Positions 1 to 64,000 of a stretch of 64,000 nt of DNA are shown here, piece by piece. The DNA comes from Poseidonia sp. (GTDB lineage: Archaea > Thermoplasmatota > Poseidoniia > Poseidoniales > Poseidoniaceae), in assembly GCA_038124565.1 (NCBI GenBank), contig JAYPCE010000003.1, positions 5,910 to 69,909 of the forward strand, read 5' to 3'. Every line of letters starts with the position of its first letter. The stretch's first letter is position 1. The notes beneath the pieces are model-generated. The model was given only the letters and a program-made list of their open reading frames with translations. It had not been told where the DNA came from and searched no databases. The translations under genes were made by a program, and so were the position numbers.

Positions 1-246
1 ATAATCTTGAAAACAATCTTCTGCATTTTCAATCATCAGGTGTGCGTCAAAAATGGCGTCTGGCCCCAAGGCCTTGCGAAGGCTGCGAATCACGGGGGGG
101 CCAAAGGTGAGGTTGGGCACGAAGTTCCCGTCCATCACATCGAGGTGCAACCAGTCCAATCCGGCGTCAAGGGCTTCTTGACAGTCGGAGGAAAGGTCAG
201 CAAGGTTGGCTGTGAGGACGCTGGGTGCGATGATCATGGTACCCAT
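1..246 (-). CDS. rpe: Ribulose-phosphate 3-epimerase, N-terminal part (gene continues beyond window start)
   Basis: Reverse-complement translation from ATG at 246 gives MGTMIIAPSVLTANLADLSS...DWLHLDVMDGNFVPNLTFGPPVIRSLRKALGPDAIFDAHLMIENAED, the canonical Rpe N-terminus (IAPSIL / HxDVMDG / NxTFGP motifs). The + strand ORF 7..291 is its antisense artefact. Confidence 0.7.
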   Translation of the reverse strand, partial: MGTMIIAPSVLTANLADLSSDCQEALDAGLDWLHLDVMDGNFVPNLTFGPPVIRSLRKALGPDAIFDAHLMIENAEDCFQDY

Positions 247-319
247 TGTCACGGCGAAGCGACGCCATTTGAAGAGGCTTGTTATGGGTGAAAGCGCCCA
301 TCACACCACGCACAAATCC

Positions 320-326
320 CTATAAT
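320..326 (+). promoter_or_regulatory. Putative archaeal TATA box (ctataat) ~32 nt upstream of thioredoxin ATG at 358
   Basis: TATAAT-like element at 320-326 overlaps the first in-frame ATG (325). This argues that the real start is ATG 358 and the transcript is leaderless or short-leadered. Confidence 0.35.
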
Positions 327-357
327 GCGTCATGAGGAGCGCAAGAATGGTGACCTC

Positions 358-687
358 ATGGGTGAAGTACGACATGTAACGGATGACGAATTTAGCGCTA
401 CCATCAACGATTCTGAATGGGTGATTGTGGATTTCTGGGCTCCTTGGTGTTCACCTTGCAAAGCCATCGGCCCCGTTCTCGATGCGGTAGCTGAAGAACG
501 GGAGATTTTGGTAGCAAAAATCGACACTGACAAGAATGCAGCCACGGCCGGGCAACTCGGCGTCAAAAGCATTCCTGCCTTGTTCATGTACCGAAACGGT
601 ACGATGGTTTCCAGCAAAACGGGCGGTATGCCCAAACCCAAATTATTGGCGTGGATTGACGAAGTCATGAACGCCGATGATTTCTGA
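358..687 (+). CDS. Thioredoxin (ORF track start 325; ATG 358 preferred)
   Basis: WAPWCSPCK active site (WCxPC), thioredoxin fold length ~110 aa, VAKIDTDKN...IPALFMYRNG typical. Confidence 0.85.
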   Translation: MGEVRHVTDDEFSATINDSEWVIVDFWAPWCSPCKAIGPVLDAVAEEREILVAKIDTDKNAATAGQLGVKSIPALFMYRNGTMVSSKTGGMPKPKLLAWIDEVMNADDF

Positions 688-688
688 G

Positions 689-2242
689 TTACTTGATGCG
701 TTCCATACGCTCTTGCTTTTGCTCGCCCACGTCGCGTAGCAAACGCTCTCGCAGTGCTTCGTGCAACCACATACCCTCGTCCAACTCCAGTAGCAAACCG
801 TGTTGGAGGAGGTTCGAGGGCGGTGGCCCATTCCATCCGATACTACCCGCCAACTTCTCCCATGGAATTGGTGCATGGGCCACGGCGAGCGTGGCCAACA
901 ACTCTTTTTCTTGCTCGGGCAATCGCGTTAGAATTTCTTCGTCCAAAAATCTCAGCCAGTCTTTGTGGGTGGGCTGACCGTACAGTTCAAGCAATTCCAA
1001 GGCCAAAGGATGGCCTCCAGTAGCCTGATGGATCTCTTCGGCAGCAGGAGATTCAGCGTTATCGAGAGAGAGCAACCACGCTTTAATGGCGTCCAAACTC
1101 AATCCCTTGAGCGGCATTTCACGCACCGTGTTACGAATGTGCACATCGCGTCGGTCGTAAACACTCAACTCCGTTCTCGAAACGAGCACCAACCGCAACG
1201 GTGCTTTTTGGGCGAGTTGCAACAGCGAACCGAGCAGGTGACGCGCATTTTCTGCGATATGGTGCACATCGTCAAGTACGATGAGCCAATAAGGCGGTGG
1301 CCCGCCAGCGCTGTCTTTGAACCGTTCACGAATGGTGTTTGCGTCCGTCATGTATGCCAGCAGACGCCGTCGCCATGCGTCAACGTCCATTTCACCTCCC
1401 GGCGTGAGCGGGAGCGTTTCGATGATGTTGTAGGGGTCATGGGATTCATCGATGCCAAAGCGGTGCAAGAGGCTGGTTGCCAACCCAAGGGCGCGGTCCC
1501 ATGGTTGACAGGTATACCAGCAAATGGAGAGGTAGGGGTCGTCTTCCATGTGTTGTTTCAACCAGTGTGCAACCAAGGTTGATTTTCCAATGCCTGCAAT
1601 ACCGTGGACGACCATGCAGGGGTGACGGTCACGAAACCATCCGTGCAAGGCGTCCAATTCAGCATCACGGCCGTACACAGGTCGGGTAACGGGAGGCTGG
1701 TTGGCGTAGGTTGCGTGAACACCGACCAGCGGTGTCAATCGTCCAGGTTGGGGCACTCCGTCGGCTTGCTCTGCTTTTTTGATGCTTCCAAATCGGATGT
1801 CGCCGTAGGTGAGCACGCCTTCGTGTTGGGCGTGTAAGAGAATTTGCAACAGGCTCAATTCTGTGGCCAACAACTCCGAGACTTCAGCGGCCTTCACTTC
1901 CAACAAGTCTCCGTCAAGATTTCGCACCAAGACCTTGGTTGAGTCCAACGCGGCTCGCCGCTGTTGGGCTTGAAGCCTGCCTTCATCGGTGAGTTGCCAT
2001 GTTTTTTGGCGGCGCTCATCACCTTGAACTGCTCGTGTGTGCTCTTCAACCAACGCCTCTCTCAACAAATCTCGCATCGTTCGGCTGACATTTGGGGGGT
2101 GTTGGGCACATGCTTCGGCGATGCCTGGGCGCGTCAAGGCGGGCGGGACCATGTAGCGGTCGGCCCATTGGTCGTTGGCTAAGAGGTGAAGCAGCACCCT
2201 GTCTTTGGCGGCGACGTTCACCTTCGGAATGTCACCGGCCAT
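689..2242 (-). CDS. STAND/AAA-type (Arch_ATPase-like) P-loop NTPase with N-terminal winged-HTH; ORF track extends to 2452 but ATG at 2242 (MAGDIPKVNV...) preferred
   Basis: Walker A GIAGIGKST, Walker B WLIVLDDVH. N-terminal region DRVLLHLLANDQWADRYMVPPALTRPGIAEACAQHPPNVSRTMRDLLREALVEE is wHTH-like. The 2452 extension would overlap the divergent gene at 2370 and its TATA. Confidence 0.6.
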   Translation of the reverse strand: MAGDIPKVNVAAKDRVLLHLLANDQWADRYMVPPALTRPGIAEACAQHPPNVSRTMRDLLREALVEEHTRAVQGDERRQKTWQLTDEGRLQAQQRRAALDSTKVLVRNLDGDLLEVKAAEVSELLATELSLLQILLHAQHEGVLTYGDIRFGSIKKAEQADGVPQPGRLTPLVGVHATYANQPPVTRPVYGRDAELDALHGWFRDRHPCMVVHGIAGIGKSTLVAHWLKQHMEDDPYLSICWYTCQPWDRALGLATSLLHRFGIDESHDPYNIIETLPLTPGGEMDVDAWRRRLLAYMTDANTIRERFKDSAGGPPPYWLIVLDDVHHIAENARHLLGSLLQLAQKAPLRLVLVSRTELSVYDRRDVHIRNTVREMPLKGLSLDAIKAWLLSLDNAESPAAEEIHQATGGHPLALELLELYGQPTHKDWLRFLDEEILTRLPEQEKELLATLAVAHAPIPWEKLAGSIGWNGPPPSNLLQHGLLLELDEGMWLHEALRERLLRDVGEQKQERMERIK

Positions 2243-2343
2243 GATGCTTGGTGAGGGTTTTGCTTGTTCAACGCTTGCCTGTTTGGTATGCGAAGTTTTC
2301 GTCGCGGTCGTTGATGCAAAAGTGCGCGTATAGACAACAACCC

Positions 2344-2350
2344 TTTTATG
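2344..2350 (+). promoter_or_regulatory. Putative TATA box (ttttatg) ~26 nt upstream of ATG 2370, consistent with a leaderless transcript
   Basis: Spacing typical for archaeal TATA/TSS in leaderless mRNAs. Confidence 0.35.
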
Positions 2351-2369
2351 CACATGAGGATGGGAAATC

Positions 2370-5300
2370 ATGGCGAAAAACTCGGATTTGACATCACTTA
2401 ACCTCCGGACCTTTTCTTTGGTGTTGTGCGGCCTGATGTTGCTCTCAGCCATGCCCTTGGTGAGCGGCGCAGATTCCGATGGAGACGGGTTTGAAGACAG
2501 CGTTGATGACTGTCCATGGGCTTATGGAACATCGACCGTGGACAAGGATGGCTGTCCTGATCGTGACGGGGATGGCACGTCAGATGGAGCGGATGGTTGG
2601 ACCTCCAACAACCCAAATTTCAGCGAAGAATTTCACATCTCCAATCTCAATGCATACAGTATTGATCACAACGCTGACGGAACGCTTGCTGTCGCAGCCG
2701 TTGACGACCGTGTACGTATTTACAACGCTTCCACCTACACCACCGTTGTTTCCTCAGCCGACCTTGTTGATGGCAACAACGCCTACGTGACCAGCGTTGA
2801 CTGGAGCCCCGATGACATGTACGTCGCTGCGACCCTAACCGACGACACGGCCGTTGTCATGTGGGCGAGCAACCTCACGGTGATTCACGACGGCATCACG
2901 CATTCGGGCGATACCCGAACCTTCTCTGATGTCGCCTTCATGACCAACAGCACGTCGTTTGCTGTGGTGGACGAGAACGGTGGCGGCTGGGGCGGTGGAA
3001 ACTGCAACGGTTGTGCCGTGATGCTGGTGAGCGTGGAAGACGGCCAAATCTGGCGAGAGGTCAAGCCTGCAGGCAACAGCGGTTCGTATTCATCGGTCAC
3101 CTTTTCTCCAGACGGCAGCGTTATGGCCGTTGGTGGTGACGGCAATGCCTACCTCATTGAGACCAACAACTGGACCACGCTTCGAGCCCTCAATCCAGGA
3201 ACCGGGGAAAACGTCAACGGCATTGAGTTCTCACCGGATGGCACGATGGTGGGCTTGTGCACCCAAGCCAACATGAACGGCGCTCGCCTCCGAGCGTTCA
3301 ACACGGCGACGGGCGCTTCCATGCTCGACAAAACCTCCACGAGCTCATGCTATGGCGTTGATGTCTCTCCAGACAACACCCAAGTCGCCTACGCCATCGG
3401 CTACTACAGCACCGACGGGGGCTCGGTGCTGGTGTATGAACATACCACGGGCTTGTTGGTTGACCGCATCCAACTCGCACGCGGCAACAATGCGTGTTCG
3501 CAATTTGGTGGTCAGAATCCCTGCGGCGATGTGAACGGCGTTTCGTGGCATCCAGATGGGTACCACATCGTTGCTGCGGTTGACAGAAATTACGAGGGTG
3601 TGTACTTCCTGTTTGCTGATATCGACCCCGATAATGACGGTTACAACTCCACCGACCAGGGCGATGGTATCGTTGATGACTTCCCCGACGATGGCACCCA
3701 ATGGACCGATACGGACGGCGACGGCTACGGCGACAACCCAGCTCCAGCCAACCAACCCGATGCGTGCATCTCCGTCGCTGGTACGTCAACCGAAGACCGA
3801 TACGGATGCCCTGACGCTGACGGCGACGGATGGTCGGATGCCGGAGATTGGGCACCGTACAACCCCGACCAGTGGGTTGATGCTGATGGTGACGGCTACG
3901 GTGACAATTACCTGTACGAGGTAAATGAATACCAGTTCCATGTGAACCAGTCCGGTGATGCGTTCCCCAACGATGCAACCCAATGGAACGACACGGATGG
4001 CGACGGCTACGGTGACAATTACGAGAACGCCTCATGGACCTCCTATCGCCCAAGTGAATGGCCTGGCGTCTTGTTGACCTCAGCCAACGAACCAGACGCC
4101 TTCCCTCTTGACCGAACGCAGTACATGGACACAGATGGAGATTGGGTCGGCGACAACCCGAACAGCGATCGTGCTGATTTGTGCCCCAACCAATGGGGTG
4201 ATTCCCAGTACGACCGTCTCGGTTGTCCAGATGCTGACGGCGATGGGTACTCCGACCCCGATGCGGGGTGGCCAGCAACCACCGATTGCTTCGGAGCCGA
4301 TGCGTTCCCCGACGATCCTACGCAATGGTGCGATGAAGACAACGATGGATACGGGAGCAACGCCAACGGGAACAACCCCGATGATTGCCCTTCATCGGCC
4401 GGCACATCGTACATTGACCGAGCTGGTTGTGCCGACCGAGACGGCGATGGGTATTCCAACGCAGGCGACCCCTTCCCGGATGACCCAACGCAGTGGTCGG
4501 ACCGAGACGGCGATAACCGCGGCGACAACGCCAGCGGCAACAATCCCGACGCGTTCCCAGACGACACCTCGCAATGGAAGGACACCGACGGTGACGGTTA
4601 CGGCGACAATCCAGGAGGCAACAACGGGGACGCGTTCCCGACCGATTCGACGCAGTGGAGTGATGAGGACGGCGATGGCTACGGTGACAACGCTGAAGGA
4701 ACCGATGGAGACGTCTGCCCGATGGATTACGGTGAATCTCAGGAGCCCCTCAGCCGAGGATGTCCTGACAGCGATTTGGACGGCGTCACCGACCCGCTCG
4801 ATGCCTTCCCGAACGATCCTTTCCAGTGGGCCGATACCGATGGTGACGGCTATGGTGACAACACCAATGTCCCAAGCGGGGACGACTGTGTTGAAGAGTT
4901 TGGAAAATCGTTTGAAGAAGGTCGACAGGGTTGCCCCGACGCAGACTTGGACGGCTATGCTGATGTTGACGATGCCTTCCCAACCGACCACGAACAATGG
5001 GTGGACACCGATGGCGATGGCTATGGTGACAACTACTTCTGGGAGAACATCACGGTAGAAGATTCCGAAAACCCAGGCATGTTCATCACGTTGCGTGAAC
5101 AACGGGGCGACGCATTCCCCGATATTGCTTCGCAGTGGTCGGATATCGATGGTGATGGCTGGGGCGATAACACCAACAGTTCAAATCGCGTGGACAGTTT
5201 CCCGTTGCGCAACAGTCAATGGCTTGACTTTGACGGTGATGGCTTCGGCGATAATGTCACGGGTTACCAACCCGACATGTGTCAAAAAGTTCCCGGGACA

Positions 5301-5816
5301 TCAACTTCTGGCTTGGAGGAAGAATGGTATGGCTGTCCCGATGCTGATAGCGACGGTGTTGCCGATGATGCCGATGCCTGTCCATGGGACCCAGCATACT
5401 CGCTTGCGGCTGACAAGACCAAATGCACCATTACCAAAGATCCCAGTGCAAGCGGTAGCGAGGAGAACTCGGGCACCTTCTTGAGCGGAGAAACGAACAC
5501 CTTGGTCTGGATGGGCGGCGTGATTATCTTCATGCTCGCCCTCATCATCGTCGCTCAAGTTTCACGGGCTGCTGGAAAGCGCAAGGCGGTGGCGGCCAAG
5601 CGAGAGGAGATGATGGTCCAAGCCTCATTTGCCGAGGAAGAGGAACGCCGTCAAGCATGGATTCAGCATTACATTGCTGAAGGGAATTACGCCGAAGCCC
5701 GAGCCTTAGGGTGGGAAGGTACGGAAGGCTTGCCTGAGTGGAAACAATACGAGATGCAGCAGCAAGCCGCGCAAGAAGCAGCCATTCCCTCCATGTTGGA
5801 TTTGGACAGCCCCTAG
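2370..5816 (+). CDS. Large Ca-binding surface protein A: signal peptide, short N-terminal TSP3-like repeats, PD40/TolB-like beta-propeller, ~20 thrombospondin-type-3-like repeats, C-terminal TM anchor, conserved Trp-rich cytoplasmic tail
   Basis: N-terminus MAKNSDLTSLNLRTFSLVLCGLMLLSAMPLVSGA is signal-like. Blade motifs VDWSPDDMYVAAT, VTFSPDGSVMAVGG, IEFSPDGTMVGLC, VDVSPDNTQVAYA, VSWHPDGYHIVAA (SPDG signature). Repeats of form FPxDxTQWxDTDGDGYGDN / CPDADGDGWSD. TM LVWMGGVIIFMLALIIVAQV then tail ...RRQAWIQHYIAEGNYAEARALGWEGTEGLPEWKQYEMQQQ. Many N-x-S/T sequons. Confidence 0.9.
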   Translation: MAKNSDLTSLNLRTFSLVLCGLMLLSAMPLVSGADSDGDGFEDSVDDCPWAYGTSTVDKDGCPDRDGDGTSDGADGWTSNNPNFSEEFHISNLNAYSIDHNADGTLAVAAVDDRVRIYNASTYTTVVSSADLVDGNNAYVTSVDWSPDDMYVAATLTDDTAVVMWASNLTVIHDGITHSGDTRTFSDVAFMTNSTSFAVVDENGGGWGGGNCNGCAVMLVSVEDGQIWREVKPAGNSGSYSSVTFSPDGSVMAVGGDGNAYLIETNNWTTLRALNPGTGENVNGIEFSPDGTMVGLCTQANMNGARLRAFNTATGASMLDKTSTSSCYGVDVSPDNTQVAYAIGYYSTDGGSVLVYEHTTGLLVDRIQLARGNNACSQFGGQNPCGDVNGVSWHPDGYHIVAAVDRNYEGVYFLFADIDPDNDGYNSTDQGDGIVDDFPDDGTQWTDTDGDGYGDNPAPANQPDACISVAGTSTEDRYGCPDADGDGWSDAGDWAPYNPDQWVDADGDGYGDNYLYEVNEYQFHVNQSGDAFPNDATQWNDTDGDGYGDNYENASWTSYRPSEWPGVLLTSANEPDAFPLDRTQYMDTDGDWVGDNPNSDRADLCPNQWGDSQYDRLGCPDADGDGYSDPDAGWPATTDCFGADAFPDDPTQWCDEDNDGYGSNANGNNPDDCPSSAGTSYIDRAGCADRDGDGYSNAGDPFPDDPTQWSDRDGDNRGDNASGNNPDAFPDDTSQWKDTDGDGYGDNPGGNNGDAFPTDSTQWSDEDGDGYGDNAEGTDGDVCPMDYGESQEPLSRGCPDSDLDGVTDPLDAFPNDPFQWADTDGDGYGDNTNVPSGDDCVEEFGKSFEEGRQGCPDADLDGYADVDDAFPTDHEQWVDTDGDGYGDNYFWENITVEDSENPGMFITLREQRGDAFPDIASQWSDIDGDGWGDNTNSSNRVDSFPLRNSQWLDFDGDGFGDNVTGYQPDMCQKVPGTSTSGLEEEWYGCPDADSDGVADDADACPWDPAYSLAADKTKCTITKDPSASGSEENSGTFLSGETNTLVWMGGVIIFMLALIIVAQVSRAAGKRKAVAAKREEMMVQASFAEEEERRQAWIQHYIAEGNYAEARALGWEGTEGLPEWKQYEMQQQAAQEAAIPSMLDLDSP
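3597..5400 (+). repeat. Coding tandem array of thrombospondin-type-3-like calcium-binding repeats (D-x-D-x-D-G-x-x-D / QW-D-TDGDGYGDN) in protein A
   Basis: Repeated DTDGDGYGDN, DADGDGWSD, DRDGDGYSN, DEDNDGYGSN units visible in translation. Causes long antisense ORF artefacts (3298..4278, 4392..5102 etc). Confidence 0.85.
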
Positions 5817-5839
5817 CCTTCCAAATTCCAACAATTTTG

Positions 5840-5850
5840 ATATATTATAC
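5840..5850 (+). promoter_or_regulatory. Putative TATA box (atatattata) ~20-26 nt upstream of ATG 5867 of protein B
   Basis: AT-rich box in the short gap between paralogs A and B; implies B has its own promoter and a leaderless mRNA. Confidence 0.4.
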
Positions 5851-5866
5851 GTTATTGTCGCTGTGC

Positions 5867-8800
5867 ATGGTTCGCCTTCAAGCGGTCAGCATCATCTGCT
5901 TTCTGCTCCTGCAAACGGCGGTTCTACCCACGGCTGGAGCAGTGGATGCAGACGGCGATGGCATTGACGATGCATTGGATGACTGCCCCCACGCATCGGG
6001 CGATTCCACGGTGGATCGTCAAGGCTGCCCCGACAAAGACGGTGATGGGCGTTCGGACCTCAACGATGCATGGACTTCACGGTACCCAAGTTTCTCTCTT
6101 GATGCAACACTCACCGCGACGACCGATGTGTTTGATGCAGCCTATTCTCCTACGGGCGAGTTCGTTGCCATTCGTGAAAATCAATATGTGAAAATCTACA
6201 ACGTTTCTACCCAAACGTTGCTCCAGACCAGCGCTCAAATTTCGAGTTCGTGGTGGGGCAACCGCTTATCTTGGAGTCCCGATGGCACCATGCTCGCGGC
6301 CTCCATTTCCTCAGGCGTCAACATTTACTGGACCTCAAACCTCACCGAAATCCAAACGGCCATTGCCCCCACTGACCCAGGAACCGTGCGCGATGTGGCG
6401 TTTTTTCCCAATGGCAGCGGCTTCATTGCAGTAGGAGAAGGGTGGGGGTCCAACAGTGGGAAGGTCTACGCAGCCAATGCGGTGAACGGTACGATCTGGC
6501 ATTCCTTCCAACCCAACAACGAGTCGTCCTTCTCCTCCGTCGCCCTCTCTCCCGATGGAAGCCGTGCTGCAGTTGGCGGAGATGGCGTCGTTTATGTCAT
6601 CAACACCTCTTCGTGGCAGGTGACCCGAACCATCAACCATGGCTCACAAAATGTAAGGGGCGTGGATATTTCTCCCGACGGGAATTGGATCAGTGCCTGC
6701 GATGATACGGGGCTTGCCTACCAAAGCACAGTTCTTCGGGTCTGGGGCTTGGACAACGGGACCCAAGTCATGGCCAAAACCGGGACTTCCCGATGCAGCG
6801 AGACCCGGTTCTCACCTGATGGAAGTCAAGTAGGGTATTCCTTCCACTTTTACACCGATGACGCTGCATCGGTGACCATCTATCACATCAACTCGAATTC
6901 ATTGGTGACCCGCCTGAGTGCTCGGCCCACAGGCGACCCATGCACCGACACAACTGCGCCCCCGAATGTATGTGGGAGAATGTACGGGTTTGACTGGCAC
7001 CCCAACGGGTTGGACATTATCTCGGTGATGGGGCAAGACAACGAAGGCGTGTATTTCTGGTCGTCCAATTTGGACCCCGACAACGACGGGTGGAACACCT
7101 CCGACCAAGGGGACGGCAGAGTGGATGCCTTCCCCGATGAATCAACCCAATGGAACGACACAGATAGCGACGGGTACGGTGATAACCCTTCGCCAGCCTT
7201 CCAACCCGATGCTTGTCCGTCTGTTCAAGGAAATTCAACCGAGGACAGGTTTGGTTGTCCAGATGGCGATGGTGACGGTTGGTCGGATGCAGGCGACTGG
7301 GCGCCCAACGATGCTTTGCAGTGGCTTGACACTGATGGGGACGGTCATGGAGACAACTACCACTTTGAATTGGACGCCTATCAATTCCATCTCAACCAGA
7401 CCGGCGATGCCTTCCCCAACGATCCAACCCAGTGGAACGATACTGATGGTGACGGCTACGGGGATAACTTTGCGAATGCATCATGGACAACATACAGACC
7501 CGTAACATGGCCAGGAGAGTGGCTGAGCGTCGCTGTCATGCCAGATACTTTCCCCCTTGACCGTACGCAATGGAACGATACTGACGGAGATTGGTACGGT
7601 GACAACCAATTTGGCTCTCGTGTGGATGCGTGCCCTACCGAATGGGGCGATTCAGAAGTGGACCGCTTGGGTTGCAAGGATAGCGATGGGGACGGCTATT
7701 CTGACCCGACGATGGATTGGCCGGCTACCACAGATTGCTACGGGGCCGATGCTTTCCAAAACGATGCCACGCAGTGGTGTGATGAGGACAACGATGGGTT
7801 TGGTAGCAACCCCAACGGCAACACGCCCGATGATTGCCCGTCAACGGCAGGAACATCAACGATTGACCGATATGGTTGCGCAGACCGTGACGGCGATGGA
7901 TATTCCAACGCAGGTGACCCATTTCCCGATGACCCCACTCAATGGTCGGACCGAGACGGTGACAACCGCGGGGATAATGCCAGCGGAAACAACCCCGACG
8001 CTTTCCCTGACGACACCTCGCAATGGAAGGACAGCGACGATGATGGCTACGGAGACAACCCAGGAGGGACCAACGGAGACACATACCCAAATGACCCGAC
8101 CCAATGGAGCGATACAGACGGTGATGGATACGGCGACAATCCAAACGGAACTGAGGGCGATGTGTGTCCACTCGAATACGGCGAATCCTTTGATGAAGAC
8201 ACCCGGGGTTGTCCCGACAGCGATCTTGACGGTGTGACCGACCCGTTGGACGTGTTTCCCGATGACCCGTTCCAATGGGCCGATGCTGACGGTGATGGGT
8301 ACGGTGACAACACGAACGTACCGAGTGGTGATGCATGTGTTGAGGTCTTTGGGACCTCGACTGAAGCCGGTCGTTTAGGGTGTCCCGATAGCGATGTTGA
8401 CGGATATGCTGACCTTGATGATGCGTTCCCTAACGATCCTGAACAGTGGACGGACACCGATGGCGATGGTTACGGTGACAATTACTTCTGGGAAAACACC
8501 ACTGTAGAAGACAGCGAAAACCCTGGAATGTACATCACCCTGCGTGACCAGCGCGGTGACGCCTTCCCAGAGATCGCTACCCAATGGTCCGACATGGATG
8601 GTGACGGTTGGGGCGATAACGACAACAGCTCCAACCGAGTAGATAACTTCCCGCTCCGCGCTTCGCAATGGCTTGATTTTGACGGAGATGGGTACGGTGA
8701 CAATGCCGTGATGGGCGCCTATCAACCGGACGCTTGTCCGCTCGTTCCTGGGACATCGGTCACTGGTCTTGATGCGGTTTACTTCGGGTGTCCCGATGCT

Positions 8801-9268
8801 GATAACGACGGCGTTTCCGATGATGCAGACCAGTGCCCTTGGGACCCTATGTACGCCACCTTGGCTGACAAAGCGAAGTGCACCATTCTCTCCGACCCGA
8901 CCTTGATGTCAAACGAAGAATATGCAGATGACTTGGCCGGTGGCGGTAACTTGCTCCTGTACGTTGGCGGCATCATTGCGTTCTTGCTGGCCCTGAACAT
9001 CGTCGCCCAAGTCTCGCGGGCGGCTGGGGCGCGAAAAGCGGTCGCCACACGCGAAGAAGAAGAACGACTGAAAGCAGAAGCAAACGATGAGGAAGAGCGA
9101 CGCCAAGCATGGATTCAACATTATATCAGCCAAGGGAACTTTGCTGAAGCCAGAGCGCTAGGTTGGGAAGGTACCGAGGGGTTGCCTGAGTGGAAACACT
9201 ATGAAATGCAGCAACAAGAAGCCCAAGAAGCATCCATTCCTCAGATGTTTGACCTCGATAATCTGTGA
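5867..9268 (+). CDS. Large Ca-binding surface protein B (tandem paralog of A; ORF track start 5738 overlaps A, ATG 5867 MVRLQAVSIICFLLL... preferred)
   Basis: Same architecture as A. Propeller region is divergent (~30-35% identity by eye). Repeat stalk ~75% identical with a 50-aa block identical to A. TM LLLYVGGIIAFLLALNIVAQV and tail ...RRQAWIQHYISQGNFAEARALGWEGTEGLPEWKHYEMQQQ. Confidence 0.9.
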   Translation: MVRLQAVSIICFLLLQTAVLPTAGAVDADGDGIDDALDDCPHASGDSTVDRQGCPDKDGDGRSDLNDAWTSRYPSFSLDATLTATTDVFDAAYSPTGEFVAIRENQYVKIYNVSTQTLLQTSAQISSSWWGNRLSWSPDGTMLAASISSGVNIYWTSNLTEIQTAIAPTDPGTVRDVAFFPNGSGFIAVGEGWGSNSGKVYAANAVNGTIWHSFQPNNESSFSSVALSPDGSRAAVGGDGVVYVINTSSWQVTRTINHGSQNVRGVDISPDGNWISACDDTGLAYQSTVLRVWGLDNGTQVMAKTGTSRCSETRFSPDGSQVGYSFHFYTDDAASVTIYHINSNSLVTRLSARPTGDPCTDTTAPPNVCGRMYGFDWHPNGLDIISVMGQDNEGVYFWSSNLDPDNDGWNTSDQGDGRVDAFPDESTQWNDTDSDGYGDNPSPAFQPDACPSVQGNSTEDRFGCPDGDGDGWSDAGDWAPNDALQWLDTDGDGHGDNYHFELDAYQFHLNQTGDAFPNDPTQWNDTDGDGYGDNFANASWTTYRPVTWPGEWLSVAVMPDTFPLDRTQWNDTDGDWYGDNQFGSRVDACPTEWGDSEVDRLGCKDSDGDGYSDPTMDWPATTDCYGADAFQNDATQWCDEDNDGFGSNPNGNTPDDCPSTAGTSTIDRYGCADRDGDGYSNAGDPFPDDPTQWSDRDGDNRGDNASGNNPDAFPDDTSQWKDSDDDGYGDNPGGTNGDTYPNDPTQWSDTDGDGYGDNPNGTEGDVCPLEYGESFDEDTRGCPDSDLDGVTDPLDVFPDDPFQWADADGDGYGDNTNVPSGDACVEVFGTSTEAGRLGCPDSDVDGYADLDDAFPNDPEQWTDTDGDGYGDNYFWENTTVEDSENPGMYITLRDQRGDAFPEIATQWSDMDGDGWGDNDNSSNRVDNFPLRASQWLDFDGDGYGDNAVMGAYQPDACPLVPGTSVTGLDAVYFGCPDADNDGVSDDADQCPWDPMYATLADKAKCTILSDPTLMSNEEYADDLAGGGNLLLYVGGIIAFLLALNIVAQVSRAAGARKAVATREEEERLKAEANDEEERRQAWIQHYISQGNFAEARALGWEGTEGLPEWKHYEMQQQEAQEASIPQMFDLDNL
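7066..8850 (+). repeat. Coding tandem array of TSP3-like Ca-binding repeats in protein B
   Basis: As for protein A; antisense ORF artefacts 7725..8336, 7856..8275, 8047..8457, 8375..8725. Confidence 0.85.
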
Positions 9269-9325
9269 TTTTTACGCATGGTTTGCACCGCTGTCCTTTC
9301 AAAGGGGAAGCGACCATGTTTTCAC

Positions 9326-11899
9326 ATGGGCGAGAAGCCGACAGGCCGACTTTTGTTGGTGGCGGGGTTGCTTATGGCTTCCCTCTTGGTCGGTTTCGCT
9401 TCAGCTACGTTGAGCGATGTGCGCCTTGAAACCGAAGTGAGTGAGGCCCTCGGGCAGCCTTGGTACGATGCTGACCAACCCCTCGTCTTCACACCGACCA
9501 TGTACAATGATGGTGACACCGCCGTGACCGTTCCTATGAACCCGGATTGCCGTTTCGTGTTGAATGTTTACAACGAAAGCGGCGTCATGGTGGTCGACGG
9601 TGATGCGTTGTGCCCAGATAAAGAGCAAGGCCAAGACTTCTTTGCCGGAGAAAACCACACATTTGACGCCGTGGAATGGGGGATGAAAGATGCTGAGGGT
9701 GAATGGCTGCAAAGCGGCACCTACACGGTTGAATTGATGCATACCAAGACCGGCCTTACTCAACACGTTGTTGCCACGGTCCAAACACCGGTCACGCTTC
9801 CCGACGGGTTGACTTACTCAGTGGAATGGATGCAGCGAACGGCGGAGGCCGACGGTGCTTGGGTGGGCTTGGTCAGCCTGCACAACCCCACCGCCCAAGC
9901 GGTTGACCTTGACCTTCTTCCTGCGTGTTCGATGGAAGTCCGAATCGGTACAGAGTCTCGCCTTGGCGCCCCCTGCTTTGGAGAAGTTGAGACACTGATG
10001 CCCGGCGAAGTGATGCTCGTTGACCAACTGGTGGTTGCCTCACCCGAAACGCTGGATGTCCGCATTTCAACGCCCGGCAAGTCCTTTGTCCATGCACAAA
10101 CCTTGCAGGGCCTCACCGGGCCGATGGCGCTCCAAGCCACACCATCGCTTGCCCTCAACACCAACGAAGCACGGGCCTTCGGCCAGGGCGATGTTCTCGT
10201 CAGTGAACTTCTGTTGACCAGCACCAGCCTCGAAGACCAAACGATGGCCTTCACATCCACATGCAAGGCAGAACTTTGGGTGCTCGACGATTTGGGTCAT
10301 GTGGTGTTCGACTCACGCGCTGACAAAACGTGTCAGACCATTGAGCTCGAAGATTCACTCAAAGCCGACTCTCCCATGACCTTTACATTGCCACAATGGG
10401 GCTTCTTTGACAACGATGGCTGCCGTGTTCAGCCGGGAACCTACACCGTTGTCGCTGAACTCCCTGAATTCAACCTCGCCACCCTGCAGACGGTGGAGTA
10501 CAGAGATGCCGAGGCCAATCCTTGCACCTCGTCCTCTTCGCTGACATTGGAGGCGACTTCGTCGTGGTTGGATGAAGACACCTTGCAGGTCAGCACGGTG
10601 ATGTCCAACGAAGGCGATGCTCACTATCTTCGGATGGTACAACCGTGCACTTACGCGTTGGACTTTGTTGACACCTCGGGCGTCTCGGTTCACCGGTTCC
10701 AAGCCCTGTGCGGCGAATACGATGGACGCAAGGTGTTTGTTCCCAGCGGTGCAGCGGCCTTGATGTTTGATGTGCTTGAGGTGGAGATGGTGCAAAACGG
10801 TCAGCCATTGCTACCCGATGGCTTCTACACCCTTGAGGTCACCATGTTCGCCTCGTCCGATGTGGTCGCCACCATCGACCTTGCTTGGCCTGAAACCTTC
10901 ACGGAGGACGTGAATACCGAACCCGAAGAAGAACAACCCGTCCTCAATTCATACGAACTTACTGGCACTTGGATGGGACTCTTGACCGAGACCGGCACAT
11001 GCTATGTGATGGAAGTCGGCGACTCCACAGTTTTGCTCTCCCACGCACGAACCCTGCCTTCCTGGACGCCAAACGGTGCTGTGCAAGGTATCTACGAAGT
11101 CGTAGACACGACCCCTTCGCCTGCGTGTGCCACCTTTTCCGCACCTTCCGTTGAAGTGGTGGAGGTCTTGATGGAACAACCTCTTGCTCAAGAACAACAG
11201 GAATCGGTTGCAGAGACGGTGCTGGTGGAAGAAGACCCTGAGGTGGCGATTGACCCCGTGGTTCCGGTTGTGACGGTGATTGTGACGGCTTCAGTGCTCT
11301 CCATCTTGGGTATCGTGGTGGCCACGAACGAAGGGTTGAGGCTACCGGCCACCATGGCTGGCTTGTGGTTCATCGGCCTGTTGGGCAAAACGCATGAGAC
11401 CACCGACGGGCGGTATCAGCGAGGCCGATTGATGGGGTACCTCACGGCCAATCCGGGCTGTCACTTCCGTGCCTTGATGAGTGCCCTTGACATGAGCAAT
11501 GGACAAATTACGCATCATTTGCGAGTACTGGAAGCCGAAGAAAACGTGTGGCGAAAGAACGATGGACGCTTGGTTCGCTATTACCCGCTGACCAACCAGT
11601 TGCATCCAAACACCGCTGACGATGACCTTCCTGTACCGCCGCTTTCACCAGACCCGAACAGTCTGCAGGGCAAGATCTTGAATCTGCTCGACCACGACGG
11701 GGAATTGGGTCAATTCCCGACCCAAGCAGAATTGGCCAAGCGTCTTGAGAAGAGCCAGCAATTGATTTCTCACCACCTGCGAACATTGCAGAAGTATGGT
11801 TTGGTTGAACGGCGAAAGATGGGCGTGATGAATCGCTACAAGTTGACTCGCGAAGCCATCTTCCTGCTCGAGACAAGCGATGATTTCGGCCAAAACTGA
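9326..11899 (+). CDS. Single-pass membrane protein: signal peptide, four Cys-paired extracellular beta-sandwich-like repeats, TM, two cytoplasmic winged-HTH (ArsR/MarR-like) domains; putative membrane-tethered transcription regulator (ORF track start 9278)
   Basis: MGEKPTGRLLLVAGLLMASLLVGFASA signal. Four repeats each with a Cys pair (NPDCRF...ALCPD; LPACSMEV...APCFGEV; TSTCKAEL...DKTCQTIEL; VQPCTYAL...QALCGEY). TM VVPVVTVIVTASVLSILGIVVA. Two wHTH units: RGRLMGYLTANPGCHFRALMSALDMSNGQITHHLRVLEAEENVWRKNDGRLVRYYPLT and QGKILNLLDHDGELGQFPTQAELAKRLEKSQQLISHHLRTLQKYGLVERRKMGVMNRYKLT. Confidence 0.85.
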   Translation: MGEKPTGRLLLVAGLLMASLLVGFASATLSDVRLETEVSEALGQPWYDADQPLVFTPTMYNDGDTAVTVPMNPDCRFVLNVYNESGVMVVDGDALCPDKEQGQDFFAGENHTFDAVEWGMKDAEGEWLQSGTYTVELMHTKTGLTQHVVATVQTPVTLPDGLTYSVEWMQRTAEADGAWVGLVSLHNPTAQAVDLDLLPACSMEVRIGTESRLGAPCFGEVETLMPGEVMLVDQLVVASPETLDVRISTPGKSFVHAQTLQGLTGPMALQATPSLALNTNEARAFGQGDVLVSELLLTSTSLEDQTMAFTSTCKAELWVLDDLGHVVFDSRADKTCQTIELEDSLKADSPMTFTLPQWGFFDNDGCRVQPGTYTVVAELPEFNLATLQTVEYRDAEANPCTSSSSLTLEATSSWLDEDTLQVSTVMSNEGDAHYLRMVQPCTYALDFVDTSGVSVHRFQALCGEYDGRKVFVPSGAAALMFDVLEVEMVQNGQPLLPDGFYTLEVTMFASSDVVATIDLAWPETFTEDVNTEPEEEQPVLNSYELTGTWMGLLTETGTCYVMEVGDSTVLLSHARTLPSWTPNGAVQGIYEVVDTTPSPACATFSAPSVEVVEVLMEQPLAQEQQESVAETVLVEEDPEVAIDPVVPVVTVIVTASVLSILGIVVATNEGLRLPATMAGLWFIGLLGKTHETTDGRYQRGRLMGYLTANPGCHFRALMSALDMSNGQITHHLRVLEAEENVWRKNDGRLVRYYPLTNQLHPNTADDDLPVPPLSPDPNSLQGKILNLLDHDGELGQFPTQAELAKRLEKSQQLISHHLRTLQKYGLVERRKMGVMNRYKLTREAIFLLETSDDFGQN

Positions 11900-11996
11900 A
11901 GGGCGTCGTTCTTTGACCCATTGGTGCGAATGTCAAGCGTGGCTTTCATAGCGTGTTGTTGAGTGGGAGGCCTTGTCCAGTGGACGGTGAACGCCC

Positions 11997-14822
11997 ATGT
12001 CAACCGAACTCAAGGCCGTTGACGAGGTGGGCTGGCAGCAAAAATGGGCAGATGCGAAACTGTTTGACGCTGAGATTCGCGAAGGCCGCCCTTCCTTTTA
12101 CTGCCTTGAGATGTACCCTTACCCATCTGGAAAAATGCACATGGGGCATGTTCGTAATTATTCCATCGGGGACGCGGTAGCCCGGTTTAAGCGCATGATG
12201 GGCTTTGATGTGCTCTACCCGATGGGCTACGACTCCTTTGGTATGCCAGCCGAAAACGCAGCCATCTCCGAGGGAGGCCATCCCCACGACATCACAGAGC
12301 GAAACATGGCCTCCATCACCGCCCAAATCAAGCGTATGGGGTTCTCGTACGACTGGCGCCGAACCCTCAAGAGTCACGACCCACGCTATTACAAGTGGAA
12401 CCAGTGGTTTTTCACCAAATTCATGGAAAAAGGGTTGGCGCGCAGAGAGAGTGCACCAGTGAACTGGTGCGAGGATTGTGTCACCGTTTTGGCCAATGAG
12501 CAAGTAAAGGCAGGTCGCTGCTGGCGCTGCAATGGACCTGTGTTGCAGAAAACCATGAGTCAATGGTTCCTCGATCTACCCGCATACGGCCAAGAACTGT
12601 ACGATGGGCTTGACACGATTGCGTTTCCCGAGAACGTCAAGTCGCTCCAGCAAGATTGGCTTGGCCGTTCGGAAGGTGCGAACATTCGCTTTGCTATCGC
12701 TGGACAAGACGCCAGCATCGAGGTTTACACCACACGGCCAGATACATTGTTTGGCGCCACCTTTGTCACCCTTGCTCCCGAACACCCCATGGCGGCTGAA
12801 TTGGTCGCAGGCAGCGAACACGAAGAGGCATGGCGTGAGTTGCACGACGAAGTCGTCAGCATGTCGGAATTTGACCGTATCAAGAACATGAACAAGAAGA
12901 AAGGTGTCTTTTCAGGCCGGTACGCCATTCACCCCTTGACCGGTGATGAAGTGCCGATTTGGTTTGGTAATTTCGTCATCGCCACCTACGGAACGGGGGC
13001 AGTGATGGCCGTTCCTGCACACGATGAGCGTGACTTTGAGTTTGCGAGTGCCTACGGTATCCCCATCCCCAGAGTCTTGGTGATGGCCGAACATGGTGAT
13101 GCTGATGCGCCCATGGAGCGGGCGGAAACCGAACTCGGATGGATGGTGAACAGCCCGCTCGAGGGCTTTGACGGTCTGTACGGCCAAGAGGCCAAGGATG
13201 CTGTTTGCGCAGCGCTGGAAAAGGCCGGCTGTGGTGAGCAAACCGTGAATTGGAAAATACGCCCTTGGTTGCTCTCTCGGCAACGCTACTGGGGCACACC
13301 CATCCCGGTCATCCACTGCAAAGATTGCGGTGCCGTTCCCGTACCTGAGAAGGATTTGCCTGTAGAACTTCCCCGCGATGTGGTGTTCGGTCAAGGAAAC
13401 CCTCTGGAAACTTCGTTGTCTTTTGTCCACGCACCTTGCCCCTCTTGTGGTGCAGATGCACGCCGTGAAACCGATACCATGGACACCTTCATGGATTCTT
13501 CATGGTACTTCCTGCGCTACACCGACGCCCTCAACGATGACCGGCCGTTTGACCAAGCCATTGCCGACCATTGGATGCAAGTGGACTTCTATTGCGGGGG
13601 TATTGAACACGCTCAGATGCACTTGATTTACGCCCGCTTCATGACCAAAGCTCTGCGAGATTTGGGCTTGGTCAACGTGGATGAACCGTTTCATGAATTG
13701 CTCTGCCAAGGCATGGTCAACAAATCGGCGCCGTTTTGTGCCGCTTGCGGTGTGACGCTGTCGGTCGCTCATGCAGGCGCTCCCTGCCCCCATTGTGACG
13801 GCGAATTGGGCACCCGCTCTGCCAAAATGAGCAAATCCCTAGGCAACACCGTTTCGCCTGAAGACATGATTGAGCGGTTCGGAGCGGACACCGTGCGCTT
13901 GTTCATTCTCTTTGCAGCCAACCCCACGGCAGGCATGGATTGGTCCGACACGGCCTTGGAGGCCAATCATCGCGTGATGCTTCAACTCCAAACCATGCCC
14001 GCACAGATTTTGGCTTGGCCAGAAGCCTCCACGCCAATGGATGCATGGATGGAAACCCGTTTTACACAACGCGTCCATGAATTCGTTGCAGCCATGGAGG
14101 CGTACGACTTACGTCGGGCTGTTGAAATCAGCCATTACGACATCATCAAGGACATCAACTGGTATGTCCGTAGAGGCGGTGGCTGTCGAAGCATCGCTGA
14201 CTGGATGCTACCATTGTGGTCTCAACTTCTTTCTGTCTCCACTCCGCATCTGGCCGAAGAGTGGTGGGATGGACTGAACGCCACCTCTGGCTTTGTCTCT
14301 GCGAGTTCACTCGCCCTACCATCTCCTCTTGACGACGATGCGCTGGTGCGCCTCGCCTCTGAACAGTACATTCGAGATGTCCTGGAACAGGCTCGTAAAG
14401 TCCATGTCGTGGCCGAGCGGCATTTGGGTGCGCCGGCCACTGAGGCCACGTTCGTCGTTGCCCCTGCTTGGAAACGCGACATGGCACAGGCTGCTTTGGC
14501 GTTCATCGCAGAGGGAGGGCATCCGAAGCAATTCATGCCGGTCCTGCAGGCGATGCCGATGGCTCAAGGCGAACGAAAAGAGGAAATCATCGGTCATTGG
14601 GCCAAGAAGATGTTGCCTCAGGTCTTCAAGTGGGACGACGCCTCCAGAGAAGTGGTTTCCTCATCGATGAACGAGGCCGATGTGCTGTCGCAGGCATCGG
14701 CATTTATCGCAGCCGAATTAAATCTCCAAGCCGTTCATGTTGTGGTTGGCGAGAGTGATGAAGACACAACCGAACGTGCATCTTCAGCCATGCCGCTGGC
14801 ACCCAGCATCATCTATGGCTGA
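11997..14822 (+). CDS. leuS: Leucyl-tRNA synthetase (archaeal/eukaryal type)
   Basis: HIGH motif HMGHVRNYSIGD, KMSKS motif KMSKSLGN, CP1 editing region and zinc-binding CxxC pairs; 941 aa. Confidence 0.97.
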   Translation: MSTELKAVDEVGWQQKWADAKLFDAEIREGRPSFYCLEMYPYPSGKMHMGHVRNYSIGDAVARFKRMMGFDVLYPMGYDSFGMPAENAAISEGGHPHDITERNMASITAQIKRMGFSYDWRRTLKSHDPRYYKWNQWFFTKFMEKGLARRESAPVNWCEDCVTVLANEQVKAGRCWRCNGPVLQKTMSQWFLDLPAYGQELYDGLDTIAFPENVKSLQQDWLGRSEGANIRFAIAGQDASIEVYTTRPDTLFGATFVTLAPEHPMAAELVAGSEHEEAWRELHDEVVSMSEFDRIKNMNKKKGVFSGRYAIHPLTGDEVPIWFGNFVIATYGTGAVMAVPAHDERDFEFASAYGIPIPRVLVMAEHGDADAPMERAETELGWMVNSPLEGFDGLYGQEAKDAVCAALEKAGCGEQTVNWKIRPWLLSRQRYWGTPIPVIHCKDCGAVPVPEKDLPVELPRDVVFGQGNPLETSLSFVHAPCPSCGADARRETDTMDTFMDSSWYFLRYTDALNDDRPFDQAIADHWMQVDFYCGGIEHAQMHLIYARFMTKALRDLGLVNVDEPFHELLCQGMVNKSAPFCAACGVTLSVAHAGAPCPHCDGELGTRSAKMSKSLGNTVSPEDMIERFGADTVRLFILFAANPTAGMDWSDTALEANHRVMLQLQTMPAQILAWPEASTPMDAWMETRFTQRVHEFVAAMEAYDLRRAVEISHYDIIKDINWYVRRGGGCRSIADWMLPLWSQLLSVSTPHLAEEWWDGLNATSGFVSASSLALPSPLDDDALVRLASEQYIRDVLEQARKVHVVAERHLGAPATEATFVVAPAWKRDMAQAALAFIAEGGHPKQFMPVLQAMPMAQGERKEEIIGHWAKKMLPQVFKWDDASREVVSSSMNEADVLSQASAFIAAELNLQAVHVVVGESDEDTTERASSAMPLAPSIIYG

Positions 14823-17489
14823 TCATTCGGCTTCATCAATGGATGCCGGGCGTGGCGGAGGGATCTTTGTGACCGTATCAAGCGGTGGACCTGGCCGTTG
14901 GTTATTGGTGTAGATGGCCAGCCCAACAACCACCAAGGCAAGCAAGAACAGCCATCCAGCAAGCCCCCAACCCTCGTCCTCTGTGTTGGATGAAGGGGAA
15001 AGACCGCTGGCGTCACACCCTTGTTGGTCCACAACGGCATTGGCTGCTGAATTCAGACAGAAGTCATAGGCATTGACCACACCGTCACCATCGTCATCCA
15101 GTTGGAATTGACTGCATCCATTCGATGAAATTTGGTCTGCTGGGTCCGAGCGCGGACATTCATCCAACGGGTCAAGCACCCCGTCTTGGTCGTCATCATC
15201 GTCCTCCACGGCATCAATGCAGCCGTCACCGTCCATGTCCTGACCGGCTTGCGCAACGCCAAGCATTCCTTTCGGACATCGGTCAACGCCGTCCAGTACC
15301 CCATCGTTGTCGTCGTCGCCGTCTTCGGTAGCGTCAGCACATCCGTCGTTATCGTGGTCCATGGAGGCAGCATCAGCGATCCAATTTTTCGCACCAAGCG
15401 GGCACGCATCATCAACATCCAACACGCCATCGTCATCGTCGTCTTCATCCATTGTCTCGTCCATACAACCGTCCCGGTCGTAATCGTTCAAGTTGATTGA
15501 AATCCACGGCGTGAGGTCGTTGGGGCAATTGTCATCGGGAATGGTAATCCCGTCCCCGTCTTTATCGGCATCACAGAGGTCACCGATGCCATCGTTGTCC
15601 AAATCGGCTTGGGTGGGGTTGGCTACAGCAGGACAATTGTCTGCCTGGTCCACGAACCCGTCGCCGTCAGCGTCAATATCCGCACAACCATCGGCCTCAA
15701 TGTCGTTCTCTTCATCGGAAATCCAACCAACGGGGCCTTTGGGACACAGGTCGTTGGTGTCAAAGATACCATCTTCATCATCATCCAAATCTTCGGTCGC
15801 GTCTCGGCATCCATCGCCGTCGTGGTCTGAGTTACTGTTGGCCAGCCAACCGACTTCGCCGCTCGGGCAATCGTCGTTCAGGTCGGCAACCCCGTCGCCA
15901 TCATCGTCGTCGTCGCACTCGTCACCAAAGGCATCTCCATCCAAGTTGGCTTGGTCAGGGTTGGCCAGTTTCGGACAATTGTCAACACCGTCCAGCACCC
16001 CATCCAAATCAAGGTCGGTTTCGTACAACCAAACGCCCATGTCAAGTTGATTGCGTTGGTCAAAGGTGTGTCCGCCATACGTACCGTCAGCGTTCGCATT
16101 GAAGGCGACCACAGGTGAACCCGTGGCGCTGAAGATCAAGTCCGTAGCGAGGTCGTTACCTGGACCCCCACCAGAGATGGCCCAGTCCCACGCTCCGCTG
16201 GCTTGGCGTTGGGCAAGGAACACATCGAAGTGGTTTCCATCGTTGATGCCATCGATATCGGTCAATGTGTATTCACCCAAGATGATGCTCCCCGTGGTTT
16301 CTCCGACCACGACGGTATCGCCTTGGTCCGAGACGTGAACGTCTTTCACGCGGTCGGCTCCGTTCCCACCGAATCCAGCGGCATGCAACCATTCGCCCGA
16401 AGGAGAGAGATGCGCTTCGTAGAAATCAATCCAAACGGCATCATCAACGGCATGTACACCAAATGTGAGGTTCTGCAAATAATCCCCGACCACACTGATG
16501 CCGCCTCCGGGCCGTCCGGCGCAGGCGACCGCCGTGGTGTCATCAGACCCGCCTGCTTGGGCTACCCACTGCCAACTTGCCGTTGAATAACTGCCCACAG
16601 CTACGTTGAGCCCGCCGGTGCTGTTGACCTCATGTTCACCAAAAATCACCATGTCCATGAAACTTGTAGCAAAGTAAGTTTGGCCAGTGGTGTCTTTGCA
16701 CAAGGAACCGGTGTCGTCCAGCGCTTGGGTGGAAAAGACGGTGTGGAGGCCAATCAAACTCCCTTGGTCGTCCATCATCAACAAAGCCACCGCCTCTTGA
16801 GTAACGCTGGCGGGAGAGGTGAGGTTGTTAACGACGAGTTCACCACGGTGCAAGACGGCCAGATGGATCTCATCGTTTTGCGTGACCATAAGGTCAACCA
16901 CCATCATTTGGTAGGGGTTGGAAAAGGATGTGGCCCAAACCCACTCACCGTTGGGTGTCATGGTCGCCAAAAACACGGCGTTTTCGTCGTCGTTAGCGCT
17001 TTTGTTGATGGGGTCAAGGTCGCCAAGTGTCAGGTTGCACGGGTCGCCTAGCGTCATGTCACAATAGGTTCCAGCGACAACGATGGTGCCGTCGCTCAGC
17101 GCTGCCATGGCGGCAATGTTGTCCAAGCCGGAACTGCTGCCGTTGGCGCTGTAGCTCCAATTCCCTTCTTCATCAATCCAACCGATGAAGAAATCAACGC
17201 CAAATGATGAATCCTCGCTTGAGAATCCGATAACATCGCCATCGAAGGCTATGTTTTGTTCAAACGAACCGGCCACGATGATGGAGCCGTTTGAAAGCGG
17301 GACCATGGAGGACACTTGTTCGCTACTTGACCCACTTGCACTGGCCAGCCAACCTGAGGTGTTTTCTTCCCCGGTCAACAGAGGGCCGTCGTTATTGAGG
17401 GTCACTGCATCGCCGTACTGAACCAGCGGCATAGTGGAAAATCCAAGCAGGGCTGCCGCCAAGAGGACATGGAGCACCGTAAAGCGCAT
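14823..17489 (-). CDS. Large Ca-binding surface protein C: signal peptide, beta-propeller-like N-terminal region, TSP3-like repeat array, C-terminal TM anchor (ORF track start 17537; ATG 17489 MRFTVLHVLLAAALLG preferred)
   Basis: Repeats DLDLDGVLDGVDNCPKLANPDQANLDGDAFGDECDDDDDGDGVADLNDDCP... in canonical TSP3 form (D-x-D-x-D-G-x-x-D-x-x-D-N-C-P). TM GWLFLLALVVVGLAIY. Short P-rich tail. Stop codon abuts leuS stop (convergent). Confidence 0.9.
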   Translation of the reverse strand: MRFTVLHVLLAAALLGFSTMPLVQYGDAVTLNNDGPLLTGEENTSGWLASASGSSSEQVSSMVPLSNGSIIVAGSFEQNIAFDGDVIGFSSEDSSFGVDFFIGWIDEEGNWSYSANGSSSGLDNIAAMAALSDGTIVVAGTYCDMTLGDPCNLTLGDLDPINKSANDDENAVFLATMTPNGEWVWATSFSNPYQMMVVDLMVTQNDEIHLAVLHRGELVVNNLTSPASVTQEAVALLMMDDQGSLIGLHTVFSTQALDDTGSLCKDTTGQTYFATSFMDMVIFGEHEVNSTGGLNVAVGSYSTASWQWVAQAGGSDDTTAVACAGRPGGGISVVGDYLQNLTFGVHAVDDAVWIDFYEAHLSPSGEWLHAAGFGGNGADRVKDVHVSDQGDTVVVGETTGSIILGEYTLTDIDGINDGNHFDVFLAQRQASGAWDWAISGGGPGNDLATDLIFSATGSPVVAFNANADGTYGGHTFDQRNQLDMGVWLYETDLDLDGVLDGVDNCPKLANPDQANLDGDAFGDECDDDDDGDGVADLNDDCPSGEVGWLANSNSDHDGDGCRDATEDLDDDEDGIFDTNDLCPKGPVGWISDEENDIEADGCADIDADGDGFVDQADNCPAVANPTQADLDNDGIGDLCDADKDGDGITIPDDNCPNDLTPWISINLNDYDRDGCMDETMDEDDDDDGVLDVDDACPLGAKNWIADAASMDHDNDGCADATEDGDDDNDGVLDGVDRCPKGMLGVAQAGQDMDGDGCIDAVEDDDDDQDGVLDPLDECPRSDPADQISSNGCSQFQLDDDGDGVVNAYDFCLNSAANAVVDQQGCDASGLSPSSNTEDEGWGLAGWLFLLALVVVGLAIYTNNQRPGPPLDTVTKIPPPRPASIDEAE
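15140..16130 (-). repeat. Coding TSP3-like Ca-binding repeat array in protein C
   Basis: Consecutive D-x-D-x-D-G-x-x-D...C-P units; produces antisense ORFs 15132..15500, 15493..16050. Confidence 0.8.
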
Positions 17490-17584
17490 GCCTTTGGATA
17501 GAAGTCCTGCATAAGAACCTCGCGTGCTGGCGTGCATCCACCTACGGGGGAGGCTTCATTGAGTGTCGCCGATGCAATCCTCTC

Positions 17585-18619
17585 ATGAGTGATTCATCCC
17601 GCCGGAACCGAGGCTCCCATAATGGGCGTCGGTCAGGGCGAAGGTACGGGGGGCCGAAGCGCTCGACGCTGGAGGAGCGCTCGGCATCAGAAGTACGCCG
17701 TATGGAGGGAAAGGCTGAGCGGCGGTTTGATGCTCGCCCGCGGCCGATGGCCATTCCACATGACCATGAAGATCCGCAGACATTCCATCTTGAATGGGCG
17801 GTCAGCCCGGTACCGTTGAAAACCGAAGAGAACGTGGCCGAGTGGGTTGTTAAACGCGGTGAATACGGTTGGTTGACCGATGAACGGGTGGACGACATCG
17901 CCGACCGCGTGCGTGGCGAATCCATGACCCTCGAACAAGCCTTGTCCCTTCGTTCAGCCTTGCTACAACAAAAAACGGTGTACTCGCACCACCGTTTGAA
18001 GTCCCTCGGCAAAGAACTTGCTCGCAAATACCGAGCGGGGACCTCCGTTCTGGAACTTTCCAACGAATACGACTTTTCGCCGATGAACCTGTTCCGTGTC
18101 ATCTTGGAATCCATGGGTTGGTCAAAGACCAAAATCAAGGAAAGCCTTCGAAACCCGACGTCGATGAAAGAACGCGAACTTCGTGAGTTTGAAGCCGCTG
18201 AAGCAGCCGACCGCGTGGCCAGTGTGGACCAGTCAGAAACGCAAGTTAAAGCGGATTTATTTGAAGACATACTCGCTGATTGGTTCCTTGACCAAGGCAT
18301 TCGTCTACGCCGGCAACCCGAGATGGTCAAGGAGCAATCCGAAGCCTTGGGAAGACCCGTCCGTACGCCCGACCTCCTGTTTTTGGACCATGTGTACATC
18401 AATGGCCATCCGGTTGCTTGGATTGATGCCAAGCATTTCTATGGTGCAGATGTTGACTTTCAACGCAAGAAAATGAAGAAACAAATGAATCGTTACATCG
18501 AGGAATGGGGCAGCGGTGCCATTATGTTCCGACATGGTTTTTGCGAGAATTTGTTTTTACCAGGTGTTCAAATGCTTGACTCGGGCCCCATTGACCTTTC
18601 AAAACTCAACGAGGACTGA
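17585..18619 (+). CDS. CDIN1/C15orf41-like protein (TPD-motif family): N-terminal HTH-like region and C-terminal PD-(D/E)xK nuclease-like domain; start uncertain
   Basis: Signature VRTPDLLFLDHVYINGHPVAWIDAKHFYG, i.e. TPD motif providing the PD followed by I-D-A-K as (D/E)xK, at the position expected for the C15orf41 family. Basic N-terminus. The opposite-strand ORF 17542..18432 is low-complexity R/S-rich and rejected. Confidence 0.55.
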   Translation: MSDSSRRNRGSHNGRRSGRRYGGPKRSTLEERSASEVRRMEGKAERRFDARPRPMAIPHDHEDPQTFHLEWAVSPVPLKTEENVAEWVVKRGEYGWLTDERVDDIADRVRGESMTLEQALSLRSALLQQKTVYSHHRLKSLGKELARKYRAGTSVLELSNEYDFSPMNLFRVILESMGWSKTKIKESLRNPTSMKERELREFEAAEAADRVASVDQSETQVKADLFEDILADWFLDQGIRLRRQPEMVKEQSEALGRPVRTPDLLFLDHVYINGHPVAWIDAKHFYGADVDFQRKKMKKQMNRYIEEWGSGAIMFRHGFCENLFLPGVQMLDSGPIDLSKLNED

Positions 18620-19640
18620 TGTCAGCAATCGCCGTGAGCAAGGTGCTCAACCCGCGTTCCTGGATGTGTTCGGCTAAGCGCAACAAGTCTTGTTCATCGG
18701 CAGGTTGGTGAAGACGGCGGGGAAGAATGGCCACTGAACTCCCTAGCATACACAGCCGGACGGCCACCAAGGCTTGCAACCCAGCATCTTGCACCGCTTC
18801 CAACGCGGCATGGTACACCCGTGCGCGAACCGATTCAGATAGCATACCCGAGACATCTGCAAAGGCCCTTGATTGTTCGAGCAACTCAGGCCAACGGGAT
18901 GCATCCCACGCGCCCTTGGCTAGCACCTTGACACCTTGCTCGCCAGCAGCCGTGATCGCTGTCTGCCAGGTGGGGTCATCGATGTAGGTGGAGGTGTGAC
19001 GCTCCTCGTGCGCATCCCATACCAACAACACCGGCGCTTCAACAGCGAAACTCACCGCTTCTCCAGGCCACCCAGGGGCCCCGGGTTGACGTCGTAATTC
19101 CACGCCACCAACCGAAATCCCGAGCACATCGCCTAAACCGGACCCGTGTTCACGTTCAATCCGATGGGCTATTTTCAGATATTGCAATGGGTGGCCTCGC
19201 CCCGTTAACGAATGAATCAAGCGACCGAGCGCCACCAATCCGGCAGCCGACATACCAAATCCTTGGCTTGTCGGGCATTGGAGGGTCACATGGACTTTCA
19301 AGCGTTCGTGATCGCGCAGCAAGGTTGCGTCGTGGCAGGCCTCGATGTAATCAAGGTACAAAGTTGGGTCTTCCATCGCCTGGCCGTGCATGTCCGTGAT
19401 GGTGACGCTTGAGGCCTCATGACCAAGCGCCTCGTTTCTCATGTCGGGTTCTACACCGGCCATGGTATTCAGCGGCATTTTCTCAACGAGGGTGTGCAAG
19501 GTGCCCGAAACATGAACCCCGTGTTGAACGGTAAACCCCACGCCACGGCTCCCTTGACCGCGCTTGAGCCTCGCTGATTTGTCAATGGAAAAGAGGAGGG
19601 TGATGTGACCACCGCAAAGCGCCTCGTCGGTGGATGGCAT
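18606..19640 (-). CDS. GHMP-kinase superfamily protein (COG1829-like; pantoate kinase or beta-RFAP synthase-like)
   Basis: GHMP motif 2 PTSQGFGMSAAGLVALG and N-terminal GHITLLFSI. 344 aa. Specific substrate cannot be assigned from sequence alone. Confidence 0.65.
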   Translation of the reverse strand: MPSTDEALCGGHITLLFSIDKSARLKRGQGSRGVGFTVQHGVHVSGTLHTLVEKMPLNTMAGVEPDMRNEALGHEASSVTITDMHGQAMEDPTLYLDYIEACHDATLLRDHERLKVHVTLQCPTSQGFGMSAAGLVALGRLIHSLTGRGHPLQYLKIAHRIEREHGSGLGDVLGISVGGVELRRQPGAPGWPGEAVSFAVEAPVLLVWDAHEERHTSTYIDDPTWQTAITAAGEQGVKVLAKGAWDASRWPELLEQSRAFADVSGMLSESVRARVYHAALEAVQDAGLQALVAVRLCMLGSSVAILPRRLHQPADEQDLLRLAEHIQERGLSTLLTAIADISPR

Positions 19641-19687
19641 CGTCCCTACCCAGAGCGGTTAGGCTGATGAAGTGTGCTCTAAAGCAT

Positions 19688-20638
19688 TCAAGCAAGCGCT
19701 GATGCGAGGTCTTCGCTTAGGTTGTTGAAGCGCTTGCTCAATTCGTTCAGGGCCATGTTGAAGGCGGTTACGGGGTCGAGGCTGCCATCGGTCTCATAGG
19801 AGAAGACGAAGGCACCGTCAACGGGTTCCATCGTGATGGCATCATCAAAGTCAGCATCACGTCCCGTACCTGGCCCGACTTGGTGAAGGGCTTTCTCAAG
19901 GTCCATGACGTGGTTGATGTTGGTGACTTTCTTGTCCTTGCCGAACAACTTGGCGTCAATAGCAACACCGTCGGTGGTGGTCAACCCGAGGTTGAACAAC
20001 ACCTCTGCCTTCTTTGGCTTGTTCAACACCGCAACGCAGTGAGGTCGGAAGCCGACTGCAGCAACAGGGGACCACTTGGCGTGGTCACGTCCTCGGCCCA
20101 AGACGGCGAAGGCGTAGAATTCAAGGAACTGGCCTTTCGAGAGAACGGTGAGTGGAATCTGCTTGTGCTCGTCACGGATGTCAAAGACCGGGTCGGAAAT
20201 GGTGGTAATGTCACCGGCATAGACGGTTTTGAAGTCTTCATCGGCATCGGCAGAAGGACCACGTGCAGAAAGCGTGTAGAGCACTTGACACATCGGGCAA
20301 CCCTTGTCTTTCTCCACGACATCTCGGCAGTTTTCGCATTCATCAGGGAAGACCAAGCCTTCCTCAAGGTTGGTTGGAATGGGGATCATGGCCAATCGGT
20401 GGGCCAAGACTTCGTCGGGCAGCACATTGACGGATTCAACGACTTCACCCTTGTTGTCTTGCGTCACGCCTTGCGAAAAGTCAACACGGGTGATGGCGAG
20501 TTTTGGGACATCAGCGATGAGTGCACGGCGAATGGCGTTCACTTGCGAAGCATCTGTTTCGCTGATCAGGATTCGGATTTCGTGACCCTGAGGCCAACCT
20601 TCTACAACTTCCGTCTTCATTTTGTTCACCTTCATCAA
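19688..20638 (-). CDS. rpoD: DNA-directed RNA polymerase subunit D (Rpo3)
   Basis: Archaeal RpoD dimerisation region plus 4Fe-4S ferredoxin-like insert CENCRDVVEKDKGCPMCQ. Located after S13-S4-S11 as in all archaea. Confidence 0.95.
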   Translation of the reverse strand: MMKVNKMKTEVVEGWPQGHEIRILISETDASQVNAIRRALIADVPKLAITRVDFSQGVTQDNKGEVVESVNVLPDEVLAHRLAMIPIPTNLEEGLVFPDECENCRDVVEKDKGCPMCQVLYTLSARGPSADADEDFKTVYAGDITTISDPVFDIRDEHKQIPLTVLSKGQFLEFYAFAVLGRGRDHAKWSPVAAVGFRPHCVAVLNKPKKAEVLFNLGLTTTDGVAIDAKLFGKDKKVTNINHVMDLEKALHQVGPGTGRDADFDDAITMEPVDGAFVFSYETDGSLDPVTAFNMALNELSKRFNNLSEDLASALA

Positions 20639-21021
20639 ACGCGGCGTCCACGTCGGCCACCCTTTTTCTTGGTACCGTCGTGAGCGATGGGCGTGACATC
20701 CTCAATTCGAGTGATGGTCATCCCGGCACGGGTCAAGGCTCGGATCGCTGCTTGAGCACCAGGGCCCGTGTTGTTGGAGAGGTTACCGCCTGGGGCGCGA
20801 TATTTTACGACAAGTTGAGTGAATTCCTTGTCCTTCAAAGCGTCTGCCATGCGTTCAGCTGCTCGGGTTGCAGCGAATTGACCGCCTTTGTCCTTACCAG
20901 CCTTCACGACCTCACCGCCGTTGCAGGTGGTGATGGTTTCGGCCCCGGTGAGGTCGGTGGCCGTCATCAGAATGTTGTTGTAGGAGCTGAAGATGTTGAC
21001 AATGGCTTTCCTGGTCATCAC
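20635..21021 (-). CDS. rps11: 30S ribosomal protein S11
   Basis: Full-length match to uS11 (…GGEVVKAGKDKGGQFAATRAAERMA…YRAPGGNLSNNTGPGAQAAIRALTRAGMTI…); overlaps rpoD start by 4 nt. Confidence 0.97.
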   Translation of the reverse strand: MMTRKAIVNIFSSYNNILMTATDLTGAETITTCNGGEVVKAGKDKGGQFAATRAAERMADALKDKEFTQLVVKYRAPGGNLSNNTGPGAQAAIRALTRAGMTITRIEDVTPIAHDGTKKKGGRRGRRV

Positions 21022-21674
21022 TCATCGCCCCCTTCAATTGCTGCCGTTGAGGCTTCTCCTGCTTCGCGAACTTCTTCGGCGAATTCAGGTGTCGCTTCAG
21101 GGTCCACGTTCTCATCGCCGTATTCGGCTTTCTCACGAACGCCTTCAATGGCTTTGCGGATGGCGTGATTCGGGTCGTTCAAGGCTGAGCTTGGATGGTA
21201 GCGCAATTCGGCCTCCTCGTCTTTGCTGACGGCGTAGGACGGAATGGTCACTTTCTGGTCGCCGATGCAGATTTGGCCGTGCGTCACGAGTTGACGGGCC
21301 TGCTTCATCGAGCAAGCCAGACCCTTGTAGTAGACTTGGGCTTGCAGGCGGCGGTTCAGCATGTCTTCGGTGGTCAAAGAAAGGATGTCACCCAACTCAG
21401 CATCGGATGTGATCAATCCTTTGTGGTGAAGAGAGCGTAGCAGGTCTTCCATTTCTCGCTTGCCGTGCCCTTCGGTCGTGTCGACCATACCGATGAGGCG
21501 CATGGCTTGTCGTCGGTGTCGTCGGAGTTGCGACTTGGCCTTCCAAATCTCCTTCATGTTCTTGAGGCCGTGATTTTGCTTAATGGCGTGCTCTTCCTCA
21601 ATTCGGTCAGCCTTCCATGGGTGTGAAGGGGTGTCGTACTTGGGTCGTGAAAACTTTGGTTCTCCCATCTTCAT
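21018..21674 (-). CDS. rps4: 30S ribosomal protein S4 (with acidic C-terminal extension)
   Basis: uS4 N-terminus PKFSRPKYDTPSHPW, S4 RNA-binding domain; overlaps rps11 start by 4 nt. Confidence 0.95.
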   Translation of the reverse strand: MKMGEPKFSRPKYDTPSHPWKADRIEEEHAIKQNHGLKNMKEIWKAKSQLRRHRRQAMRLIGMVDTTEGHGKREMEDLLRSLHHKGLITSDAELGDILSLTTEDMLNRRLQAQVYYKGLACSMKQARQLVTHGQICIGDQKVTIPSYAVSKDEEAELRYHPSSALNDPNHAIRKAIEGVREKAEYGDENVDPEATPEFAEEVREAGEASTAAIEGGDE

Positions 21675-21683
21675 CCCTCCTCA

Positions 21684-22151
21684 TCACTTCTTTCGGCTGA
21701 CACCCAAGGTCAAGCCACCACGGCCGTTGGAGCGACCGCGCTGACCGCGGACTTTGTTGCCTGAAGCGTGTCGGATACCTCGGTAACACTTCATCGTTCG
21801 AAGGCGGTCAATATCGTCCTTGAGGGTGAATTTGACTTGCTGGCCGGTGAGGTGAATCTCAGCGCCCGTTTCCAAATCTCGCTGTCGGTTCAGCATCCAA
21901 AGCGGGGCGTTTTCGGCATAGGACTCAATGGCCTCGCGGAGTTGTTCTTGCTCTTCGGTGGTGAGGAATCCAGCGAGGCGAGCGGGGTCAAATCCTGTGT
22001 TCTTGCAAATTTGGATAGCGGTGCGAGCACCGACGCCTTTGACTGAGGTCAGGGCCGTTGCCAAGGGCTTCAACCCGTCCATGTCCGTATCGGCCATGCG
22101 CAAAATGTATGAAAAATCGTCACCAAGGTCCTCATCCTTCGGTCGTGCCAT
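21684..22151 (-). CDS. rps13: 30S ribosomal protein S13 (ORF track start 22217; ATG 22151 MARPKDED preferred)
   Basis: uS13 sequence …ALTSVKGVGARTAIQICKNTGFDP…GQRGRSNGRGG…; SD-like GGTGA 6-10 nt upstream of 22151. Confidence 0.95.
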   Translation of the reverse strand: MARPKDEDLGDDFSYILRMADTDMDGLKPLATALTSVKGVGARTAIQICKNTGFDPARLAGFLTTEEQEQLREAIESYAENAPLWMLNRQRDLETGAEIHLTGQQVKFTLKDDIDRLRTMKCYRGIRHASGNKVRGQRGRSNGRGGLTLGVSRKK

Positions 22152-22208
22152 CGTCTTCACCTTTACGTTAACACACGCAGTGTCAAGCATCCCTCCGACC
22201 AACCTCCC

Positions 22209-22214
22209 ATATAT
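22209..22214 (-). promoter_or_regulatory. Possible TATA element (atatat) ~60 nt upstream of rps13 ATG; candidate promoter of the rps13-rps4-rps11-rpoD operon
   Basis: Only AT-rich hexamer in the 122-bp gap after the upstream methyltransferase gene. Weak, position-based. Confidence 0.25.
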
Positions 22215-22273
22215 CAAGACCGCGATAAGGACATTCGCGCCACTGAGCCTTGAAACACGGTAAAAATCGCACC

Positions 22274-23542
22274 CTATTGTGGCTCTTCAGATTGAACGAT
22301 GCAGAGCAGGAGAACATTGCCGTTCGGATGTTGGGTGAGAAATCCGTCTCTGTGGCCGTGTCGACGTTGAAGTTGACGGTCAAGTGAGCCTTGCAAGACG
22401 GGTTGCATGGCTGGGTCTAATTCAAGGCGCAGTTTGACGGAGCGAAGGTTGTGTTCAAGGGCATGTTCAACAACGGCGTCGATGGTGTCTTCAGAGAGGT
22501 TCATGGGCAAAAGTTCCACCACCCTTCCGGTGGCTTGGACCAGTCGGTTGTCCTCTTCGTTCAACCGTAGTGCATGGTCGTGGTGCACCTGCGGGCGGCG
22601 TCCCTCAACAAAGGCCCAACGAAATGAACGGTCTTTGGAAACACGCTCCAGCCATGTGGAAACCAACCCGCTTTCGACCAAGGCTGCATCGAGCAGGCTC
22701 ACGAATTCCCCTCGTTGTGGCGGGTGGACGGTGGGCTCAAGGGGGAGGGGCTCGTTGTTTGATGTGATGATGTGTGCAGGCGCACCAAGCGATGGTGGAA
22801 CCCGTACGAAACGGCGCAACTGGTCTTGATCGGCGATGCGACCCAACCACAAGGCCAGGCGGTCAACCCGACCTTGGCCGCGCGAGGTCCACTCCCAAGT
22901 TCGGCCAATGTTCGGCCAAATCTCGTCCACCAAACCCTCCACTTCTTCTCGTTGTTCGGGGGTCAGTCTTGGTGAGAGGTCCAGCAATACGGCTGGTTCA
23001 CCTTCAAAGTAGGGCGACCACGCAGAAAGCACCTCATGCAAGGCCGGTTGCATTTCATCCAGTGCATGGGTCCGACTGTTTCGTGGCCGAGCGGGGTCAA
23101 GGTGGAGCAACGCAACGCGTTGGTCTTCTCCCGCTGCTTCAAGCGCAGCTTTTGCCTGTGTACCGTCGCCTGCAACCAGCGTGCTCTGGATAAACCACGC
23201 CTCCTGTTCACCCCGTTGGTGTTGAGCAACCGTTCTGAGATTCACGGCACTGGCCATCGCCCTCGGCGCGCCCAGTTCGATGCCGAGCACCGGTCGGTGA
23301 AGCACAGAGGCGTACGCAGAGAGTTGAATGCCACTTCCGCATGCACAATCCAAAATCCATCCCCGAGGTAGGGCATGATTCGCCACCATCATCGCTCGCA
23401 GCACGGCAATCTGCCACGGTGTCGCCAAGGGTTTTCCTTCCTCTGCATGATAGAAGCACAGCCCTTCTGGAGCGGTGAGGTCTTGAGTTGGGCTGCCCAT
23501 CCCTTCCATGTCGCTGGCTGTTGGATTGACCACACGGTGCAT
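22274..23542 (-). CDS. Class I SAM-dependent methyltransferase (RNA/tRNA methyltransferase-like)
   Basis: Motif I ILDCACGSGIQ followed by acidic motif-II-like VALLHLDPA; remainder not assignable. Confidence 0.65.
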   Translation of the reverse strand: MHRVVNPTASDMEGMGSPTQDLTAPEGLCFYHAEEGKPLATPWQIAVLRAMMVANHALPRGWILDCACGSGIQLSAYASVLHRPVLGIELGAPRAMASAVNLRTVAQHQRGEQEAWFIQSTLVAGDGTQAKAALEAAGEDQRVALLHLDPARPRNSRTHALDEMQPALHEVLSAWSPYFEGEPAVLLDLSPRLTPEQREEVEGLVDEIWPNIGRTWEWTSRGQGRVDRLALWLGRIADQDQLRRFVRVPPSLGAPAHIITSNNEPLPLEPTVHPPQRGEFVSLLDAALVESGLVSTWLERVSKDRSFRWAFVEGRRPQVHHDHALRLNEEDNRLVQATGRVVELLPMNLSEDTIDAVVEHALEHNLRSVKLRLELDPAMQPVLQGSLDRQLQRRHGHRDGFLTQHPNGNVLLLCIVQSEEPQ

Positions 23543-23551
23543 GCTGAGGCC

Positions 23552-24145
23552 TCACAACGACGTGATATCCGATCGAGTCAGCAAGGATTCAAAGTGGATT
23601 CCTGCCTCAGCAAAGGCTTCCGAAGCCCCTTCTTCTCTGTCGAGTATACTGATAACGCCCACCACGCGACACGAGGTTGTGGCGTGAATTCGCTCAACGG
23701 CAACGATGGATGACCCACCGGTGGTGGTCACGTCTTCCACGATGACCACATCGCCACCACCTTCCAAAGACGAGCCTTCAATGCCTGGAGGGTTGTTGGT
23801 CTTGCGACCTCCCCTGCCTTTCGGCTCCTTGCGAACCATGAACCCTCGCAAGTGGTCAGGGGCTGTGGCCACAACAATGGCGGTCAGTGGCACAGCACCC
23901 AATTCCAAACCGCCCACAAAGCGAGCATCCATGGCTGTGATGCGGAGGTTGAGCAGTTCCCCAAGAATGCGGGCTGCCTCGGGGTGCATCATGACGGGCT
24001 TCGTATCAAAGAACCAGCGAGAGGTGCGGCCGCTTGCGAGCGTAAAGGCTGCATCGTTGCCACCATCAAGGAACGCCAACTCTCGCACGAGTTGGGCCAA
24101 ACGCAACCACTGCGGGTGCGAGCGAACCGAAGCATCAACGCCCAT
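23552..24145 (-). CDS. pyrE: Orotate phosphoribosyltransferase
   Basis: PRPP-binding motif VVIVEDVTTTGGS, OPRTase length and N-terminal region. Confidence 0.9.
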   Translation of the reverse strand: MGVDASVRSHPQWLRLAQLVRELAFLDGGNDAAFTLASGRTSRWFFDTKPVMMHPEAARILGELLNLRITAMDARFVGGLELGAVPLTAIVVATAPDHLRGFMVRKEPKGRGGRKTNNPPGIEGSSLEGGGDVVIVEDVTTTGGSSIVAVERIHATTSCRVVGVISILDREEGASEAFAEAGIHFESLLTRSDITSL

Positions 24146-24251
24146 GGAGTGTTCTCAAGTGCGCATGACATGAACTTTCCTTTAGAAGACCACCATTTCA
24201 TCTCAACAAATCTCACCGTGGTGATGATAAAGGGTCGGCGTCAAGAAAACG

Positions 24252-27200
24252 ATGACTGGCATGCGTGAGGCACCAACATCCAAGCATGCGGTCCAATCAA
24301 ATCCCTTGCTGGGGTTGGATGTAGAGCGTTTGGAACATGAAATGGTACGGTATCATCAATGGCTCGACGAACGTACCGATGAAGCCTACCGCCTTGCAGA
24401 GGAGGCACGTGGCCTCGGTCTTGACCACAAAATGAGGGTTGAAATTCCTCGGGCATCCGATTTAGCGGGGCGTACCGAGAAGTTGTTGATTGAACATCTT
24501 GACGGCTATGAGGTCGCCGACGACATCCGCGAATTGCTCAAGGAAAACGACCGTGAAACCACCTCCATCATCATCGCCCAGTCGGTTGCACGAGGGTTCC
24601 GAGCGAAGGGGTACGACCTTGAGAAATCGATTGACGTTGGTCTACGAGTTGGCTTGGCCGTCTTGACCGAAGCGGTGTTGGTGGCCCCGCTGGAAGGTAT
24701 CAGTGAAGTTCGTTTGCTCAACAATATTGACGGTTCGCAATTTGTCTCCGTCCATTTTGCTGGCCCCATTCGTGCGGCGGGTGGAACGGCACAAGCCCTC
24801 GCCGTGTTAATTGCGGACATGATTCGCAGGGAATTGAACGTCGGACACTATCAGCCCACCGACCCCGAAGTAGAACGGGTGAAGGAAGAGTTTGGATTGT
24901 ACCGCGGCAACCTGCAATATCGACCCAGCCCTCCCGAAATCGATGAAATCGTTCGAGCCTGTCCGGTGATGATCAACGGCGAGTCCACCGAACGCATCGA
25001 ATGTGCAGGCTATGGGAACGTGCGCAATATCGACGAAGCACGTATTCGGGGCGGAGTTCTACTCGTGATTGGAGAAGGAATGTGTTTGAAAGCCCCAAAA
25101 ATCCAAAAGCACACGGAGCGATTGAACCTCCCGGGATGGGAATTTATCACCAAATTTGCTTCCAGAGGGAAGGAGAAAGAGAACAAGGCAGGGGGTGTGT
25201 TCACGAGCCGACAAATCCAGCCGATTACAAAATTCATGGACGACATCATCGCTGGCAGGCCGATGTTTGGCGGTCCACTCCAGCCAGGCGGTTTTCGGCT
25301 ACGTTATGGAAGGGCCCGTCCATCAGGATTGGCCGCAGCCTCGACCAACACGACCTCCATGTTGGCCCTTGATGATTTCATTACCATCGGTACTCAAATG
25401 AAAATTGAACGCCCTGGAAAAGCCTGCGCCATCACTCCATGCGACGAAGCCGAAGGGCCCTGGGTCATTCTTGACGACGGCGCCTTCCTCCGCATTGACC
25501 ACCCACGCCACTATGTGCCGTTGCGTTCGCGCGTGAAGCAGGTGTGGGACAACGGTGAATTGGTGATCGGTTATGGCGAATTTTTAGAGAATAACAAGCG
25601 TCTCGTGCCCTCAGGCTATTGTGTTGATTGGTGGGCCAGCGATGTGCTTGATAGCCTCACATCCCAAGCAGACCTCAATGATTTTCTCGCGATTCTTGGT
25701 GATATGCACGGGCCGGTCCCTGAGGGCACACCCGGTATGGAGCCCGACGAATGCGAAGACCCGAACCAGCAATTTTGGGTTCGTCAAGCATGGCATGCAT
25801 GGTTGCGGGGTTTGCAATTGAATTGGGCCCAGGCCCAACGTACTGCAGAGCGATTTGGCACATCGCTGCCACCACCCAACAACCCTTGGTTCAAAGACCT
25901 CCCAATCGAATGGCTTCCAAGTGTGCTTGACCTTCTGGAACAGGCCACCATTGAAGCCCAAGGCACCACGCTTCATGGCGAGAACAAAGGAATTGAGGGC
26001 GCGCAACCCGCCAACGCCTCCCGGCAACTTCGTTTGACTGGGGCGGTGAAAGGATGGGAGGCTCGGCGCATGGAAGAATTGGAACCTGAGGTTTTGCAGC
26101 CTCATCAGGACGTCAAGATACCAGGGACACCTCATCGTCCTGAACCCTCGGTCTTTCAGGTCACTCCTGTTGAAGGCTGGGCTCTGCAGTTGCACGGCGT
26201 GGCCAAGGCAGCCATGATGCTGCTTGGTCTGCCCCACGTGCATGATGGTGATGATTTGGTTGTCCTCGCCGGTTGGGAGGCCATGCTGGAAGGCTTTGGT
26301 TTTGCATTTGAGGGTGAGAAGCCACTGCGCATCAAAGATGCCGGCAAACTCACGTCTCAACGCTTGAAAGCCTTGCGCGACGCAAAAACCCTCCTGGATG
26401 AAGAGCGAAGTCGAAAAGCGGAGTTGGAACGAGAACGAGCCACCATTCGGATTGCCGCCGAGACGGGGGCACGTCAGCGTGGTTTGGGCATTGCTGAAAC
26501 CGATAAAGTGGGTCGCGAAGCCGCAGCCTCCGTCATCGATGAGGGGCCGAGTGCCCCCGAAGCGTATTTGGCGGCTCAGCGCCTTGAAGATGAGCACGCG
26601 GTTGACGGAATCATGGTGCTCGTGCGCCAGCTGTCCGATTTGAGATGGGAGCACAGTGCCCCGGTACGTGTGGGGTGTCGTATGGGCCGACCGGAGAAAG
26701 CGGCTCCACGAATCATGAATCCAATGGCCCACTCGCTCTTCCCCATTGAGTTGAATGGTGGCAATCAACGCTTGTTGAATAACGCCGCAGAGAAGCACAC
26801 GATTCGGGTGCAATTGGGGAAACGAACGTGCACCGTTTGTGAGCGTTCCAGCCCGTTTTTGCGCTGCCACCACCGAGAACAAGACGCCTTTGGTGAGGGA
26901 AAACAAGGCGAAGTCTGTGGAGGTCGCACGGAAGCAACGGCGAGCGATTCAACCGCTCGCCGACGAGGTGAAATTCAGACGGTTCGCCTTGATGAAATGG
27001 TGGAAGACGCTCGCATACGACTCGGTTTGGACCGCTTGCCTGCGCAAGTCAAGTGCATGAAGAAGTTGACCAGCCGTGACCAAACGCCGGAAGCCATCGA
27101 GAAAGGAATTCTTCGTGCCCGGCATGAATTGCCAGTGTTTCGGGACGGTACGGTGCGCTACGACATGAGCGATGTGCCTGTGACGCATTTCAAACCCAGA

Positions 27201-28373
27201 GAAATCGGTGTTCCTTGGAAGACGCTTCTCGCCCTTGGCTATACCCACGACCACCGTGGCGAGGCTTTGAACGACGATGAGCAAGTTTTGGAATTGTTCC
27301 CTCAAGATTTTATCGTCGCCAAAGGGGCCGCTGATTTCCTGTTGCGAACATCCCAGTTTGTGGATGATTTGTTGGTTCGTTTTTACGGCATGAAACCATA
27401 TTACAACGCTGCAACAGCCGATGATTTGGTCGGCCATCTCATCTGCGCGCTTGCACCGCACACCAGCGGGGGGGTGCTGTCCAGAATTGTCGGTTGGGCC
27501 GACTGTTCGGGAGGCTATGCGCACCCGCTGTTCCATGCTGCCAAACGGCGGAATTGCGACGGAGATGAAGACGCCATCATGCTCCTGATGGACGGCCTGC
27601 TTAACTTCAGCCGTGACATTCTTCCAGCAAACCGAGGAGGTTTGATGGATGCTCCGTTGGTGTTGACCACCCGCCTCAACCCAACCGAGGTGGACAAAGA
27701 AGCGCTCAATGTCGATTCTGGGTGGTTTTATGGACGCGATTTCTACGAGGCTACGCTGGACCAACCCCATCCAAAAGAGATTCAGCATCGCATGGACTAT
27801 GTTGAACGCCGATTGGGAACCGTTGCGGCCGTTCGTGGATACGGATTCACACATGACTGCGAAGCCTTTGACCAAGGTCCGGCCTTATCTGCCTACAAAA
27901 CACTTGAAACGATGATTGACAAGATGAACGGCCAGTTGGCCGTGGGACAACGCCTTCGCGGCGTGAATGTTCGAGAAGTGGCCTCAAGTGTGGTACGCTC
28001 CCATTTCTTGCCCGACCTTCGTGGCAATCTCAATGCCTACGGACGGCAAAAAGTGAGGTGTCTCAAGTGCGGTCATTCCTACCGGAGAATGCCCGTTTCA
28101 GGGGTCTGTATTCAGGAGAAGAAAGAGATTGGCCGTGGCTCTCTCAAATCGATGGGCGTGGCGGCTTCCGAAGGTGGGTTGTGCGGCGGCAATTTGGCCC
28201 TGACCGTTTCGGAAGGGGCGGTTCGAAAATACATCGAAGTGATGCGTTATGTGATGGACCACTATGGTGTGGACCTGTACACGCGCCAAAACGCAGAATG
28301 GCTCGCCAACAGCGCAGATTCATTGTTCAATAACGACCGAGCGAAACAACTTTCCCTGACAGATTTCCTCTGA
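24252..28373 (+). CDS. polC: DNA polymerase II (PolD) large subunit DP2
   Basis: 1373 aa. Conserved DP2 blocks: N-terminal RxxGG region, catalytic double-psi beta-barrel region, C-terminal Zn fingers CTVCERSS…CHH and KCLKCGHSYRRMPVSGVC. No intein blocks noticed. Confidence 0.95.
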   Translation: MTGMREAPTSKHAVQSNPLLGLDVERLEHEMVRYHQWLDERTDEAYRLAEEARGLGLDHKMRVEIPRASDLAGRTEKLLIEHLDGYEVADDIRELLKENDRETTSIIIAQSVARGFRAKGYDLEKSIDVGLRVGLAVLTEAVLVAPLEGISEVRLLNNIDGSQFVSVHFAGPIRAAGGTAQALAVLIADMIRRELNVGHYQPTDPEVERVKEEFGLYRGNLQYRPSPPEIDEIVRACPVMINGESTERIECAGYGNVRNIDEARIRGGVLLVIGEGMCLKAPKIQKHTERLNLPGWEFITKFASRGKEKENKAGGVFTSRQIQPITKFMDDIIAGRPMFGGPLQPGGFRLRYGRARPSGLAAASTNTTSMLALDDFITIGTQMKIERPGKACAITPCDEAEGPWVILDDGAFLRIDHPRHYVPLRSRVKQVWDNGELVIGYGEFLENNKRLVPSGYCVDWWASDVLDSLTSQADLNDFLAILGDMHGPVPEGTPGMEPDECEDPNQQFWVRQAWHAWLRGLQLNWAQAQRTAERFGTSLPPPNNPWFKDLPIEWLPSVLDLLEQATIEAQGTTLHGENKGIEGAQPANASRQLRLTGAVKGWEARRMEELEPEVLQPHQDVKIPGTPHRPEPSVFQVTPVEGWALQLHGVAKAAMMLLGLPHVHDGDDLVVLAGWEAMLEGFGFAFEGEKPLRIKDAGKLTSQRLKALRDAKTLLDEERSRKAELERERATIRIAAETGARQRGLGIAETDKVGREAAASVIDEGPSAPEAYLAAQRLEDEHAVDGIMVLVRQLSDLRWEHSAPVRVGCRMGRPEKAAPRIMNPMAHSLFPIELNGGNQRLLNNAAEKHTIRVQLGKRTCTVCERSSPFLRCHHREQDAFGEGKQGEVCGGRTEATASDSTARRRGEIQTVRLDEMVEDARIRLGLDRLPAQVKCMKKLTSRDQTPEAIEKGILRARHELPVFRDGTVRYDMSDVPVTHFKPREIGVPWKTLLALGYTHDHRGEALNDDEQVLELFPQDFIVAKGAADFLLRTSQFVDDLLVRFYGMKPYYNAATADDLVGHLICALAPHTSGGVLSRIVGWADCSGGYAHPLFHAAKRRNCDGDEDAIMLLMDGLLNFSRDILPANRGGLMDAPLVLTTRLNPTEVDKEALNVDSGWFYGRDFYEATLDQPHPKEIQHRMDYVERRLGTVAAVRGYGFTHDCEAFDQGPALSAYKTLETMIDKMNGQLAVGQRLRGVNVREVASSVVRSHFLPDLRGNLNAYGRQKVRCLKCGHSYRRMPVSGVCIQEKKEIGRGSLKSMGVAASEGGLCGGNLALTVSEGAVRKYIEVMRYVMDHYGVDLYTRQNAEWLANSADSLFNNDRAKQLSLTDFL

Positions 28374-28991
28374 TCATCGCAGTGGGTCACGCCAAGGAGA
28401 ATCGCTTTCAGACCATGTCATGTCGTTCTCAGAGCCAAGCGTGGTGGCCTTGAACGGGACATGCGGTTTGACATCTGTGGCTTCTGCAGGTCGGCGTGAG
28501 GCGAGCCATCCACGAGCGATGTTTTCAGCGACAGCCACAACAACCAGCATTGTACTCAACACAAGGTGACCATGCATCCGAATGGTAGCAAATGGCTGGA
28601 GAGTTAGGGTTTGTTTCACCTCAACCCCGTCTTCAAGTTCGGTTACGATGGTGTAGGTGCCCGGTGTCAACTCATCCGACCACACGGGCACCTCATCGGT
28701 CAACAAGCCCGACCAAGAATGCACCACGGTGGCGTTGTTGTGCCAAACAGAATAGCTCACGTTGGCTTGGTCAACAACATTGCTCGTAAACTCGGTACTG
28801 ATGGTTGCAGGGATGGCATCCGTTGAACCGAACACCGAGGCGACCTCAAGTTCACGCACCGGCTCAAACCGTTCAACATCGTTGATTTCATTCGGTGCTC
28901 CTTGTTGAGAAACGTTGGCCCAAAGTACATTGATGAGCACCAAGGCCAACACCCAAAGGACGGGATTGAGCCATGAACGAACGCCGCTCAT
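28374..28991 (-). CDS. Small secreted/membrane-anchored protein of unknown function
   Basis: N-terminal hydrophobic signal/anchor MSGVRSWLNPVLWVLALVLINVLWA; good codon usage; no recognisable family. Confidence 0.5.
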   Translation of the reverse strand: MSGVRSWLNPVLWVLALVLINVLWANVSQQGAPNEINDVERFEPVRELEVASVFGSTDAIPATISTEFTSNVVDQANVSYSVWHNNATVVHSWSGLLTDEVPVWSDELTPGTYTIVTELEDGVEVKQTLTLQPFATIRMHGHLVLSTMLVVVAVAENIARGWLASRRPAEATDVKPHVPFKATTLGSENDMTWSESDSPWRDPLR

Positions 28992-29066
28992 AATCTGGAA
29001 GGACAGGTGTTTCTTCTTATGTCTGTGTTTTCACACGGTGCGCTACCGTGAGTTTTCTTGGGTACT

Positions 29067-29798
29067 CTACAAGTCTGAGCGTTTCTGCCAGAGCGGATGG
29101 ACGCCATCCAAAATGTTCGCCATCCAACGCAATTTTTCCAACTTCCGTGACGGATTGGTGGTACCAGACCATTGTCCAACTTCATCAACACGATAACCAA
29201 TCAGCGTTGTTTTTTCAAGTGGAACGCCCAACCAATGCAAGAAACACACGGCTCGGTCTCCGTCGGTAAATCCTCCCGGGTTAAACATCCCGTCGAAGTC
29301 TTCGTGGGTTTGATGGGTCAAGACAACAGGTGGTGCTTGATTCGTCCATTGAATCAACCATGAAGTCCACACCTGTTGGTTATCACCGTGCGCATGAAGC
29401 ACAAGTGGAACGCCACTCTTCGCTGCTGTGGCCAGATGCTCTCCTCCGTCCAAATCCGTCACCACGCACAAGGGTTCAACCAGGCCAAGGCAGGCTCCCA
29501 CGGCCCCATCGGCTGCAACAAATACCGTGTTTTTAGGCCACACCCCATCCACTTCATCGCGTGTGGCTGCAGCACCGACCAGCACCACCAGCGTGGCGTT
29601 CTCAAGACCATGTTTGATGTGAGTGAGGGTCGCTTCGCGCTGCTGCTTTGTCCATCGAAACGCCTGGCTCTTTGGATGCTCCTCGCATGCGGCAAGCAGG
29701 CCACGTGCACTTTGAACATCGGCATCGTAGGACCATCCAAAGTGCTCGCGAACACGGTCTTGAATGGCGATGGTTGCATCTACACGACCATCGCCCAT
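29067..29798 (-). CDS. DUF115/MptE-like protein (archaeal 6-hydroxymethyl-7,8-dihydropterin pyrophosphokinase-like)
   Basis: Motifs ATLVVLVGAAATRDE, VFVAADGAVGA, VVTDLDG, LHAHGDN match the MptE/DUF115 pattern; assignment by memory of the family signature. Confidence 0.5.
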   Translation of the reverse strand: MGDGRVDATIAIQDRVREHFGWSYDADVQSARGLLAACEEHPKSQAFRWTKQQREATLTHIKHGLENATLVVLVGAAATRDEVDGVWPKNTVFVAADGAVGACLGLVEPLCVVTDLDGGEHLATAAKSGVPLVLHAHGDNQQVWTSWLIQWTNQAPPVVLTHQTHEDFDGMFNPGGFTDGDRAVCFLHWLGVPLEKTTLIGYRVDEVGQWSGTTNPSRKLEKLRWMANILDGVHPLWQKRSDL

Positions 29799-29875
29799 GG
29801 TCGGGACGAAGCGGGAAGGGGTGATGAACCCAACCGAGGTTGAACTTCATAATCCGTGGCGGCCATCGCTCAGTC

Positions 29876-31093
29876 ATGCCCGTCCCAACGACTCCACCAG
29901 AGGTGAGGGACGAAGTGGTGTTGGCGCGCTACCCGTTCCTACCTCAGGCGTCGGTGTGGATTCGTGAGATGGCATCTCGACATGCGATTGACTTGAGCGA
30001 ATTGTTGGACGGGTCGTTGATGGAAAGAGCGAGGCAACGTGCCCGAATACGCTTAATCGATTCTATCCAATCCAAAGAAGGTGTACAAGTCATCGGCGGA
30101 GACGTTCACACAGAAGAGGGTCGGTTGATTGAGGCTTTTTCGTTTTATTATGCACGCCTGGTAATGTGTGCCAGCGAAGACGAGCGTCTCATCGCACGGT
30201 GGGCACAAGCAGAGGCGGCTCGTGCCGAACAACTCCTCATTCAGGACGCCGGCAATCTCCACACCATCGCTCAAACCTACATCGGCCGTGTTGAACTTCT
30301 TGGTCCATCAACCATGCCCGCCCAGCGTGTTGCCTCAGCCGGCCTGCGGGAATTGCGGCAACAAACATCCTCGCAATGGCGTGTTGGTTTGGCTGATTTT
30401 ATCGAGATTTGTCCTCGGATCACGGGTTCCAGATGGCGGCTACCCAATGTCGATGTGGAAGCAGGATGGGTCAAACTTCACGATGAACGGCAATACGCTT
30501 CCTCGGCAAAACTGGCTCGTTTGCTACGCGAACGCATCAAATCAAGCATCGAAGCGGAGGCCTTGGAAAAGATGGCCGAAGTCACCACAGATTTGGCCGT
30601 TCGTTTAGCCGAACCCGTGGGCATGGTGCGGAATCTCATGGCCAACAAAGCCAGTGAAGCCATCGCCTTGGTCGGCGCCGAGGAAAGCGATTGGCCTCCT
30701 TGCATGCAGAAGATCATCGCCGACTTGGCAGGAGGCGTCAACGTCAACCATTTCGGCCGTTTGTTCTTGGCGTCCATGGCGGCGACCCTTGCCCTACCGC
30801 AAGAATCCTGTGTCAGTTTCTTCCGAGGCGCACCAGACTTCAGTGAGGCCACAACAACCTATCAGGTTCAGCATGTCTACCAGCACGAATACACGCCGGC
30901 CGGTTGTGCGAAGCTGAAGGTCAATCACAACTGTCCTGTTCTTCCAGGTGATAACCGTACTTGCGATCAGTCTTGGATGGACCACCCGCTCAAGTACATC
31001 CGAGCAACCCAACGATGGCGGCGACTCACCGACACCCCCTCAACCTCGGAAGGCGACGCCCCACCTTCAGAATCCCCACCTTCAGATTCATGA
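29876..31093 (+). CDS. priL: DNA primase large subunit PriL (ORF track uses TTG at 29840; ATG 29876 preferred)
   Basis: N-terminal ARYPFL motif and helical domain. C-terminal Fe-S domain with 4 Cys (…CMQKIIADLAGG…CVSF…CAKLKVNHNCP…). Confidence 0.75.
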   Translation: MPVPTTPPEVRDEVVLARYPFLPQASVWIREMASRHAIDLSELLDGSLMERARQRARIRLIDSIQSKEGVQVIGGDVHTEEGRLIEAFSFYYARLVMCASEDERLIARWAQAEAARAEQLLIQDAGNLHTIAQTYIGRVELLGPSTMPAQRVASAGLRELRQQTSSQWRVGLADFIEICPRITGSRWRLPNVDVEAGWVKLHDERQYASSAKLARLLRERIKSSIEAEALEKMAEVTTDLAVRLAEPVGMVRNLMANKASEAIALVGAEESDWPPCMQKIIADLAGGVNVNHFGRLFLASMAATLALPQESCVSFFRGAPDFSEATTTYQVQHVYQHEYTPAGCAKLKVNHNCPVLPGDNRTCDQSWMDHPLKYIRATQRWRRLTDTPSTSEGDAPPSESPPSDS

Positions 31094-31177
31094 CGGGGAT
31101 GCGAATAAAAACAACAGCGGGCTCTTTTACGCATGGGCAATGGTGACCTCCCGCCTCAAGGTCAACCTCTCCCCGTG

Positions 31178-32731
31178 ATGTATCGGTTGATTCGTGCCTT
31201 CTTCAGGTTCCTGACCGGTGTATGGTTTCGAGAAGTTCACCTCGTGGATGATGAGTACTTGGACAATGAGGGCGGTATCCTGTTTGTCTCATGGCATCCC
31301 AACGGGCTCATTGACCCCATGTTGATGACAGCACGCCTCCCAGGGAAAATATCAACGTTGGTGAAGCATCAAGTGTTCAGCCTACCTTTGCTTGGTTGGA
31401 TGTTTCGGATGGCGGGCGTCATTCCAATCGGTAGTGTGCCGAAACAGGCGGTACGTTTGGGATTGGCCAAATCGGACGCCACCATCTTGAATTCCATGGC
31501 TGATTCGTTGGCCAAAGGAGGCAAGGTGCTGGTCTTTCCCGAAGAATCAACGCACGGTGAGGCGACGGTGCAGAAGGTCCGCTCTGGCCCGGCACGCATG
31601 CTTCTCGAGGCTTTCCGATTGGCTGAAGTGAACGGTTGGCCTCGCCCACGCGTTGTTCCAGTTGGGCTGCATTATTCAGCAACGAGTCGGTTTCGCGAGC
31701 GCGCCGCCATCGTGTTAGAACGGCCCATGGCTCTCCCTGCGGCCCCCAAAGCGAGTTCAGACCCTTCGTCACCCAGCGATGCTGAAATGGCTTGGATTGC
31801 AGAGGTCACGGCAGCGATTGAAGGTGAGTTGAAGCGGGCGAACTTGGCCAAAGCTTCGTGGCGAGAACGCACGTTGATTTGGAAAGGGCGTGGCTTGGTG
31901 CAAGCCGAGAAGCAACGACAATCCGGTCAAGCCCTGACTCGGTCCACCTATGCTGAATCGATTCTCGCCGCTCGTCGTTTGCGAGCAGGTTGGGAGTTTA
32001 TGTTGCAGGAGGAGAAAGAGGTTGCAGATGCGCTGGCAGGTGCGTGTGAAGACCACTTTGAGCGGCTAGAATCGCTGAATATCAGCCCACATGATGTGGA
32101 TGCACGACCGCCTGAGTTGACCATCCTAGGCTTCGCTCGTGTGTTTGCCTCATGGTGTTGGGCCGTGGTGTGGATGTTTGGCTTGGTCACCTGGGGAGCC
32201 ATGATTGGTAATTATCTCCCCTACAAATTCCAAGGGTTGCTAGAGAGAATCACCCGGCGCTTGAAGACCAACGATTCCTTTCAAGGAAGCATCAAGGTCC
32301 TGTCATCCGTGGTGGTCTTTCCCCTGTGGTGGGCGTTCTTATCCACCCTGTTGGTGTGGTTTCTCCTCGACAACACCAGCCCGGTGTATTCGGCGATGGC
32401 ATCGCACACTATACTGACGCACGTCACACAGCTTCCTGCAGTTGGAATCTTCGTGTTCTTTATGCTTTTTTGGCCATTGACGGCAAGGGCACACCTCAAC
32501 CTCTACGCACGTTTGGTTCGCAGCACTCGGCGCTTTGTTCAATGGAGGGCGTGGAATGACACCACCAAGAATTGGGATGAACTCATCTCCAACCAGCAGA
32601 CGCTTGCCACCCAATTGGTGAAATTGGGTGCAGGATTGGTTTTGCCTGGAGATCCAGACTGGGTTGACCCACCGTCGGGTAGCGATGATGTCGTGATGGT
32701 GCGTCGTCGTGAACCTTCTTTGGCTCAATGA
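31178..32731 (+). CDS. Lysophospholipid/glycerol-phosphate acyltransferase (PlsC family) with C-terminal polytopic membrane domain
   Basis: HX4D catalytic motif VSWHPNGLIDPML, second acyltransferase block FPEEST(H)G, ~4 C-terminal TM helices. Confidence 0.75.
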   Translation: MYRLIRAFFRFLTGVWFREVHLVDDEYLDNEGGILFVSWHPNGLIDPMLMTARLPGKISTLVKHQVFSLPLLGWMFRMAGVIPIGSVPKQAVRLGLAKSDATILNSMADSLAKGGKVLVFPEESTHGEATVQKVRSGPARMLLEAFRLAEVNGWPRPRVVPVGLHYSATSRFRERAAIVLERPMALPAAPKASSDPSSPSDAEMAWIAEVTAAIEGELKRANLAKASWRERTLIWKGRGLVQAEKQRQSGQALTRSTYAESILAARRLRAGWEFMLQEEKEVADALAGACEDHFERLESLNISPHDVDARPPELTILGFARVFASWCWAVVWMFGLVTWGAMIGNYLPYKFQGLLERITRRLKTNDSFQGSIKVLSSVVVFPLWWAFLSTLLVWFLLDNTSPVYSAMASHTILTHVTQLPAVGIFVFFMLFWPLTARAHLNLYARLVRSTRRFVQWRAWNDTTKNWDELISNQQTLATQLVKLGAGLVLPGDPDWVDPPSGSDDVVMVRRREPSLAQ

Positions 32732-32807
32732 GGTGAGCGAGGGGGCATTCTTCACAAGGGTTTGAATGAAAGGAGGTCGGTGGCCCTTCCAAGGAGGGGG
32801 ATTGCAG

Positions 32808-33929
32808 ATGACGCGAACGTTGGTACTCACGGTGGACCGAGACAATGACCTCGGCATCAAAACCTCCATTCGTGGACCCGTTGTTGGGAGACGAAATGTC
32901 TTGACGGCGGCACTCAAACTCGGCATTGCCGACCCAGAGGAGAGCGATACCAATGCGATTCTCGGCGCGCTGGCTCAAAACGACCACTTGGTTGAGGCGA
33001 AGGCTGAGGAAGACGAGGTAGAGATTGCCATTTTGACGGGCGATGAAAAAGTCGGCGTACGTTCAGACCGAGCGATTGCAGCCCAACTCGAGGAAGTTGT
33101 CTCCGCCTTCCAACCCGACCAAGCCATCTTGGTCACCGATGGTGCAGAAGACGAAAGTGTGCTCCCCATCATCACCTCTCAAGTTCGCATTGACCACATT
33201 GAAAAGGTCATTGTACGTCAATCAAAAGGCATTGAGGGAACGTACTATTACATCGTCAAAGCCCTTGAAGACCCGAAGTGGCGAGCAAAATTCATGATTC
33301 CACTCGGGGCTGTGATGGCTATTTTGGGATTGGGAATCATGCTGCCCAACGAAATTGGCGGTGTTGTCATCGGCGCCCTGCCGCTGGTGTTGGGACTGTA
33401 CATTTTCAGCAAGGGGGCGGGCATTGAATCAACGGTCAATCGCGTGATTCAGGAGATGCGTGAAAACGCCGATGCGGCCATGTTCTCTTCTTTGCTTTGG
33501 ACGGCAACGTTGTTCAGCGCCATCTTTGCAGTCGCAGAGGGTTGGCGGGCGTTCGGCGTTCTAGACGGCACGGCGAACACGCAGTCGGTGTTGTGGTTGA
33601 GCGTCATTCATTCTTCACTTGCATGGACCGTGATTGCCTTCCTCACATCGACCGCCGGCTTCATGCTCCTTCGTTTGAAGCGGGGGTCATTTTCGGGCAG
33701 CCTTATCGTCTTGAGCGTGTTCGGCATGGTGGTCTATTCCTTCCTCAATGCGGCGCTTGATATTGCCATCCGTGTACTCAATGGGACCTCATACGAATTC
33801 AGTGTTGAGATGATTCTGAACGATTTGACCACCCCGTTGATTTGGGTTGTTGTCCTGTGGATGGTGACCACCGTCGTTCGAACCTTGCAAGCCAAGCAAG
33901 CTCAGGCTGACCGGTATTGGGGCATCTGA
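32808..33929 (+). CDS. DUF373-family archaeal membrane protein (ORF track start 32766; ATG 32808 with SD GGAGG 8 nt upstream preferred)
   Basis: N-terminal soluble region MTRTLVLTVDRDNDLG…AILGA…ILTGD typical of COG2237/DUF373, followed by 6-7 TM helices. Confidence 0.6.
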   Translation: MTRTLVLTVDRDNDLGIKTSIRGPVVGRRNVLTAALKLGIADPEESDTNAILGALAQNDHLVEAKAEEDEVEIAILTGDEKVGVRSDRAIAAQLEEVVSAFQPDQAILVTDGAEDESVLPIITSQVRIDHIEKVIVRQSKGIEGTYYYIVKALEDPKWRAKFMIPLGAVMAILGLGIMLPNEIGGVVIGALPLVLGLYIFSKGAGIESTVNRVIQEMRENADAAMFSSLLWTATLFSAIFAVAEGWRAFGVLDGTANTQSVLWLSVIHSSLAWTVIAFLTSTAGFMLLRLKRGSFSGSLIVLSVFGMVVYSFLNAALDIAIRVLNGTSYEFSVEMILNDLTTPLIWVVVLWMVTTVVRTLQAKQAQADRYWGI

Positions 33930-34463
33930 TCACAGAATGAACCGGGGCAGAACTCTGGCGAGGGTGTTGTGCCCCACCACCCCAACCAAGACACCTTCAT
34001 CGTCAACAACGCCGAGTTGATTCAAGTCATGCGTGAGCATCAACGCACCGGCTTTCAGGAGGGGCGTGGTGGTCCGAACCGTGAGGGGAGGATTGGTGAG
34101 CACCTGTTGAGCGGGAATGGAATGCATCCATGCAACGTCTCGGTTGACGGCCTTTCGGCTCACCATCTTCAACAAGTCAACGGCGTGGATGCGTCCCAAC
34201 GGGACCCCTTCATCATCAACGATGAACAGATGGTCCCAGTTGTTTTTGGTCAAGACCTCAAGCACATGGAACATAGAATCACTCGCCAGCAGCGCATGCG
34301 CATGCTGCATGACTTGACCACACGCGACTTGGCGTGCGGCTCGCGAACCTTCGTTTGTTTTCGCTGCTTTTCGTTGAAACGGACGGGTTGCCATGGTATC
34401 TTCAAAGGCTGGCCGTCCGGCGACCTCTTTTGAACCCTTCCGCATCCCGAACATCAGTTTCAC
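33930..34463 (-). CDS. CBS-domain pair protein (start uncertain, possibly ~34310)
   Basis: Two CBS motifs (…HLFIVDDEGVPLGRIHAVDLLK… and …LNQLGVVDDEGVLVGVVGHNTLARVL). Confidence 0.75.
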   Translation of the reverse strand: MKLMFGMRKGSKEVAGRPAFEDTMATRPFQRKAAKTNEGSRAARQVACGQVMQHAHALLASDSMFHVLEVLTKNNWDHLFIVDDEGVPLGRIHAVDLLKMVSRKAVNRDVAWMHSIPAQQVLTNPPLTVRTTTPLLKAGALMLTHDLNQLGVVDDEGVLVGVVGHNTLARVLPRFIL

Positions 34464-34540
34464 AAATCCGGAAAATCTGAGGCTACGCCACTGATGCGCT
34501 GTTCCTCAACAAATATAGCGAGACGCCGCATGGTCAAGCC

Positions 34541-34963
34541 ATGAGCCCCGTTCCGGAGAACGAGCTTCTGGCCTTGCGCTCGCTGGATGGGTACGACCAA
34601 ATGCTGGAAATCGACCGTTTATGTCGAGTGTACAACACCGATGAGCCGACCATACGAGCAGCGTTGGCTCAACTCACGACGTCAACAACGGCCCCGGCAG
34701 CATCGACGTCCATGGATTGGGACACATCTTACAAGGACACGCCCGACCTGCAACAAGCAACGGGTCCGTCAGCACCAACGGTCGTTGACAAAGGGCAATT
34801 CCGGTTTGAATACGACCCAACACGAGAAGCCGCAGCCCGGCGCGAGCAGGTGAATCAAGCCATCCTCTGCTCGGCCTGCGGTGTCGCCCTTGGCATTCCC
34901 GATGTTCGCCCTATCAAGGTCACCTGCCCTTCGTGCCTGTTTGAAGCGACCTATACCCATTGA
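34541..34963 (+). CDS. Hypothetical protein with C-terminal zinc-ribbon
   Basis: CSACG…(16)…CPSC four-Cys ribbon at C-terminus; N-terminal region unique. Confidence 0.5.
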   Translation: MSPVPENELLALRSLDGYDQMLEIDRLCRVYNTDEPTIRAALAQLTTSTTAPAASTSMDWDTSYKDTPDLQQATGPSAPTVVDKGQFRFEYDPTREAAARREQVNQAILCSACGVALGIPDVRPIKVTCPSCLFEATYTH

Positions 34964-35001
34964 TGGGGAGGTTGATGAACGGGAGACGATAGGGGGCATG
35001 C

Positions 35002-35817
35002 ATGGACGGCACCTCACCGAGGCTTTGGCCGTATTCGGCGAACAATTCACCGCTCCCTATTCCAAGTCAACCCGTACTTTACACCCCACGGGCTGTCATC
35101 GACCTCCATTTTGATGGCGATGCCGCAGCAGCGGATCTGGACATGGGCAAGGACGCTGTGTTGGCCTATGCTGAGCATTACCGCACAAACGAAAGCACGC
35201 TTGCGAGCCTGCTAAAATCGGAAGGAGCACCTCCGCTGAGCGAACGTCGTCCCATTTTGCTTCAGGGTGAACTTGCCAATCCATACCGCTTGCAGGAGAT
35301 GGGCATGGATGCACTGCCGCTGTTACCGGTCCGACTTGAGGGGATTTGTCGCACATGGGCGGACAGTTTGGACCCAAGGGACGCCTACCCAGGTGTCCAT
35401 CATGTGACGCTCGCACGCACGCCTGGATGGTGGGAAATGTCGGTGCTTGGCTTGGCGAGCAAAGAACAACTCAAGCACATTCGTGACTGGCTGGACAACG
35501 GAGTGCCCCATGCTTGGAAACCGGTCAAACTCGCCGAAGGCTGTGTACGCTTTGAGCATGAAACGGTCATGCCACCCGACCAAAACGAAGTGGAATGGGA
35601 TGGAACCCATGAACGCGTGTCCCGTCCGATGCCAGCGCCAACGGGACCAAACCTTCTCTTGGACGACCTCTTGGTGGTGGTCCATACCCGTCATGGTTGT
35701 TACAACCACCGTGGAAGAATCGCCCGATGCGTTCACATGCAGCAGCGGGCTTTCCATGAACAATTATTTCGCAAAGGCTCTTCACATCGATGGAACGATG
35801 TTCTCACGGTGAACTAG
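35002..35817 (+). CDS. Hypothetical protein
   Basis: Coding-like codon usage over 271 codons; no recognisable motifs; start uncertain. Confidence 0.4.
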   Translation: MDGTSPRLWPYSANNSPLPIPSQPVLYTPRAVIDLHFDGDAAAADLDMGKDAVLAYAEHYRTNESTLASLLKSEGAPPLSERRPILLQGELANPYRLQEMGMDALPLLPVRLEGICRTWADSLDPRDAYPGVHHVTLARTPGWWEMSVLGLASKEQLKHIRDWLDNGVPHAWKPVKLAEGCVRFEHETVMPPDQNEVEWDGTHERVSRPMPAPTGPNLLLDDLLVVVHTRHGCYNHRGRIARCVHMQQRAFHEQLFRKGSSHRWNDVLTVN

Positions 35818-36803
35818 CGTTGTTTGAGGTAGTGCTCCACTCGCTCTTCGCCCCAAACGAATTCTTCCACGATGGATAAACCGGCCGTTGCAAGTGTCTC
35901 CCTACCGATGTTGGCGTGAACGGGTAGTGCGTGCTCAACATCAGCGTGAACCAAGTACGCCTCATCGACCAGACCTGCTTCAAGAAAGTGGTGAATGGTG
36001 GTTGGTCCACCCTCAACGAGGAGGCGTTGAATGTCCTGGTCACCCAACTGGTTGAGCAGAGAGGTGAGGCCAGCGAAGTCTTTCTGCACCAAGCGAGTTG
36101 CGCCGCCATCGTTGAAGAGTTGAGCGTTGGTATTCACACGCCCAGCCGGGTCGAGCACGATGCGCAATGGTTGTCGGTCGTTGGGGACCAAACGTACCGT
36201 CAATTGAGGGTCGTCCCGGTTGACGGTTTCAACGCCAACCAAGACAGCGTCGCAGTCGCGTCGTAATTCGTGGACTTTTTCTAAACAACCAGCCGATGTA
36301 AAGCGTTGAGCGCCAAGGGAACGATCATCCACCGAACCTTGTCGGTCAAGAGCCAGCTTGACGGTGACCAATGGCCTTCGATGTTCGCACCAGTGCATGA
36401 ATCCGAGCATTTGTTGGCGCGCTTCTTCTCGCATCAGGCCTATTCGTGTCGGGATACCTGCGTCGTTCAGCACCCGACATCCATTTCCCCGGACGGTCGG
36501 ATTGGGGTCGTCATGGGCGACAACCACCTCCTTGACGCCCGCCCACATCAGCGCTTCCGTGCAGGGAGGTGTTCGGCCAAAGTGATTGCACGGTTCAAGC
36601 GTGACATAGGCCGTGGCGCCGTTGGGGGAATGCCCCTTTTCTTCCGCATCATGAATCGCCATTTGTTCTGCGTGTAGCCCGCCAAGGTGGTCATGCCAGC
36701 CCTCGGCGATGATTTCGCCGTCTTTGACCAACACACAACCGACCAAAGGGTTTGGACTGACCCTGCCCCGTCCTCGTTCTGCGACAAGCAGGGCTCGTTC
36801 CAT
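35814..36803 (-). CDS. ribD: Bifunctional riboflavin biosynthesis protein RibD (deaminase + reductase); ORF track start 37070 reads through an AT-rich promoter region, ATG 36803 MERALLVAERG preferred
   Basis: CMP/dCMP deaminase Zn motif GLHAEQMAIHDAE…TLEPCNHFGRTPPC, followed by RibD C-terminal reductase domain. Confidence 0.85.
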   Translation of the reverse strand: MERALLVAERGRGRVSPNPLVGCVLVKDGEIIAEGWHDHLGGLHAEQMAIHDAEEKGHSPNGATAYVTLEPCNHFGRTPPCTEALMWAGVKEVVVAHDDPNPTVRGNGCRVLNDAGIPTRIGLMREEARQQMLGFMHWCEHRRPLVTVKLALDRQGSVDDRSLGAQRFTSAGCLEKVHELRRDCDAVLVGVETVNRDDPQLTVRLVPNDRQPLRIVLDPAGRVNTNAQLFNDGGATRLVQKDFAGLTSLLNQLGDQDIQRLLVEGGPTTIHHFLEAGLVDEAYLVHADVEHALPVHANIGRETLATAGLSIVEEFVWGEERVEHYLKQR

Positions 36804-36879
36804 GAAGGCCCTATCATCGTCGCTCCACGCCTCGTTCACGGTTTGCCCAATCTGCTGGAGTTCATGACTTCTTGCATTC

Positions 36880-36990
36880 AATAGAACCACAAACACGGCT
36901 AAAATTGCATTTTTATGCAAGATGAATAGTTTATTATTCATATTCAATAATTGCAAAAACCGTAGGAAAGAGAAGCATTCAAGCACCAAT
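36880..36990. promoter_or_regulatory. AT-rich divergent promoter region between ribD (-) and the lipid-kinase gene (+)
   Basis: Only strongly AT-rich stretch in the window (aaaattgcatttttatgcaagatgaatagtttattattcatattcaataattgcaaaaac) with several TATA-like boxes. Confidence 0.5.
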
Positions 36991-37006
36991 TCGCTTTGAC
37001 AGAGGC

Positions 37007-38101
37007 ATGTCAACCGAGCCTGCACAAGGCTTCCCCTCTCGTTTGACCTTCGTGGAAGACTCAGATACACGCCGGAAGAAAGGGGTTCGACGCCCTATCT
37101 ACGCAGATGTGTTCACGCAACCAACTGTTGTGCAGGGCCCACCTTCCAAGGTGTATCTTTTGGTCAACCCATACTCGGGAAAGCGAAAAGGCCAACGCAT
37201 TGCTCAGCGTGTACAGGAACGCTTGGAAGCAGCGGGCGTTACGGTTGAAGTATCCGTTTCAGCTTATAGCGGCCATTTGGTTACCTTAGCTTCAGCGCTC
37301 ATGGTCGAGGAAGGTGAACTCATTGCAGCCGTTGGTGGTGACGGCACGTTGTGCGAAGTCCTTTCTGGCCGAATGTTATTGAATCTCAGTAGACGAGAGA
37401 ATGTTGCGATTGTACCGGCTGGAACCGGCAACTCGCAAGCGAACGATTTGGGTCTTCGTTCACCGGATGATGCGGTCGATGCTATTCTTGGTGGCCAATT
37501 CCAAGCCCTGGACTTGGCCAAAGTTGAGTTGACCGAAGGTCTGCCCGGTCAGGAAAAGGAACGCATCGTTCGGTACAGTCACAATCTGGTGACATGGGGG
37601 CTCGGTGTTGATTCTAACATTCAAGCAGAAAAGATGCGTTGGATGGGGCCGATACGTTACGATGTGGGCATTATCTTGGCCATCCTAGCCAACCGTAAGC
37701 GGCGAGCCACCTTAACCATCAACGACACAACACTCACCGATGATTACACGCTTTTTTTGGTCCAAAACAGCCAAACCGGGGGCTCGTTATTACCGCTTGC
37801 ACCAGGTGCTTCGTTGGACGACGGTGAGATGGACATAGGTATTCTCAAACGCATGAAGCGAGGTGCTGTGCTCAACGCCTTTGGCATGCTCAAAAGCGAA
37901 GGCCGTCATGTATTCCATCCAAAGGTGGACTACCATCGTTTCACGAGCCTTCGCATTGAGACTGAAACCCCGACCGCAATCAACGTTGACGGAGAAAATC
38001 TTGGTTCAACTCCGTTGTCGATGGAGGTCATTCGGCACGCCGTGAACATTGTCGTGCCGGCTCAGAACGAGAAATCGGAGAAGTCGTCTTCCTCTTCGTA
38101 G
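37007..38101 (+). CDS. Lipid kinase of the DAGK_cat / YegS / BmrU family
   Basis: LLVNPYSGKRKG…AAVGGDGTLCEV (GGDGT motif); ~300 aa kinase fold plus C-terminal beta domain. Confidence 0.8.
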   Translation: MSTEPAQGFPSRLTFVEDSDTRRKKGVRRPIYADVFTQPTVVQGPPSKVYLLVNPYSGKRKGQRIAQRVQERLEAAGVTVEVSVSAYSGHLVTLASALMVEEGELIAAVGGDGTLCEVLSGRMLLNLSRRENVAIVPAGTGNSQANDLGLRSPDDAVDAILGGQFQALDLAKVELTEGLPGQEKERIVRYSHNLVTWGLGVDSNIQAEKMRWMGPIRYDVGIILAILANRKRRATLTINDTTLTDDYTLFLVQNSQTGGSLLPLAPGASLDDGEMDIGILKRMKRGAVLNAFGMLKSEGRHVFHPKVDYHRFTSLRIETETPTAINVDGENLGSTPLSMEVIRHAVNIVVPAQNEKSEKSSSSS

Positions 38102-39513
38102 TGCTGAGGTGCTGGTGCAACCGGCTCCTCTTGCGCAGGTTTTGCGGTCTTCACAGCCTTCTTTCGGCGGACAGGTGGTTGACTTTTCACCGGTTCTGAT
38201 GGCGGAGCGGTCTGTTTTGTAGGAGAGCCTGAGATTGGAGGTGATGAGCGTCGTTGGGTCATGGAAGGGGGAAGAGACGATGTCGCTTCAGGGGCGTTCA
38301 TGCGGTCCATTTCTTGCGCAGCCTCGGTCACGACCACCGAACTTTTTCGTTCAGTAGGAGCAGCGCTACCCGGTCGTGTTGATGAAGAGGATGATGCCAA
38401 AACGCTGTCAAGGTCAAAGCCGCCCATGGGATTGTCGTTTTTGGTCGGCAAGGACGTCTCTTGCGGTTTCTCACGTTTTTCTTCCTTGGTACGCTCTTTG
38501 TCCATGCGGGCCTTCCGTTCTGTAGGGGATTCCATACCCGCCTTCTTCGCTGCTTTCGCATCGGTTTTCACGCTGGCTGCTTTCTTCATGCCTTCGTTGC
38601 CGATCAAGGTCTGCATGGCGTTGCTGGCCGACTTCATGACCATGCCTTTGGAAACCACGAACAGACCGACTGCGCCGCCAAGTCCTCCGACGAGGAAGAA
38701 GGTGATGAAACCACCACGGCCAAGGAAGGGTACGTTCCCCTGCACCCACTCATCATCAGCGTTGCCGTTTACAGAGACGGAAGCACCCTCCAGCGAGATA
38801 CCGGTCACGAACACATAGGCATCCTCTCGGTTGTTGTTACCCACCGTCATCATGCACTCGTTGTTGACTTCATGCCAACTTTTGAGGTAGCCTGTTGGGT
38901 TTTTACCATCTGCGGAAGAGACCAGATAGCCGTGGATGACGACAGGTTGATGCCATTCGTTGAGCGCTTGCATACCGTAGAGAATCTCTTCAGAAGTCGG
39001 TACGAGTCCCAGAATAAACCACTGGGTATCAGCGTCCATGTCAAGTTCGTCCAAATCAACGGTACCGGCTCCCGTATCGGGCGTGAACGGGGTTGACCAT
39101 GCCTTGACATCAATTCGGGCACCGTCGCCGTCAACAACGGACGCCGCTTGGTCAAACGGCATGGATTGAATGGCCACGGCAGTGGTTACACCAAAGTCAA
39201 GCCCACGTGCGCCCATCTGTGTATCGTGTTTGTCGTAAAAGTGGCTGGCAGCAAGGTAGCCCGAAATGTGCACCGGCTCCCCGGTCCCGTTTTTGAGGTC
39301 CATTCCATCGTCCCCGGTGGTGCACCCAACGGGTTCAAGGCCGTCAAGCGAGGTTGAACTCCCGGACAACCCGCTTTTCACGGTGGTGTTCTCCATTGAA
39401 AAATCGACTTCAACGGACGAAGCGCCGCTTCCCCAATCGGCTGAGGAAGGCCCTAGACAACCGGCAAGGGCCATGCAGGCCACCAAACACAAGGCAAGCG
39501 AACTGCGCCGCAT
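38062..39513 (-). CDS. Lipoprotein-like single-pass membrane protein with extracellular domain and long disordered K/A/E/P-rich cytoplasmic tail ending …EEEDDFSDFSF (ORF track start 39624 runs into the tRNA; ATG 39513 preferred)
   Basis: MRRSSLALCLVACMALAGCLGPSS (lipobox-like LAGC), TM FITFFLVGGLGGAVGLFVV, low-complexity tail. Confidence 0.65.
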   Translation of the reverse strand: MRRSSLALCLVACMALAGCLGPSSADWGSGASSVEVDFSMENTTVKSGLSGSSTSLDGLEPVGCTTGDDGMDLKNGTGEPVHISGYLAASHFYDKHDTQMGARGLDFGVTTAVAIQSMPFDQAASVVDGDGARIDVKAWSTPFTPDTGAGTVDLDELDMDADTQWFILGLVPTSEEILYGMQALNEWHQPVVIHGYLVSSADGKNPTGYLKSWHEVNNECMMTVGNNNREDAYVFVTGISLEGASVSVNGNADDEWVQGNVPFLGRGGFITFFLVGGLGGAVGLFVVSKGMVMKSASNAMQTLIGNEGMKKAASVKTDAKAAKKAGMESPTERKARMDKERTKEEKREKPQETSLPTKNDNPMGGFDLDSVLASSSSSTRPGSAAPTERKSSVVVTEAAQEMDRMNAPEATSSLPPSMTQRRSSPPISGSPTKQTAPPSEPVKSQPPVRRKKAVKTAKPAQEEPVAPAPQHYEEEDDFSDFSF

Positions 39514-39571
39514 GAATTGATGAGGGAGGGTTGAGTTTGAGAAGTCTTCCCTGAGAATAAACGACCGAAGT

Positions 39572-39657
39572 TGGCGCAGTCGGAGAGATTCGAACTCCCG
39601 AGTCACGGGGACACCGGATTTCAAATCCGGCGCAATACCAGGCTATGCGACGACTGC
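39572..39657 (-). tRNA. tRNA-Ser (anticodon UGA), class II with long variable arm, 3' CCA genomically encoded
   Basis: Manual fold: acceptor GCAGTCG/CGACTGC, 3-bp D stem, anticodon stem CCGGA/TCCGG with loop TTTGAAA (U33, anticodon TGA, A37), variable arm ~14 nt, T-arm GGGAG-TTCGAAT-CTCTC, discriminator G, CCA. Confidence 0.9.
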
Positions 39658-39706
39658 TTTGGTCCAACGGAAGGGCTCCCGTTTTTTCTCCTTTCGCTAA
39701 CAAACA

Positions 39707-41218
39707 TTACCGGTTCAAGCCCCTTCGTTGATGAAGAATGGATGACAGCAAAACGACCGAGGCGAGCATCACCATGGAGATGGAGGGGGTTGTTTCTGCT
39801 TTGTAGCCACCTAACTGCTCCTTTTCCAACAGTTCCCTGATGTCCGAAGCGACATCTTCGGGTTTCCAGTCGTCTCCGGCCCAAGCAACAACTGGTTCAC
39901 GAGCAGGGTTGAGAATGTATGTGATGGTCGAATGCCCAACCGTGTAGTCCTCGGTTGTTTCGTTGACACAGGTCAACTGGTCCCCATCGTCCCAACCATA
40001 GCCAGCATCGCACATGCAGTGTTTGGCGTCGCCCGTGCCCATGTACCATCCGTGGCCGTTGCAAACGAAGTCATCAGATTCTGTGTGGAGAGGACGGGGA
40101 AGATCGCTAACATTCGTGGATGATGGAGCCCACAACAGATGATGCGGTTCGATGAAGTCATCCATACCAACGGCCGAACTTTCCCAACCAGCAGACGTTT
40201 CATTCCAAGCATAGAGGTTCCACCACCAAGCGTAGTCTTCGGGGGCGCTTTGGTTGTTGATGGAAGACAGGTAGTGGCCATAGGTTGAATCCTCCACACT
40301 CACATTCATGCCAGCAGCCTTGGCCACCCCCTCTGTGAGGTGGTAGGCAGAAAACACCTCAATACCCGTCGTTTCGACCGTCTGGTTTGGCCACATCACC
40401 ATCATCGACAGCGCCATGTCAGTGTTGGGTGCGGGCAGGATGGAACGGTTCCCATCCGATGCCATCCATGCAAGATGTCGTTGCTCAAGTGAATCGATGT
40501 CGTCCATGCCCACATCGGAAGGCGACCATGTTTGAGAACTCGCGTTCCAAAGGTTGAGTTCCCAGTACCACGACCAGTCTGAAGGTGAGTCCACACCTTG
40601 AATTCCGTGCAGCATCGTTCCGTATTCGCTGGTTGATGTGTTGAGTGACCACCCTGCATGTTCCGCTAACATCTCGGTTGCTGTGGTGCCGTCCAACGCA
40701 AACATGTGTTGACTGCTCGTGTTGTCAAGGTTGACCACCGTTAACGAGGCTTCAGCCGGTTGGTAGGCCATGGTATGGGCGTCAATGACGGCTTTTTGAA
40801 CGACAAGGCCAAAGGTGGCCCACACCGGCTCAAGTTCTTCGAGGCTACCCGTAAGGTGAGGCCATGAGGCTCCGTGTCGCTCGGCGTACTCCAACAGCAC
40901 CTCGGGTGTATCGTATTCAGGGTCCACGCTGATGGACAGGAAGGTGACATCTGCAAGCTCACGTTCAGACAGCGCGCTCTCAACACTGAGGAGTGATTGT
41001 GTGATGACGGGGCAGACATCGGGGCAGCGGGTAAACATGAACGAAACGACGACCACACCTTCGCTCTCATCGTCAAAGTCGTATGGGTTCCCAGAGTGGT
41101 CAGTCAATGAGAAATCATCGATAGGCCCTCGCGCAAGTTTGCTGCCTGTGAAGGCGGAGACGGGTGCAATCAGCACCAACGAAACCACGATGAGCAGGAC
41201 AAATCGGTCCCATCGCAT
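39707..41218 (-). CDS. SCO1/SenC-family copper chaperone with tandem duplicated Trp-rich domains, an EGF-like Cys module and C-terminal TM anchor
   Basis: Thioredoxin-fold Cu site FMFTRCPDVCP. Internal duplication (…DWSWYWELNLWNASSQTWSPSDVGMDDIDSLEQRHLAWMASDGN… vs …DYAWWWNLYAWNETSAGWESSAVGMDDFIEPHHLLWAPSSTN…). HCMCDAGYGWDDGDQLTC matches the EGF C-x-C-x2-G-Y-x-C signature. Confidence 0.8.
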   Translation of the reverse strand: MRWDRFVLLIVVSLVLIAPVSAFTGSKLARGPIDDFSLTDHSGNPYDFDDESEGVVVVSFMFTRCPDVCPVITQSLLSVESALSERELADVTFLSISVDPEYDTPEVLLEYAERHGASWPHLTGSLEELEPVWATFGLVVQKAVIDAHTMAYQPAEASLTVVNLDNTSSQHMFALDGTTATEMLAEHAGWSLNTSTSEYGTMLHGIQGVDSPSDWSWYWELNLWNASSQTWSPSDVGMDDIDSLEQRHLAWMASDGNRSILPAPNTDMALSMMVMWPNQTVETTGIEVFSAYHLTEGVAKAAGMNVSVEDSTYGHYLSSINNQSAPEDYAWWWNLYAWNETSAGWESSAVGMDDFIEPHHLLWAPSSTNVSDLPRPLHTESDDFVCNGHGWYMGTGDAKHCMCDAGYGWDDGDQLTCVNETTEDYTVGHSTITYILNPAREPVVAWAGDDWKPEDVASDIRELLEKEQLGGYKAETTPSISMVMLASVVLLSSILHQRRGLNR

Positions 41219-41230
41219 GGCTGACCGTCC

Positions 41231-41602
41231 TCAGCGAGTGGTGGCGTAGTCCCAGTTTGGCATGCACCATGAAGGCAAATCCGTGACCGCACCAGGGTTG
41301 GACAGGCCGATACCCCAGAGCATCAACAGCACGAAGACAACGGGGAAGAGGGCCGTCCATGTGAACACACGCGGGTCGCCTTTCAAGTGCATGAAATAGG
41401 CTGCGATGCCGTAGCCTTTGACGATACCCACGCCAATGAGGATGGCCCAGACCACGGTCAGTTCTATACCTTGAACGAAGACGGCACCGACCTCAAACAG
41501 CGTGAAAATCATCAAAATGACGAAGTTCCAAAAGTAGATGTCTTTGCCGAACCGGCCGTCAAAAATGCTCTCAAAAATACCGGATGTTTCGTGTTCTCCC
41601 AT
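41231..41602 (-). CDS. Small 3-TM membrane protein in the cox operon (possible oxidase accessory/subunit IV-like)
   Basis: 123 aa, three hydrophobic helices; positioned between coxC and SCO1 with 9-12 nt gaps. Confidence 0.5.
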   Translation of the reverse strand: MGEHETSGIFESIFDGRFGKDIYFWNFVILMIFTLFEVGAVFVQGIELTVVWAILIGVGIVKGYGIAAYFMHLKGDPRVFTWTALFPVVFVLLMLWGIGLSNPGAVTDLPSWCMPNWDYATTR

Positions 41603-41611
41603 GTTCTCACC

Positions 41612-42955
41612 TCAATACAGATAGAAGGCTGGGAAGATGACCACCCAAGCCAAGTCAACAAAGTGCCAGTACAAGCCAAAGTACTCAATGCCTTGTCCAT
41701 TCTTGTCGTCAAAGCCAACCGTGTCGGCCTTGAAGATCAGATAGAGCATAACCAGAAGCCCGATGAACACGTGCAAGCCGTGAGCCCCGGTAGCGATGTA
41801 GAAGATGGAACCGGATTGTGTACCGATGGTGAAACCTTCTGCGACCAAATGACTCCACTCAATCAATTTCAAAACGATAAACGTGGAACCCAGCAAGAAG
41901 GTTGCAATCAGGTAGTTTCGCACGGCCGCTTTTTGCGTTGGCAGGAGTTTTCCGAGCAGACCTTGCGGAGCCACCCAGTCTTTGCTGTGAGCGGTCTTCA
42001 GTGCTAGCACAATGGTGTAGGACGAAATGATGAGCGCAAAGGTGTTGATGGCGCCTGGAAGCAAGGTCATGAAGTCGCCTTGTCCACCAAGACCATCGAG
42101 AGTTGCCCCGCCTGGTCGCAGGAAATCCGAGGCCGTTAGCATCGTGACTTCCTCGCAATTTCCAGCCTCAACCTGCCATCCTGTACACCATTCGGTACGC
42201 ATTCGCAGGTAGGATGAGAAGAAGGTGGCGAAGACCATCACCTCAGACATGATGAACACCCAGAGACCGGCTTTCCGGATGTGTTGGCCTGTGAAGGGCT
42301 CCGAGGTAGCAATCTGTTCATGGTTGCCAATGAATGGGAGGTCTTCGCGCCACCAGTTGGCCACACCGGCCACGATGACAAACAAGCCCAGCATGCTCAA
42401 TCCAAGGTCACCCAAATCAGCGTCAACGCCAGAGAGCATGTTGCCCAAGGTGGCTTGGAAAGAGGGGAAGCCCATCAGGAACAGCATAATCCCGAGTGCG
42501 AAAATAATCGGAGAACCCGAACCATGATGTTCGTGGTCGTCGCCTCCGTATCCGTGACTGTCGTGCCCGCTTTCCTCCGGGAAAATCGAGTTGAGGAAAC
42601 CACCCAAGCCAATGAACGATGCATAGGTGATGCACATGAGCAGGATGGTGATGCCCGCTGTACGGTAGGTGAGGTACGACAGGTGTGCCTCTACCTCATG
42701 GTAGTGCGCTTCTTCCTTCGCCTCTTTGAGTTTCTTAACCGTGTCATTAGAGGCGCCAGCGGCTTTGGCTTCCTCATATTCCAGTTTGGCGTCTTCGTAG
42801 TCATGGACGGCTTCCTCGTAATCGTGGTGCTTCATGTTGGCCACACCAACGCCCATGGTTGCAAAAGCAAGCAGGCCGATGGTAAGGAACAGACCGCCCA
42901 TCAAGACGGCGCGCATCCAAATGCTGTTCTCGACGTGTGCTTCTCCGCCACTCAT
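41612..42955 (-). CDS. coxC: Cytochrome c oxidase subunit III (with N-terminal extension containing a His/acidic loop)
   Basis: C-terminal 7-TM Cox3 fold (…FYIATGAHGLHVFIGLLVML…YWHFVDLAWVVIFPAFYLY); stop/start overlap with coxA. Confidence 0.9.
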   Translation of the reverse strand: MSGGEAHVENSIWMRAVLMGGLFLTIGLLAFATMGVGVANMKHHDYEEAVHDYEDAKLEYEEAKAAGASNDTVKKLKEAKEEAHYHEVEAHLSYLTYRTAGITILLMCITYASFIGLGGFLNSIFPEESGHDSHGYGGDDHEHHGSGSPIIFALGIMLFLMGFPSFQATLGNMLSGVDADLGDLGLSMLGLFVIVAGVANWWREDLPFIGNHEQIATSEPFTGQHIRKAGLWVFIMSEVMVFATFFSSYLRMRTEWCTGWQVEAGNCEEVTMLTASDFLRPGGATLDGLGGQGDFMTLLPGAINTFALIISSYTIVLALKTAHSKDWVAPQGLLGKLLPTQKAAVRNYLIATFLLGSTFIVLKLIEWSHLVAEGFTIGTQSGSIFYIATGAHGLHVFIGLLVMLYLIFKADTVGFDDKNGQGIEYFGLYWHFVDLAWVVIFPAFYLY

Positions 42956-45285
42956 TCTTCTCCCTCCATTGAACCAACCATCACGGCCTTCGGCTCGGCT
43001 TTGACCAGTTTATCGATGAGTGAGGGTTTGTCTTTGTGGTGGCCGAAGGCCTCGTTCTTATCGTGTTGGGTGGGGATATCGTGGAACGACGGCGTTGGTG
43101 GTGGTGAAGTGGTGGACCACTCCAATGACCATCCGCCCCAGGGGTCTTTGCCTACAGGGTCGCCACGTCGTGCGGAGTAGATGATGTTCCAGACCAACAA
43201 CAACTGACTGATGCCGAAGATGAAGGCAAAGGTGGACACCGCCATGTTGTACTCAGCAAAGCCAGACTCGATGGTGTAGGTGTGGGTTCGTCGTGGCATG
43301 CCCATGATGCCGAGGGCGTGCATCGGCCAGAAGGCAGCGTTGTAGGAAGCGAACCCGATGAGGAAGTGCCACAAGCCGAGTGTTTCGTTCAGCTTTCGAC
43401 CGGTAGCCTTGGGGTACCAGTAATAGATGGCGGAGAACAGAGCGAAGACGGTACCGCCAATGAACACATAGTGGAAGTGAGCGACGACGAAGTAGGAATC
43501 GTGGAAGTGGATGTCAAGCCCTGCAACGGGGAAGAACATCCCCGAAATTCCGCCGAGCGTGAAGGTCACGAGGAAGCCAAGCGACCAAAGCGTGTGGGTC
43601 TTCATGACCAACGAGCCACCCCAGAGCGTGGCCAGCCAGTTGAAGATTTTCGCACCGGTGGGGATGGCCACCAGCATCGTGGTGATCATGAAGGCAGCAC
43701 GCCAGAACGGGTCCATACCAGAGGTCAACATGTGGTGGCCCCAGACGATGAAGCCAACGATACCGATTCCCGCCATGGCGATGACCATTGATTTGTAACC
43801 AAAGATGGAGCGACGAGCCGAGGTGGCCAGCACTTCAGAGACGATACCAAAGGCTGGTACGATGACCACATACACTTCAGGATGGCCGAAGAACCAGAAC
43901 AGGTGCTGGAACAGCAACGGGTCACCTCCAGCGACGAAGAATTGGGTGCCAATCGTGTGGTCAAAGAGCAGGAAGGCCACACCGATGATGAGGGCGGGCA
44001 AGGACATGAAGAGCATGAACACGCTGATGAAGACCGACCACGAGAACAAGGGCATCTTCATCCAGGTCACGCCGGGTGCACGCATGGTGAACACCGTGGT
44101 GATGAAGTTCACACCACCCAAGGTCGACGAGGCACCGAGCATCACCATGCCTGAAATGAAGGCCGTGGTTCCGGCGTTTGAACCGTAATCGGCCAAGGTC
44201 GAACCCAAGTTGGCTTCAGTCAAGGAGGAATACGGCGGGTACATGACCCACGTGATGTCAGCACCTTGACCGGACCAGATGCCAGTAAAGATGAGCGGTG
44301 CGGAGAACACCAGCAACCAAAGACCCATGGCGTTGATTCGGGGGAAAGCCAAGTCCTTGGCTCCGATTTGCAACGGCAAGACGTAATTCATGAAGCCAGC
44401 AATCATCGGCATGGCGGCCAAGAAAATCATCGTGGTGCCGTGCAGGGTGAAGAAGGAGTTGTACTCGTCGTAGGTGAGGAAGTCGTTCTCTGGAAGCGCC
44501 AGTTGGATACGGAACAGAAGAGCCAAGAGACCACCGACAAGGAAAAAGAAGAATCCGAAGAGGAAGTACATGATACCGACTTCCTTGTGGTCGGTGGTGG
44601 TCAACCAAGGTTTCAAGAAACTCCAGAAGCGTTCCATGGTGAAGGTCTCGGGTGAGCGTCGATAAAACACCCAGAGGACGCCAACGAAGATGAGACCGGC
44701 GGCCAGACCGATGGAGGTAAGGAAGATGATGAGGGCACTTGCACTTGGTGCAACGGCGCCTGCATTGATGCCAGCGATGCTAGCTGTTGCCACGTTCCAG
44801 TGGTCGCCACCGGCTCCGTTGCCACCGTTCACAGCGTTGCCGTATACGGTCATCTCAACGTTGAGGTCGTCAGCGGCTGGAGCGGTCCATTCAAAGGTCC
44901 ACGAACGAACCGTGTTGGCATCGACGGTGTGGGTGAGCCCTCCATCCATCGTTTGGCTGAGTGTCTCGGGGACTGCCGTCACTTCGCCGTGGGAAACCAA
45001 AATTCGGAATCCACCAGCACGACCGTTCCAATCTGCGCCACCGTCGTCCCAAAGGGCCATGTCATCGTTGACAACGGTGACGGTGAAGGTGTAGGTTTCG
45101 CTGGCGTTGTAGGTTGAGGGCAATCCGTCGATCAACACGGTGGTGTCGGGCGAGGCTCCGCCGTGACAGGTACAACCTTGGTCACCAGCAGAACCGATAC
45201 CGCCAGGTGCCGCTGTGAATTGTGGAGCAGCCATCAATGAGAGCATCAGGAGGCCGAGCAACAGGGTGAATCGCCCTCGCATCAA
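42952..45285 (-). CDS. coxA: Cytochrome c oxidase subunit I with ~190-aa N-terminal secreted domain plus extra TM helix
   Basis: Canonical CoxI begins at WLTTTDHKEVGIMYF and runs to the C-terminus with the His ligands. Preceded by signal peptide MMRGRFTLLLGLLMLSLMAAPQFTAA, a beta-rich domain and one TM. Confidence 0.95.
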   Translation of the reverse strand: MMRGRFTLLLGLLMLSLMAAPQFTAAPGGIGSAGDQGCTCHGGASPDTTVLIDGLPSTYNASETYTFTVTVVNDDMALWDDGGADWNGRAGGFRILVSHGEVTAVPETLSQTMDGGLTHTVDANTVRSWTFEWTAPAADDLNVEMTVYGNAVNGGNGAGGDHWNVATASIAGINAGAVAPSASALIIFLTSIGLAAGLIFVGVLWVFYRRSPETFTMERFWSFLKPWLTTTDHKEVGIMYFLFGFFFFLVGGLLALLFRIQLALPENDFLTYDEYNSFFTLHGTTMIFLAAMPMIAGFMNYVLPLQIGAKDLAFPRINAMGLWLLVFSAPLIFTGIWSGQGADITWVMYPPYSSLTEANLGSTLADYGSNAGTTAFISGMVMLGASSTLGGVNFITTVFTMRAPGVTWMKMPLFSWSVFISVFMLFMSLPALIIGVAFLLFDHTIGTQFFVAGGDPLLFQHLFWFFGHPEVYVVIVPAFGIVSEVLATSARRSIFGYKSMVIAMAGIGIVGFIVWGHHMLTSGMDPFWRAAFMITTMLVAIPTGAKIFNWLATLWGGSLVMKTHTLWSLGFLVTFTLGGISGMFFPVAGLDIHFHDSYFVVAHFHYVFIGGTVFALFSAIYYWYPKATGRKLNETLGLWHFLIGFASYNAAFWPMHALGIMGMPRRTHTYTIESGFAEYNMAVSTFAFIFGISQLLLVWNIIYSARRGDPVGKDPWGGWSLEWSTTSPPPTPSFHDIPTQHDKNEAFGHHKDKPSLIDKLVKAEPKAVMVGSMEGEE

Positions 45286-46277
45286 TAATCACCTCCATGG
45301 CTATCGTCGCTGGATTTCTTGACACCGGTGTCAACCGAGCAATCCAAGCCTTCGGAAGCGACAATCTTCACCTGGCCGTACATCATGGAATGTTGATTTC
45401 CGCAATATTCAGCGCAGCGAATAGGGAATGTGCCGGGCTCATCAGCCATGATCGTCATGTATGTGCCGGATTCCAAACCAGGCACAAGGTCCTCTTTCAC
45501 ACCCCATTCTGGCAGCCAAAAAGAGTGTTGAACACCGATGTAGTTGGGGTTAGAATCGTCAGAAGGTCTGGAATGCATCTCGAAGATGACCTCTTCGTCA
45601 CAGGGCAAAATCATGTCTTCGCCAAGCGCAGAAGAGAACACATGGTTGACAGGGATGTGCATCCAAGTGTGGAGAACATTACCGTCACCATCGGTGACTT
45701 CAACGGTTGAGAGCAAATAGGGATTGAAGGTCAAGGGCTCCATGCCCTCTCCGAAATTCAAAGGTGATGGGTCATAACTGTCAACACCTTGTGTGATGGA
45801 ATAATTCACTGCGTCTGGGTTGGTGCTGGCGATGGTCATGGTTGTGCCGCTCCAGTTCACATCGATGTTGGTGAGGGCCGGGTCGTCTTCCCAGGTCAGG
45901 CTGTCGGTGTATTTGAATTCCCAAAACCACTGTTTGCCGATGATTTCCATGTGGTGAGCCTCCTCGTCGTTGGGGTCGATTTGCCAGACCGCTGTGTTGG
46001 AGGCTAAGGCCAGAACAACCAGCCAAGCCACGATGAGGGTGGGCAAAATGTAGAACATCACTTCAACAGGCGTGTTGTGCCGGTCAACTGGAAACGACCC
46101 AACTTCAATGTGGTCAAGATGAGTGGTGTCGGGTTCAACACCGTCACGGTAGCGCAAAATGGCCAAAAACATCCAGCCAAAGGTGAAAATTCCAACCAGA
46201 ATGGACCAAAACATGAACTTGTCATAGAGGACAGAGAATACCGTGTCTTCTGCTACCACACAACCACCCTGTTTCAC
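45282..46277 (-). CDS. coxB: Cytochrome c oxidase subunit II (CuA), with ~120-aa insertion; GTG start in ORF track, alternative ATG at MFWSILVG
   Basis: CuA ligands …GVQHSFWLPEWG… and CAEYCGNQHSMMYG; two N-terminal TM helices. Confidence 0.9.
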   Translation of the reverse strand: MKQGGCVVAEDTVFSVLYDKFMFWSILVGIFTFGWMFLAILRYRDGVEPDTTHLDHIEVGSFPVDRHNTPVEVMFYILPTLIVAWLVVLALASNTAVWQIDPNDEEAHHMEIIGKQWFWEFKYTDSLTWEDDPALTNIDVNWSGTTMTIASTNPDAVNYSITQGVDSYDPSPLNFGEGMEPLTFNPYLLSTVEVTDGDGNVLHTWMHIPVNHVFSSALGEDMILPCDEEVIFEMHSRPSDDSNPNYIGVQHSFWLPEWGVKEDLVPGLESGTYMTIMADEPGTFPIRCAEYCGNQHSMMYGQVKIVASEGLDCSVDTGVKKSSDDSHGGDY

Positions 46278-46290
46278 CGGCCGTGTAGCC

Positions 46291-46318
46291 CCCCCTTAAG
46301 CGTTTGTTGGGGGGGGTT
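46291..46318. promoter_or_regulatory. GC hairpin (C7 - 13 nt loop - G8) in the cox operon upstream region
   Basis: cccccccttaagcgtttgttgggggggg directly 5' of coxB start in the 198-bp divergent intergenic region; function unknown. Confidence 0.3.
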
Positions 46319-46475
46319 AGAACCGTGGTCTGTTTCCCTTTTGAGGCCGGGTTGCAGGCAGGTCTCCGTTTTGCAATTGAATTGATATGAAAAGCCGCGA
46401 AGACCGTACAATTCAGGGCAAATTTTCAATCATTGAGGCGATGAATCATCAACCCCCCCAGCGCTCAAAGCCATC

Positions 46476-46799
46476 ATGGGATTCAGCGGTTGCCTGTCGC
46501 CCACCTTGGACGGTGCGGTTGTGATGGCCATTGAAGTCCAACCGGGTGCAAGCCGTCAAGGCATCGTCGGTTTCAACACATGGCGGGACCGTCTCAGTGT
46601 GGCGGTCAAGGCCGAAGCCAAAGGTGGACAGGCGAACCTCGCCGTTCTCCATGTGCTGGCACATCAATTGAATCACGATGTTGCCTTTCTCTCCATTGTC
46701 GCCGGGCAGACGTCTCGGCGAAAATCAGTCAGAATTGAACAGGCGGCTCTGCACGAATTGATGGAATTGCTGGAACGCTTGCTGGAGGGCTCCACATGA
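46476..46799 (+). CDS. DUF167 (YggU/UPF0235) family protein
   Basis: …LSVAVKAEAKGGQANLAVLHVLAHQL… matches the DUF167 core (V-x-V-x-A-x-P-x-x-G-x-AN). Confidence 0.65.
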   Translation: MGFSGCLSPTLDGAVVMAIEVQPGASRQGIVGFNTWRDRLSVAVKAEAKGGQANLAVLHVLAHQLNHDVAFLSIVAGQTSRRKSVRIEQAALHELMELLERLLEGST

Positions 46800-47317
46800 G
46801 TGCATCGTTTCATGGGCCTGGCCGAGGTTCATCAAATGCAGAGGAACGCTGGCATAAAGCAGCACAGGCCTTGTCTCAAGCAAGGCAGCGAAATCGAGAT
46901 GCCGATGCCGCGGTGTTGGTAGAGGGTCGCAAGGACCGAACGGCTCTGGAACGGCTGGGGTTCACCGGTCCAATAGAAGTGCTCAACCGAGGATGGCCCG
47001 TGGACGATGTGTTGGTGCATCTTGTGGAGCACTACGGCCGAACCAGTGAGGTGGACAACGGCCCAAGTCTTGTGTTGTTGATGGATTGGGACCGAACGGG
47101 TGGAAGGCTGCAAGCGCAATGTCGTCGAAATCTTGAGTCCCTTGATGTTCGTTTTGATGAATCCTTACGGTCAACCTTGGTCGTTTGCCTGAAGCCAGAA
47201 ACTCGGGTGGTGGAGGGCTTGTCTGGCTTGGCAGAAGTGTTACGTCCGCTCGTTGACCTTTACGATCCGATGCCACCCAGCGAAGTCAACCCAGCGAGGG
47301 AAACGCGTCTTCCTTGA
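46796..47317 (+). CDS. Toprim-domain protein (COG1658 small primase-like / RNase M5-like)
   Basis: AVLVEGRKDRTALERLGF (Toprim E-x-x-x-D…) and later LLMDWDRTGG (DxD); 4-nt ATGA overlap with DUF167 gene. Confidence 0.6.
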   Translation: MSASFHGPGRGSSNAEERWHKAAQALSQARQRNRDADAAVLVEGRKDRTALERLGFTGPIEVLNRGWPVDDVLVHLVEHYGRTSEVDNGPSLVLLMDWDRTGGRLQAQCRRNLESLDVRFDESLRSTLVVCLKPETRVVEGLSGLAEVLRPLVDLYDPMPPSEVNPARETRLP

Positions 47318-47735
47318 CCGTGTTGAGCACCACATGGGTATAGGAGCGTGCGACTCCATCAAGGGTGAACACGGTTTTGGTGAGGTTGTCGAGGTCGTCT
47401 CGGTCCTTGACCCGGGCGAGAACGATGGAATCCCAATCCCCCGTGACATCGTAAACGGCAAACACACGGGGGTCGGCGGCGATTTTTTGCTGAACATCGA
47501 TCATCCGCCCTTTGACAATTCTCAATCCCGCCATAATGGTCATGTTCCAGCCAAGGTGTTCGGGATTGAGGTCCACGCGATACCCTTCAATCACGCCCTC
47601 TTCTTCCAGTCTTCGCAGGCGATTGGTCACCGTTCCTTGAGCAAGGCCGAGCGTTCGGGCCAGTTGTCGATGACTGGCTCTGGCGTCTTCCTTCAACAAC
47701 TTCAACAAGGCGACATCGGTGTCGTCTAAGTCCAT
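47286..47735 (-). CDS. lrp: Lrp/AsnC family transcriptional regulator
   Basis: N-terminal HTH LDDTDVALLKLLKEDARASHRQLARTLGLAQGTVTNRLRRLEEEGVI + C-terminal RAM domain. Confidence 0.9.
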   Translation of the reverse strand: MDLDDTDVALLKLLKEDARASHRQLARTLGLAQGTVTNRLRRLEEEGVIEGYRVDLNPEHLGWNMTIMAGLRIVKGRMIDVQQKIAADPRVFAVYDVTGDWDSIVLARVKDRDDLDNLTKTVFTLDGVARSYTHVVLNTVKEDAFPSLG

Positions 47736-47770
47736 GAATGTCCCACGGGGGGCTCAATGCTTTCAAGCCT

Positions 47771-48922
47771 TCATTCCTCTTCTTTGGCCGCTGACCGCGG
47801 AGGAAGTGATTGAGGTGCAGAGAGCCAAACATGTTGTCGCCAACCCCCCATCCCCTCCACTTCAATCGCCATTTCAAGGTGACATTCGTGGTCGCATGGT
47901 TGCTTGAAATTCACCGTAAGTTCAGCCTCTTGATGGGCCGACATCACACGTTTGGGCGGGCGGCCTTTGAACTGCCAAGGCTCTCGAACCTCCCAACCGA
48001 CGATTGAAAAACCGACATTTCCAGCCGTTGCCATCAACAAGACCTGGTCACCAACCTCGTTGTTCCAACGTGCGTGCAGTGAAGGAATGGTCCGTTCTCG
48101 CGACCGCATAGCAGCGACGCTTGCGCCCAAGAGAACAGCGGCCAAAGCCGTCAACACCACCGGTGCCCAGGCTTCGCCGGGGGCCAATTCCATGAGCGGA
48201 GAAGGCAAGCGGTCGTGCTTGAGAACCAACAATTCAGACGATGTCGTCTGTTCTTTACCACCGAAAACGGCGACGGTGTAGGACCACCCCGTCGGTTGCT
48301 TCGTGAGGTCAACACCTGCGGCTGAAAGATGGTCGGCCGAAAGCAGAGCCGTCAACGAGGTGGTGTTGTTGGCCTTCAAAGAGAAGCCAACCTCTGGCCG
48401 TAATTCTCGCACCAGATGCGTTGTATGGCGTGCGTGCTGGTCAACTGCCCTATCTTCGGTGAGGACCACCTGAATGATGGTTTGGTTGGACAAATTCACG
48501 AGAGGTGTGACTTCAAGTTCAAACACGATGAAACGGAGGTTGTTATCGGCGGCAACGATGTTGACCTCCCCTTCAACCCGTAGCAGGTTGTCTTCGTTTC
48601 GTTGATGGTGCCGAACCACGCCATGGTCGCCACCATCGCTTGAAGAGAGGTTGAACCGCGGTCGGCGATAGAGCGCATCATCATCGGGCCAAGTGGAACC
48701 GGTTTCATCGCTCCATGACCACCATGTCCAAACGACATCGTTCTCACCGATGTCAAACGAAGTGTGACTGAGGTTTCGGGACACAAAGACCTCATGCAGG
48801 GATGGGGCTTGTTGCGTGGGCAGGTCGGACCGAGCGTGAATCTTCCATGTTTCCTCCGCTTTAACGAGGTTGGGCAACGTGAGCACCAGCACCACCAACC
48901 CGAAGCAAACCACCCGCTTCAT
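47771..48922 (-). CDS. Secreted protein with C-terminal TM anchor, unknown function (ORF track start 49039; ATG 48922 MKRVVCFGLVVLVLTL preferred, overlapping upstream stop as ATGA)
   Basis: Signal peptide, ~300-aa beta-rich ectodomain, TM WAPVVLTALAAVLLGASVAAM, short tail. Confidence 0.55.
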   Translation of the reverse strand: MKRVVCFGLVVLVLTLPNLVKAEETWKIHARSDLPTQQAPSLHEVFVSRNLSHTSFDIGENDVVWTWWSWSDETGSTWPDDDALYRRPRFNLSSSDGGDHGVVRHHQRNEDNLLRVEGEVNIVAADNNLRFIVFELEVTPLVNLSNQTIIQVVLTEDRAVDQHARHTTHLVRELRPEVGFSLKANNTTSLTALLSADHLSAAGVDLTKQPTGWSYTVAVFGGKEQTTSSELLVLKHDRLPSPLMELAPGEAWAPVVLTALAAVLLGASVAAMRSRERTIPSLHARWNNEVGDQVLLMATAGNVGFSIVGWEVREPWQFKGRPPKRVMSAHQEAELTVNFKQPCDHECHLEMAIEVEGMGGWRQHVWLSAPQSLPPRSAAKEEE

Positions 48923-50607
48923 GCCTCTTCCTCCCGCCATGGCAACCCCAATTTTCGCCGAAGGATGTTTTGCTCGTTGACATCGATCATCAGCGTGATT
49001 CTTGCACCAACCCACACCGAGAGTAATTCTCGACCCCAAGGCATGGCTGCTTGCAAAAGGTAAGCTCCGGTGGGGGGGGTCATGCTGGTTCGCTGTGTGA
49101 ATTCTTCAAGCATTGGGGCCCAACCGCACAGGAGTTCTGTGAACAGGTCTGGGGAGATGGTTGCGATGTTGGCGCTGAAAGCATGACCGAGTACGTAGGT
49201 GGCCTCTTGTCGCGAGCGCCATGAGTCTTTTTTCAAGGTAAAGGCTGGTAATCCAGCATGGACGACCCTCAATGGATGAAACGTGCCACCTGGCCACACA
49301 TCGCCCTTGTTTGTGGGCGCCTCAGGGTCATACAACCGCTGTTTGACAAGAGGTGGTGCGAGGTTGAGCCGCTTGCCACGCTGCCATACGGAATACGGCT
49401 TCAAGTCCATACCGTACAGCGTTTCGACCAGGTCCACCACCTCAGGGTCAGCAGGCACCACGGAATTGTCGGTGACCTTTGGCGGTTTCTTGTAGGTCGG
49501 CGTCCATGTGGGCGAAGACCTTGTTGCTCTGCCAGTACGGAAGGTTGGAGCAAACCCCTCGCTTGTCGGGTCGGCCCGATGTCGGAATTTGGCGACGAAA
49601 AACCCGCCAGTGTCGTGGTCGCTGTGCCAGAGTCGTCCGCAGCGGTGAAGTTGTTCTCCAATCCGCTGCTCTTCGGTATCATCGCCCATACCAAGGGCCC
49701 TTCGGTCGTTGGGGCTGAGGTGGTGCGATTGCACATGAGGCAAGGCAAGCACCTCAGCCAACGCCACTTTCTCGCCTGCTTCGTTCAGCGTGGGCCATGT
49801 GGTCAAACCGGGATGGAGGGTGAGGCCCTCCACATGAAACGGCTCCAACTCAAGGTAGGGGCAACGGCGAAGCAGTTCAGCCACCACCGCTTCGTTTTCC
49901 ACAGGGTCAACGCTGCAGGTTGAGTACACCAGCACTCCTTCAGGGACCAGCAGGGACGCGCCTCGTTGCGCAATGTCAACTTGTAAATTGAACATCTTGC
50001 GTCCTTCTTTTGGTGTCCAGTCCCACCACACATCTGGATTTTTTCGCGTGGTGGCGCTTCCGGTGCACGGGACATCGGCCAGAACGGCATCAAAGCCCGG
50101 AGGAGGAAGTCGAGCAAAATGGCGACCGTCGTGTTGGGTGACCACCAGATTCGCTAAGCCCAACCGACTTCGATTGCTGACCAACATGTTCAACCGTCCC
50201 GAAACGGGCTCGTTGGCGACCACCACGCCATGCGGGTGCAAGCGTTCTCCGAGTTGAGTGGATTTGGAACCCGGTGCTGCACAAAGGTCCAAGGCTAACA
50301 TCGCCGTCTCATGTTCTAACATGCGAACAGGGAGCATGCTGGCCGCTTCTTGACGTGTGATGCGTCCAGTTTCATGAAGCAGGGCCATCATTCGTTGCGC
50401 ATCGCCCTCGCCCTTGCCTCGGGCAAAAGGCATCACAAACGCGCCTTCATCGGCCATCCATGGTATGGTTTGAGCACCCAAGGCTTTGACTTGCTCTATC
50501 GTCCATTCCCGATCGTTTCGATGAAGGCTGATGCGGAAGGTTTCTGGCAGCGGCTTTAGAGCTACTTCCAACCAAACCGCAGGGTCTTGACCCAAATGGC
50601 CTACCAT
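48919..50607 (-). CDS. NOL1/NOP2/Sun (RsmB/RsmF-type) RNA cytosine-C5 methyltransferase with long C-terminal extension (ORF track start 50766; ATG 50607 MVGHLGQDP plausible)
   Basis: SAM motif LDLCAAPGSKSTQL, catalytic DVPCTGSATTRKNPD and STCS motifs; C-terminal ~250 aa beyond the MTase core resembles RsmF-like extension. Confidence 0.8.
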   Translation of the reverse strand: MVGHLGQDPAVWLEVALKPLPETFRISLHRNDREWTIEQVKALGAQTIPWMADEGAFVMPFARGKGEGDAQRMMALLHETGRITRQEAASMLPVRMLEHETAMLALDLCAAPGSKSTQLGERLHPHGVVVANEPVSGRLNMLVSNRSRLGLANLVVTQHDGRHFARLPPPGFDAVLADVPCTGSATTRKNPDVWWDWTPKEGRKMFNLQVDIAQRGASLLVPEGVLVYSTCSVDPVENEAVVAELLRRCPYLELEPFHVEGLTLHPGLTTWPTLNEAGEKVALAEVLALPHVQSHHLSPNDRRALGMGDDTEEQRIGEQLHRCGRLWHSDHDTGGFFVAKFRHRADPTSEGFAPTFRTGRATRSSPTWTPTYKKPPKVTDNSVVPADPEVVDLVETLYGMDLKPYSVWQRGKRLNLAPPLVKQRLYDPEAPTNKGDVWPGGTFHPLRVVHAGLPAFTLKKDSWRSRQEATYVLGHAFSANIATISPDLFTELLCGWAPMLEEFTQRTSMTPPTGAYLLQAAMPWGRELLSVWVGARITLMIDVNEQNILRRKLGLPWREEEA

Positions 50608-50711
50608 GGCCGTGAGTGGCGATTGTTCGGCGAAGGCACGCCGCTCATCGGTCCGGTCCTCAGGCCCCCTCACGCCTTGGCCTTGTGAACGGCCTCTTTT
50701 GGTCTTCCGCC

Positions 50712-52073
50712 ATGATGAAAAGATGCTTTGTGCTGTTCGCACCCATGCTGGCGGATACAGCCCCATGGTACTTGCCCGCGCTGGTGCTTTCCCTCATGGG
50801 GTGGATGGCGGCCCCGTCGCTTTCACCACGTCTTCAAGCACGCCCTGTCCTTTACCGAGTCTATCTTGCCCTTCCTCCCTTGCTCGTTGCGGGCTTGCTC
50901 CTCTTCCGGAGCATCGCCGTGATGAGCTTGGAGAGTGGGCACAACGAGGTTGCGCTGGCTTTGGATAGCAATTCTTCATTCTCCGAGCGGGTCCAACTGT
51001 TGTTTACCGGTTACGGTGCCTTGGAGGGAGCGCTGCTGAGCTTGCTGCTGTTTGCGTTATTTGCTCCATCCCTACCCAGTCTGCGAGATGTCGGTGTGGA
51101 AACGCAAGCCTTTGTTCGAAGCAGAATGATGGTGCACAATGGAGCATGGGCCCTTCTTTCCTTGCTTCTCTTGTTTCCGAGTGAAGCCCATTCGGTTCTT
51201 GGGCAACTGCCGTCATCACCCACCGTTTCGTTGGAGGCGTGGACACGGTTGATGGCCGTGGTGCTGTTCACGTTTCTCATCCTGATGTCGGGCGAACTCC
51301 TGACGGCCAGTTCACACATGGCGCTGAACAACGAGGCATCGGTGTTGTTCCGTCGGGCGGTTATGAAAACCAGCTTGGCCCTCATCCTCGCGTGGTGGCT
51401 TATGGTGCAAAGCGATGTCTTCAGTCAAGTTTGGTGGACACGCCCTCAACAAGAATCTCTTCCGCATGTTGGCTTGTTGGTGGCCGTTTACGCAACCATC
51501 GTGCTCATGTACCATGCGCCAGCGACGACAACGGAAGGACGCTTTCATCATCATTCACACCAAAGTCGAACCTTGACTGTCTCCTTGGTTGTGCAATTCG
51601 TTGTGGTGCTGATGACCACATGGAAGGTGACCTCCTTGGTCGATGTATACGGCGACGGCATGGTCGCGTTTTCAACAGCCTGGCGCATGACGGCCTCGGT
51701 TCTGTTGTTTGCAGGAGCGCTGATGTTTCTGCCCAGCCTTGGCTACGATGCCGCTCATCGGCCTGAATCGTGGTGGGCAAGGGTGGCGTTCTTGCTTGTG
51801 TTGACGGGAGGCTCGATTCTCAGCGAATCCGTTTGGTTGCTTGCCCCTGGGCTCCTGCTGGCAGCGAGCCTGCAACTTCATCTCCCTTGGTTGGTGGAAC
51901 GCTCAACCGAACCACTATGGCCGCGTTGTGCAGGTTTGGCGTGGTGGGCGGTGGCCGCGGTGACGATGGTGTTGGTCACCGATGTGAAACACATGCTGTG
52001 GTTCTCGGTGTTGATCATGGCCGTTGCAGCGCTGCTTGAGCGCTGGTTGAGCCGAACATTGGACCATGGGTGA
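50712..52073 (+). CDS. Polytopic membrane protein (>=10 TM), unknown function (ORF track start 50616)
   Basis: Continuous hydrophobic helices throughout 450 aa; no motif recognised. Confidence 0.55.
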   Translation: MMKRCFVLFAPMLADTAPWYLPALVLSLMGWMAAPSLSPRLQARPVLYRVYLALPPLLVAGLLLFRSIAVMSLESGHNEVALALDSNSSFSERVQLLFTGYGALEGALLSLLLFALFAPSLPSLRDVGVETQAFVRSRMMVHNGAWALLSLLLLFPSEAHSVLGQLPSSPTVSLEAWTRLMAVVLFTFLILMSGELLTASSHMALNNEASVLFRRAVMKTSLALILAWWLMVQSDVFSQVWWTRPQQESLPHVGLLVAVYATIVLMYHAPATTTEGRFHHHSHQSRTLTVSLVVQFVVVLMTTWKVTSLVDVYGDGMVAFSTAWRMTASVLLFAGALMFLPSLGYDAAHRPESWWARVAFLLVLTGGSILSESVWLLAPGLLLAASLQLHLPWLVERSTEPLWPRCAGLAWWAVAAVTMVLVTDVKHMLWFSVLIMAVAALLERWLSRTLDHG

Positions 52074-52533
52074 TGGCCTCAAAAATGATGTCTGCAACGG
52101 CAAACGCATCGCGTTCTTTAAGAGGCCAAGAAGTGAGCGGGAGACGGAATCTTCGGATTTCAGGGATGGGACCCTTATGGCACGAGCCTTTCGCGCAGGA
52201 GTAGAAACGCATCGAAAAGTCAGCATGCCACTTCGTCGTCGTTTGTGGCAACCAGTGAGGGATTTAGCCTCATTGACCACTCGAGCGGAGCGGACAGGAC
52301 GACAGATGGGTCCATTGGTGGATGTGCCTGCTCTGGTTAGAATTGAAAATGAACACTGGATTTTTGAGCGCATTGAAGAGGTCACATTGTACAATCTCAC
52401 GCACCGTTTGGTCCTTCAATCGGAGGATGGGGAGCAGGTCGTTGGTGTGACGGAAGGCTTTGAAACGGCTCTTGAAGTCGCTCGTTGCATGGCTGAGCAT
52501 GACCAACAGGTTGTGCTTATTCAAGCGATTTGA
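52066..52533 (+). CDS. Hypothetical protein
   Basis: 155-codon ORF with coding-like composition, overlapping preceding gene by 8 nt; no motifs. Confidence 0.35.
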   Translation: MGDGLKNDVCNGKRIAFFKRPRSERETESSDFRDGTLMARAFRAGVETHRKVSMPLRRRLWQPVRDLASLTTRAERTGRQMGPLVDVPALVRIENEHWIFERIEEVTLYNLTHRLVLQSEDGEQVVGVTEGFETALEVARCMAEHDQQVVLIQAI

Positions 52534-52536
52534 TGC

Positions 52537-52728
52537 TCAGAACAAGTTCCAAATGGCTTGAACGACGCCTTGGTTGACCAAGTAGAAGAAGCCGCCAAGA
52601 AGGATACAGGCGAAGTAAACTTGGGCCGGCGTAATCTTCCAAGAATCTTCAGATTCTTCGTCAAAATAGCGAATCAAACCGGCTGCTTGTTGGATACCGC
52701 TGCCGTCGCTCTTCTTCTTTGCTGCCAT
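52537..52728 (-). CDS. secG: Preprotein translocase subunit Sec61beta (archaeal SecG)
   Basis: 63 aa, …GLIRYFDEE… followed by a single C-terminal TM ILLGGFFYLV, the archaeal Sec61beta pattern. Confidence 0.8.
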   Translation of the reverse strand: MAAKKKSDGSGIQQAAGLIRYFDEESEDSWKITPAQVYFACILLGGFFYLVNQGVVQAIWNLF

Positions 52729-52778
52729 GTGGACCGTTCATGGCGAGAGACCTCCCCCTTATCAACGCGACGCGAGAT

Positions 52779-53672
52779 TCATTCTTCTTCCAAGACCTCA
52801 TCCTGTGCCGTCAAATCAACGAATGGAATGTCTTCTTCATCGAGCAACACCGAGAGTTCCTTCGTAGATTGTCCGGTTGGGCCTTGCGGCCACTCGGCGA
52901 GGCTCGTACCAGAGGAAAACCGTTCACTCGGCGCTTCGATGGTTGGCGAATCCAGGGCGGGGTCAAGATGAATCAACGCAGCTTCTATACGAGCAAGGGC
53001 TCGTTCAACGCCTGGGGCATTGTCTTCAGCCTGTGCCTTCCATGCCATGTCGGTATCCTCTGCAATGGCGTCAAGCCAAGGCTTGTGATGCTCAGCGTCC
53101 TCCAACCGTGCTTCAATTTCTTGCTTGCGCAGAAGGATACGCTGAATGGTTTCGCTAAGATGGTCTCTGGCTACCGCTCGTAAATCGTTCCACAACTGCT
53201 CGTTTTCTTTCAATGAGAGGCCAGGGTGATGTCTGTCAAGGTATCGCTGTGCACGGCGGACATGAGCCAATTCCCACGGTGATTGGCCCAACGAACTCGC
53301 CACATCCAACACCAAGCGTGCTCTGCTTTGAAGGGGTCCGGTCAACGTGATGACGTTCAAGTACCCCGAAGTCAGCAATCCAGCGCCCCAGTACGGATAG
53401 GATTCAATGCGAACCTCGAGTTCACTGCTCGTCGTTTCCAACACCCATCGCTGCTCGTTGTATCCGGGCGGCGCTGAAAAAAAAGGCGTTTCAGGGTGCG
53501 CTAAATGGGCCAGCACGGCTTGCGCGACATCTCCAAGGTACACCGTTGTGGACGGTCCCTGAAAGTGACGGCTTCTTAACAATCGATTGGTGGTGTCCAT
53601 TTTGTGTGATGCTTTGGCTTTGCGAACCTGTGCTACCAACACAGAAACGCGGGCATCGAGCACCTCGTCCAT
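52779..53672 (-). CDS. Hypothetical protein (ORF track start 53720; ATG 53672 MDEVLDARV preferred, TGATG overlap with upstream gene)
   Basis: Soluble, helical C-terminal half; no motifs recognised; operonic with the ATP-grasp gene. Confidence 0.5.
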   Translation of the reverse strand: MDEVLDARVSVLVAQVRKAKASHKMDTTNRLLRSRHFQGPSTTVYLGDVAQAVLAHLAHPETPFFSAPPGYNEQRWVLETTSSELEVRIESYPYWGAGLLTSGYLNVITLTGPLQSRARLVLDVASSLGQSPWELAHVRRAQRYLDRHHPGLSLKENEQLWNDLRAVARDHLSETIQRILLRKQEIEARLEDAEHHKPWLDAIAEDTDMAWKAQAEDNAPGVERALARIEAALIHLDPALDSPTIEAPSERFSSGTSLAEWPQGPTGQSTKELSVLLDEEDIPFVDLTAQDEVLEEE

Positions 53673-54658
53673 CACAACCCCTCTTCGCCAGCCCACAAAC
53701 GTCCACCCAATTCCTCCCATTCAAGCGATTGCGGATGGCATGAATTGTGGTAATTGGTAAATTCTCCAAACACCCATTCCCCATTGACCAAAAACATGTC
53801 AACACGGGTGTAGTCAATGTCTTCCGCCCACTGCTCTGCCGTAGCGATCAGCGATGACCGTTGTTCGGGCGTCAGCAAGCCGTCCAGCGTGGCGGGAAGG
53901 GGACCTTGATTCCATCGTGGATTGGTTTGTTCTATCCGCACACCATCGAGGTCGTAAATGGCTTGGCAGTGGTCACCCAATCGACCGATGTCGTATTGGA
54001 TGAATCCAGCTTTTCCATGAAACACATGTACCTTCCAATCGTGGGGAAGCGTGTTGTTGTCCAGCAACAACTCCTCGACCATGATGCCCCGAGGTTGGAT
54101 GTTGGCAGCACCCCATTCAAGGGGAACGGGAAACACGTTTTTGAGGCACTTCTTCAAGGTGCGTTCAATTCGCCATTTCGGCCAAGGTATGCCGTACTGG
54201 TCCAAACCATTTCGTACGACTCGGTAACCGTTCTTATGCCTCGCCCAGGGGCGAAAAACCCGGTTTGAATCAGCCAACGGCTCTGGACCGTTGTCCATAA
54301 TGAACAGGGCTTCGCCAGACCAATGATTGGTTTTGATGACGCAACGGGCGGGCAGGTTCTTCCATGGCAGTTTTGTGCTCGTCGTTGACCAATGAAACAA
54401 AGTTGTGAGCCGACCTCCACCTTTTTCCTCTACAAGACGACGAGAACGGTATTTGTCTTCCATTTCAATCAACAATGGATTGCGGTCGTTGATGCATCGG
54501 TGGAGTTGTCGTTGACTAAAATGGTGAGAAATTGAATCGTCGAGCCGATGCCATGGTTGGGTGCCACCAGGCAACAGGTCCTCCATGAACGGTGCAGGGC
54601 GCCTCTGCTCAAGAAGAAACCGCCTGTTGAGGTCTAGCGGCAGAAGAGGAAGGTTCAA
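53672..54658 (-). CDS. TupA-like ATP-grasp family protein (glycan/polysaccharide modification-associated)
   Basis: …RCVIKTNHWSGEALF…WKVHVFHGKAGFIQYDIGR…IYDLDG…EFTNYH matches the ATPgrasp_TupA pattern. Confidence 0.5.
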   Translation of the reverse strand: MNLPLLPLDLNRRFLLEQRRPAPFMEDLLPGGTQPWHRLDDSISHHFSQRQLHRCINDRNPLLIEMEDKYRSRRLVEEKGGGRLTTLFHWSTTSTKLPWKNLPARCVIKTNHWSGEALFIMDNGPEPLADSNRVFRPWARHKNGYRVVRNGLDQYGIPWPKWRIERTLKKCLKNVFPVPLEWGAANIQPRGIMVEELLLDNNTLPHDWKVHVFHGKAGFIQYDIGRLGDHCQAIYDLDGVRIEQTNPRWNQGPLPATLDGLLTPEQRSSLIATAEQWAEDIDYTRVDMFLVNGEWVFGEFTNYHNSCHPQSLEWEELGGRLWAGEEGL

Positions 54659-54692
54659 GTTAGGGCAGATTCAACAGCCATTTGGCGATACC

Positions 54693-55229
54693 ATGGCAGG
54701 AAAAGACAAACCCTCCGACCTAACCTCTTTGCCCGGCGTTGGTGCGGCAACCGCCAAAAAATTGGCGGCAGCGAAGTACTCTACGGCGGCAGCGATTGCA
54801 AAAGCAAGCGTGAAAGATCTCCAAAACGCAGGCCTTACCGCAGCCGTTGCGAAGAAGGTTCACGCTGCTGCTAAAGCAGCTTCAACCACCAAGGCCGCCG
54901 TGAAGAACACCGCTTCAAAGGGCGCCACGGCCGCTAAGAAGACAGCCTCAAAGGGCGCCTCGGCCGCCAAGGAGGCGGCAACCAAAAGCACGGCAGCCGC
55001 CAAGAAAGCAAGTACCAAGGCAAAGGCAGGGGCGTCAAAGGCCGCCGCCGCATCCAAGAGTACAGCGGCCAAGGCGGTTGCGAAAGGCCAAGATGTTGCC
55101 GAAGAAGTGGTTGAGAAAACCAAAGCGGCAGCCAAACCACTCTCCACCAAAAAGGAAGACGACCGGAAAGGTTCAACCATTAAGGTTCCAAGGTCGGTCA
55201 AAGACATGCCTTGGTTCAAGAAAGGGTGA
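54693..55229 (+). CDS. Basic Ala/Lys-rich DNA-binding protein with N-terminal helix-hairpin-helix (bacterial histone-H1/HU-tail-like)
   Basis: HhH LTSLPGVGAATAKKLAAAKYST then ~120 aa of AKKA/AAKA low-complexity repeats; ends KDMPWFKKG. ORF track start 54561; ATG 54693 preferred. Confidence 0.6.
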   Translation: MAGKDKPSDLTSLPGVGAATAKKLAAAKYSTAAAIAKASVKDLQNAGLTAAVAKKVHAAAKAASTTKAAVKNTASKGATAAKKTASKGASAAKEAATKSTAAAKKASTKAKAGASKAAAASKSTAAKAVAKGQDVAEEVVEKTKAAAKPLSTKKEDDRKGSTIKVPRSVKDMPWFKKG

Positions 55230-55449
55230 ATTGACCGTTAGGATTGAAGGCTGCCTAGGTTACATGGCAGGCATGCCAAGGCGAAAGTATGGTCGCCTCC
55301 GAAAAACAGTGGAGGAGCCTCCTAAGGGAAATTGCTCACGCTGCAGGTCTGGTAAGCACTGCCCGATTGAAGGCCATCAAGGACGAGGCGTTCATCCCCA
55401 TCGGCAATGGACAGGCCCCGAGCAGGTGGAGAAGCGGAAAAAATCAATC

Positions 55450-56544
55450 TCATAATTCCACGATGCCGTGGGTGCTGGACGACGGAGTGGTCTCCTCGAC
55501 AGGTACTACTTCATGCGGCATTTCGTCCATATCGTCGCGCAACGATTGTGCTCGATGGTACACTTCACGCAGCGTTTGGTCGGAAATTTCGAGGTACACG
55601 CGTGTGGTTGCAATGGTAGCATGCCCCATCAACCGTTGAATGGTAACCAAATCAGCACCACGCTCAAGCAGACCTGTTGCAAAGTTATGCCGAAGGACGT
55701 GCGGTGTTAGTTTTCCTTTAGGAAGACCGGCTTGTTCCTCCAACGCATCCATCATCCGCTGAATGCCCCTTGGTTGCAAACGCCGCCCACGTCGGTTGAC
55801 AAAACACGGCCCGCCTTCACTGGCACCGATGGATTCACGGATAGGCAACCAAGCCTCAAGTCCTGCAATCGTGCGTTTCGTGAACAGCACCAATCGGTCT
55901 TTGTCACCCTTTCCACCAAGAATGCGAGCCGAACCGTCATCAAAATCAATGTCTTCGAGGTTCAGGTCACAAATTTCACTGACTCGCATCCCGGTGTCGA
56001 GCATCATCGTTACCACCAACGCCACAGCCGGGTCTTCACTCAGGCTCGCCGCTTCAAGAACCGTGGTGAGTTCCCGTTTGGTTAGCGTTCTTGGAAGGCG
56101 TTTTCCCGTTCGGGCTCGTTGCAAGTGGTCAGGCCATATCCACCCCAGCCATTTGATGAAATGCCGGGCTGCTGCGATGCGAGCGTTGTAGGTGGTTGGC
56201 CGCAATCCAGCGATGCTGTGGGCCCACAGGTCCACTCTTCCGTTCATGGGCTCCATGCGTTTTGCAAGTTCTTCAATCGTCATTGATTCGTATGCGTCGT
56301 CATCCAAGACTGTTTCACCTGGCAGGATGGTTTCCACGAACGGTTTGAGACCGTAGAAGTATGACTTCTGTGTGTTTTCAGATTTGTTTTCTGATTGAAG
56401 TTGGCGGCGATAACACGCTATCCAAGGGAGATGGCGCAGATGAACAAGCCGAGCCGGCAGGTGCAATTCATCGTCCTCAACCAAGCGGCGTTGGCTTGGC
56501 CGCCTCGCCTGTGGTTGTGGCGTTCGCATCTCTCGTTTTTCCAT
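55450..56544 (-). CDS. xerA: Tyrosine recombinase XerA/XerCD family (start uncertain)
   Basis: Catalytic R…HxxR…Y: …ARILGGKGDKDRLV…TPHVLRHNFATGLLERGADLVTIQRLMGHATIATTRVYLEI; N-terminal core-binding domain. Confidence 0.9.
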   Translation of the reverse strand: MEKREMRTPQPQARRPSQRRLVEDDELHLPARLVHLRHLPWIACYRRQLQSENKSENTQKSYFYGLKPFVETILPGETVLDDDAYESMTIEELAKRMEPMNGRVDLWAHSIAGLRPTTYNARIAAARHFIKWLGWIWPDHLQRARTGKRLPRTLTKRELTTVLEAASLSEDPAVALVVTMMLDTGMRVSEICDLNLEDIDFDDGSARILGGKGDKDRLVLFTKRTIAGLEAWLPIRESIGASEGGPCFVNRRGRRLQPRGIQRMMDALEEQAGLPKGKLTPHVLRHNFATGLLERGADLVTIQRLMGHATIATTRVYLEISDQTLREVYHRAQSLRDDMDEMPHEVVPVEETTPSSSTHGIVEL

Positions 56545-56737
56545 TTGGCGTCACCGCCTCCCGCCGAAGCGGGCGTGCATCCCATGTCCCTGAGGACAGG
56601 TGGACAAGCGTGACCGTGTTTATCAAGCCATCGTCAAAGAGGATGAAAGGAAGGTGGGGGACTCCGACTGCGCCTTGGCGCCGAAGGAATCGTTGTACAA
56701 CTCAGAGAGCTGGAAGAAGATCAGGAAGTGGCAGCAC

Positions 56738-57004
56738 TCAGAGGTGCTCGATGCCGGTCTTCTTGACGTTGGCCTTCTTAATCTGGTCTGGGAGCCAAGC
56801 AGGGCCGCCAGCAGGCTTAGGGACCATCGAAATGCTGCCTGTGAAGCAGTGGACACGCTTGGTGCCACGCTCTCGTAGGCGGATGTTCGTGTGTCCGCGC
56901 GTTGCGGCCTTCAAGGCTGCACCGCGGGGTTGCTTGCTCGCAAATACCTGGCTCGTGTCTTTTCCGTTCTCCATGAGAACGAAGTATTTCTTTCCGTCTG
57001 ACAT
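56738..57004 (-). CDS. Archaeal non-histone chromosomal protein MC1
   Basis: 88 aa; …FASKQPRGAALKAATRGHTNIRLRERGTKRVHCFTG…PKPAGGPAWLPDQIKKANVKKTGIEHL matches the MC1 family end-to-end. SD GGAGGT 8 nt upstream and TATA-like element further upstream. Confidence 0.85.
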   Translation of the reverse strand: MSDGKKYFVLMENGKDTSQVFASKQPRGAALKAATRGHTNIRLRERGTKRVHCFTGSISMVPKPAGGPAWLPDQIKKANVKKTGIEHL

Positions 57005-57038
57005 TTGGATTACCTCCGAGGTGGCCTTAAGCCATTGA

Positions 57039-57046
57039 GCATATAA
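57039..57046 (-). promoter_or_regulatory. Putative TATA box (cattatatgc on coding strand) ~40 nt upstream of MC1 ATG
   Basis: TTATAT-type box in the 146-bp intergenic region; SD-like ggaggt at 57011-57016. Confidence 0.35.
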
Positions 57047-57150
57047 TGTTTTTCCCGAAAAAAGGCAATACTGCGCCCCATATGGCGCTCAGTCACCCTT
57101 TCCGAAGGCCAAAAATCCGACCATTCTGCCGCAGTATCACGGTTTCAAAC

Positions 57151-57387
57151 TCAGTCCAAATCCGCTCCAGCGAGGGTCTTGGTATTGACCACACCTTCAA
57201 CCGAACGAATGTGTTCAACAACGGCTTTGGCGATGGTCGCCAAATCATCGGCTTCTAATTTGACAATCAAATCATGGTCGCCAAACAACACTGTGGCATC
57301 ACACACATAAGGAAGGGATTTCACATCGTTGTAGACTTGCTGTTCGGTGCCGGGCTGAACATTGATGAGGACGTATCCGATGGCCAT
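57151..57387 (-). CDS. Stand-alone RAM (Lrp/AsnC C-terminal ligand-binding) domain protein (ORF track start 57486)
   Basis: MAIGYVLINVQPGTEQQVYNDVKSLPYVCDATVLFGDHDLIVKLEADDL…VEGVVNTKTL is a typical AsnC_trans_reg domain without HTH. Confidence 0.7.
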   Translation of the reverse strand: MAIGYVLINVQPGTEQQVYNDVKSLPYVCDATVLFGDHDLIVKLEADDLATIAKAVVEHIRSVEGVVNTKTLAGADLD

Positions 57388-57419
57388 GGGACTCAACCTT
57401 CCCAGCGTGTCTGACCACA

Positions 57420-60400
57420 TCACCCTTGCGCTTCTTGGTGATGCTTCGCCAAGGCTTCGCGGTGTTCGGCGACATAGGTTGCCCATTGGTCTTCAGTCCA
57501 GCCTTCGGGCACAGGTCCACCCAACCATTCCTCATAGGCAACCAAGGTCCATCCTTCTGGTACAAATGAGGGGAGATCGGCGGGAAGTGGCGAATCAAAC
57601 GATGTGCCAGCGCTGTCTTGTTCAAACAGGTCTTCAAGCGAAGCGAGTTCCAATGCATCGCTCGCACCCCACGCCGTCTCTTCTGAGGCTGTCTTTCTCA
57701 AACGCAGCACGACGGCACTCAAGGTGACGATTAGGAAGGCTGCTACAGCACTCACTTTCAGAATGGCAGATTGGGTGTTTGTGTTCTGTACCGGCGTTTG
57801 GTCGTTCAGAGTGTTGTCGACACAGGTCGTGCAAGCGAGGGCAGGGCCCACCATCATCTCGTCTTCGTATGCGAAGCTTTGCTGGAGGTCATCCACGCAG
57901 TTGATGGTGTAATTCAGCGTGGTGTTCGCTAGTGACCGCGGAATTGGATACTGCCAGGAGAGTTCATTGACAAACACACCTTCGGGGCCAGCCATCATCG
58001 TCGATTGGCTGAGCATGTCACCATCTTCGTTGTAAAGCGCGTAGGCACAAATCACTCGGTCCAATCCATCAAGGTCTGATAGGGTCACGTTGGTGAACAG
58101 GTCTTCTTCGGGGAGGGGCGTTGATACTTCGATGGAAACAAACTCGGTGGGTGCGTGCTGGAACATGAGGTCCAGCGAGGCAGATTTCACAAGTCCATCA
58201 ATGTCCGATACAGAAAAAACTGCCTTTCCCGGGCCGTCAAGCATTGAATTGTCCAGTTTCAGCCGATAGGTTCTCCACACCACATCATCGGATGTGCCTG
58301 CACTCCAATTGCAGGCTTCAGGAGGTTGTCCCTCCGGCCACAACAACATGTCGGTTGAAGGAGCATTGATCGCCCAGCCCTGCTGTGTCAGTTGAGAACT
58401 CTCACCCTCCAACGGTCGGTCGCTGGCCACTCCAACCATGAGGATGGCTATTTGGCCGAAGGTCATGGTGTCAACCGCCCCTTCGGCATCGCAGGCTTCT
58501 ATGAAGAGAATTTCTGGGGGGGTTAACAAAAACGGGACGTTGAGTTGAGCGATGGTTGCCCCACCATGCTTACCGATACCCGACGCTTCAATGAACAACT
58601 CTCCGGCTTCCAACGGCACATTCAGTTGGTCGAGCCTGACCAATGTGCTGTTTTGACCTGCTTGAATGTCGAGCGGGACTTGAAGTGTTTCACCGCCCGG
58701 CCACTGCACCATGACATCTCCAACGAACGATGTGCCTGGGTCATCCACATCCACCACATCAATTCGCAACACTTCCTCGCCATTTCCGACCACCCTATCC
58801 AAAACGGTTCCTAAAGACGATTCCACTTGTATGTGCAATTGTGGCGGCATGTCGGCCACTCGGATGGTCCTCTGAAGAAGCAAGGAGCCCGTGGAGGAGC
58901 GCAATTCGAACACCGCATCTTGCAGTGAACCCCCAACCTCTAAGGAAAACGGAGCGGTGTAACAGTAGAGGTGCGTTGCAGATTGGGAAACATAGGTTAC
59001 ATTCCCGACAGTTCCACGTGAGGCGAGGAAAAAGGGCGTTTCTTCTTCGACGCGATAGTCAACATCCAAGACGCAAGCCGTGAGTTGAGATTCTTGGTGC
59101 CGGTACAATCCGGTGGCGGGGCGGTTCGGGAGGTTGGAGGCGTTGTTCCATCCAGCATCGTCCACGCCTTTGACATGCGGTCCAAACCACGTCGGTGGGG
59201 AATCCACCACCCTCGTCACGTTGGGGTACATGATGCGTTGACTCATGTTGCTGGCGTCGCGAACGGTGGCACGTAGCGTAATCCAGCCCAAGGAGGCGTT
59301 TGAAGGAACAACGAGACTCGCTTCCCAAGTTTCGGTGTTGATTTGACCGAGGGTGATGAGCGACCAGTTGTCGGGGGACAAACTTTGGTTTTCGGAAACA
59401 ATCTGCCATTCCAGCGAGGCGCTCGTGACATTGACATCATCGGTGGCCTTCACTGAGCAGATGGTGTAGGCACCTCTGGTGATGGCAGAAGCGCTGCAGT
59501 AGACTTCGTCAATGCTTGGGGGAGCGTTGACAACAACGCTGAACGGGAACAAGTTGTTGGCAAAGTTCCGTTCAGGCGTGCTGTTGTCGTAGCGGATGCG
59601 CAAATCCAGATACCCGTCCGAAGTTGGAACGACGGACATATTCACCAAGGTTCGGCTGCCGGCCTGGTCACCTGCAGGAAGAACGAGGTTGGTTTGGTTA
59701 AGGACGGAGTTGCCAAGTACAGTCTGCACCAACAAGGTGCCGTTGGATTGTGACATCCCGGTGTTTTCAACGAGGATTTGGATGGTCGCAGGTTCTCCAA
59801 GGTTCATGTTGCCGAGAACCCGCACATCAACGATGTTGATGTCATGGAACATGTCGGCGTAGGGGGCCATCTTTGGGTCACCGACCACCACACCCATCCA
59901 CCCCGAGATTCGGTTGGCCGCAGCGTGACTTTCTGCCAAATTGTATCCAGATGCATAGATTGGAAGATACATGCTGGGCAGCCCCACAGCTGTGAGGTAG
60001 GGTTCGTACACGTAGCCCTTCACGCCTGAAACGCCGTCTTCAAGCAGGTCGGCCACCAAGGATTGGCCGTAACTGGTCCCCCAATTGAACGAACGCCCTC
60101 CTGTTGAGACGGCGGTATCGGCAATGGAGCCGTTGACCCAATCCATGTGAGGGCGAATGGCCCGAATCAACACCGTGTCGATGTAGAATGCACCGGATGT
60201 TGATGTTGAAGCGATATCCAAAGGCACCCGGACCTTGAATTGTGTGGCCTGAGCGTCGGGGCGGAAGCGAAGGAATTGAGACGCCCAAGTGGTGGTGAAC
60301 GTTCGGTCGTTTGAGGTATTGGTCGATAGCACCGTACCGTTGCTGTCCAAGGCCGTAACCTCCAGGGCAAACGCACCATCCACTTCGCCCACACGCTTGC

Positions 60401-62714
60401 CGTACACATAGGCCATCCATGCATGGCCGGTCAAGTCAGCAGGAAGGGTGAAGGTCGTCTCAAGATGGGCGACATCAAGGCCTGAGCCAGAGTATGACGT
60501 GCAATTGTCGATGATGGTGCGTCGCAGCGAAGTAATATCTTGGTCGTCAAGGGCTGCATTCCATACCAAGACTTCATCGATCATGCCTTCAAAATACGCA
60601 CTACCCGCCCGGTTTACGCCCAATTTGTAGAGGTCGATGTTGTTGAATGAACCGTTGGGATAGGTGTTGGTGCCCACCAAAACACCGTCCATGTATTGGC
60701 GAATGTCTCCGTCGTCAAAAACCGACACCAGGTGCGTCCATCGTTGAGGAATCACATTGCCAAAGGGTTGGGTTTGGTTATTGTGCAGGCGCCATTGTCC
60801 GCTGGACACCATGTGTTGGAACGAGAGGTTTGAGCCCGCTTGGTCATCAATGGCGAAGGTCGCGGCGTAGGTGGTTTGGTTGGAGGTATTGGCCCATACC
60901 CATTGACTCACGGTGAGGTTTCCTGCCCAGTCGTTGACGTCGACCTTGGCTTGGTCGTTCACTCCGTCAAACCACAAACACGAACCGTCAACGCAGTTGT
61001 ACCAATTGCTGGCGTTCATGCCGTAGAGGGTGAGGTTGGCACTTCCGTTGACACTGTCGTTAGCTTTGCTTCCAGCACCGTCTTCAAAGGCCCAGTGATG
61101 AATCAAACGGCTTGATTGTGGTACAAGGTCGCTTGATACATAGAAGGCCGAAGCAGGGACCGCTGCTTTGCTGGTGTTCGGGCCCTGCCACGAGAAGATA
61201 AGACCGTGCGGGCCACCACCTTGGAAAAACTCAATCCGGAAATCATGAAGCCCCGAACTCAAATTGACGAAACCTGAACGCTCAGTCATACCATGGGAGC
61301 CGTGATTTTGAACCAAACTTGCTCCATCAAGCCACAGTTCAGAACCGTCATCTGAATTGATGAAAAATGTCCAATTGCCCGAGTAAGGGATGTCGATTAA
61401 TCCACTGAATCTAGCGCCCCAATCTTGCTTGAAGCGGTTGTCCAAGCCTGTGTAAGCGTTGTTGGATGCACCGTGATTGAGGTTTGGCTCAATCTGGACA
61501 CGGTCAGGAATGCGGTCAATGAGCGTGGGCATAGGCGACGTGGTGATGCTGAGGCCTGCGTTGTCAAAATACTCACCATAGATGCCTTGCATCATATCGC
61601 CGGCGTCTTGCTCACAAGCAGTCAAAACACTCGCTTCAAACGCCCCGTTTCCACCTTGTTTTTCTGTCGTCTGATAGGTCCACGCAAAGTCGTCCTCCGG
61701 CGCAACAATTGGGCCGCTGTGCGTCCAATATCTCGACCCACTCTGCCATGTTGCATCCAAGGTGTCAAACCCGCTATTGGGCAGGGAATTGGCATACCAA
61801 TTTCCGTCGTTGCTGCCCCATGAAGCGTACCCCATCACATTGGAGACATTGGTGAGGAACGGCGTATCTTCGTCAAACAACACGGGCAACCCCATGCTGC
61901 CGTTGAGGGTGGTGTTAGCGGTGTACAAGTTATCATTCCAGAACTTGTAGCCCGAGCCGTTTCGATTGGTGGCGAGGTCGAGTACAAAGGTCCCACGTTG
62001 ACCGAGACTTTGGTTGGCGCGTTCAATCAATTCAAGGGCTGTGTCAACGGTGTAACCTGTCAATCGGGTGACCAAAAAGAATCCGTATTTGTTGCGCGTA
62101 AAGGATTCCATCGGCTTGCCAGCCAAGGGACCGTAGTCATGATTAAACCAGTAATTGGCGCCGATTGAACTGTTGTAAGAGCCACCCAGCAACGCCAATT
62201 CTTGGTCAAAACTAGCTTTGTCGTTTCCTCCAGAGACCCGAAGTGGAATGCCTTTGGTTGTGACGAGGTAGTTCAACTGGTTGGAGGATGACCTGTTTTG
62301 CAACATTTCAAGGAAGGGGAGAGCGAAGTAGGTGTTGAATTGATTCCTGTTGATGGTTTCTGCGGTTGGTGTTCCGCTTTCGTTGAACAGGAATACCCTG
62401 TCCAGCGAGATGTTCCGAGCGGCTACAAAGGCCCATCCAATGGTTCGGCTCTCAGCAGAGAGGTTGTTGATCAAGACCCCTACATCTGAATAATCGATGA
62501 GGCTATCGTAGGAGAAACCGTCCGGAACGGCCACGGTTGGCCAAGGTGTTTGGTTCCAAACATCTTCAGAACCACCAACCAGAAAACCCTCAAACATTCG
62601 GTGTTCAAGGAGTTCAACCCACTCTTCTTGGCTTGGTTGGTCCGAGAAGGTCATGGGGACGATTGAAAGCAACAGGAGGACCACGAAAGCGACACTGCTC
62701 CGCTTCGTGGACAT
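57420..62714 (-). CDS. Giant (1764 aa) glycosylation-site-rich surface protein with PA14 domain, LamG/concanavalin-like domain, further beta-rich domains, C-terminal TM anchor and Trp-rich acidic cytoplasmic tail
   Basis: Signal MSTKRSSVAFVVLLLLSIVPMTFS. PA14 region …GIYGEYFDNAGL…SGNWTFFINSDDGSELWLDG…HDFRIEFFQGGGPHGLIFSWQGP…. LamG region …LWFDGVNDQAKV…RWTHLVSVFDDGDIRQYMDGVLVG…FEGMIDEVLVWNAAL…. TM AVAAFLIVTLSAVVL; tail …PEGWTLVAYEEWLGGPVPEGWTEDQWATYVAEHREALAKHHQEAQG. Very many N-x-S/T sequons. Confidence 0.9.
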   Translation of the reverse strand: MSTKRSSVAFVVLLLLSIVPMTFSDQPSQEEWVELLEHRMFEGFLVGGSEDVWNQTPWPTVAVPDGFSYDSLIDYSDVGVLINNLSAESRTIGWAFVAARNISLDRVFLFNESGTPTAETINRNQFNTYFALPFLEMLQNRSSSNQLNYLVTTKGIPLRVSGGNDKASFDQELALLGGSYNSSIGANYWFNHDYGPLAGKPMESFTRNKYGFFLVTRLTGYTVDTALELIERANQSLGQRGTFVLDLATNRNGSGYKFWNDNLYTANTTLNGSMGLPVLFDEDTPFLTNVSNVMGYASWGSNDGNWYANSLPNSGFDTLDATWQSGSRYWTHSGPIVAPEDDFAWTYQTTEKQGGNGAFEASVLTACEQDAGDMMQGIYGEYFDNAGLSITTSPMPTLIDRIPDRVQIEPNLNHGASNNAYTGLDNRFKQDWGARFSGLIDIPYSGNWTFFINSDDGSELWLDGASLVQNHGSHGMTERSGFVNLSSGLHDFRIEFFQGGGPHGLIFSWQGPNTSKAAVPASAFYVSSDLVPQSSRLIHHWAFEDGAGSKANDSVNGSANLTLYGMNASNWYNCVDGSCLWFDGVNDQAKVDVNDWAGNLTVSQWVWANTSNQTTYAATFAIDDQAGSNLSFQHMVSSGQWRLHNNQTQPFGNVIPQRWTHLVSVFDDGDIRQYMDGVLVGTNTYPNGSFNNIDLYKLGVNRAGSAYFEGMIDEVLVWNAALDDQDITSLRRTIIDNCTSYSGSGLDVAHLETTFTLPADLTGHAWMAYVYGKRVGEVDGAFALEVTALDSNGTVLSTNTSNDRTFTTTWASQFLRFRPDAQATQFKVRVPLDIASTSTSGAFYIDTVLIRAIRPHMDWVNGSIADTAVSTGGRSFNWGTSYGQSLVADLLEDGVSGVKGYVYEPYLTAVGLPSMYLPIYASGYNLAESHAAANRISGWMGVVVGDPKMAPYADMFHDINIVDVRVLGNMNLGEPATIQILVENTGMSQSNGTLLVQTVLGNSVLNQTNLVLPAGDQAGSRTLVNMSVVPTSDGYLDLRIRYDNSTPERNFANNLFPFSVVVNAPPSIDEVYCSASAITRGAYTICSVKATDDVNVTSASLEWQIVSENQSLSPDNWSLITLGQINTETWEASLVVPSNASLGWITLRATVRDASNMSQRIMYPNVTRVVDSPPTWFGPHVKGVDDAGWNNASNLPNRPATGLYRHQESQLTACVLDVDYRVEEETPFFLASRGTVGNVTYVSQSATHLYCYTAPFSLEVGGSLQDAVFELRSSTGSLLLQRTIRVADMPPQLHIQVESSLGTVLDRVVGNGEEVLRIDVVDVDDPGTSFVGDVMVQWPGGETLQVPLDIQAGQNSTLVRLDQLNVPLEAGELFIEASGIGKHGGATIAQLNVPFLLTPPEILFIEACDAEGAVDTMTFGQIAILMVGVASDRPLEGESSQLTQQGWAINAPSTDMLLWPEGQPPEACNWSAGTSDDVVWRTYRLKLDNSMLDGPGKAVFSVSDIDGLVKSASLDLMFQHAPTEFVSIEVSTPLPEEDLFTNVTLSDLDGLDRVICAYALYNEDGDMLSQSTMMAGPEGVFVNELSWQYPIPRSLANTTLNYTINCVDDLQQSFAYEDEMMVGPALACTTCVDNTLNDQTPVQNTNTQSAILKVSAVAAFLIVTLSAVVLRLRKTASEETAWGASDALELASLEDLFEQDSAGTSFDSPLPADLPSFVPEGWTLVAYEEWLGGPVPEGWTEDQWATYVAEHREALAKHHQEAQG

Positions 62715-62840
62715 GGTTCTTGCAAAGCTGGGGCCTCTTTAGCCGTATCGCTCTCAGGCCCGAATGAAAAATCCGATTGTTCCAAAAAAACATCCGAAAA
62801 TCGCTCGTTTCATCAAATCAGGGCGCAGATTACATGTAGG

Positions 62841-63500
62841 GTGGGCTCTCTTGGAGAAATGATGGCCGAACTCTACATGGCGAGGACATGCAGGCATGGC
62901 GTGCTTCGTGTCATGGGCGGAGAAGTCTGGGACCATTCTGGTGATGTGTTGGTGACACCGGCTAATAACCGCCTGTCTGGTCGAGAGGGCTTGGACGCCA
63001 TGATTCATCAAAAAGCGGGTAAGGAACTGACACAAGTCACCCGCAACATCTGTCTCGAGATGAGAAAAATCAACGCGCCACCTTGTGCGGTGACGCAAAA
63101 TGTCATCACTGAACCTTATGCGCTCGCTGACAAATTCACCCACATCATCCACGCTGTCGGACCTGATTGCAGGCGACCAAATCAAGATGAAGCACGTCGA
63201 GAATTGCTTGCCGAGACCTATCAAAACCTCTTTGCAACCATCGAAGAAATGGGTAACATCACCACCGTGGTTGCCCCGCCACTCTCCATGGGTGTGTTTG
63301 CTTACCCTCACCGTGAAGGTGCGCGACTCACCTTACAAGTTCTGCTTGAAATGTTGGACGGTGAGAAGGATTACGGCATTCGCAATTACACCATCGTCGT
63401 CAAAGAACGGAATTTCATTAGCAACATGCGAACCGTGTATCGAGAAGGCGAAGATCAGTTCCCGGGTGTTGATACCACCATGGAAGACTCAGTTCGCTAA
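62841..63500 (+). CDS. Macro-domain protein (ADP-ribose/O-acetyl-ADP-ribose processing)
   Basis: …VLVTPANNRLSGREGLDAMIHQKAG…HIIHAVGP…VVAPPLSMGVFAYP… macro-domain motifs. Confidence 0.9.
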   Translation: MGSLGEMMAELYMARTCRHGVLRVMGGEVWDHSGDVLVTPANNRLSGREGLDAMIHQKAGKELTQVTRNICLEMRKINAPPCAVTQNVITEPYALADKFTHIIHAVGPDCRRPNQDEARRELLAETYQNLFATIEEMGNITTVVAPPLSMGVFAYPHREGARLTLQVLLEMLDGEKDYGIRNYTIVVKERNFISNMRTVYREGEDQFPGVDTTMEDSVR

Positions 63501-63911
63501 TTTATCATCGATGGCGTCCACCCGGAGGCCCAAGCTGGTCACTTCTTCTGCGACTGAGCCAAGCCCGGCGCTTTCCAAATTGCGCTCAACGGACAACTTC
63601 ATTCGTCTAACTTCGTTCAATCGTTGCGTGCGGTCTTTTGGTCGATTCGCTTCACTTCGCATGCTCATAAGCCATTCTTCCAATAACGCAGCCCCCCATT
63701 CAGGCACACGCAACTCACTGGACAACAAAATGGACTGGCGGCGATGCTGAAAACGGGTCTTGCCTTCCGTTGTCCGCAAGCCTTGAATGGAACCAGGATT
63801 CCAATTTTCCAGAGGAATGTGGAGATGCTTTTGGATGTCAAGACGACCGCTCTGCGCAATGAGGAAATCGGCGATGAGCACGCTTGCAGAAAGCCGAAGA
63901 AAAACCTGCAC
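63489..63911 (-). CDS. Hypothetical protein (may be incompletely resolved near window end)
   Basis: 140-codon ORF convergent with the macro-domain gene, competing overlapping ORFs in other frames; no motifs. Confidence 0.3.
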   Translation of the reverse strand: MQVFLRLSASVLIADFLIAQSGRLDIQKHLHIPLENWNPGSIQGLRTTEGKTRFQHRRQSILLSSELRVPEWGAALLEEWLMSMRSEANRPKDRTQRLNEVRRMKLSVERNLESAGLGSVAEEVTSLGLRVDAIDDKLAN

Positions 63912-64000
63912 AACATCGTCATGCGTGGCCCAGTCTGAGATACGTGCTGGGCGTTCACCCCACGTTTCTTCACACCACGCTTCAATGGCGGCGTGCTGAG

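Follow-up and report, generated by a model that had tools for sequence, protein, structure and literature searches.

The 64-kb window analysed here, a stretch of DNA from an archaeon of the genus Poseidonia (MG-IIa), holds five closely spaced conserved genes between positions 54693 and 57387. Marine Group II (MG-II), to which it belongs, is among the most abundant uncultivated archaea of the surface ocean. On the forward strand, the gene for a basic AK-rich HhH protein is followed by one for a small zinc protein, Zn60. On the reverse strand, a stand-alone RAM gene precedes the gene for the chromosomal protein MC1, and xerA, which encodes a tyrosine recombinase, converges on Zn60. HMM and solved-structure searches upheld, far above chance, the identities of all four genes recognised in the initial annotation. 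The window also encodes LeuRS, RNA polymerase subunit D, ribosomal proteins S4 and S13, PolD DP2, primase and COX genes. Across Poseidoniales, RsmB-F, Sec61beta, a hypothetical protein, the AK-rich protein and xerA form a conserved neighbourhood, and the gene table of one Thalassarchaeaceae MAG has the same order with the AK-rich gene missing. Our preferred reading, to which we assign a probability of roughly 0.7, is that the region is ordinary core chromosome in which two separately conserved modules abut.

The first module comprises the AK-rich gene and Zn60, both reading towards the oppositely oriented xerA, and it was present in all 68 related loci that could be tested. Wherever there was room, xerA followed the AK-rich gene (68/68 loci), and Zn60 was recovered by tblastn in 66 of the 68; the order holds in divergent lineages too. 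The second module, RAM followed by MC1, lies beside xerA in 27 of 63 loci, only within the genus Poseidonia, and XerA identity in these 27 is 74–85%. In the other 36, MC1 and RAM are absent from the xerA neighbourhood. The pairing recurs in unrelated surroundings, beside Macro, Hjc and succinate-dehydrogenase-type (FAD_binding_2, Fer2_3) genes and beside TctA/DUF58 genes. The initial annotation had proposed a functional chromatin/recombination island, in which an H1-like protein and MC1 would form a composite chromatin and Xer would mark a dif/terminus-like locus or be a domesticated integrase. In its favour, the four genes do lie side by side, both here and in the 27 related loci, and DNA binding is plausible for both basic proteins. 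However, MC1 and RAM move independently of xerA, and the region is core synteny common to several families. Since the dif search and the H1-like family test described below also went against it, we regard such an island as highly improbable; its headline claim, an island near dif, fails, and the textbook picture is unchanged.

The recombinase gene (55450..56544, reverse strand) encodes 364 residues and matches Phage_integrase with E = 4.8e-37. Its best solved relatives are the XerA proteins of Thermoplasma acidophilum (5hxy, 1.7e-38) and Pyrococcus abyssi (4a8e), which bears out the earlier family assignment. As in these enzymes, the R-K-HxxR-H-Y catalytic set is present, read from sequence as R187, the lysine in GKGDK (211–215), H282-x-x-R285, H308 and Y317. 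Among NCBIfam families, recomb_XerA_Arch (NF040815) scored best with 194 bits, below its cut-off of 220, and we therefore call the enzyme XerA-type. Unlike 5hxy and 4a8e, it is extended at the N-terminus by ~45 residues of basic character and ends in an acidic tail of ~30. Like theirs, its gene is chromosomal and conserved: xerA keeps its place among housekeeping genes in 68/68 loci as well as in divergent lineages, and is a single conserved chromosomal gene as judged at the loci examined. Signs of mobile elements were not seen in the flanks. Fixed position, XerA as best match and clean flanks together speak against a domesticated integrase. We assume that XerA would serve as a chromosomal dimer resolvase whose dif site lies elsewhere.

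Taking 11-bp inverted arms around a 6-bp spacer as the mark of a cognate dif site, our scans gave no dif-like signal beside xerA, and the suggested proximity to a dif/terminus-like locus found no footing. The ATAA-N6-TTAT core pattern had 0 matches in the 64 kb. A seed-based inverted-repeat scan of 52–58 kb returned only three short palindromes, and 11-N(5-8)-11 repeats whose arms are complementary at 9/11 positions or more occurred at chance frequency (43 found, 31–45 in shuffled sequences). Cumulative GC skew was followed as well and an inversion was not seen. In Thermococcales, dif does not lie beside xerA according to the literature; this weakens the idea that Xer marks a nearby dif. The empty result in 64 kb is thus expected, because dif need not adjoin xerA. 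One AT-rich candidate at 36921–36942 (ATGAATA-GTTTAT-TATTCAT), in the divergent spacer between RibD and YegS, had no MG-II matches and was rejected. An exact 20-mer metagenome scan with it led to 21 low-GC contigs that carried no RibD/YegS homologues alongside, and the candidate is therefore left without support from conservation.

The 193-bp spacer between xerA and MC1 is not empty. In it lie a promoter and the conserved 5' leader of xerA, a structured element (56545..56598, reverse strand) composed of three hairpins: H1 (56586–56597), then the invariant GGGAUGCAC (56575–56583), H2 (56560–56573) and H3 (56548–56559), which ends 3 nt before the xerA AUG. The leader is conserved in every locus, with MC1 present or absent, and occurs once per locus in 1.04 Mb. 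H1 and H2 are 96–100% paired with two-sided changes, and the covariation score was reached by 0 of 500 shuffles. Divergent lineages have the same leader architecture built from other helix sequences. At gathering thresholds Rfam gave no match to the leader in a search of the whole window, and over 54400–57500 only chance-level matches were obtained elsewhere (E of at least 1.9). A structured RNA leader on a recombinase gene, supported by covariation, is new, and it sets this xerA mRNA apart from those of 5hxy and 4a8e. About 22 nt upstream of H1 lies a TATA-like box, TTGATAAA (56619..56626, reverse strand), which reads TTGATAAA, TTGATATG or TTCATATG at equal distance in all loci and would function as the TATA element of xerA.

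Two other explanations of the leader were rejected. A DNA recombination site is countered by spacers of 4 nt and by loops that are in most cases UNCG or GNRA tetraloops, and also by covariation of the helices around an unpaired GGGAUGC that does not change. As for an upstream open reading frame, its AUG is conserved, but the small ORF is not constant in frame, length or stop. The three-hairpin leader probably controls stability or translation of the xerA mRNA.

The AK-rich protein (54693..55229, forward strand) has 178 residues, a pI of 10.3, 29% Ala and 20% Lys, and matches Pfam HHH_5 (PF14520) with 39.5 bits (cut-off 27, E = 8e-10). An (HhH)2 domain at residues ~7–61 is followed by 11-residue basic repeats (~62–140) and a C-terminal peptide (156–178) with the invariant pattern RKGxTIxVPRSVKDMPWFKK. 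The initial description, a single HhH motif followed by AKKA-type repeats, was right about the basic HhH protein as such; the domain has two motifs, though, and the repeat unit is 11 residues long. In the AlphaFold model, the N-terminus forms five helices with pLDDT 82–90, and the middle stays below 50. The N-terminal domain superposes on that of RadA/Rad51 with ~1 Å rmsd over 52–56 residues, and the RadA/Rad51 N-terminal (HhH)2 (1pzn, 1t4g) is its best match in sequence and fold, with 34–42% identity. Further fold matches include NusA AR domains, and (HhH)2 can also serve protein contacts. Unlike RadA/Rad51, the protein has no ATPase core or Walker motif; after the domain come basic repeats and then a C-terminal peptide of another kind. 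Accordingly, it aligns to RadA models at residues 7–66 only, without reaching a RecA-type ATPase core, and neither a Walker motif nor a RadA gene was found in the window or the loci. The C-terminal peptide was also considered as a RadA FxxA polymerisation motif or a canonical PIP box, but on inspection the MG-IIa form, ..KDMPWFKK[GKR], fits neither. A similar peptide was not found at the end of any other protein in the window.

Approximately 70 clusters make up the AK-rich family; those with a named source are Poseidoniales, and the N- and C-termini are conserved. Some members are labelled 'HU-beta' in public annotation. Family lengths of 145, 156, 167 and 178 residues correspond to 11-residue steps in copy number. 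At the DNA level, a 33-bp tandem repeat of 2.1 copies (54903..54971, forward strand; Tandem Repeats Finder, period 33, 86% matches) codes for the 11-residue repeat, whose autocorrelation peaks at lag 11/22 with sub-peaks at 4, 7, 15 and 18. Upstream, a conserved block in 17 aligned upstream regions contains the promoter-like element GGAAGGTTCAAGTTAGGG (54648..54665, forward strand), which from its position would act as promoter, and a Shine-Dalgarno-like GGTGA lies directly 5' of the ATG.

Like bacterial H1-like and lysine-rich tail proteins (Burkholderia-type, HupB/HU tails, AlgP), the AK-rich protein is rich in Ala and Lys, strongly basic and of low complexity. Divergent MG-II members of its family also share AAPKKK-type tails with this group. 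Unlike them, it has (HhH)2 as its ordered DNA-binding-type domain and a repeat unit of 11 residues, which in the source lineage is without proline. The likeness to H1 is compositional only: NCBIfam hist_H1_lk_Burk (NF038053) scored 13.3 bits, far from the cut-off of 80. PAKK/AKKA/KPAA-type short tail repeats were not found in the protein of the source lineage, and at the thresholds applied neither Pfam nor NCBIfam gave a match to the HU/IHF fold.

The 11-residue repeats also look like lipid- or stress-protein repeats. They might form an amphipathic 11-mer helix array of the LEA-3, synuclein or apolipoprotein type; in that case the protein would chiefly protect against stress or protect the membrane, or else anchor the nucleoid to it, rather than compact chromatin. 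The strong 11-residue periodicity, the copy-number changes by whole repeats and a C-terminal peptide that is basic and aromatic or amphipathic would suit such a role. Acidic residues, however, are very rare in the repeats, which are basic almost throughout, and LEA or apolipoprotein families in Pfam gave no match at E ≤ 0.01. In addition, the family conserves an intact DNA-binding-type (HhH)2, and its divergent members replace the 11-mers by proline-rich tails of the AKKP type, as is typical of DNA-binding tails. We therefore consider a membrane or stress function very unlikely.

Most likely, the AK-rich protein is a non-specific double-stranded DNA binder and a candidate second nucleoid-associated protein, as predicted from its domains. 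It would bind dsDNA without sequence specificity via its RadA-NTD-like (HhH)2 and its basic 11-residue repeats, and the invariant C-terminal peptide would probably dock on a partner or surface. Our literature search found no paper on an HhH protein in MG-II, and the protein represents a new, uncharacterised family of basic (HhH)2 proteins of predicted DNA-binding type. To our knowledge, MC1 is the only nucleoid protein recognised so far in MG-II. With the AK-rich protein there is now a concrete candidate for a second component of chromatin, which matters in a group where histones and Alba are lost.

The apparent gap between the AK-rich gene and xerA is occupied by Zn60 (55273..55455, forward strand), the missed fifth conserved gene. 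It encodes a CCCH zinc protein of 60 residues with a pI of 10.7, and third-codon-position variation across 15 loci marks it as coding. The invariant residues, MPRRKYGRLRK...NCSRCRSGKxCPxxxH, contain the putative zinc ligands C21, C24, C30 and H35. Zn60 has 65 homologues, of which the named ones are almost all Poseidoniales, and only 15 matches among 1.84 billion representatives. It belongs to no Pfam or NCBIfam family, profile searches were uninformative, and its AlphaFold model is of low confidence. Zn60 is a new protein, with zinc binding putative. Its stop codon and that of xerA overlap tail to tail.

The adjacency of the AK-rich gene to xerA throughout the order could mean that its product serves recombination specifically and not chromatin at large. 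The AK-rich protein, perhaps with Zn60, might be an accessory dedicated to XerA, or to the segregation and repair of the chromosome. Its task would be to bring DNA to dimer resolution or to set the orientation of that DNA, and its C-terminal peptide would bind a partner such as XerA, PCNA or RadA, or else the membrane. The invariance across Poseidoniales of the AK-rich–Zn60–xerA order with its overlapping stops points this way, as do the resemblance of the N-terminal domain to that of RadA/Rad51 and a short invariant C-terminal peptide typical of docking motifs; in divergent family members, the corresponding TPSLKDLL.. peptides fit amphipathic-helix or PIP-like spacing. Furthermore, archaea have no FtsK. 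On the other hand, the genes are convergent, with a promoter-like element for each, and by inspection the MG-IIa C-terminus matches neither a canonical PIP box nor the FxxA motif. Outside MG-II, distant Zn60-like proteins occur in unrelated contexts and do not adjoin xerA. The upstream housekeeping genes Sec61beta and RsmB-F are equally syntenic, and the adjacency may hence only reflect a stable, compact genome. On balance, we judge a dedicated accessory role unlikely. Distinctly unlikely, in our view, is the further speculation that AK-rich protein, Zn60 and xerA with its leader work as one functional unit, in which both small basic proteins, as lineage-specific partners, position or license XerA for dimer resolution and so fill the role of bacterial FtsK, vacant in archaea, and the leader tunes xerA expression. 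The xerA leader and its neighbours provide handles on the control of Xer recombination in archaea, which are without FtsK.

In the second module, MC1 (56738..57004, reverse strand; 88 residues, pI 10.45) was confirmed as a canonical member of its family. It matches PF05854 with 89.3 bits (cut-off 23, E = 2e-25), residues 5–88 covering profile positions 2–95 of 96, and it aligns over residues 6–88 with solved MC1 (1t23/2khl, E = 7.5e-17). The best 120 of 424 homologues have 73–95% identity. Like MC1 of Methanosarcina thermophila (1t23/2khl), it is small and basic, matches over the full length, keeps the PAW(M/L)P loop and has a strong promoter of its own. Its chain falls five residues short, though, with one loop deleted in part, and, unlike in M. 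thermophila, a stand-alone RAM gene always precedes MC1 in MG-II. MC1 has its own expression signals, as initially annotated: across 13 aligned loci, the BRE/TATA element GAAAAACATTATATG (57040–57054, reverse strand) and the GGAGG of the Shine-Dalgarno sequence GGAGGT (57012–57017, reverse strand) are essentially invariant. The core of these signals (57012..57054) is kept in distant lineages. Further upstream, the conserved elements CTTCGGAAAG and ACTG..CATATG..GGCGCAGTA are followed by a T-run (57069..57107, reverse strand); they are a candidate regulator site and/or RAM gene terminator. The stretch contains a palindrome, but its left arm varies without compensation, and a hairpin is thus unsupported.

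That MG-II chromatin does without histones and relies on MC1 has been published before. The loss of histones and Alba dates to the root of Diaforarchaea, and MC1 is found in most MG-II, probably through horizontal acquisition (Hocher 2022, PMC7613761). In a Poseidoniaceae MAG, MC1b was among the top 5% of transcribed genes (PMC9723583). Of the composite, non-histone chromatin proposed initially, the non-histone part therefore stands and the H1-like part does not. We assume that MC1, the lineage's known main nucleoid protein, would be driven by its own strong BRE/TATA promoter. Monomeric DNA bending and high abundance, as expected of an MC1 protein, are predicted, and the transcript rank of MC1b is indirect evidence.

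The RAM gene (57151..57387, reverse strand) encodes 78 residues with a pI of 4.4 and no HTH. It matches the Lrp/AsnC ligand-binding family PF01037 with 41.8 bits (cut-off 25) over residues 6–71 of 78, and its best solved relatives are the stand-alone RAM proteins 2zbc, 2e1a and 2cvi. The description as a small RAM-domain protein holds, with its role as a regulator predicted. As in these demi-FFRP, which share its 75–83-residue class, the alignment is full length and an HTH is missing; unlike them, the MG-II protein is in fixed linkage to MC1. In other genomic contexts, too, MC1 is directly preceded by RAM orthologues, of 77 residues and with 60–62% identity. This fixed position suggests co-inheritance or co-regulation, and simple co-inheritance could account for it. 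Unable to bind DNA alone, the RAM protein would most likely be a small-molecule-sensing partner of full-length Lrp/AsnC regulators. The pairing may be a sign that a metabolite sensor is tied to how the main chromatin protein is expressed. A longer reading of the RAM gene with 111 residues was rejected, as it overlaps the neighbouring gene and the extra residues are not conserved. Elsewhere in the window, a full-length Lrp/AsnC regulator is encoded at 47286–47735.

All four genes described in the initial annotation were found at 54693-57387, on the strands claimed. The first (54693-55229, +) encodes the AK-rich protein, a basic Ala/Lys-rich HhH protein of 178 residues that matched Pfam HHH_5 with 39.5 bits against a cut-off of 27. 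A recombinase gene lies at 55450-56544 (-; Phage_integrase, E = 4.8e-37), followed by MC1 at 56738-57004 (-), whose identity was borne out by PF05854 (89.3 bits, cut-off 23) and by the solved structure 1t23 (7.5e-17), and by a gene for a RAM protein of 78 residues at 57151-57387 (-; PF01037, 41.8 bits, cut-off 25), which matched the stand-alone RAM proteins 2zbc, 2e1a and 2cvi. The nearest solved structures of the recombinase are XerA of Thermoplasma acidophilum (5hxy, 1.7e-38) and of Pyrococcus abyssi (4a8e), and its catalytic residues can be read from the sequence (R187, HxxR at 282-285, H308 and Y317). The NCBIfam XerA model was its best match, yet scored 194 bits and thus below the curated cut-off of 220; we hence name the gene XerA-type. 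Both XerA and stand-alone RAM proteins are familiar types. Only seemingly empty, the 220 bp that separate the AK-rich gene from xerA contain a fifth gene (55273-55455, +), coding for a 60-residue CCCH zinc protein, Zn60.

Searching one genome per species yielded 80 related loci, nearly all from Poseidonia, Poseidoniaceae or Poseidoniales. In every one of the 68 loci with enough sequence xerA follows the AK-rich gene, and by tblastn Zn60 does so in 66 of them; Sec61beta and a hypothetical gene upstream of the AK-rich gene are equally conserved. Of 63 loci, just 27 have MC1 and RAM beside xerA; XerA identity in these is 74-85%, and several of them come from MAGs listed as genus M, that is the Poseidonia genus. 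The remaining 36 carry a RimK-type ligase or other genes in that place. For more distant MC1 proteins, a 77-residue RAM gene, its product 60-62% identical to the RAM protein of the window, lies directly upstream in the same orientation, in unrelated surroundings of either Macro, Hjc and succinate-dehydrogenase-type (FAD_binding_2, Fer2_3) genes or TctA and DUF58 genes. As the pairing is kept amid unrelated neighbours, RAM and MC1 form one conserved pair. The AK-rich gene and Zn60, read toward a convergent xerA, are a second and separate conserved unit, and the placement of the two side by side is specific to one genus. The observation of the initial annotation holds in substance, with corrections; its interpretation as an H1-like, dif-proximal chromatin and recombination island largely falls. 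To judge from the literature searched, neither the AK-rich family and Zn60 nor the xerA leader and the RAM-MC1 pairing have been described. What is left standing are genuine if modest novelties in an uncultivated lineage of ecological importance.

The AK-rich protein does contain HhH, as initially annotated, not as a single motif but as a two-motif, five-helix (HhH)2 domain. This N-terminal domain is ordered in the predicted model (pLDDT 82-90) and matches the fold of its counterpart in RadA/Rad51 to about 1 Å over 52-56 residues, with 34-42% identity. RadA models also are its best sequence matches, and the protein has no ATPase part. The protein consists overall of 29% Ala and 20% Lys, and its middle part is poor in acidic residues and modeled with low confidence. 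Repeats of AKKA type had been proposed; the actual unit comprises 11 residues, as seen from autocorrelation peaks at lags of 11 and 22 residues in 58 family members, from a 33-bp tandem repeat in the DNA, and from protein lengths that rise in 11-residue steps (145, 156, 167 and 178). The C-terminal 23 residues (RKGxTIxVPRSVKDMPWFKK) are near-invariant, with a predicted pLDDT of 72-78.

Against the bacterial H1-like model the family scores 13 bits, well short of the cut-off of 80. One source names members HU-beta; we found no HU fold. Our reading is that the AK-rich protein is a putative non-specific binder of double-stranded DNA whose C-terminal peptide would dock to something. Among the possible roles, we rank a candidate nucleoid protein first, a putative accessory of XerA, segregation or repair second, and a putative membrane-directed protein third. 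Loss of histones and Alba and a gain of MC1 have been published for Marine Group II (MG-II) archaea (Hocher et al. 2022, PMC7613761), as has high MC1 transcription in Poseidoniaceae (Damashek et al. 2021, PMC9723583). In our literature search, we found no paper tying an HhH protein to MG-II. Divergent lineages still encode a basic A/K-rich protein in the same slot, in variable form: one combines an (HhH)2 domain with AAPKKK tails that contain proline and has TPSLKDLLKRINK at its end, another carries numerous 11-mers and ends in SPSLKDMLKRMRK, and a third is devoid of any HhH domain. In one divergent MG-II lineage (locus L111, 2651-3460, +), a 269-residue A/K/E-rich repeat protein without HhH and with a different C-terminal domain lies upstream of Zn60-xerA, which suggests rapid turnover of architecture in this slot.

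Zn60 has a pI of 10.7, an invariant MPRRKYGRLRK and the pattern C-x2-C-x5-C-x4-H. Its variation is concentrated at third codon positions (15 loci compared), and its stop codon overlaps that of xerA. We collected 65 homologues, nearly all of the source-named ones from Poseidoniales; the family is tiny, with 15 matches among 1.84 billion representatives. Distant relatives outside MG-II do not adjoin xerA, which weakens a dedicated link of Zn60 to XerA. Two such relatives, P0267 and P0262 (loci L113 and L114), share the core PRRKYG...KC..C..G+.CP.H outside MG-II synteny, one beside a Usp gene array and the other beside genes for DUF131, polyprenyl synthase and geranylgeranyl reductase; the protein family hence is wider than MG-II.

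Conserved upstream of xerA is a stretch of about 55 nt that lies downstream of a TATA-like box (56619-56626) and before the start codon; it comprises three short hairpins set about the invariant GGGAUGCAC. In hairpins H1 and H2 pairing is 96-100%, and five positions show two-sided changes. None of 500 shuffles reached the covariation score, and pairing fell from 88-93% to 24-47% when partners were slid by one to three columns. A covariance model found exactly one strong copy per locus, always upstream of xerA, in 1.04 Mb searched. Divergent lineages retain the layout with different helix sequences. The loops mostly are UNCG or GNRA tetraloops, and the element hence is an RNA, not a recombination site. 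Rfam holds no matching family; the simplest guess is that the leader controls xerA mRNA stability or translation. The spacer that separates the MC1 stop from the xerA promoter holds a further element (56659-56701, -): a conserved 10-bp palindrome, GTTGTACAAC (56692-56701), and after it a hairpin (56659-56691) with arms that seem to vary in a compensating manner between loci. The element found no match in Rfam and may represent a small RNA, or else the 3' end or terminator of MC1.

Proximity to a dif site or terminus had also been proposed. The 64-kb window does not contain the core dif pattern, inverted repeats with the geometry of dif are about as frequent as expected by chance, and cumulative GC skew climbs steadily over the 64 kb with no inversion. 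In Thermococcales, dif does not adjoin xerA. The one AT-rich candidate, an inverted repeat of dif-like geometry 18 kb away (ATGAATA-GTTTAT-TATTCAT, 36921-36942), has no MG-II counterparts in metagenomes; an exact 20-mer scan returned only unrelated low-GC contigs, so it probably is promoter sequence. It falls within the promoter region between the divergently oriented RibD and YegS.

The window encodes LeuRS, RNA polymerase subunit D, ribosomal proteins S4 and S13, the PolD large subunit, primase large subunit, cytochrome oxidase and RibD, and with these housekeeping genes it is core chromosome. The published gene table of a Thalassarchaeaceae MAG lists the same order (RibD, YegS, COX, AsnC, NOL1/NOP2, Sec61beta, hypothetical, XerA, RimK); from the hypothetical gene to XerA it shows no AK-rich gene, and the 280-nt gap there is too short for one. 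A TupA-like ATP-grasp gene (53672-54658, -), between the hypothetical 313-residue gene and the AK-rich gene, occurs in only a few related loci (L001, L004, L005, L014 and L017), as a short fragment in L002 and L003, and nowhere else, and thus resembles a variable insertion into a gene order that is fixed otherwise. Abutting the RAM gene, 57420-62714 (-) encodes a predicted surface protein of 1764 residues with PA14 and LamG-type domains, which accompanies MC1/RAM beside xerA in Poseidonia loci with only 37-66% identity. The stand-alone RAM protein might form hetero-oligomers with a full-length Lrp/AsnC regulator (HTH and RAM, 149 residues; 47286-47735, -) whose gene is 9.5 kb away from its own. 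ARAGORN called a candidate 80-nt tRNA-Gly(GCC) at 17968-18047 (-) within a 296-residue ORF; the Rfam tRNA model, at its gathering score, supported only a tRNA-Ser at 39575-39657. Finally, two adjoining WD40 beta-propeller repeat proteins of about 1150 residues each (2370-9268, +) follow a STAND/AAA_16 NTPase gene (689-2452, -), a trio unusual for a streamlined archaeal genome.
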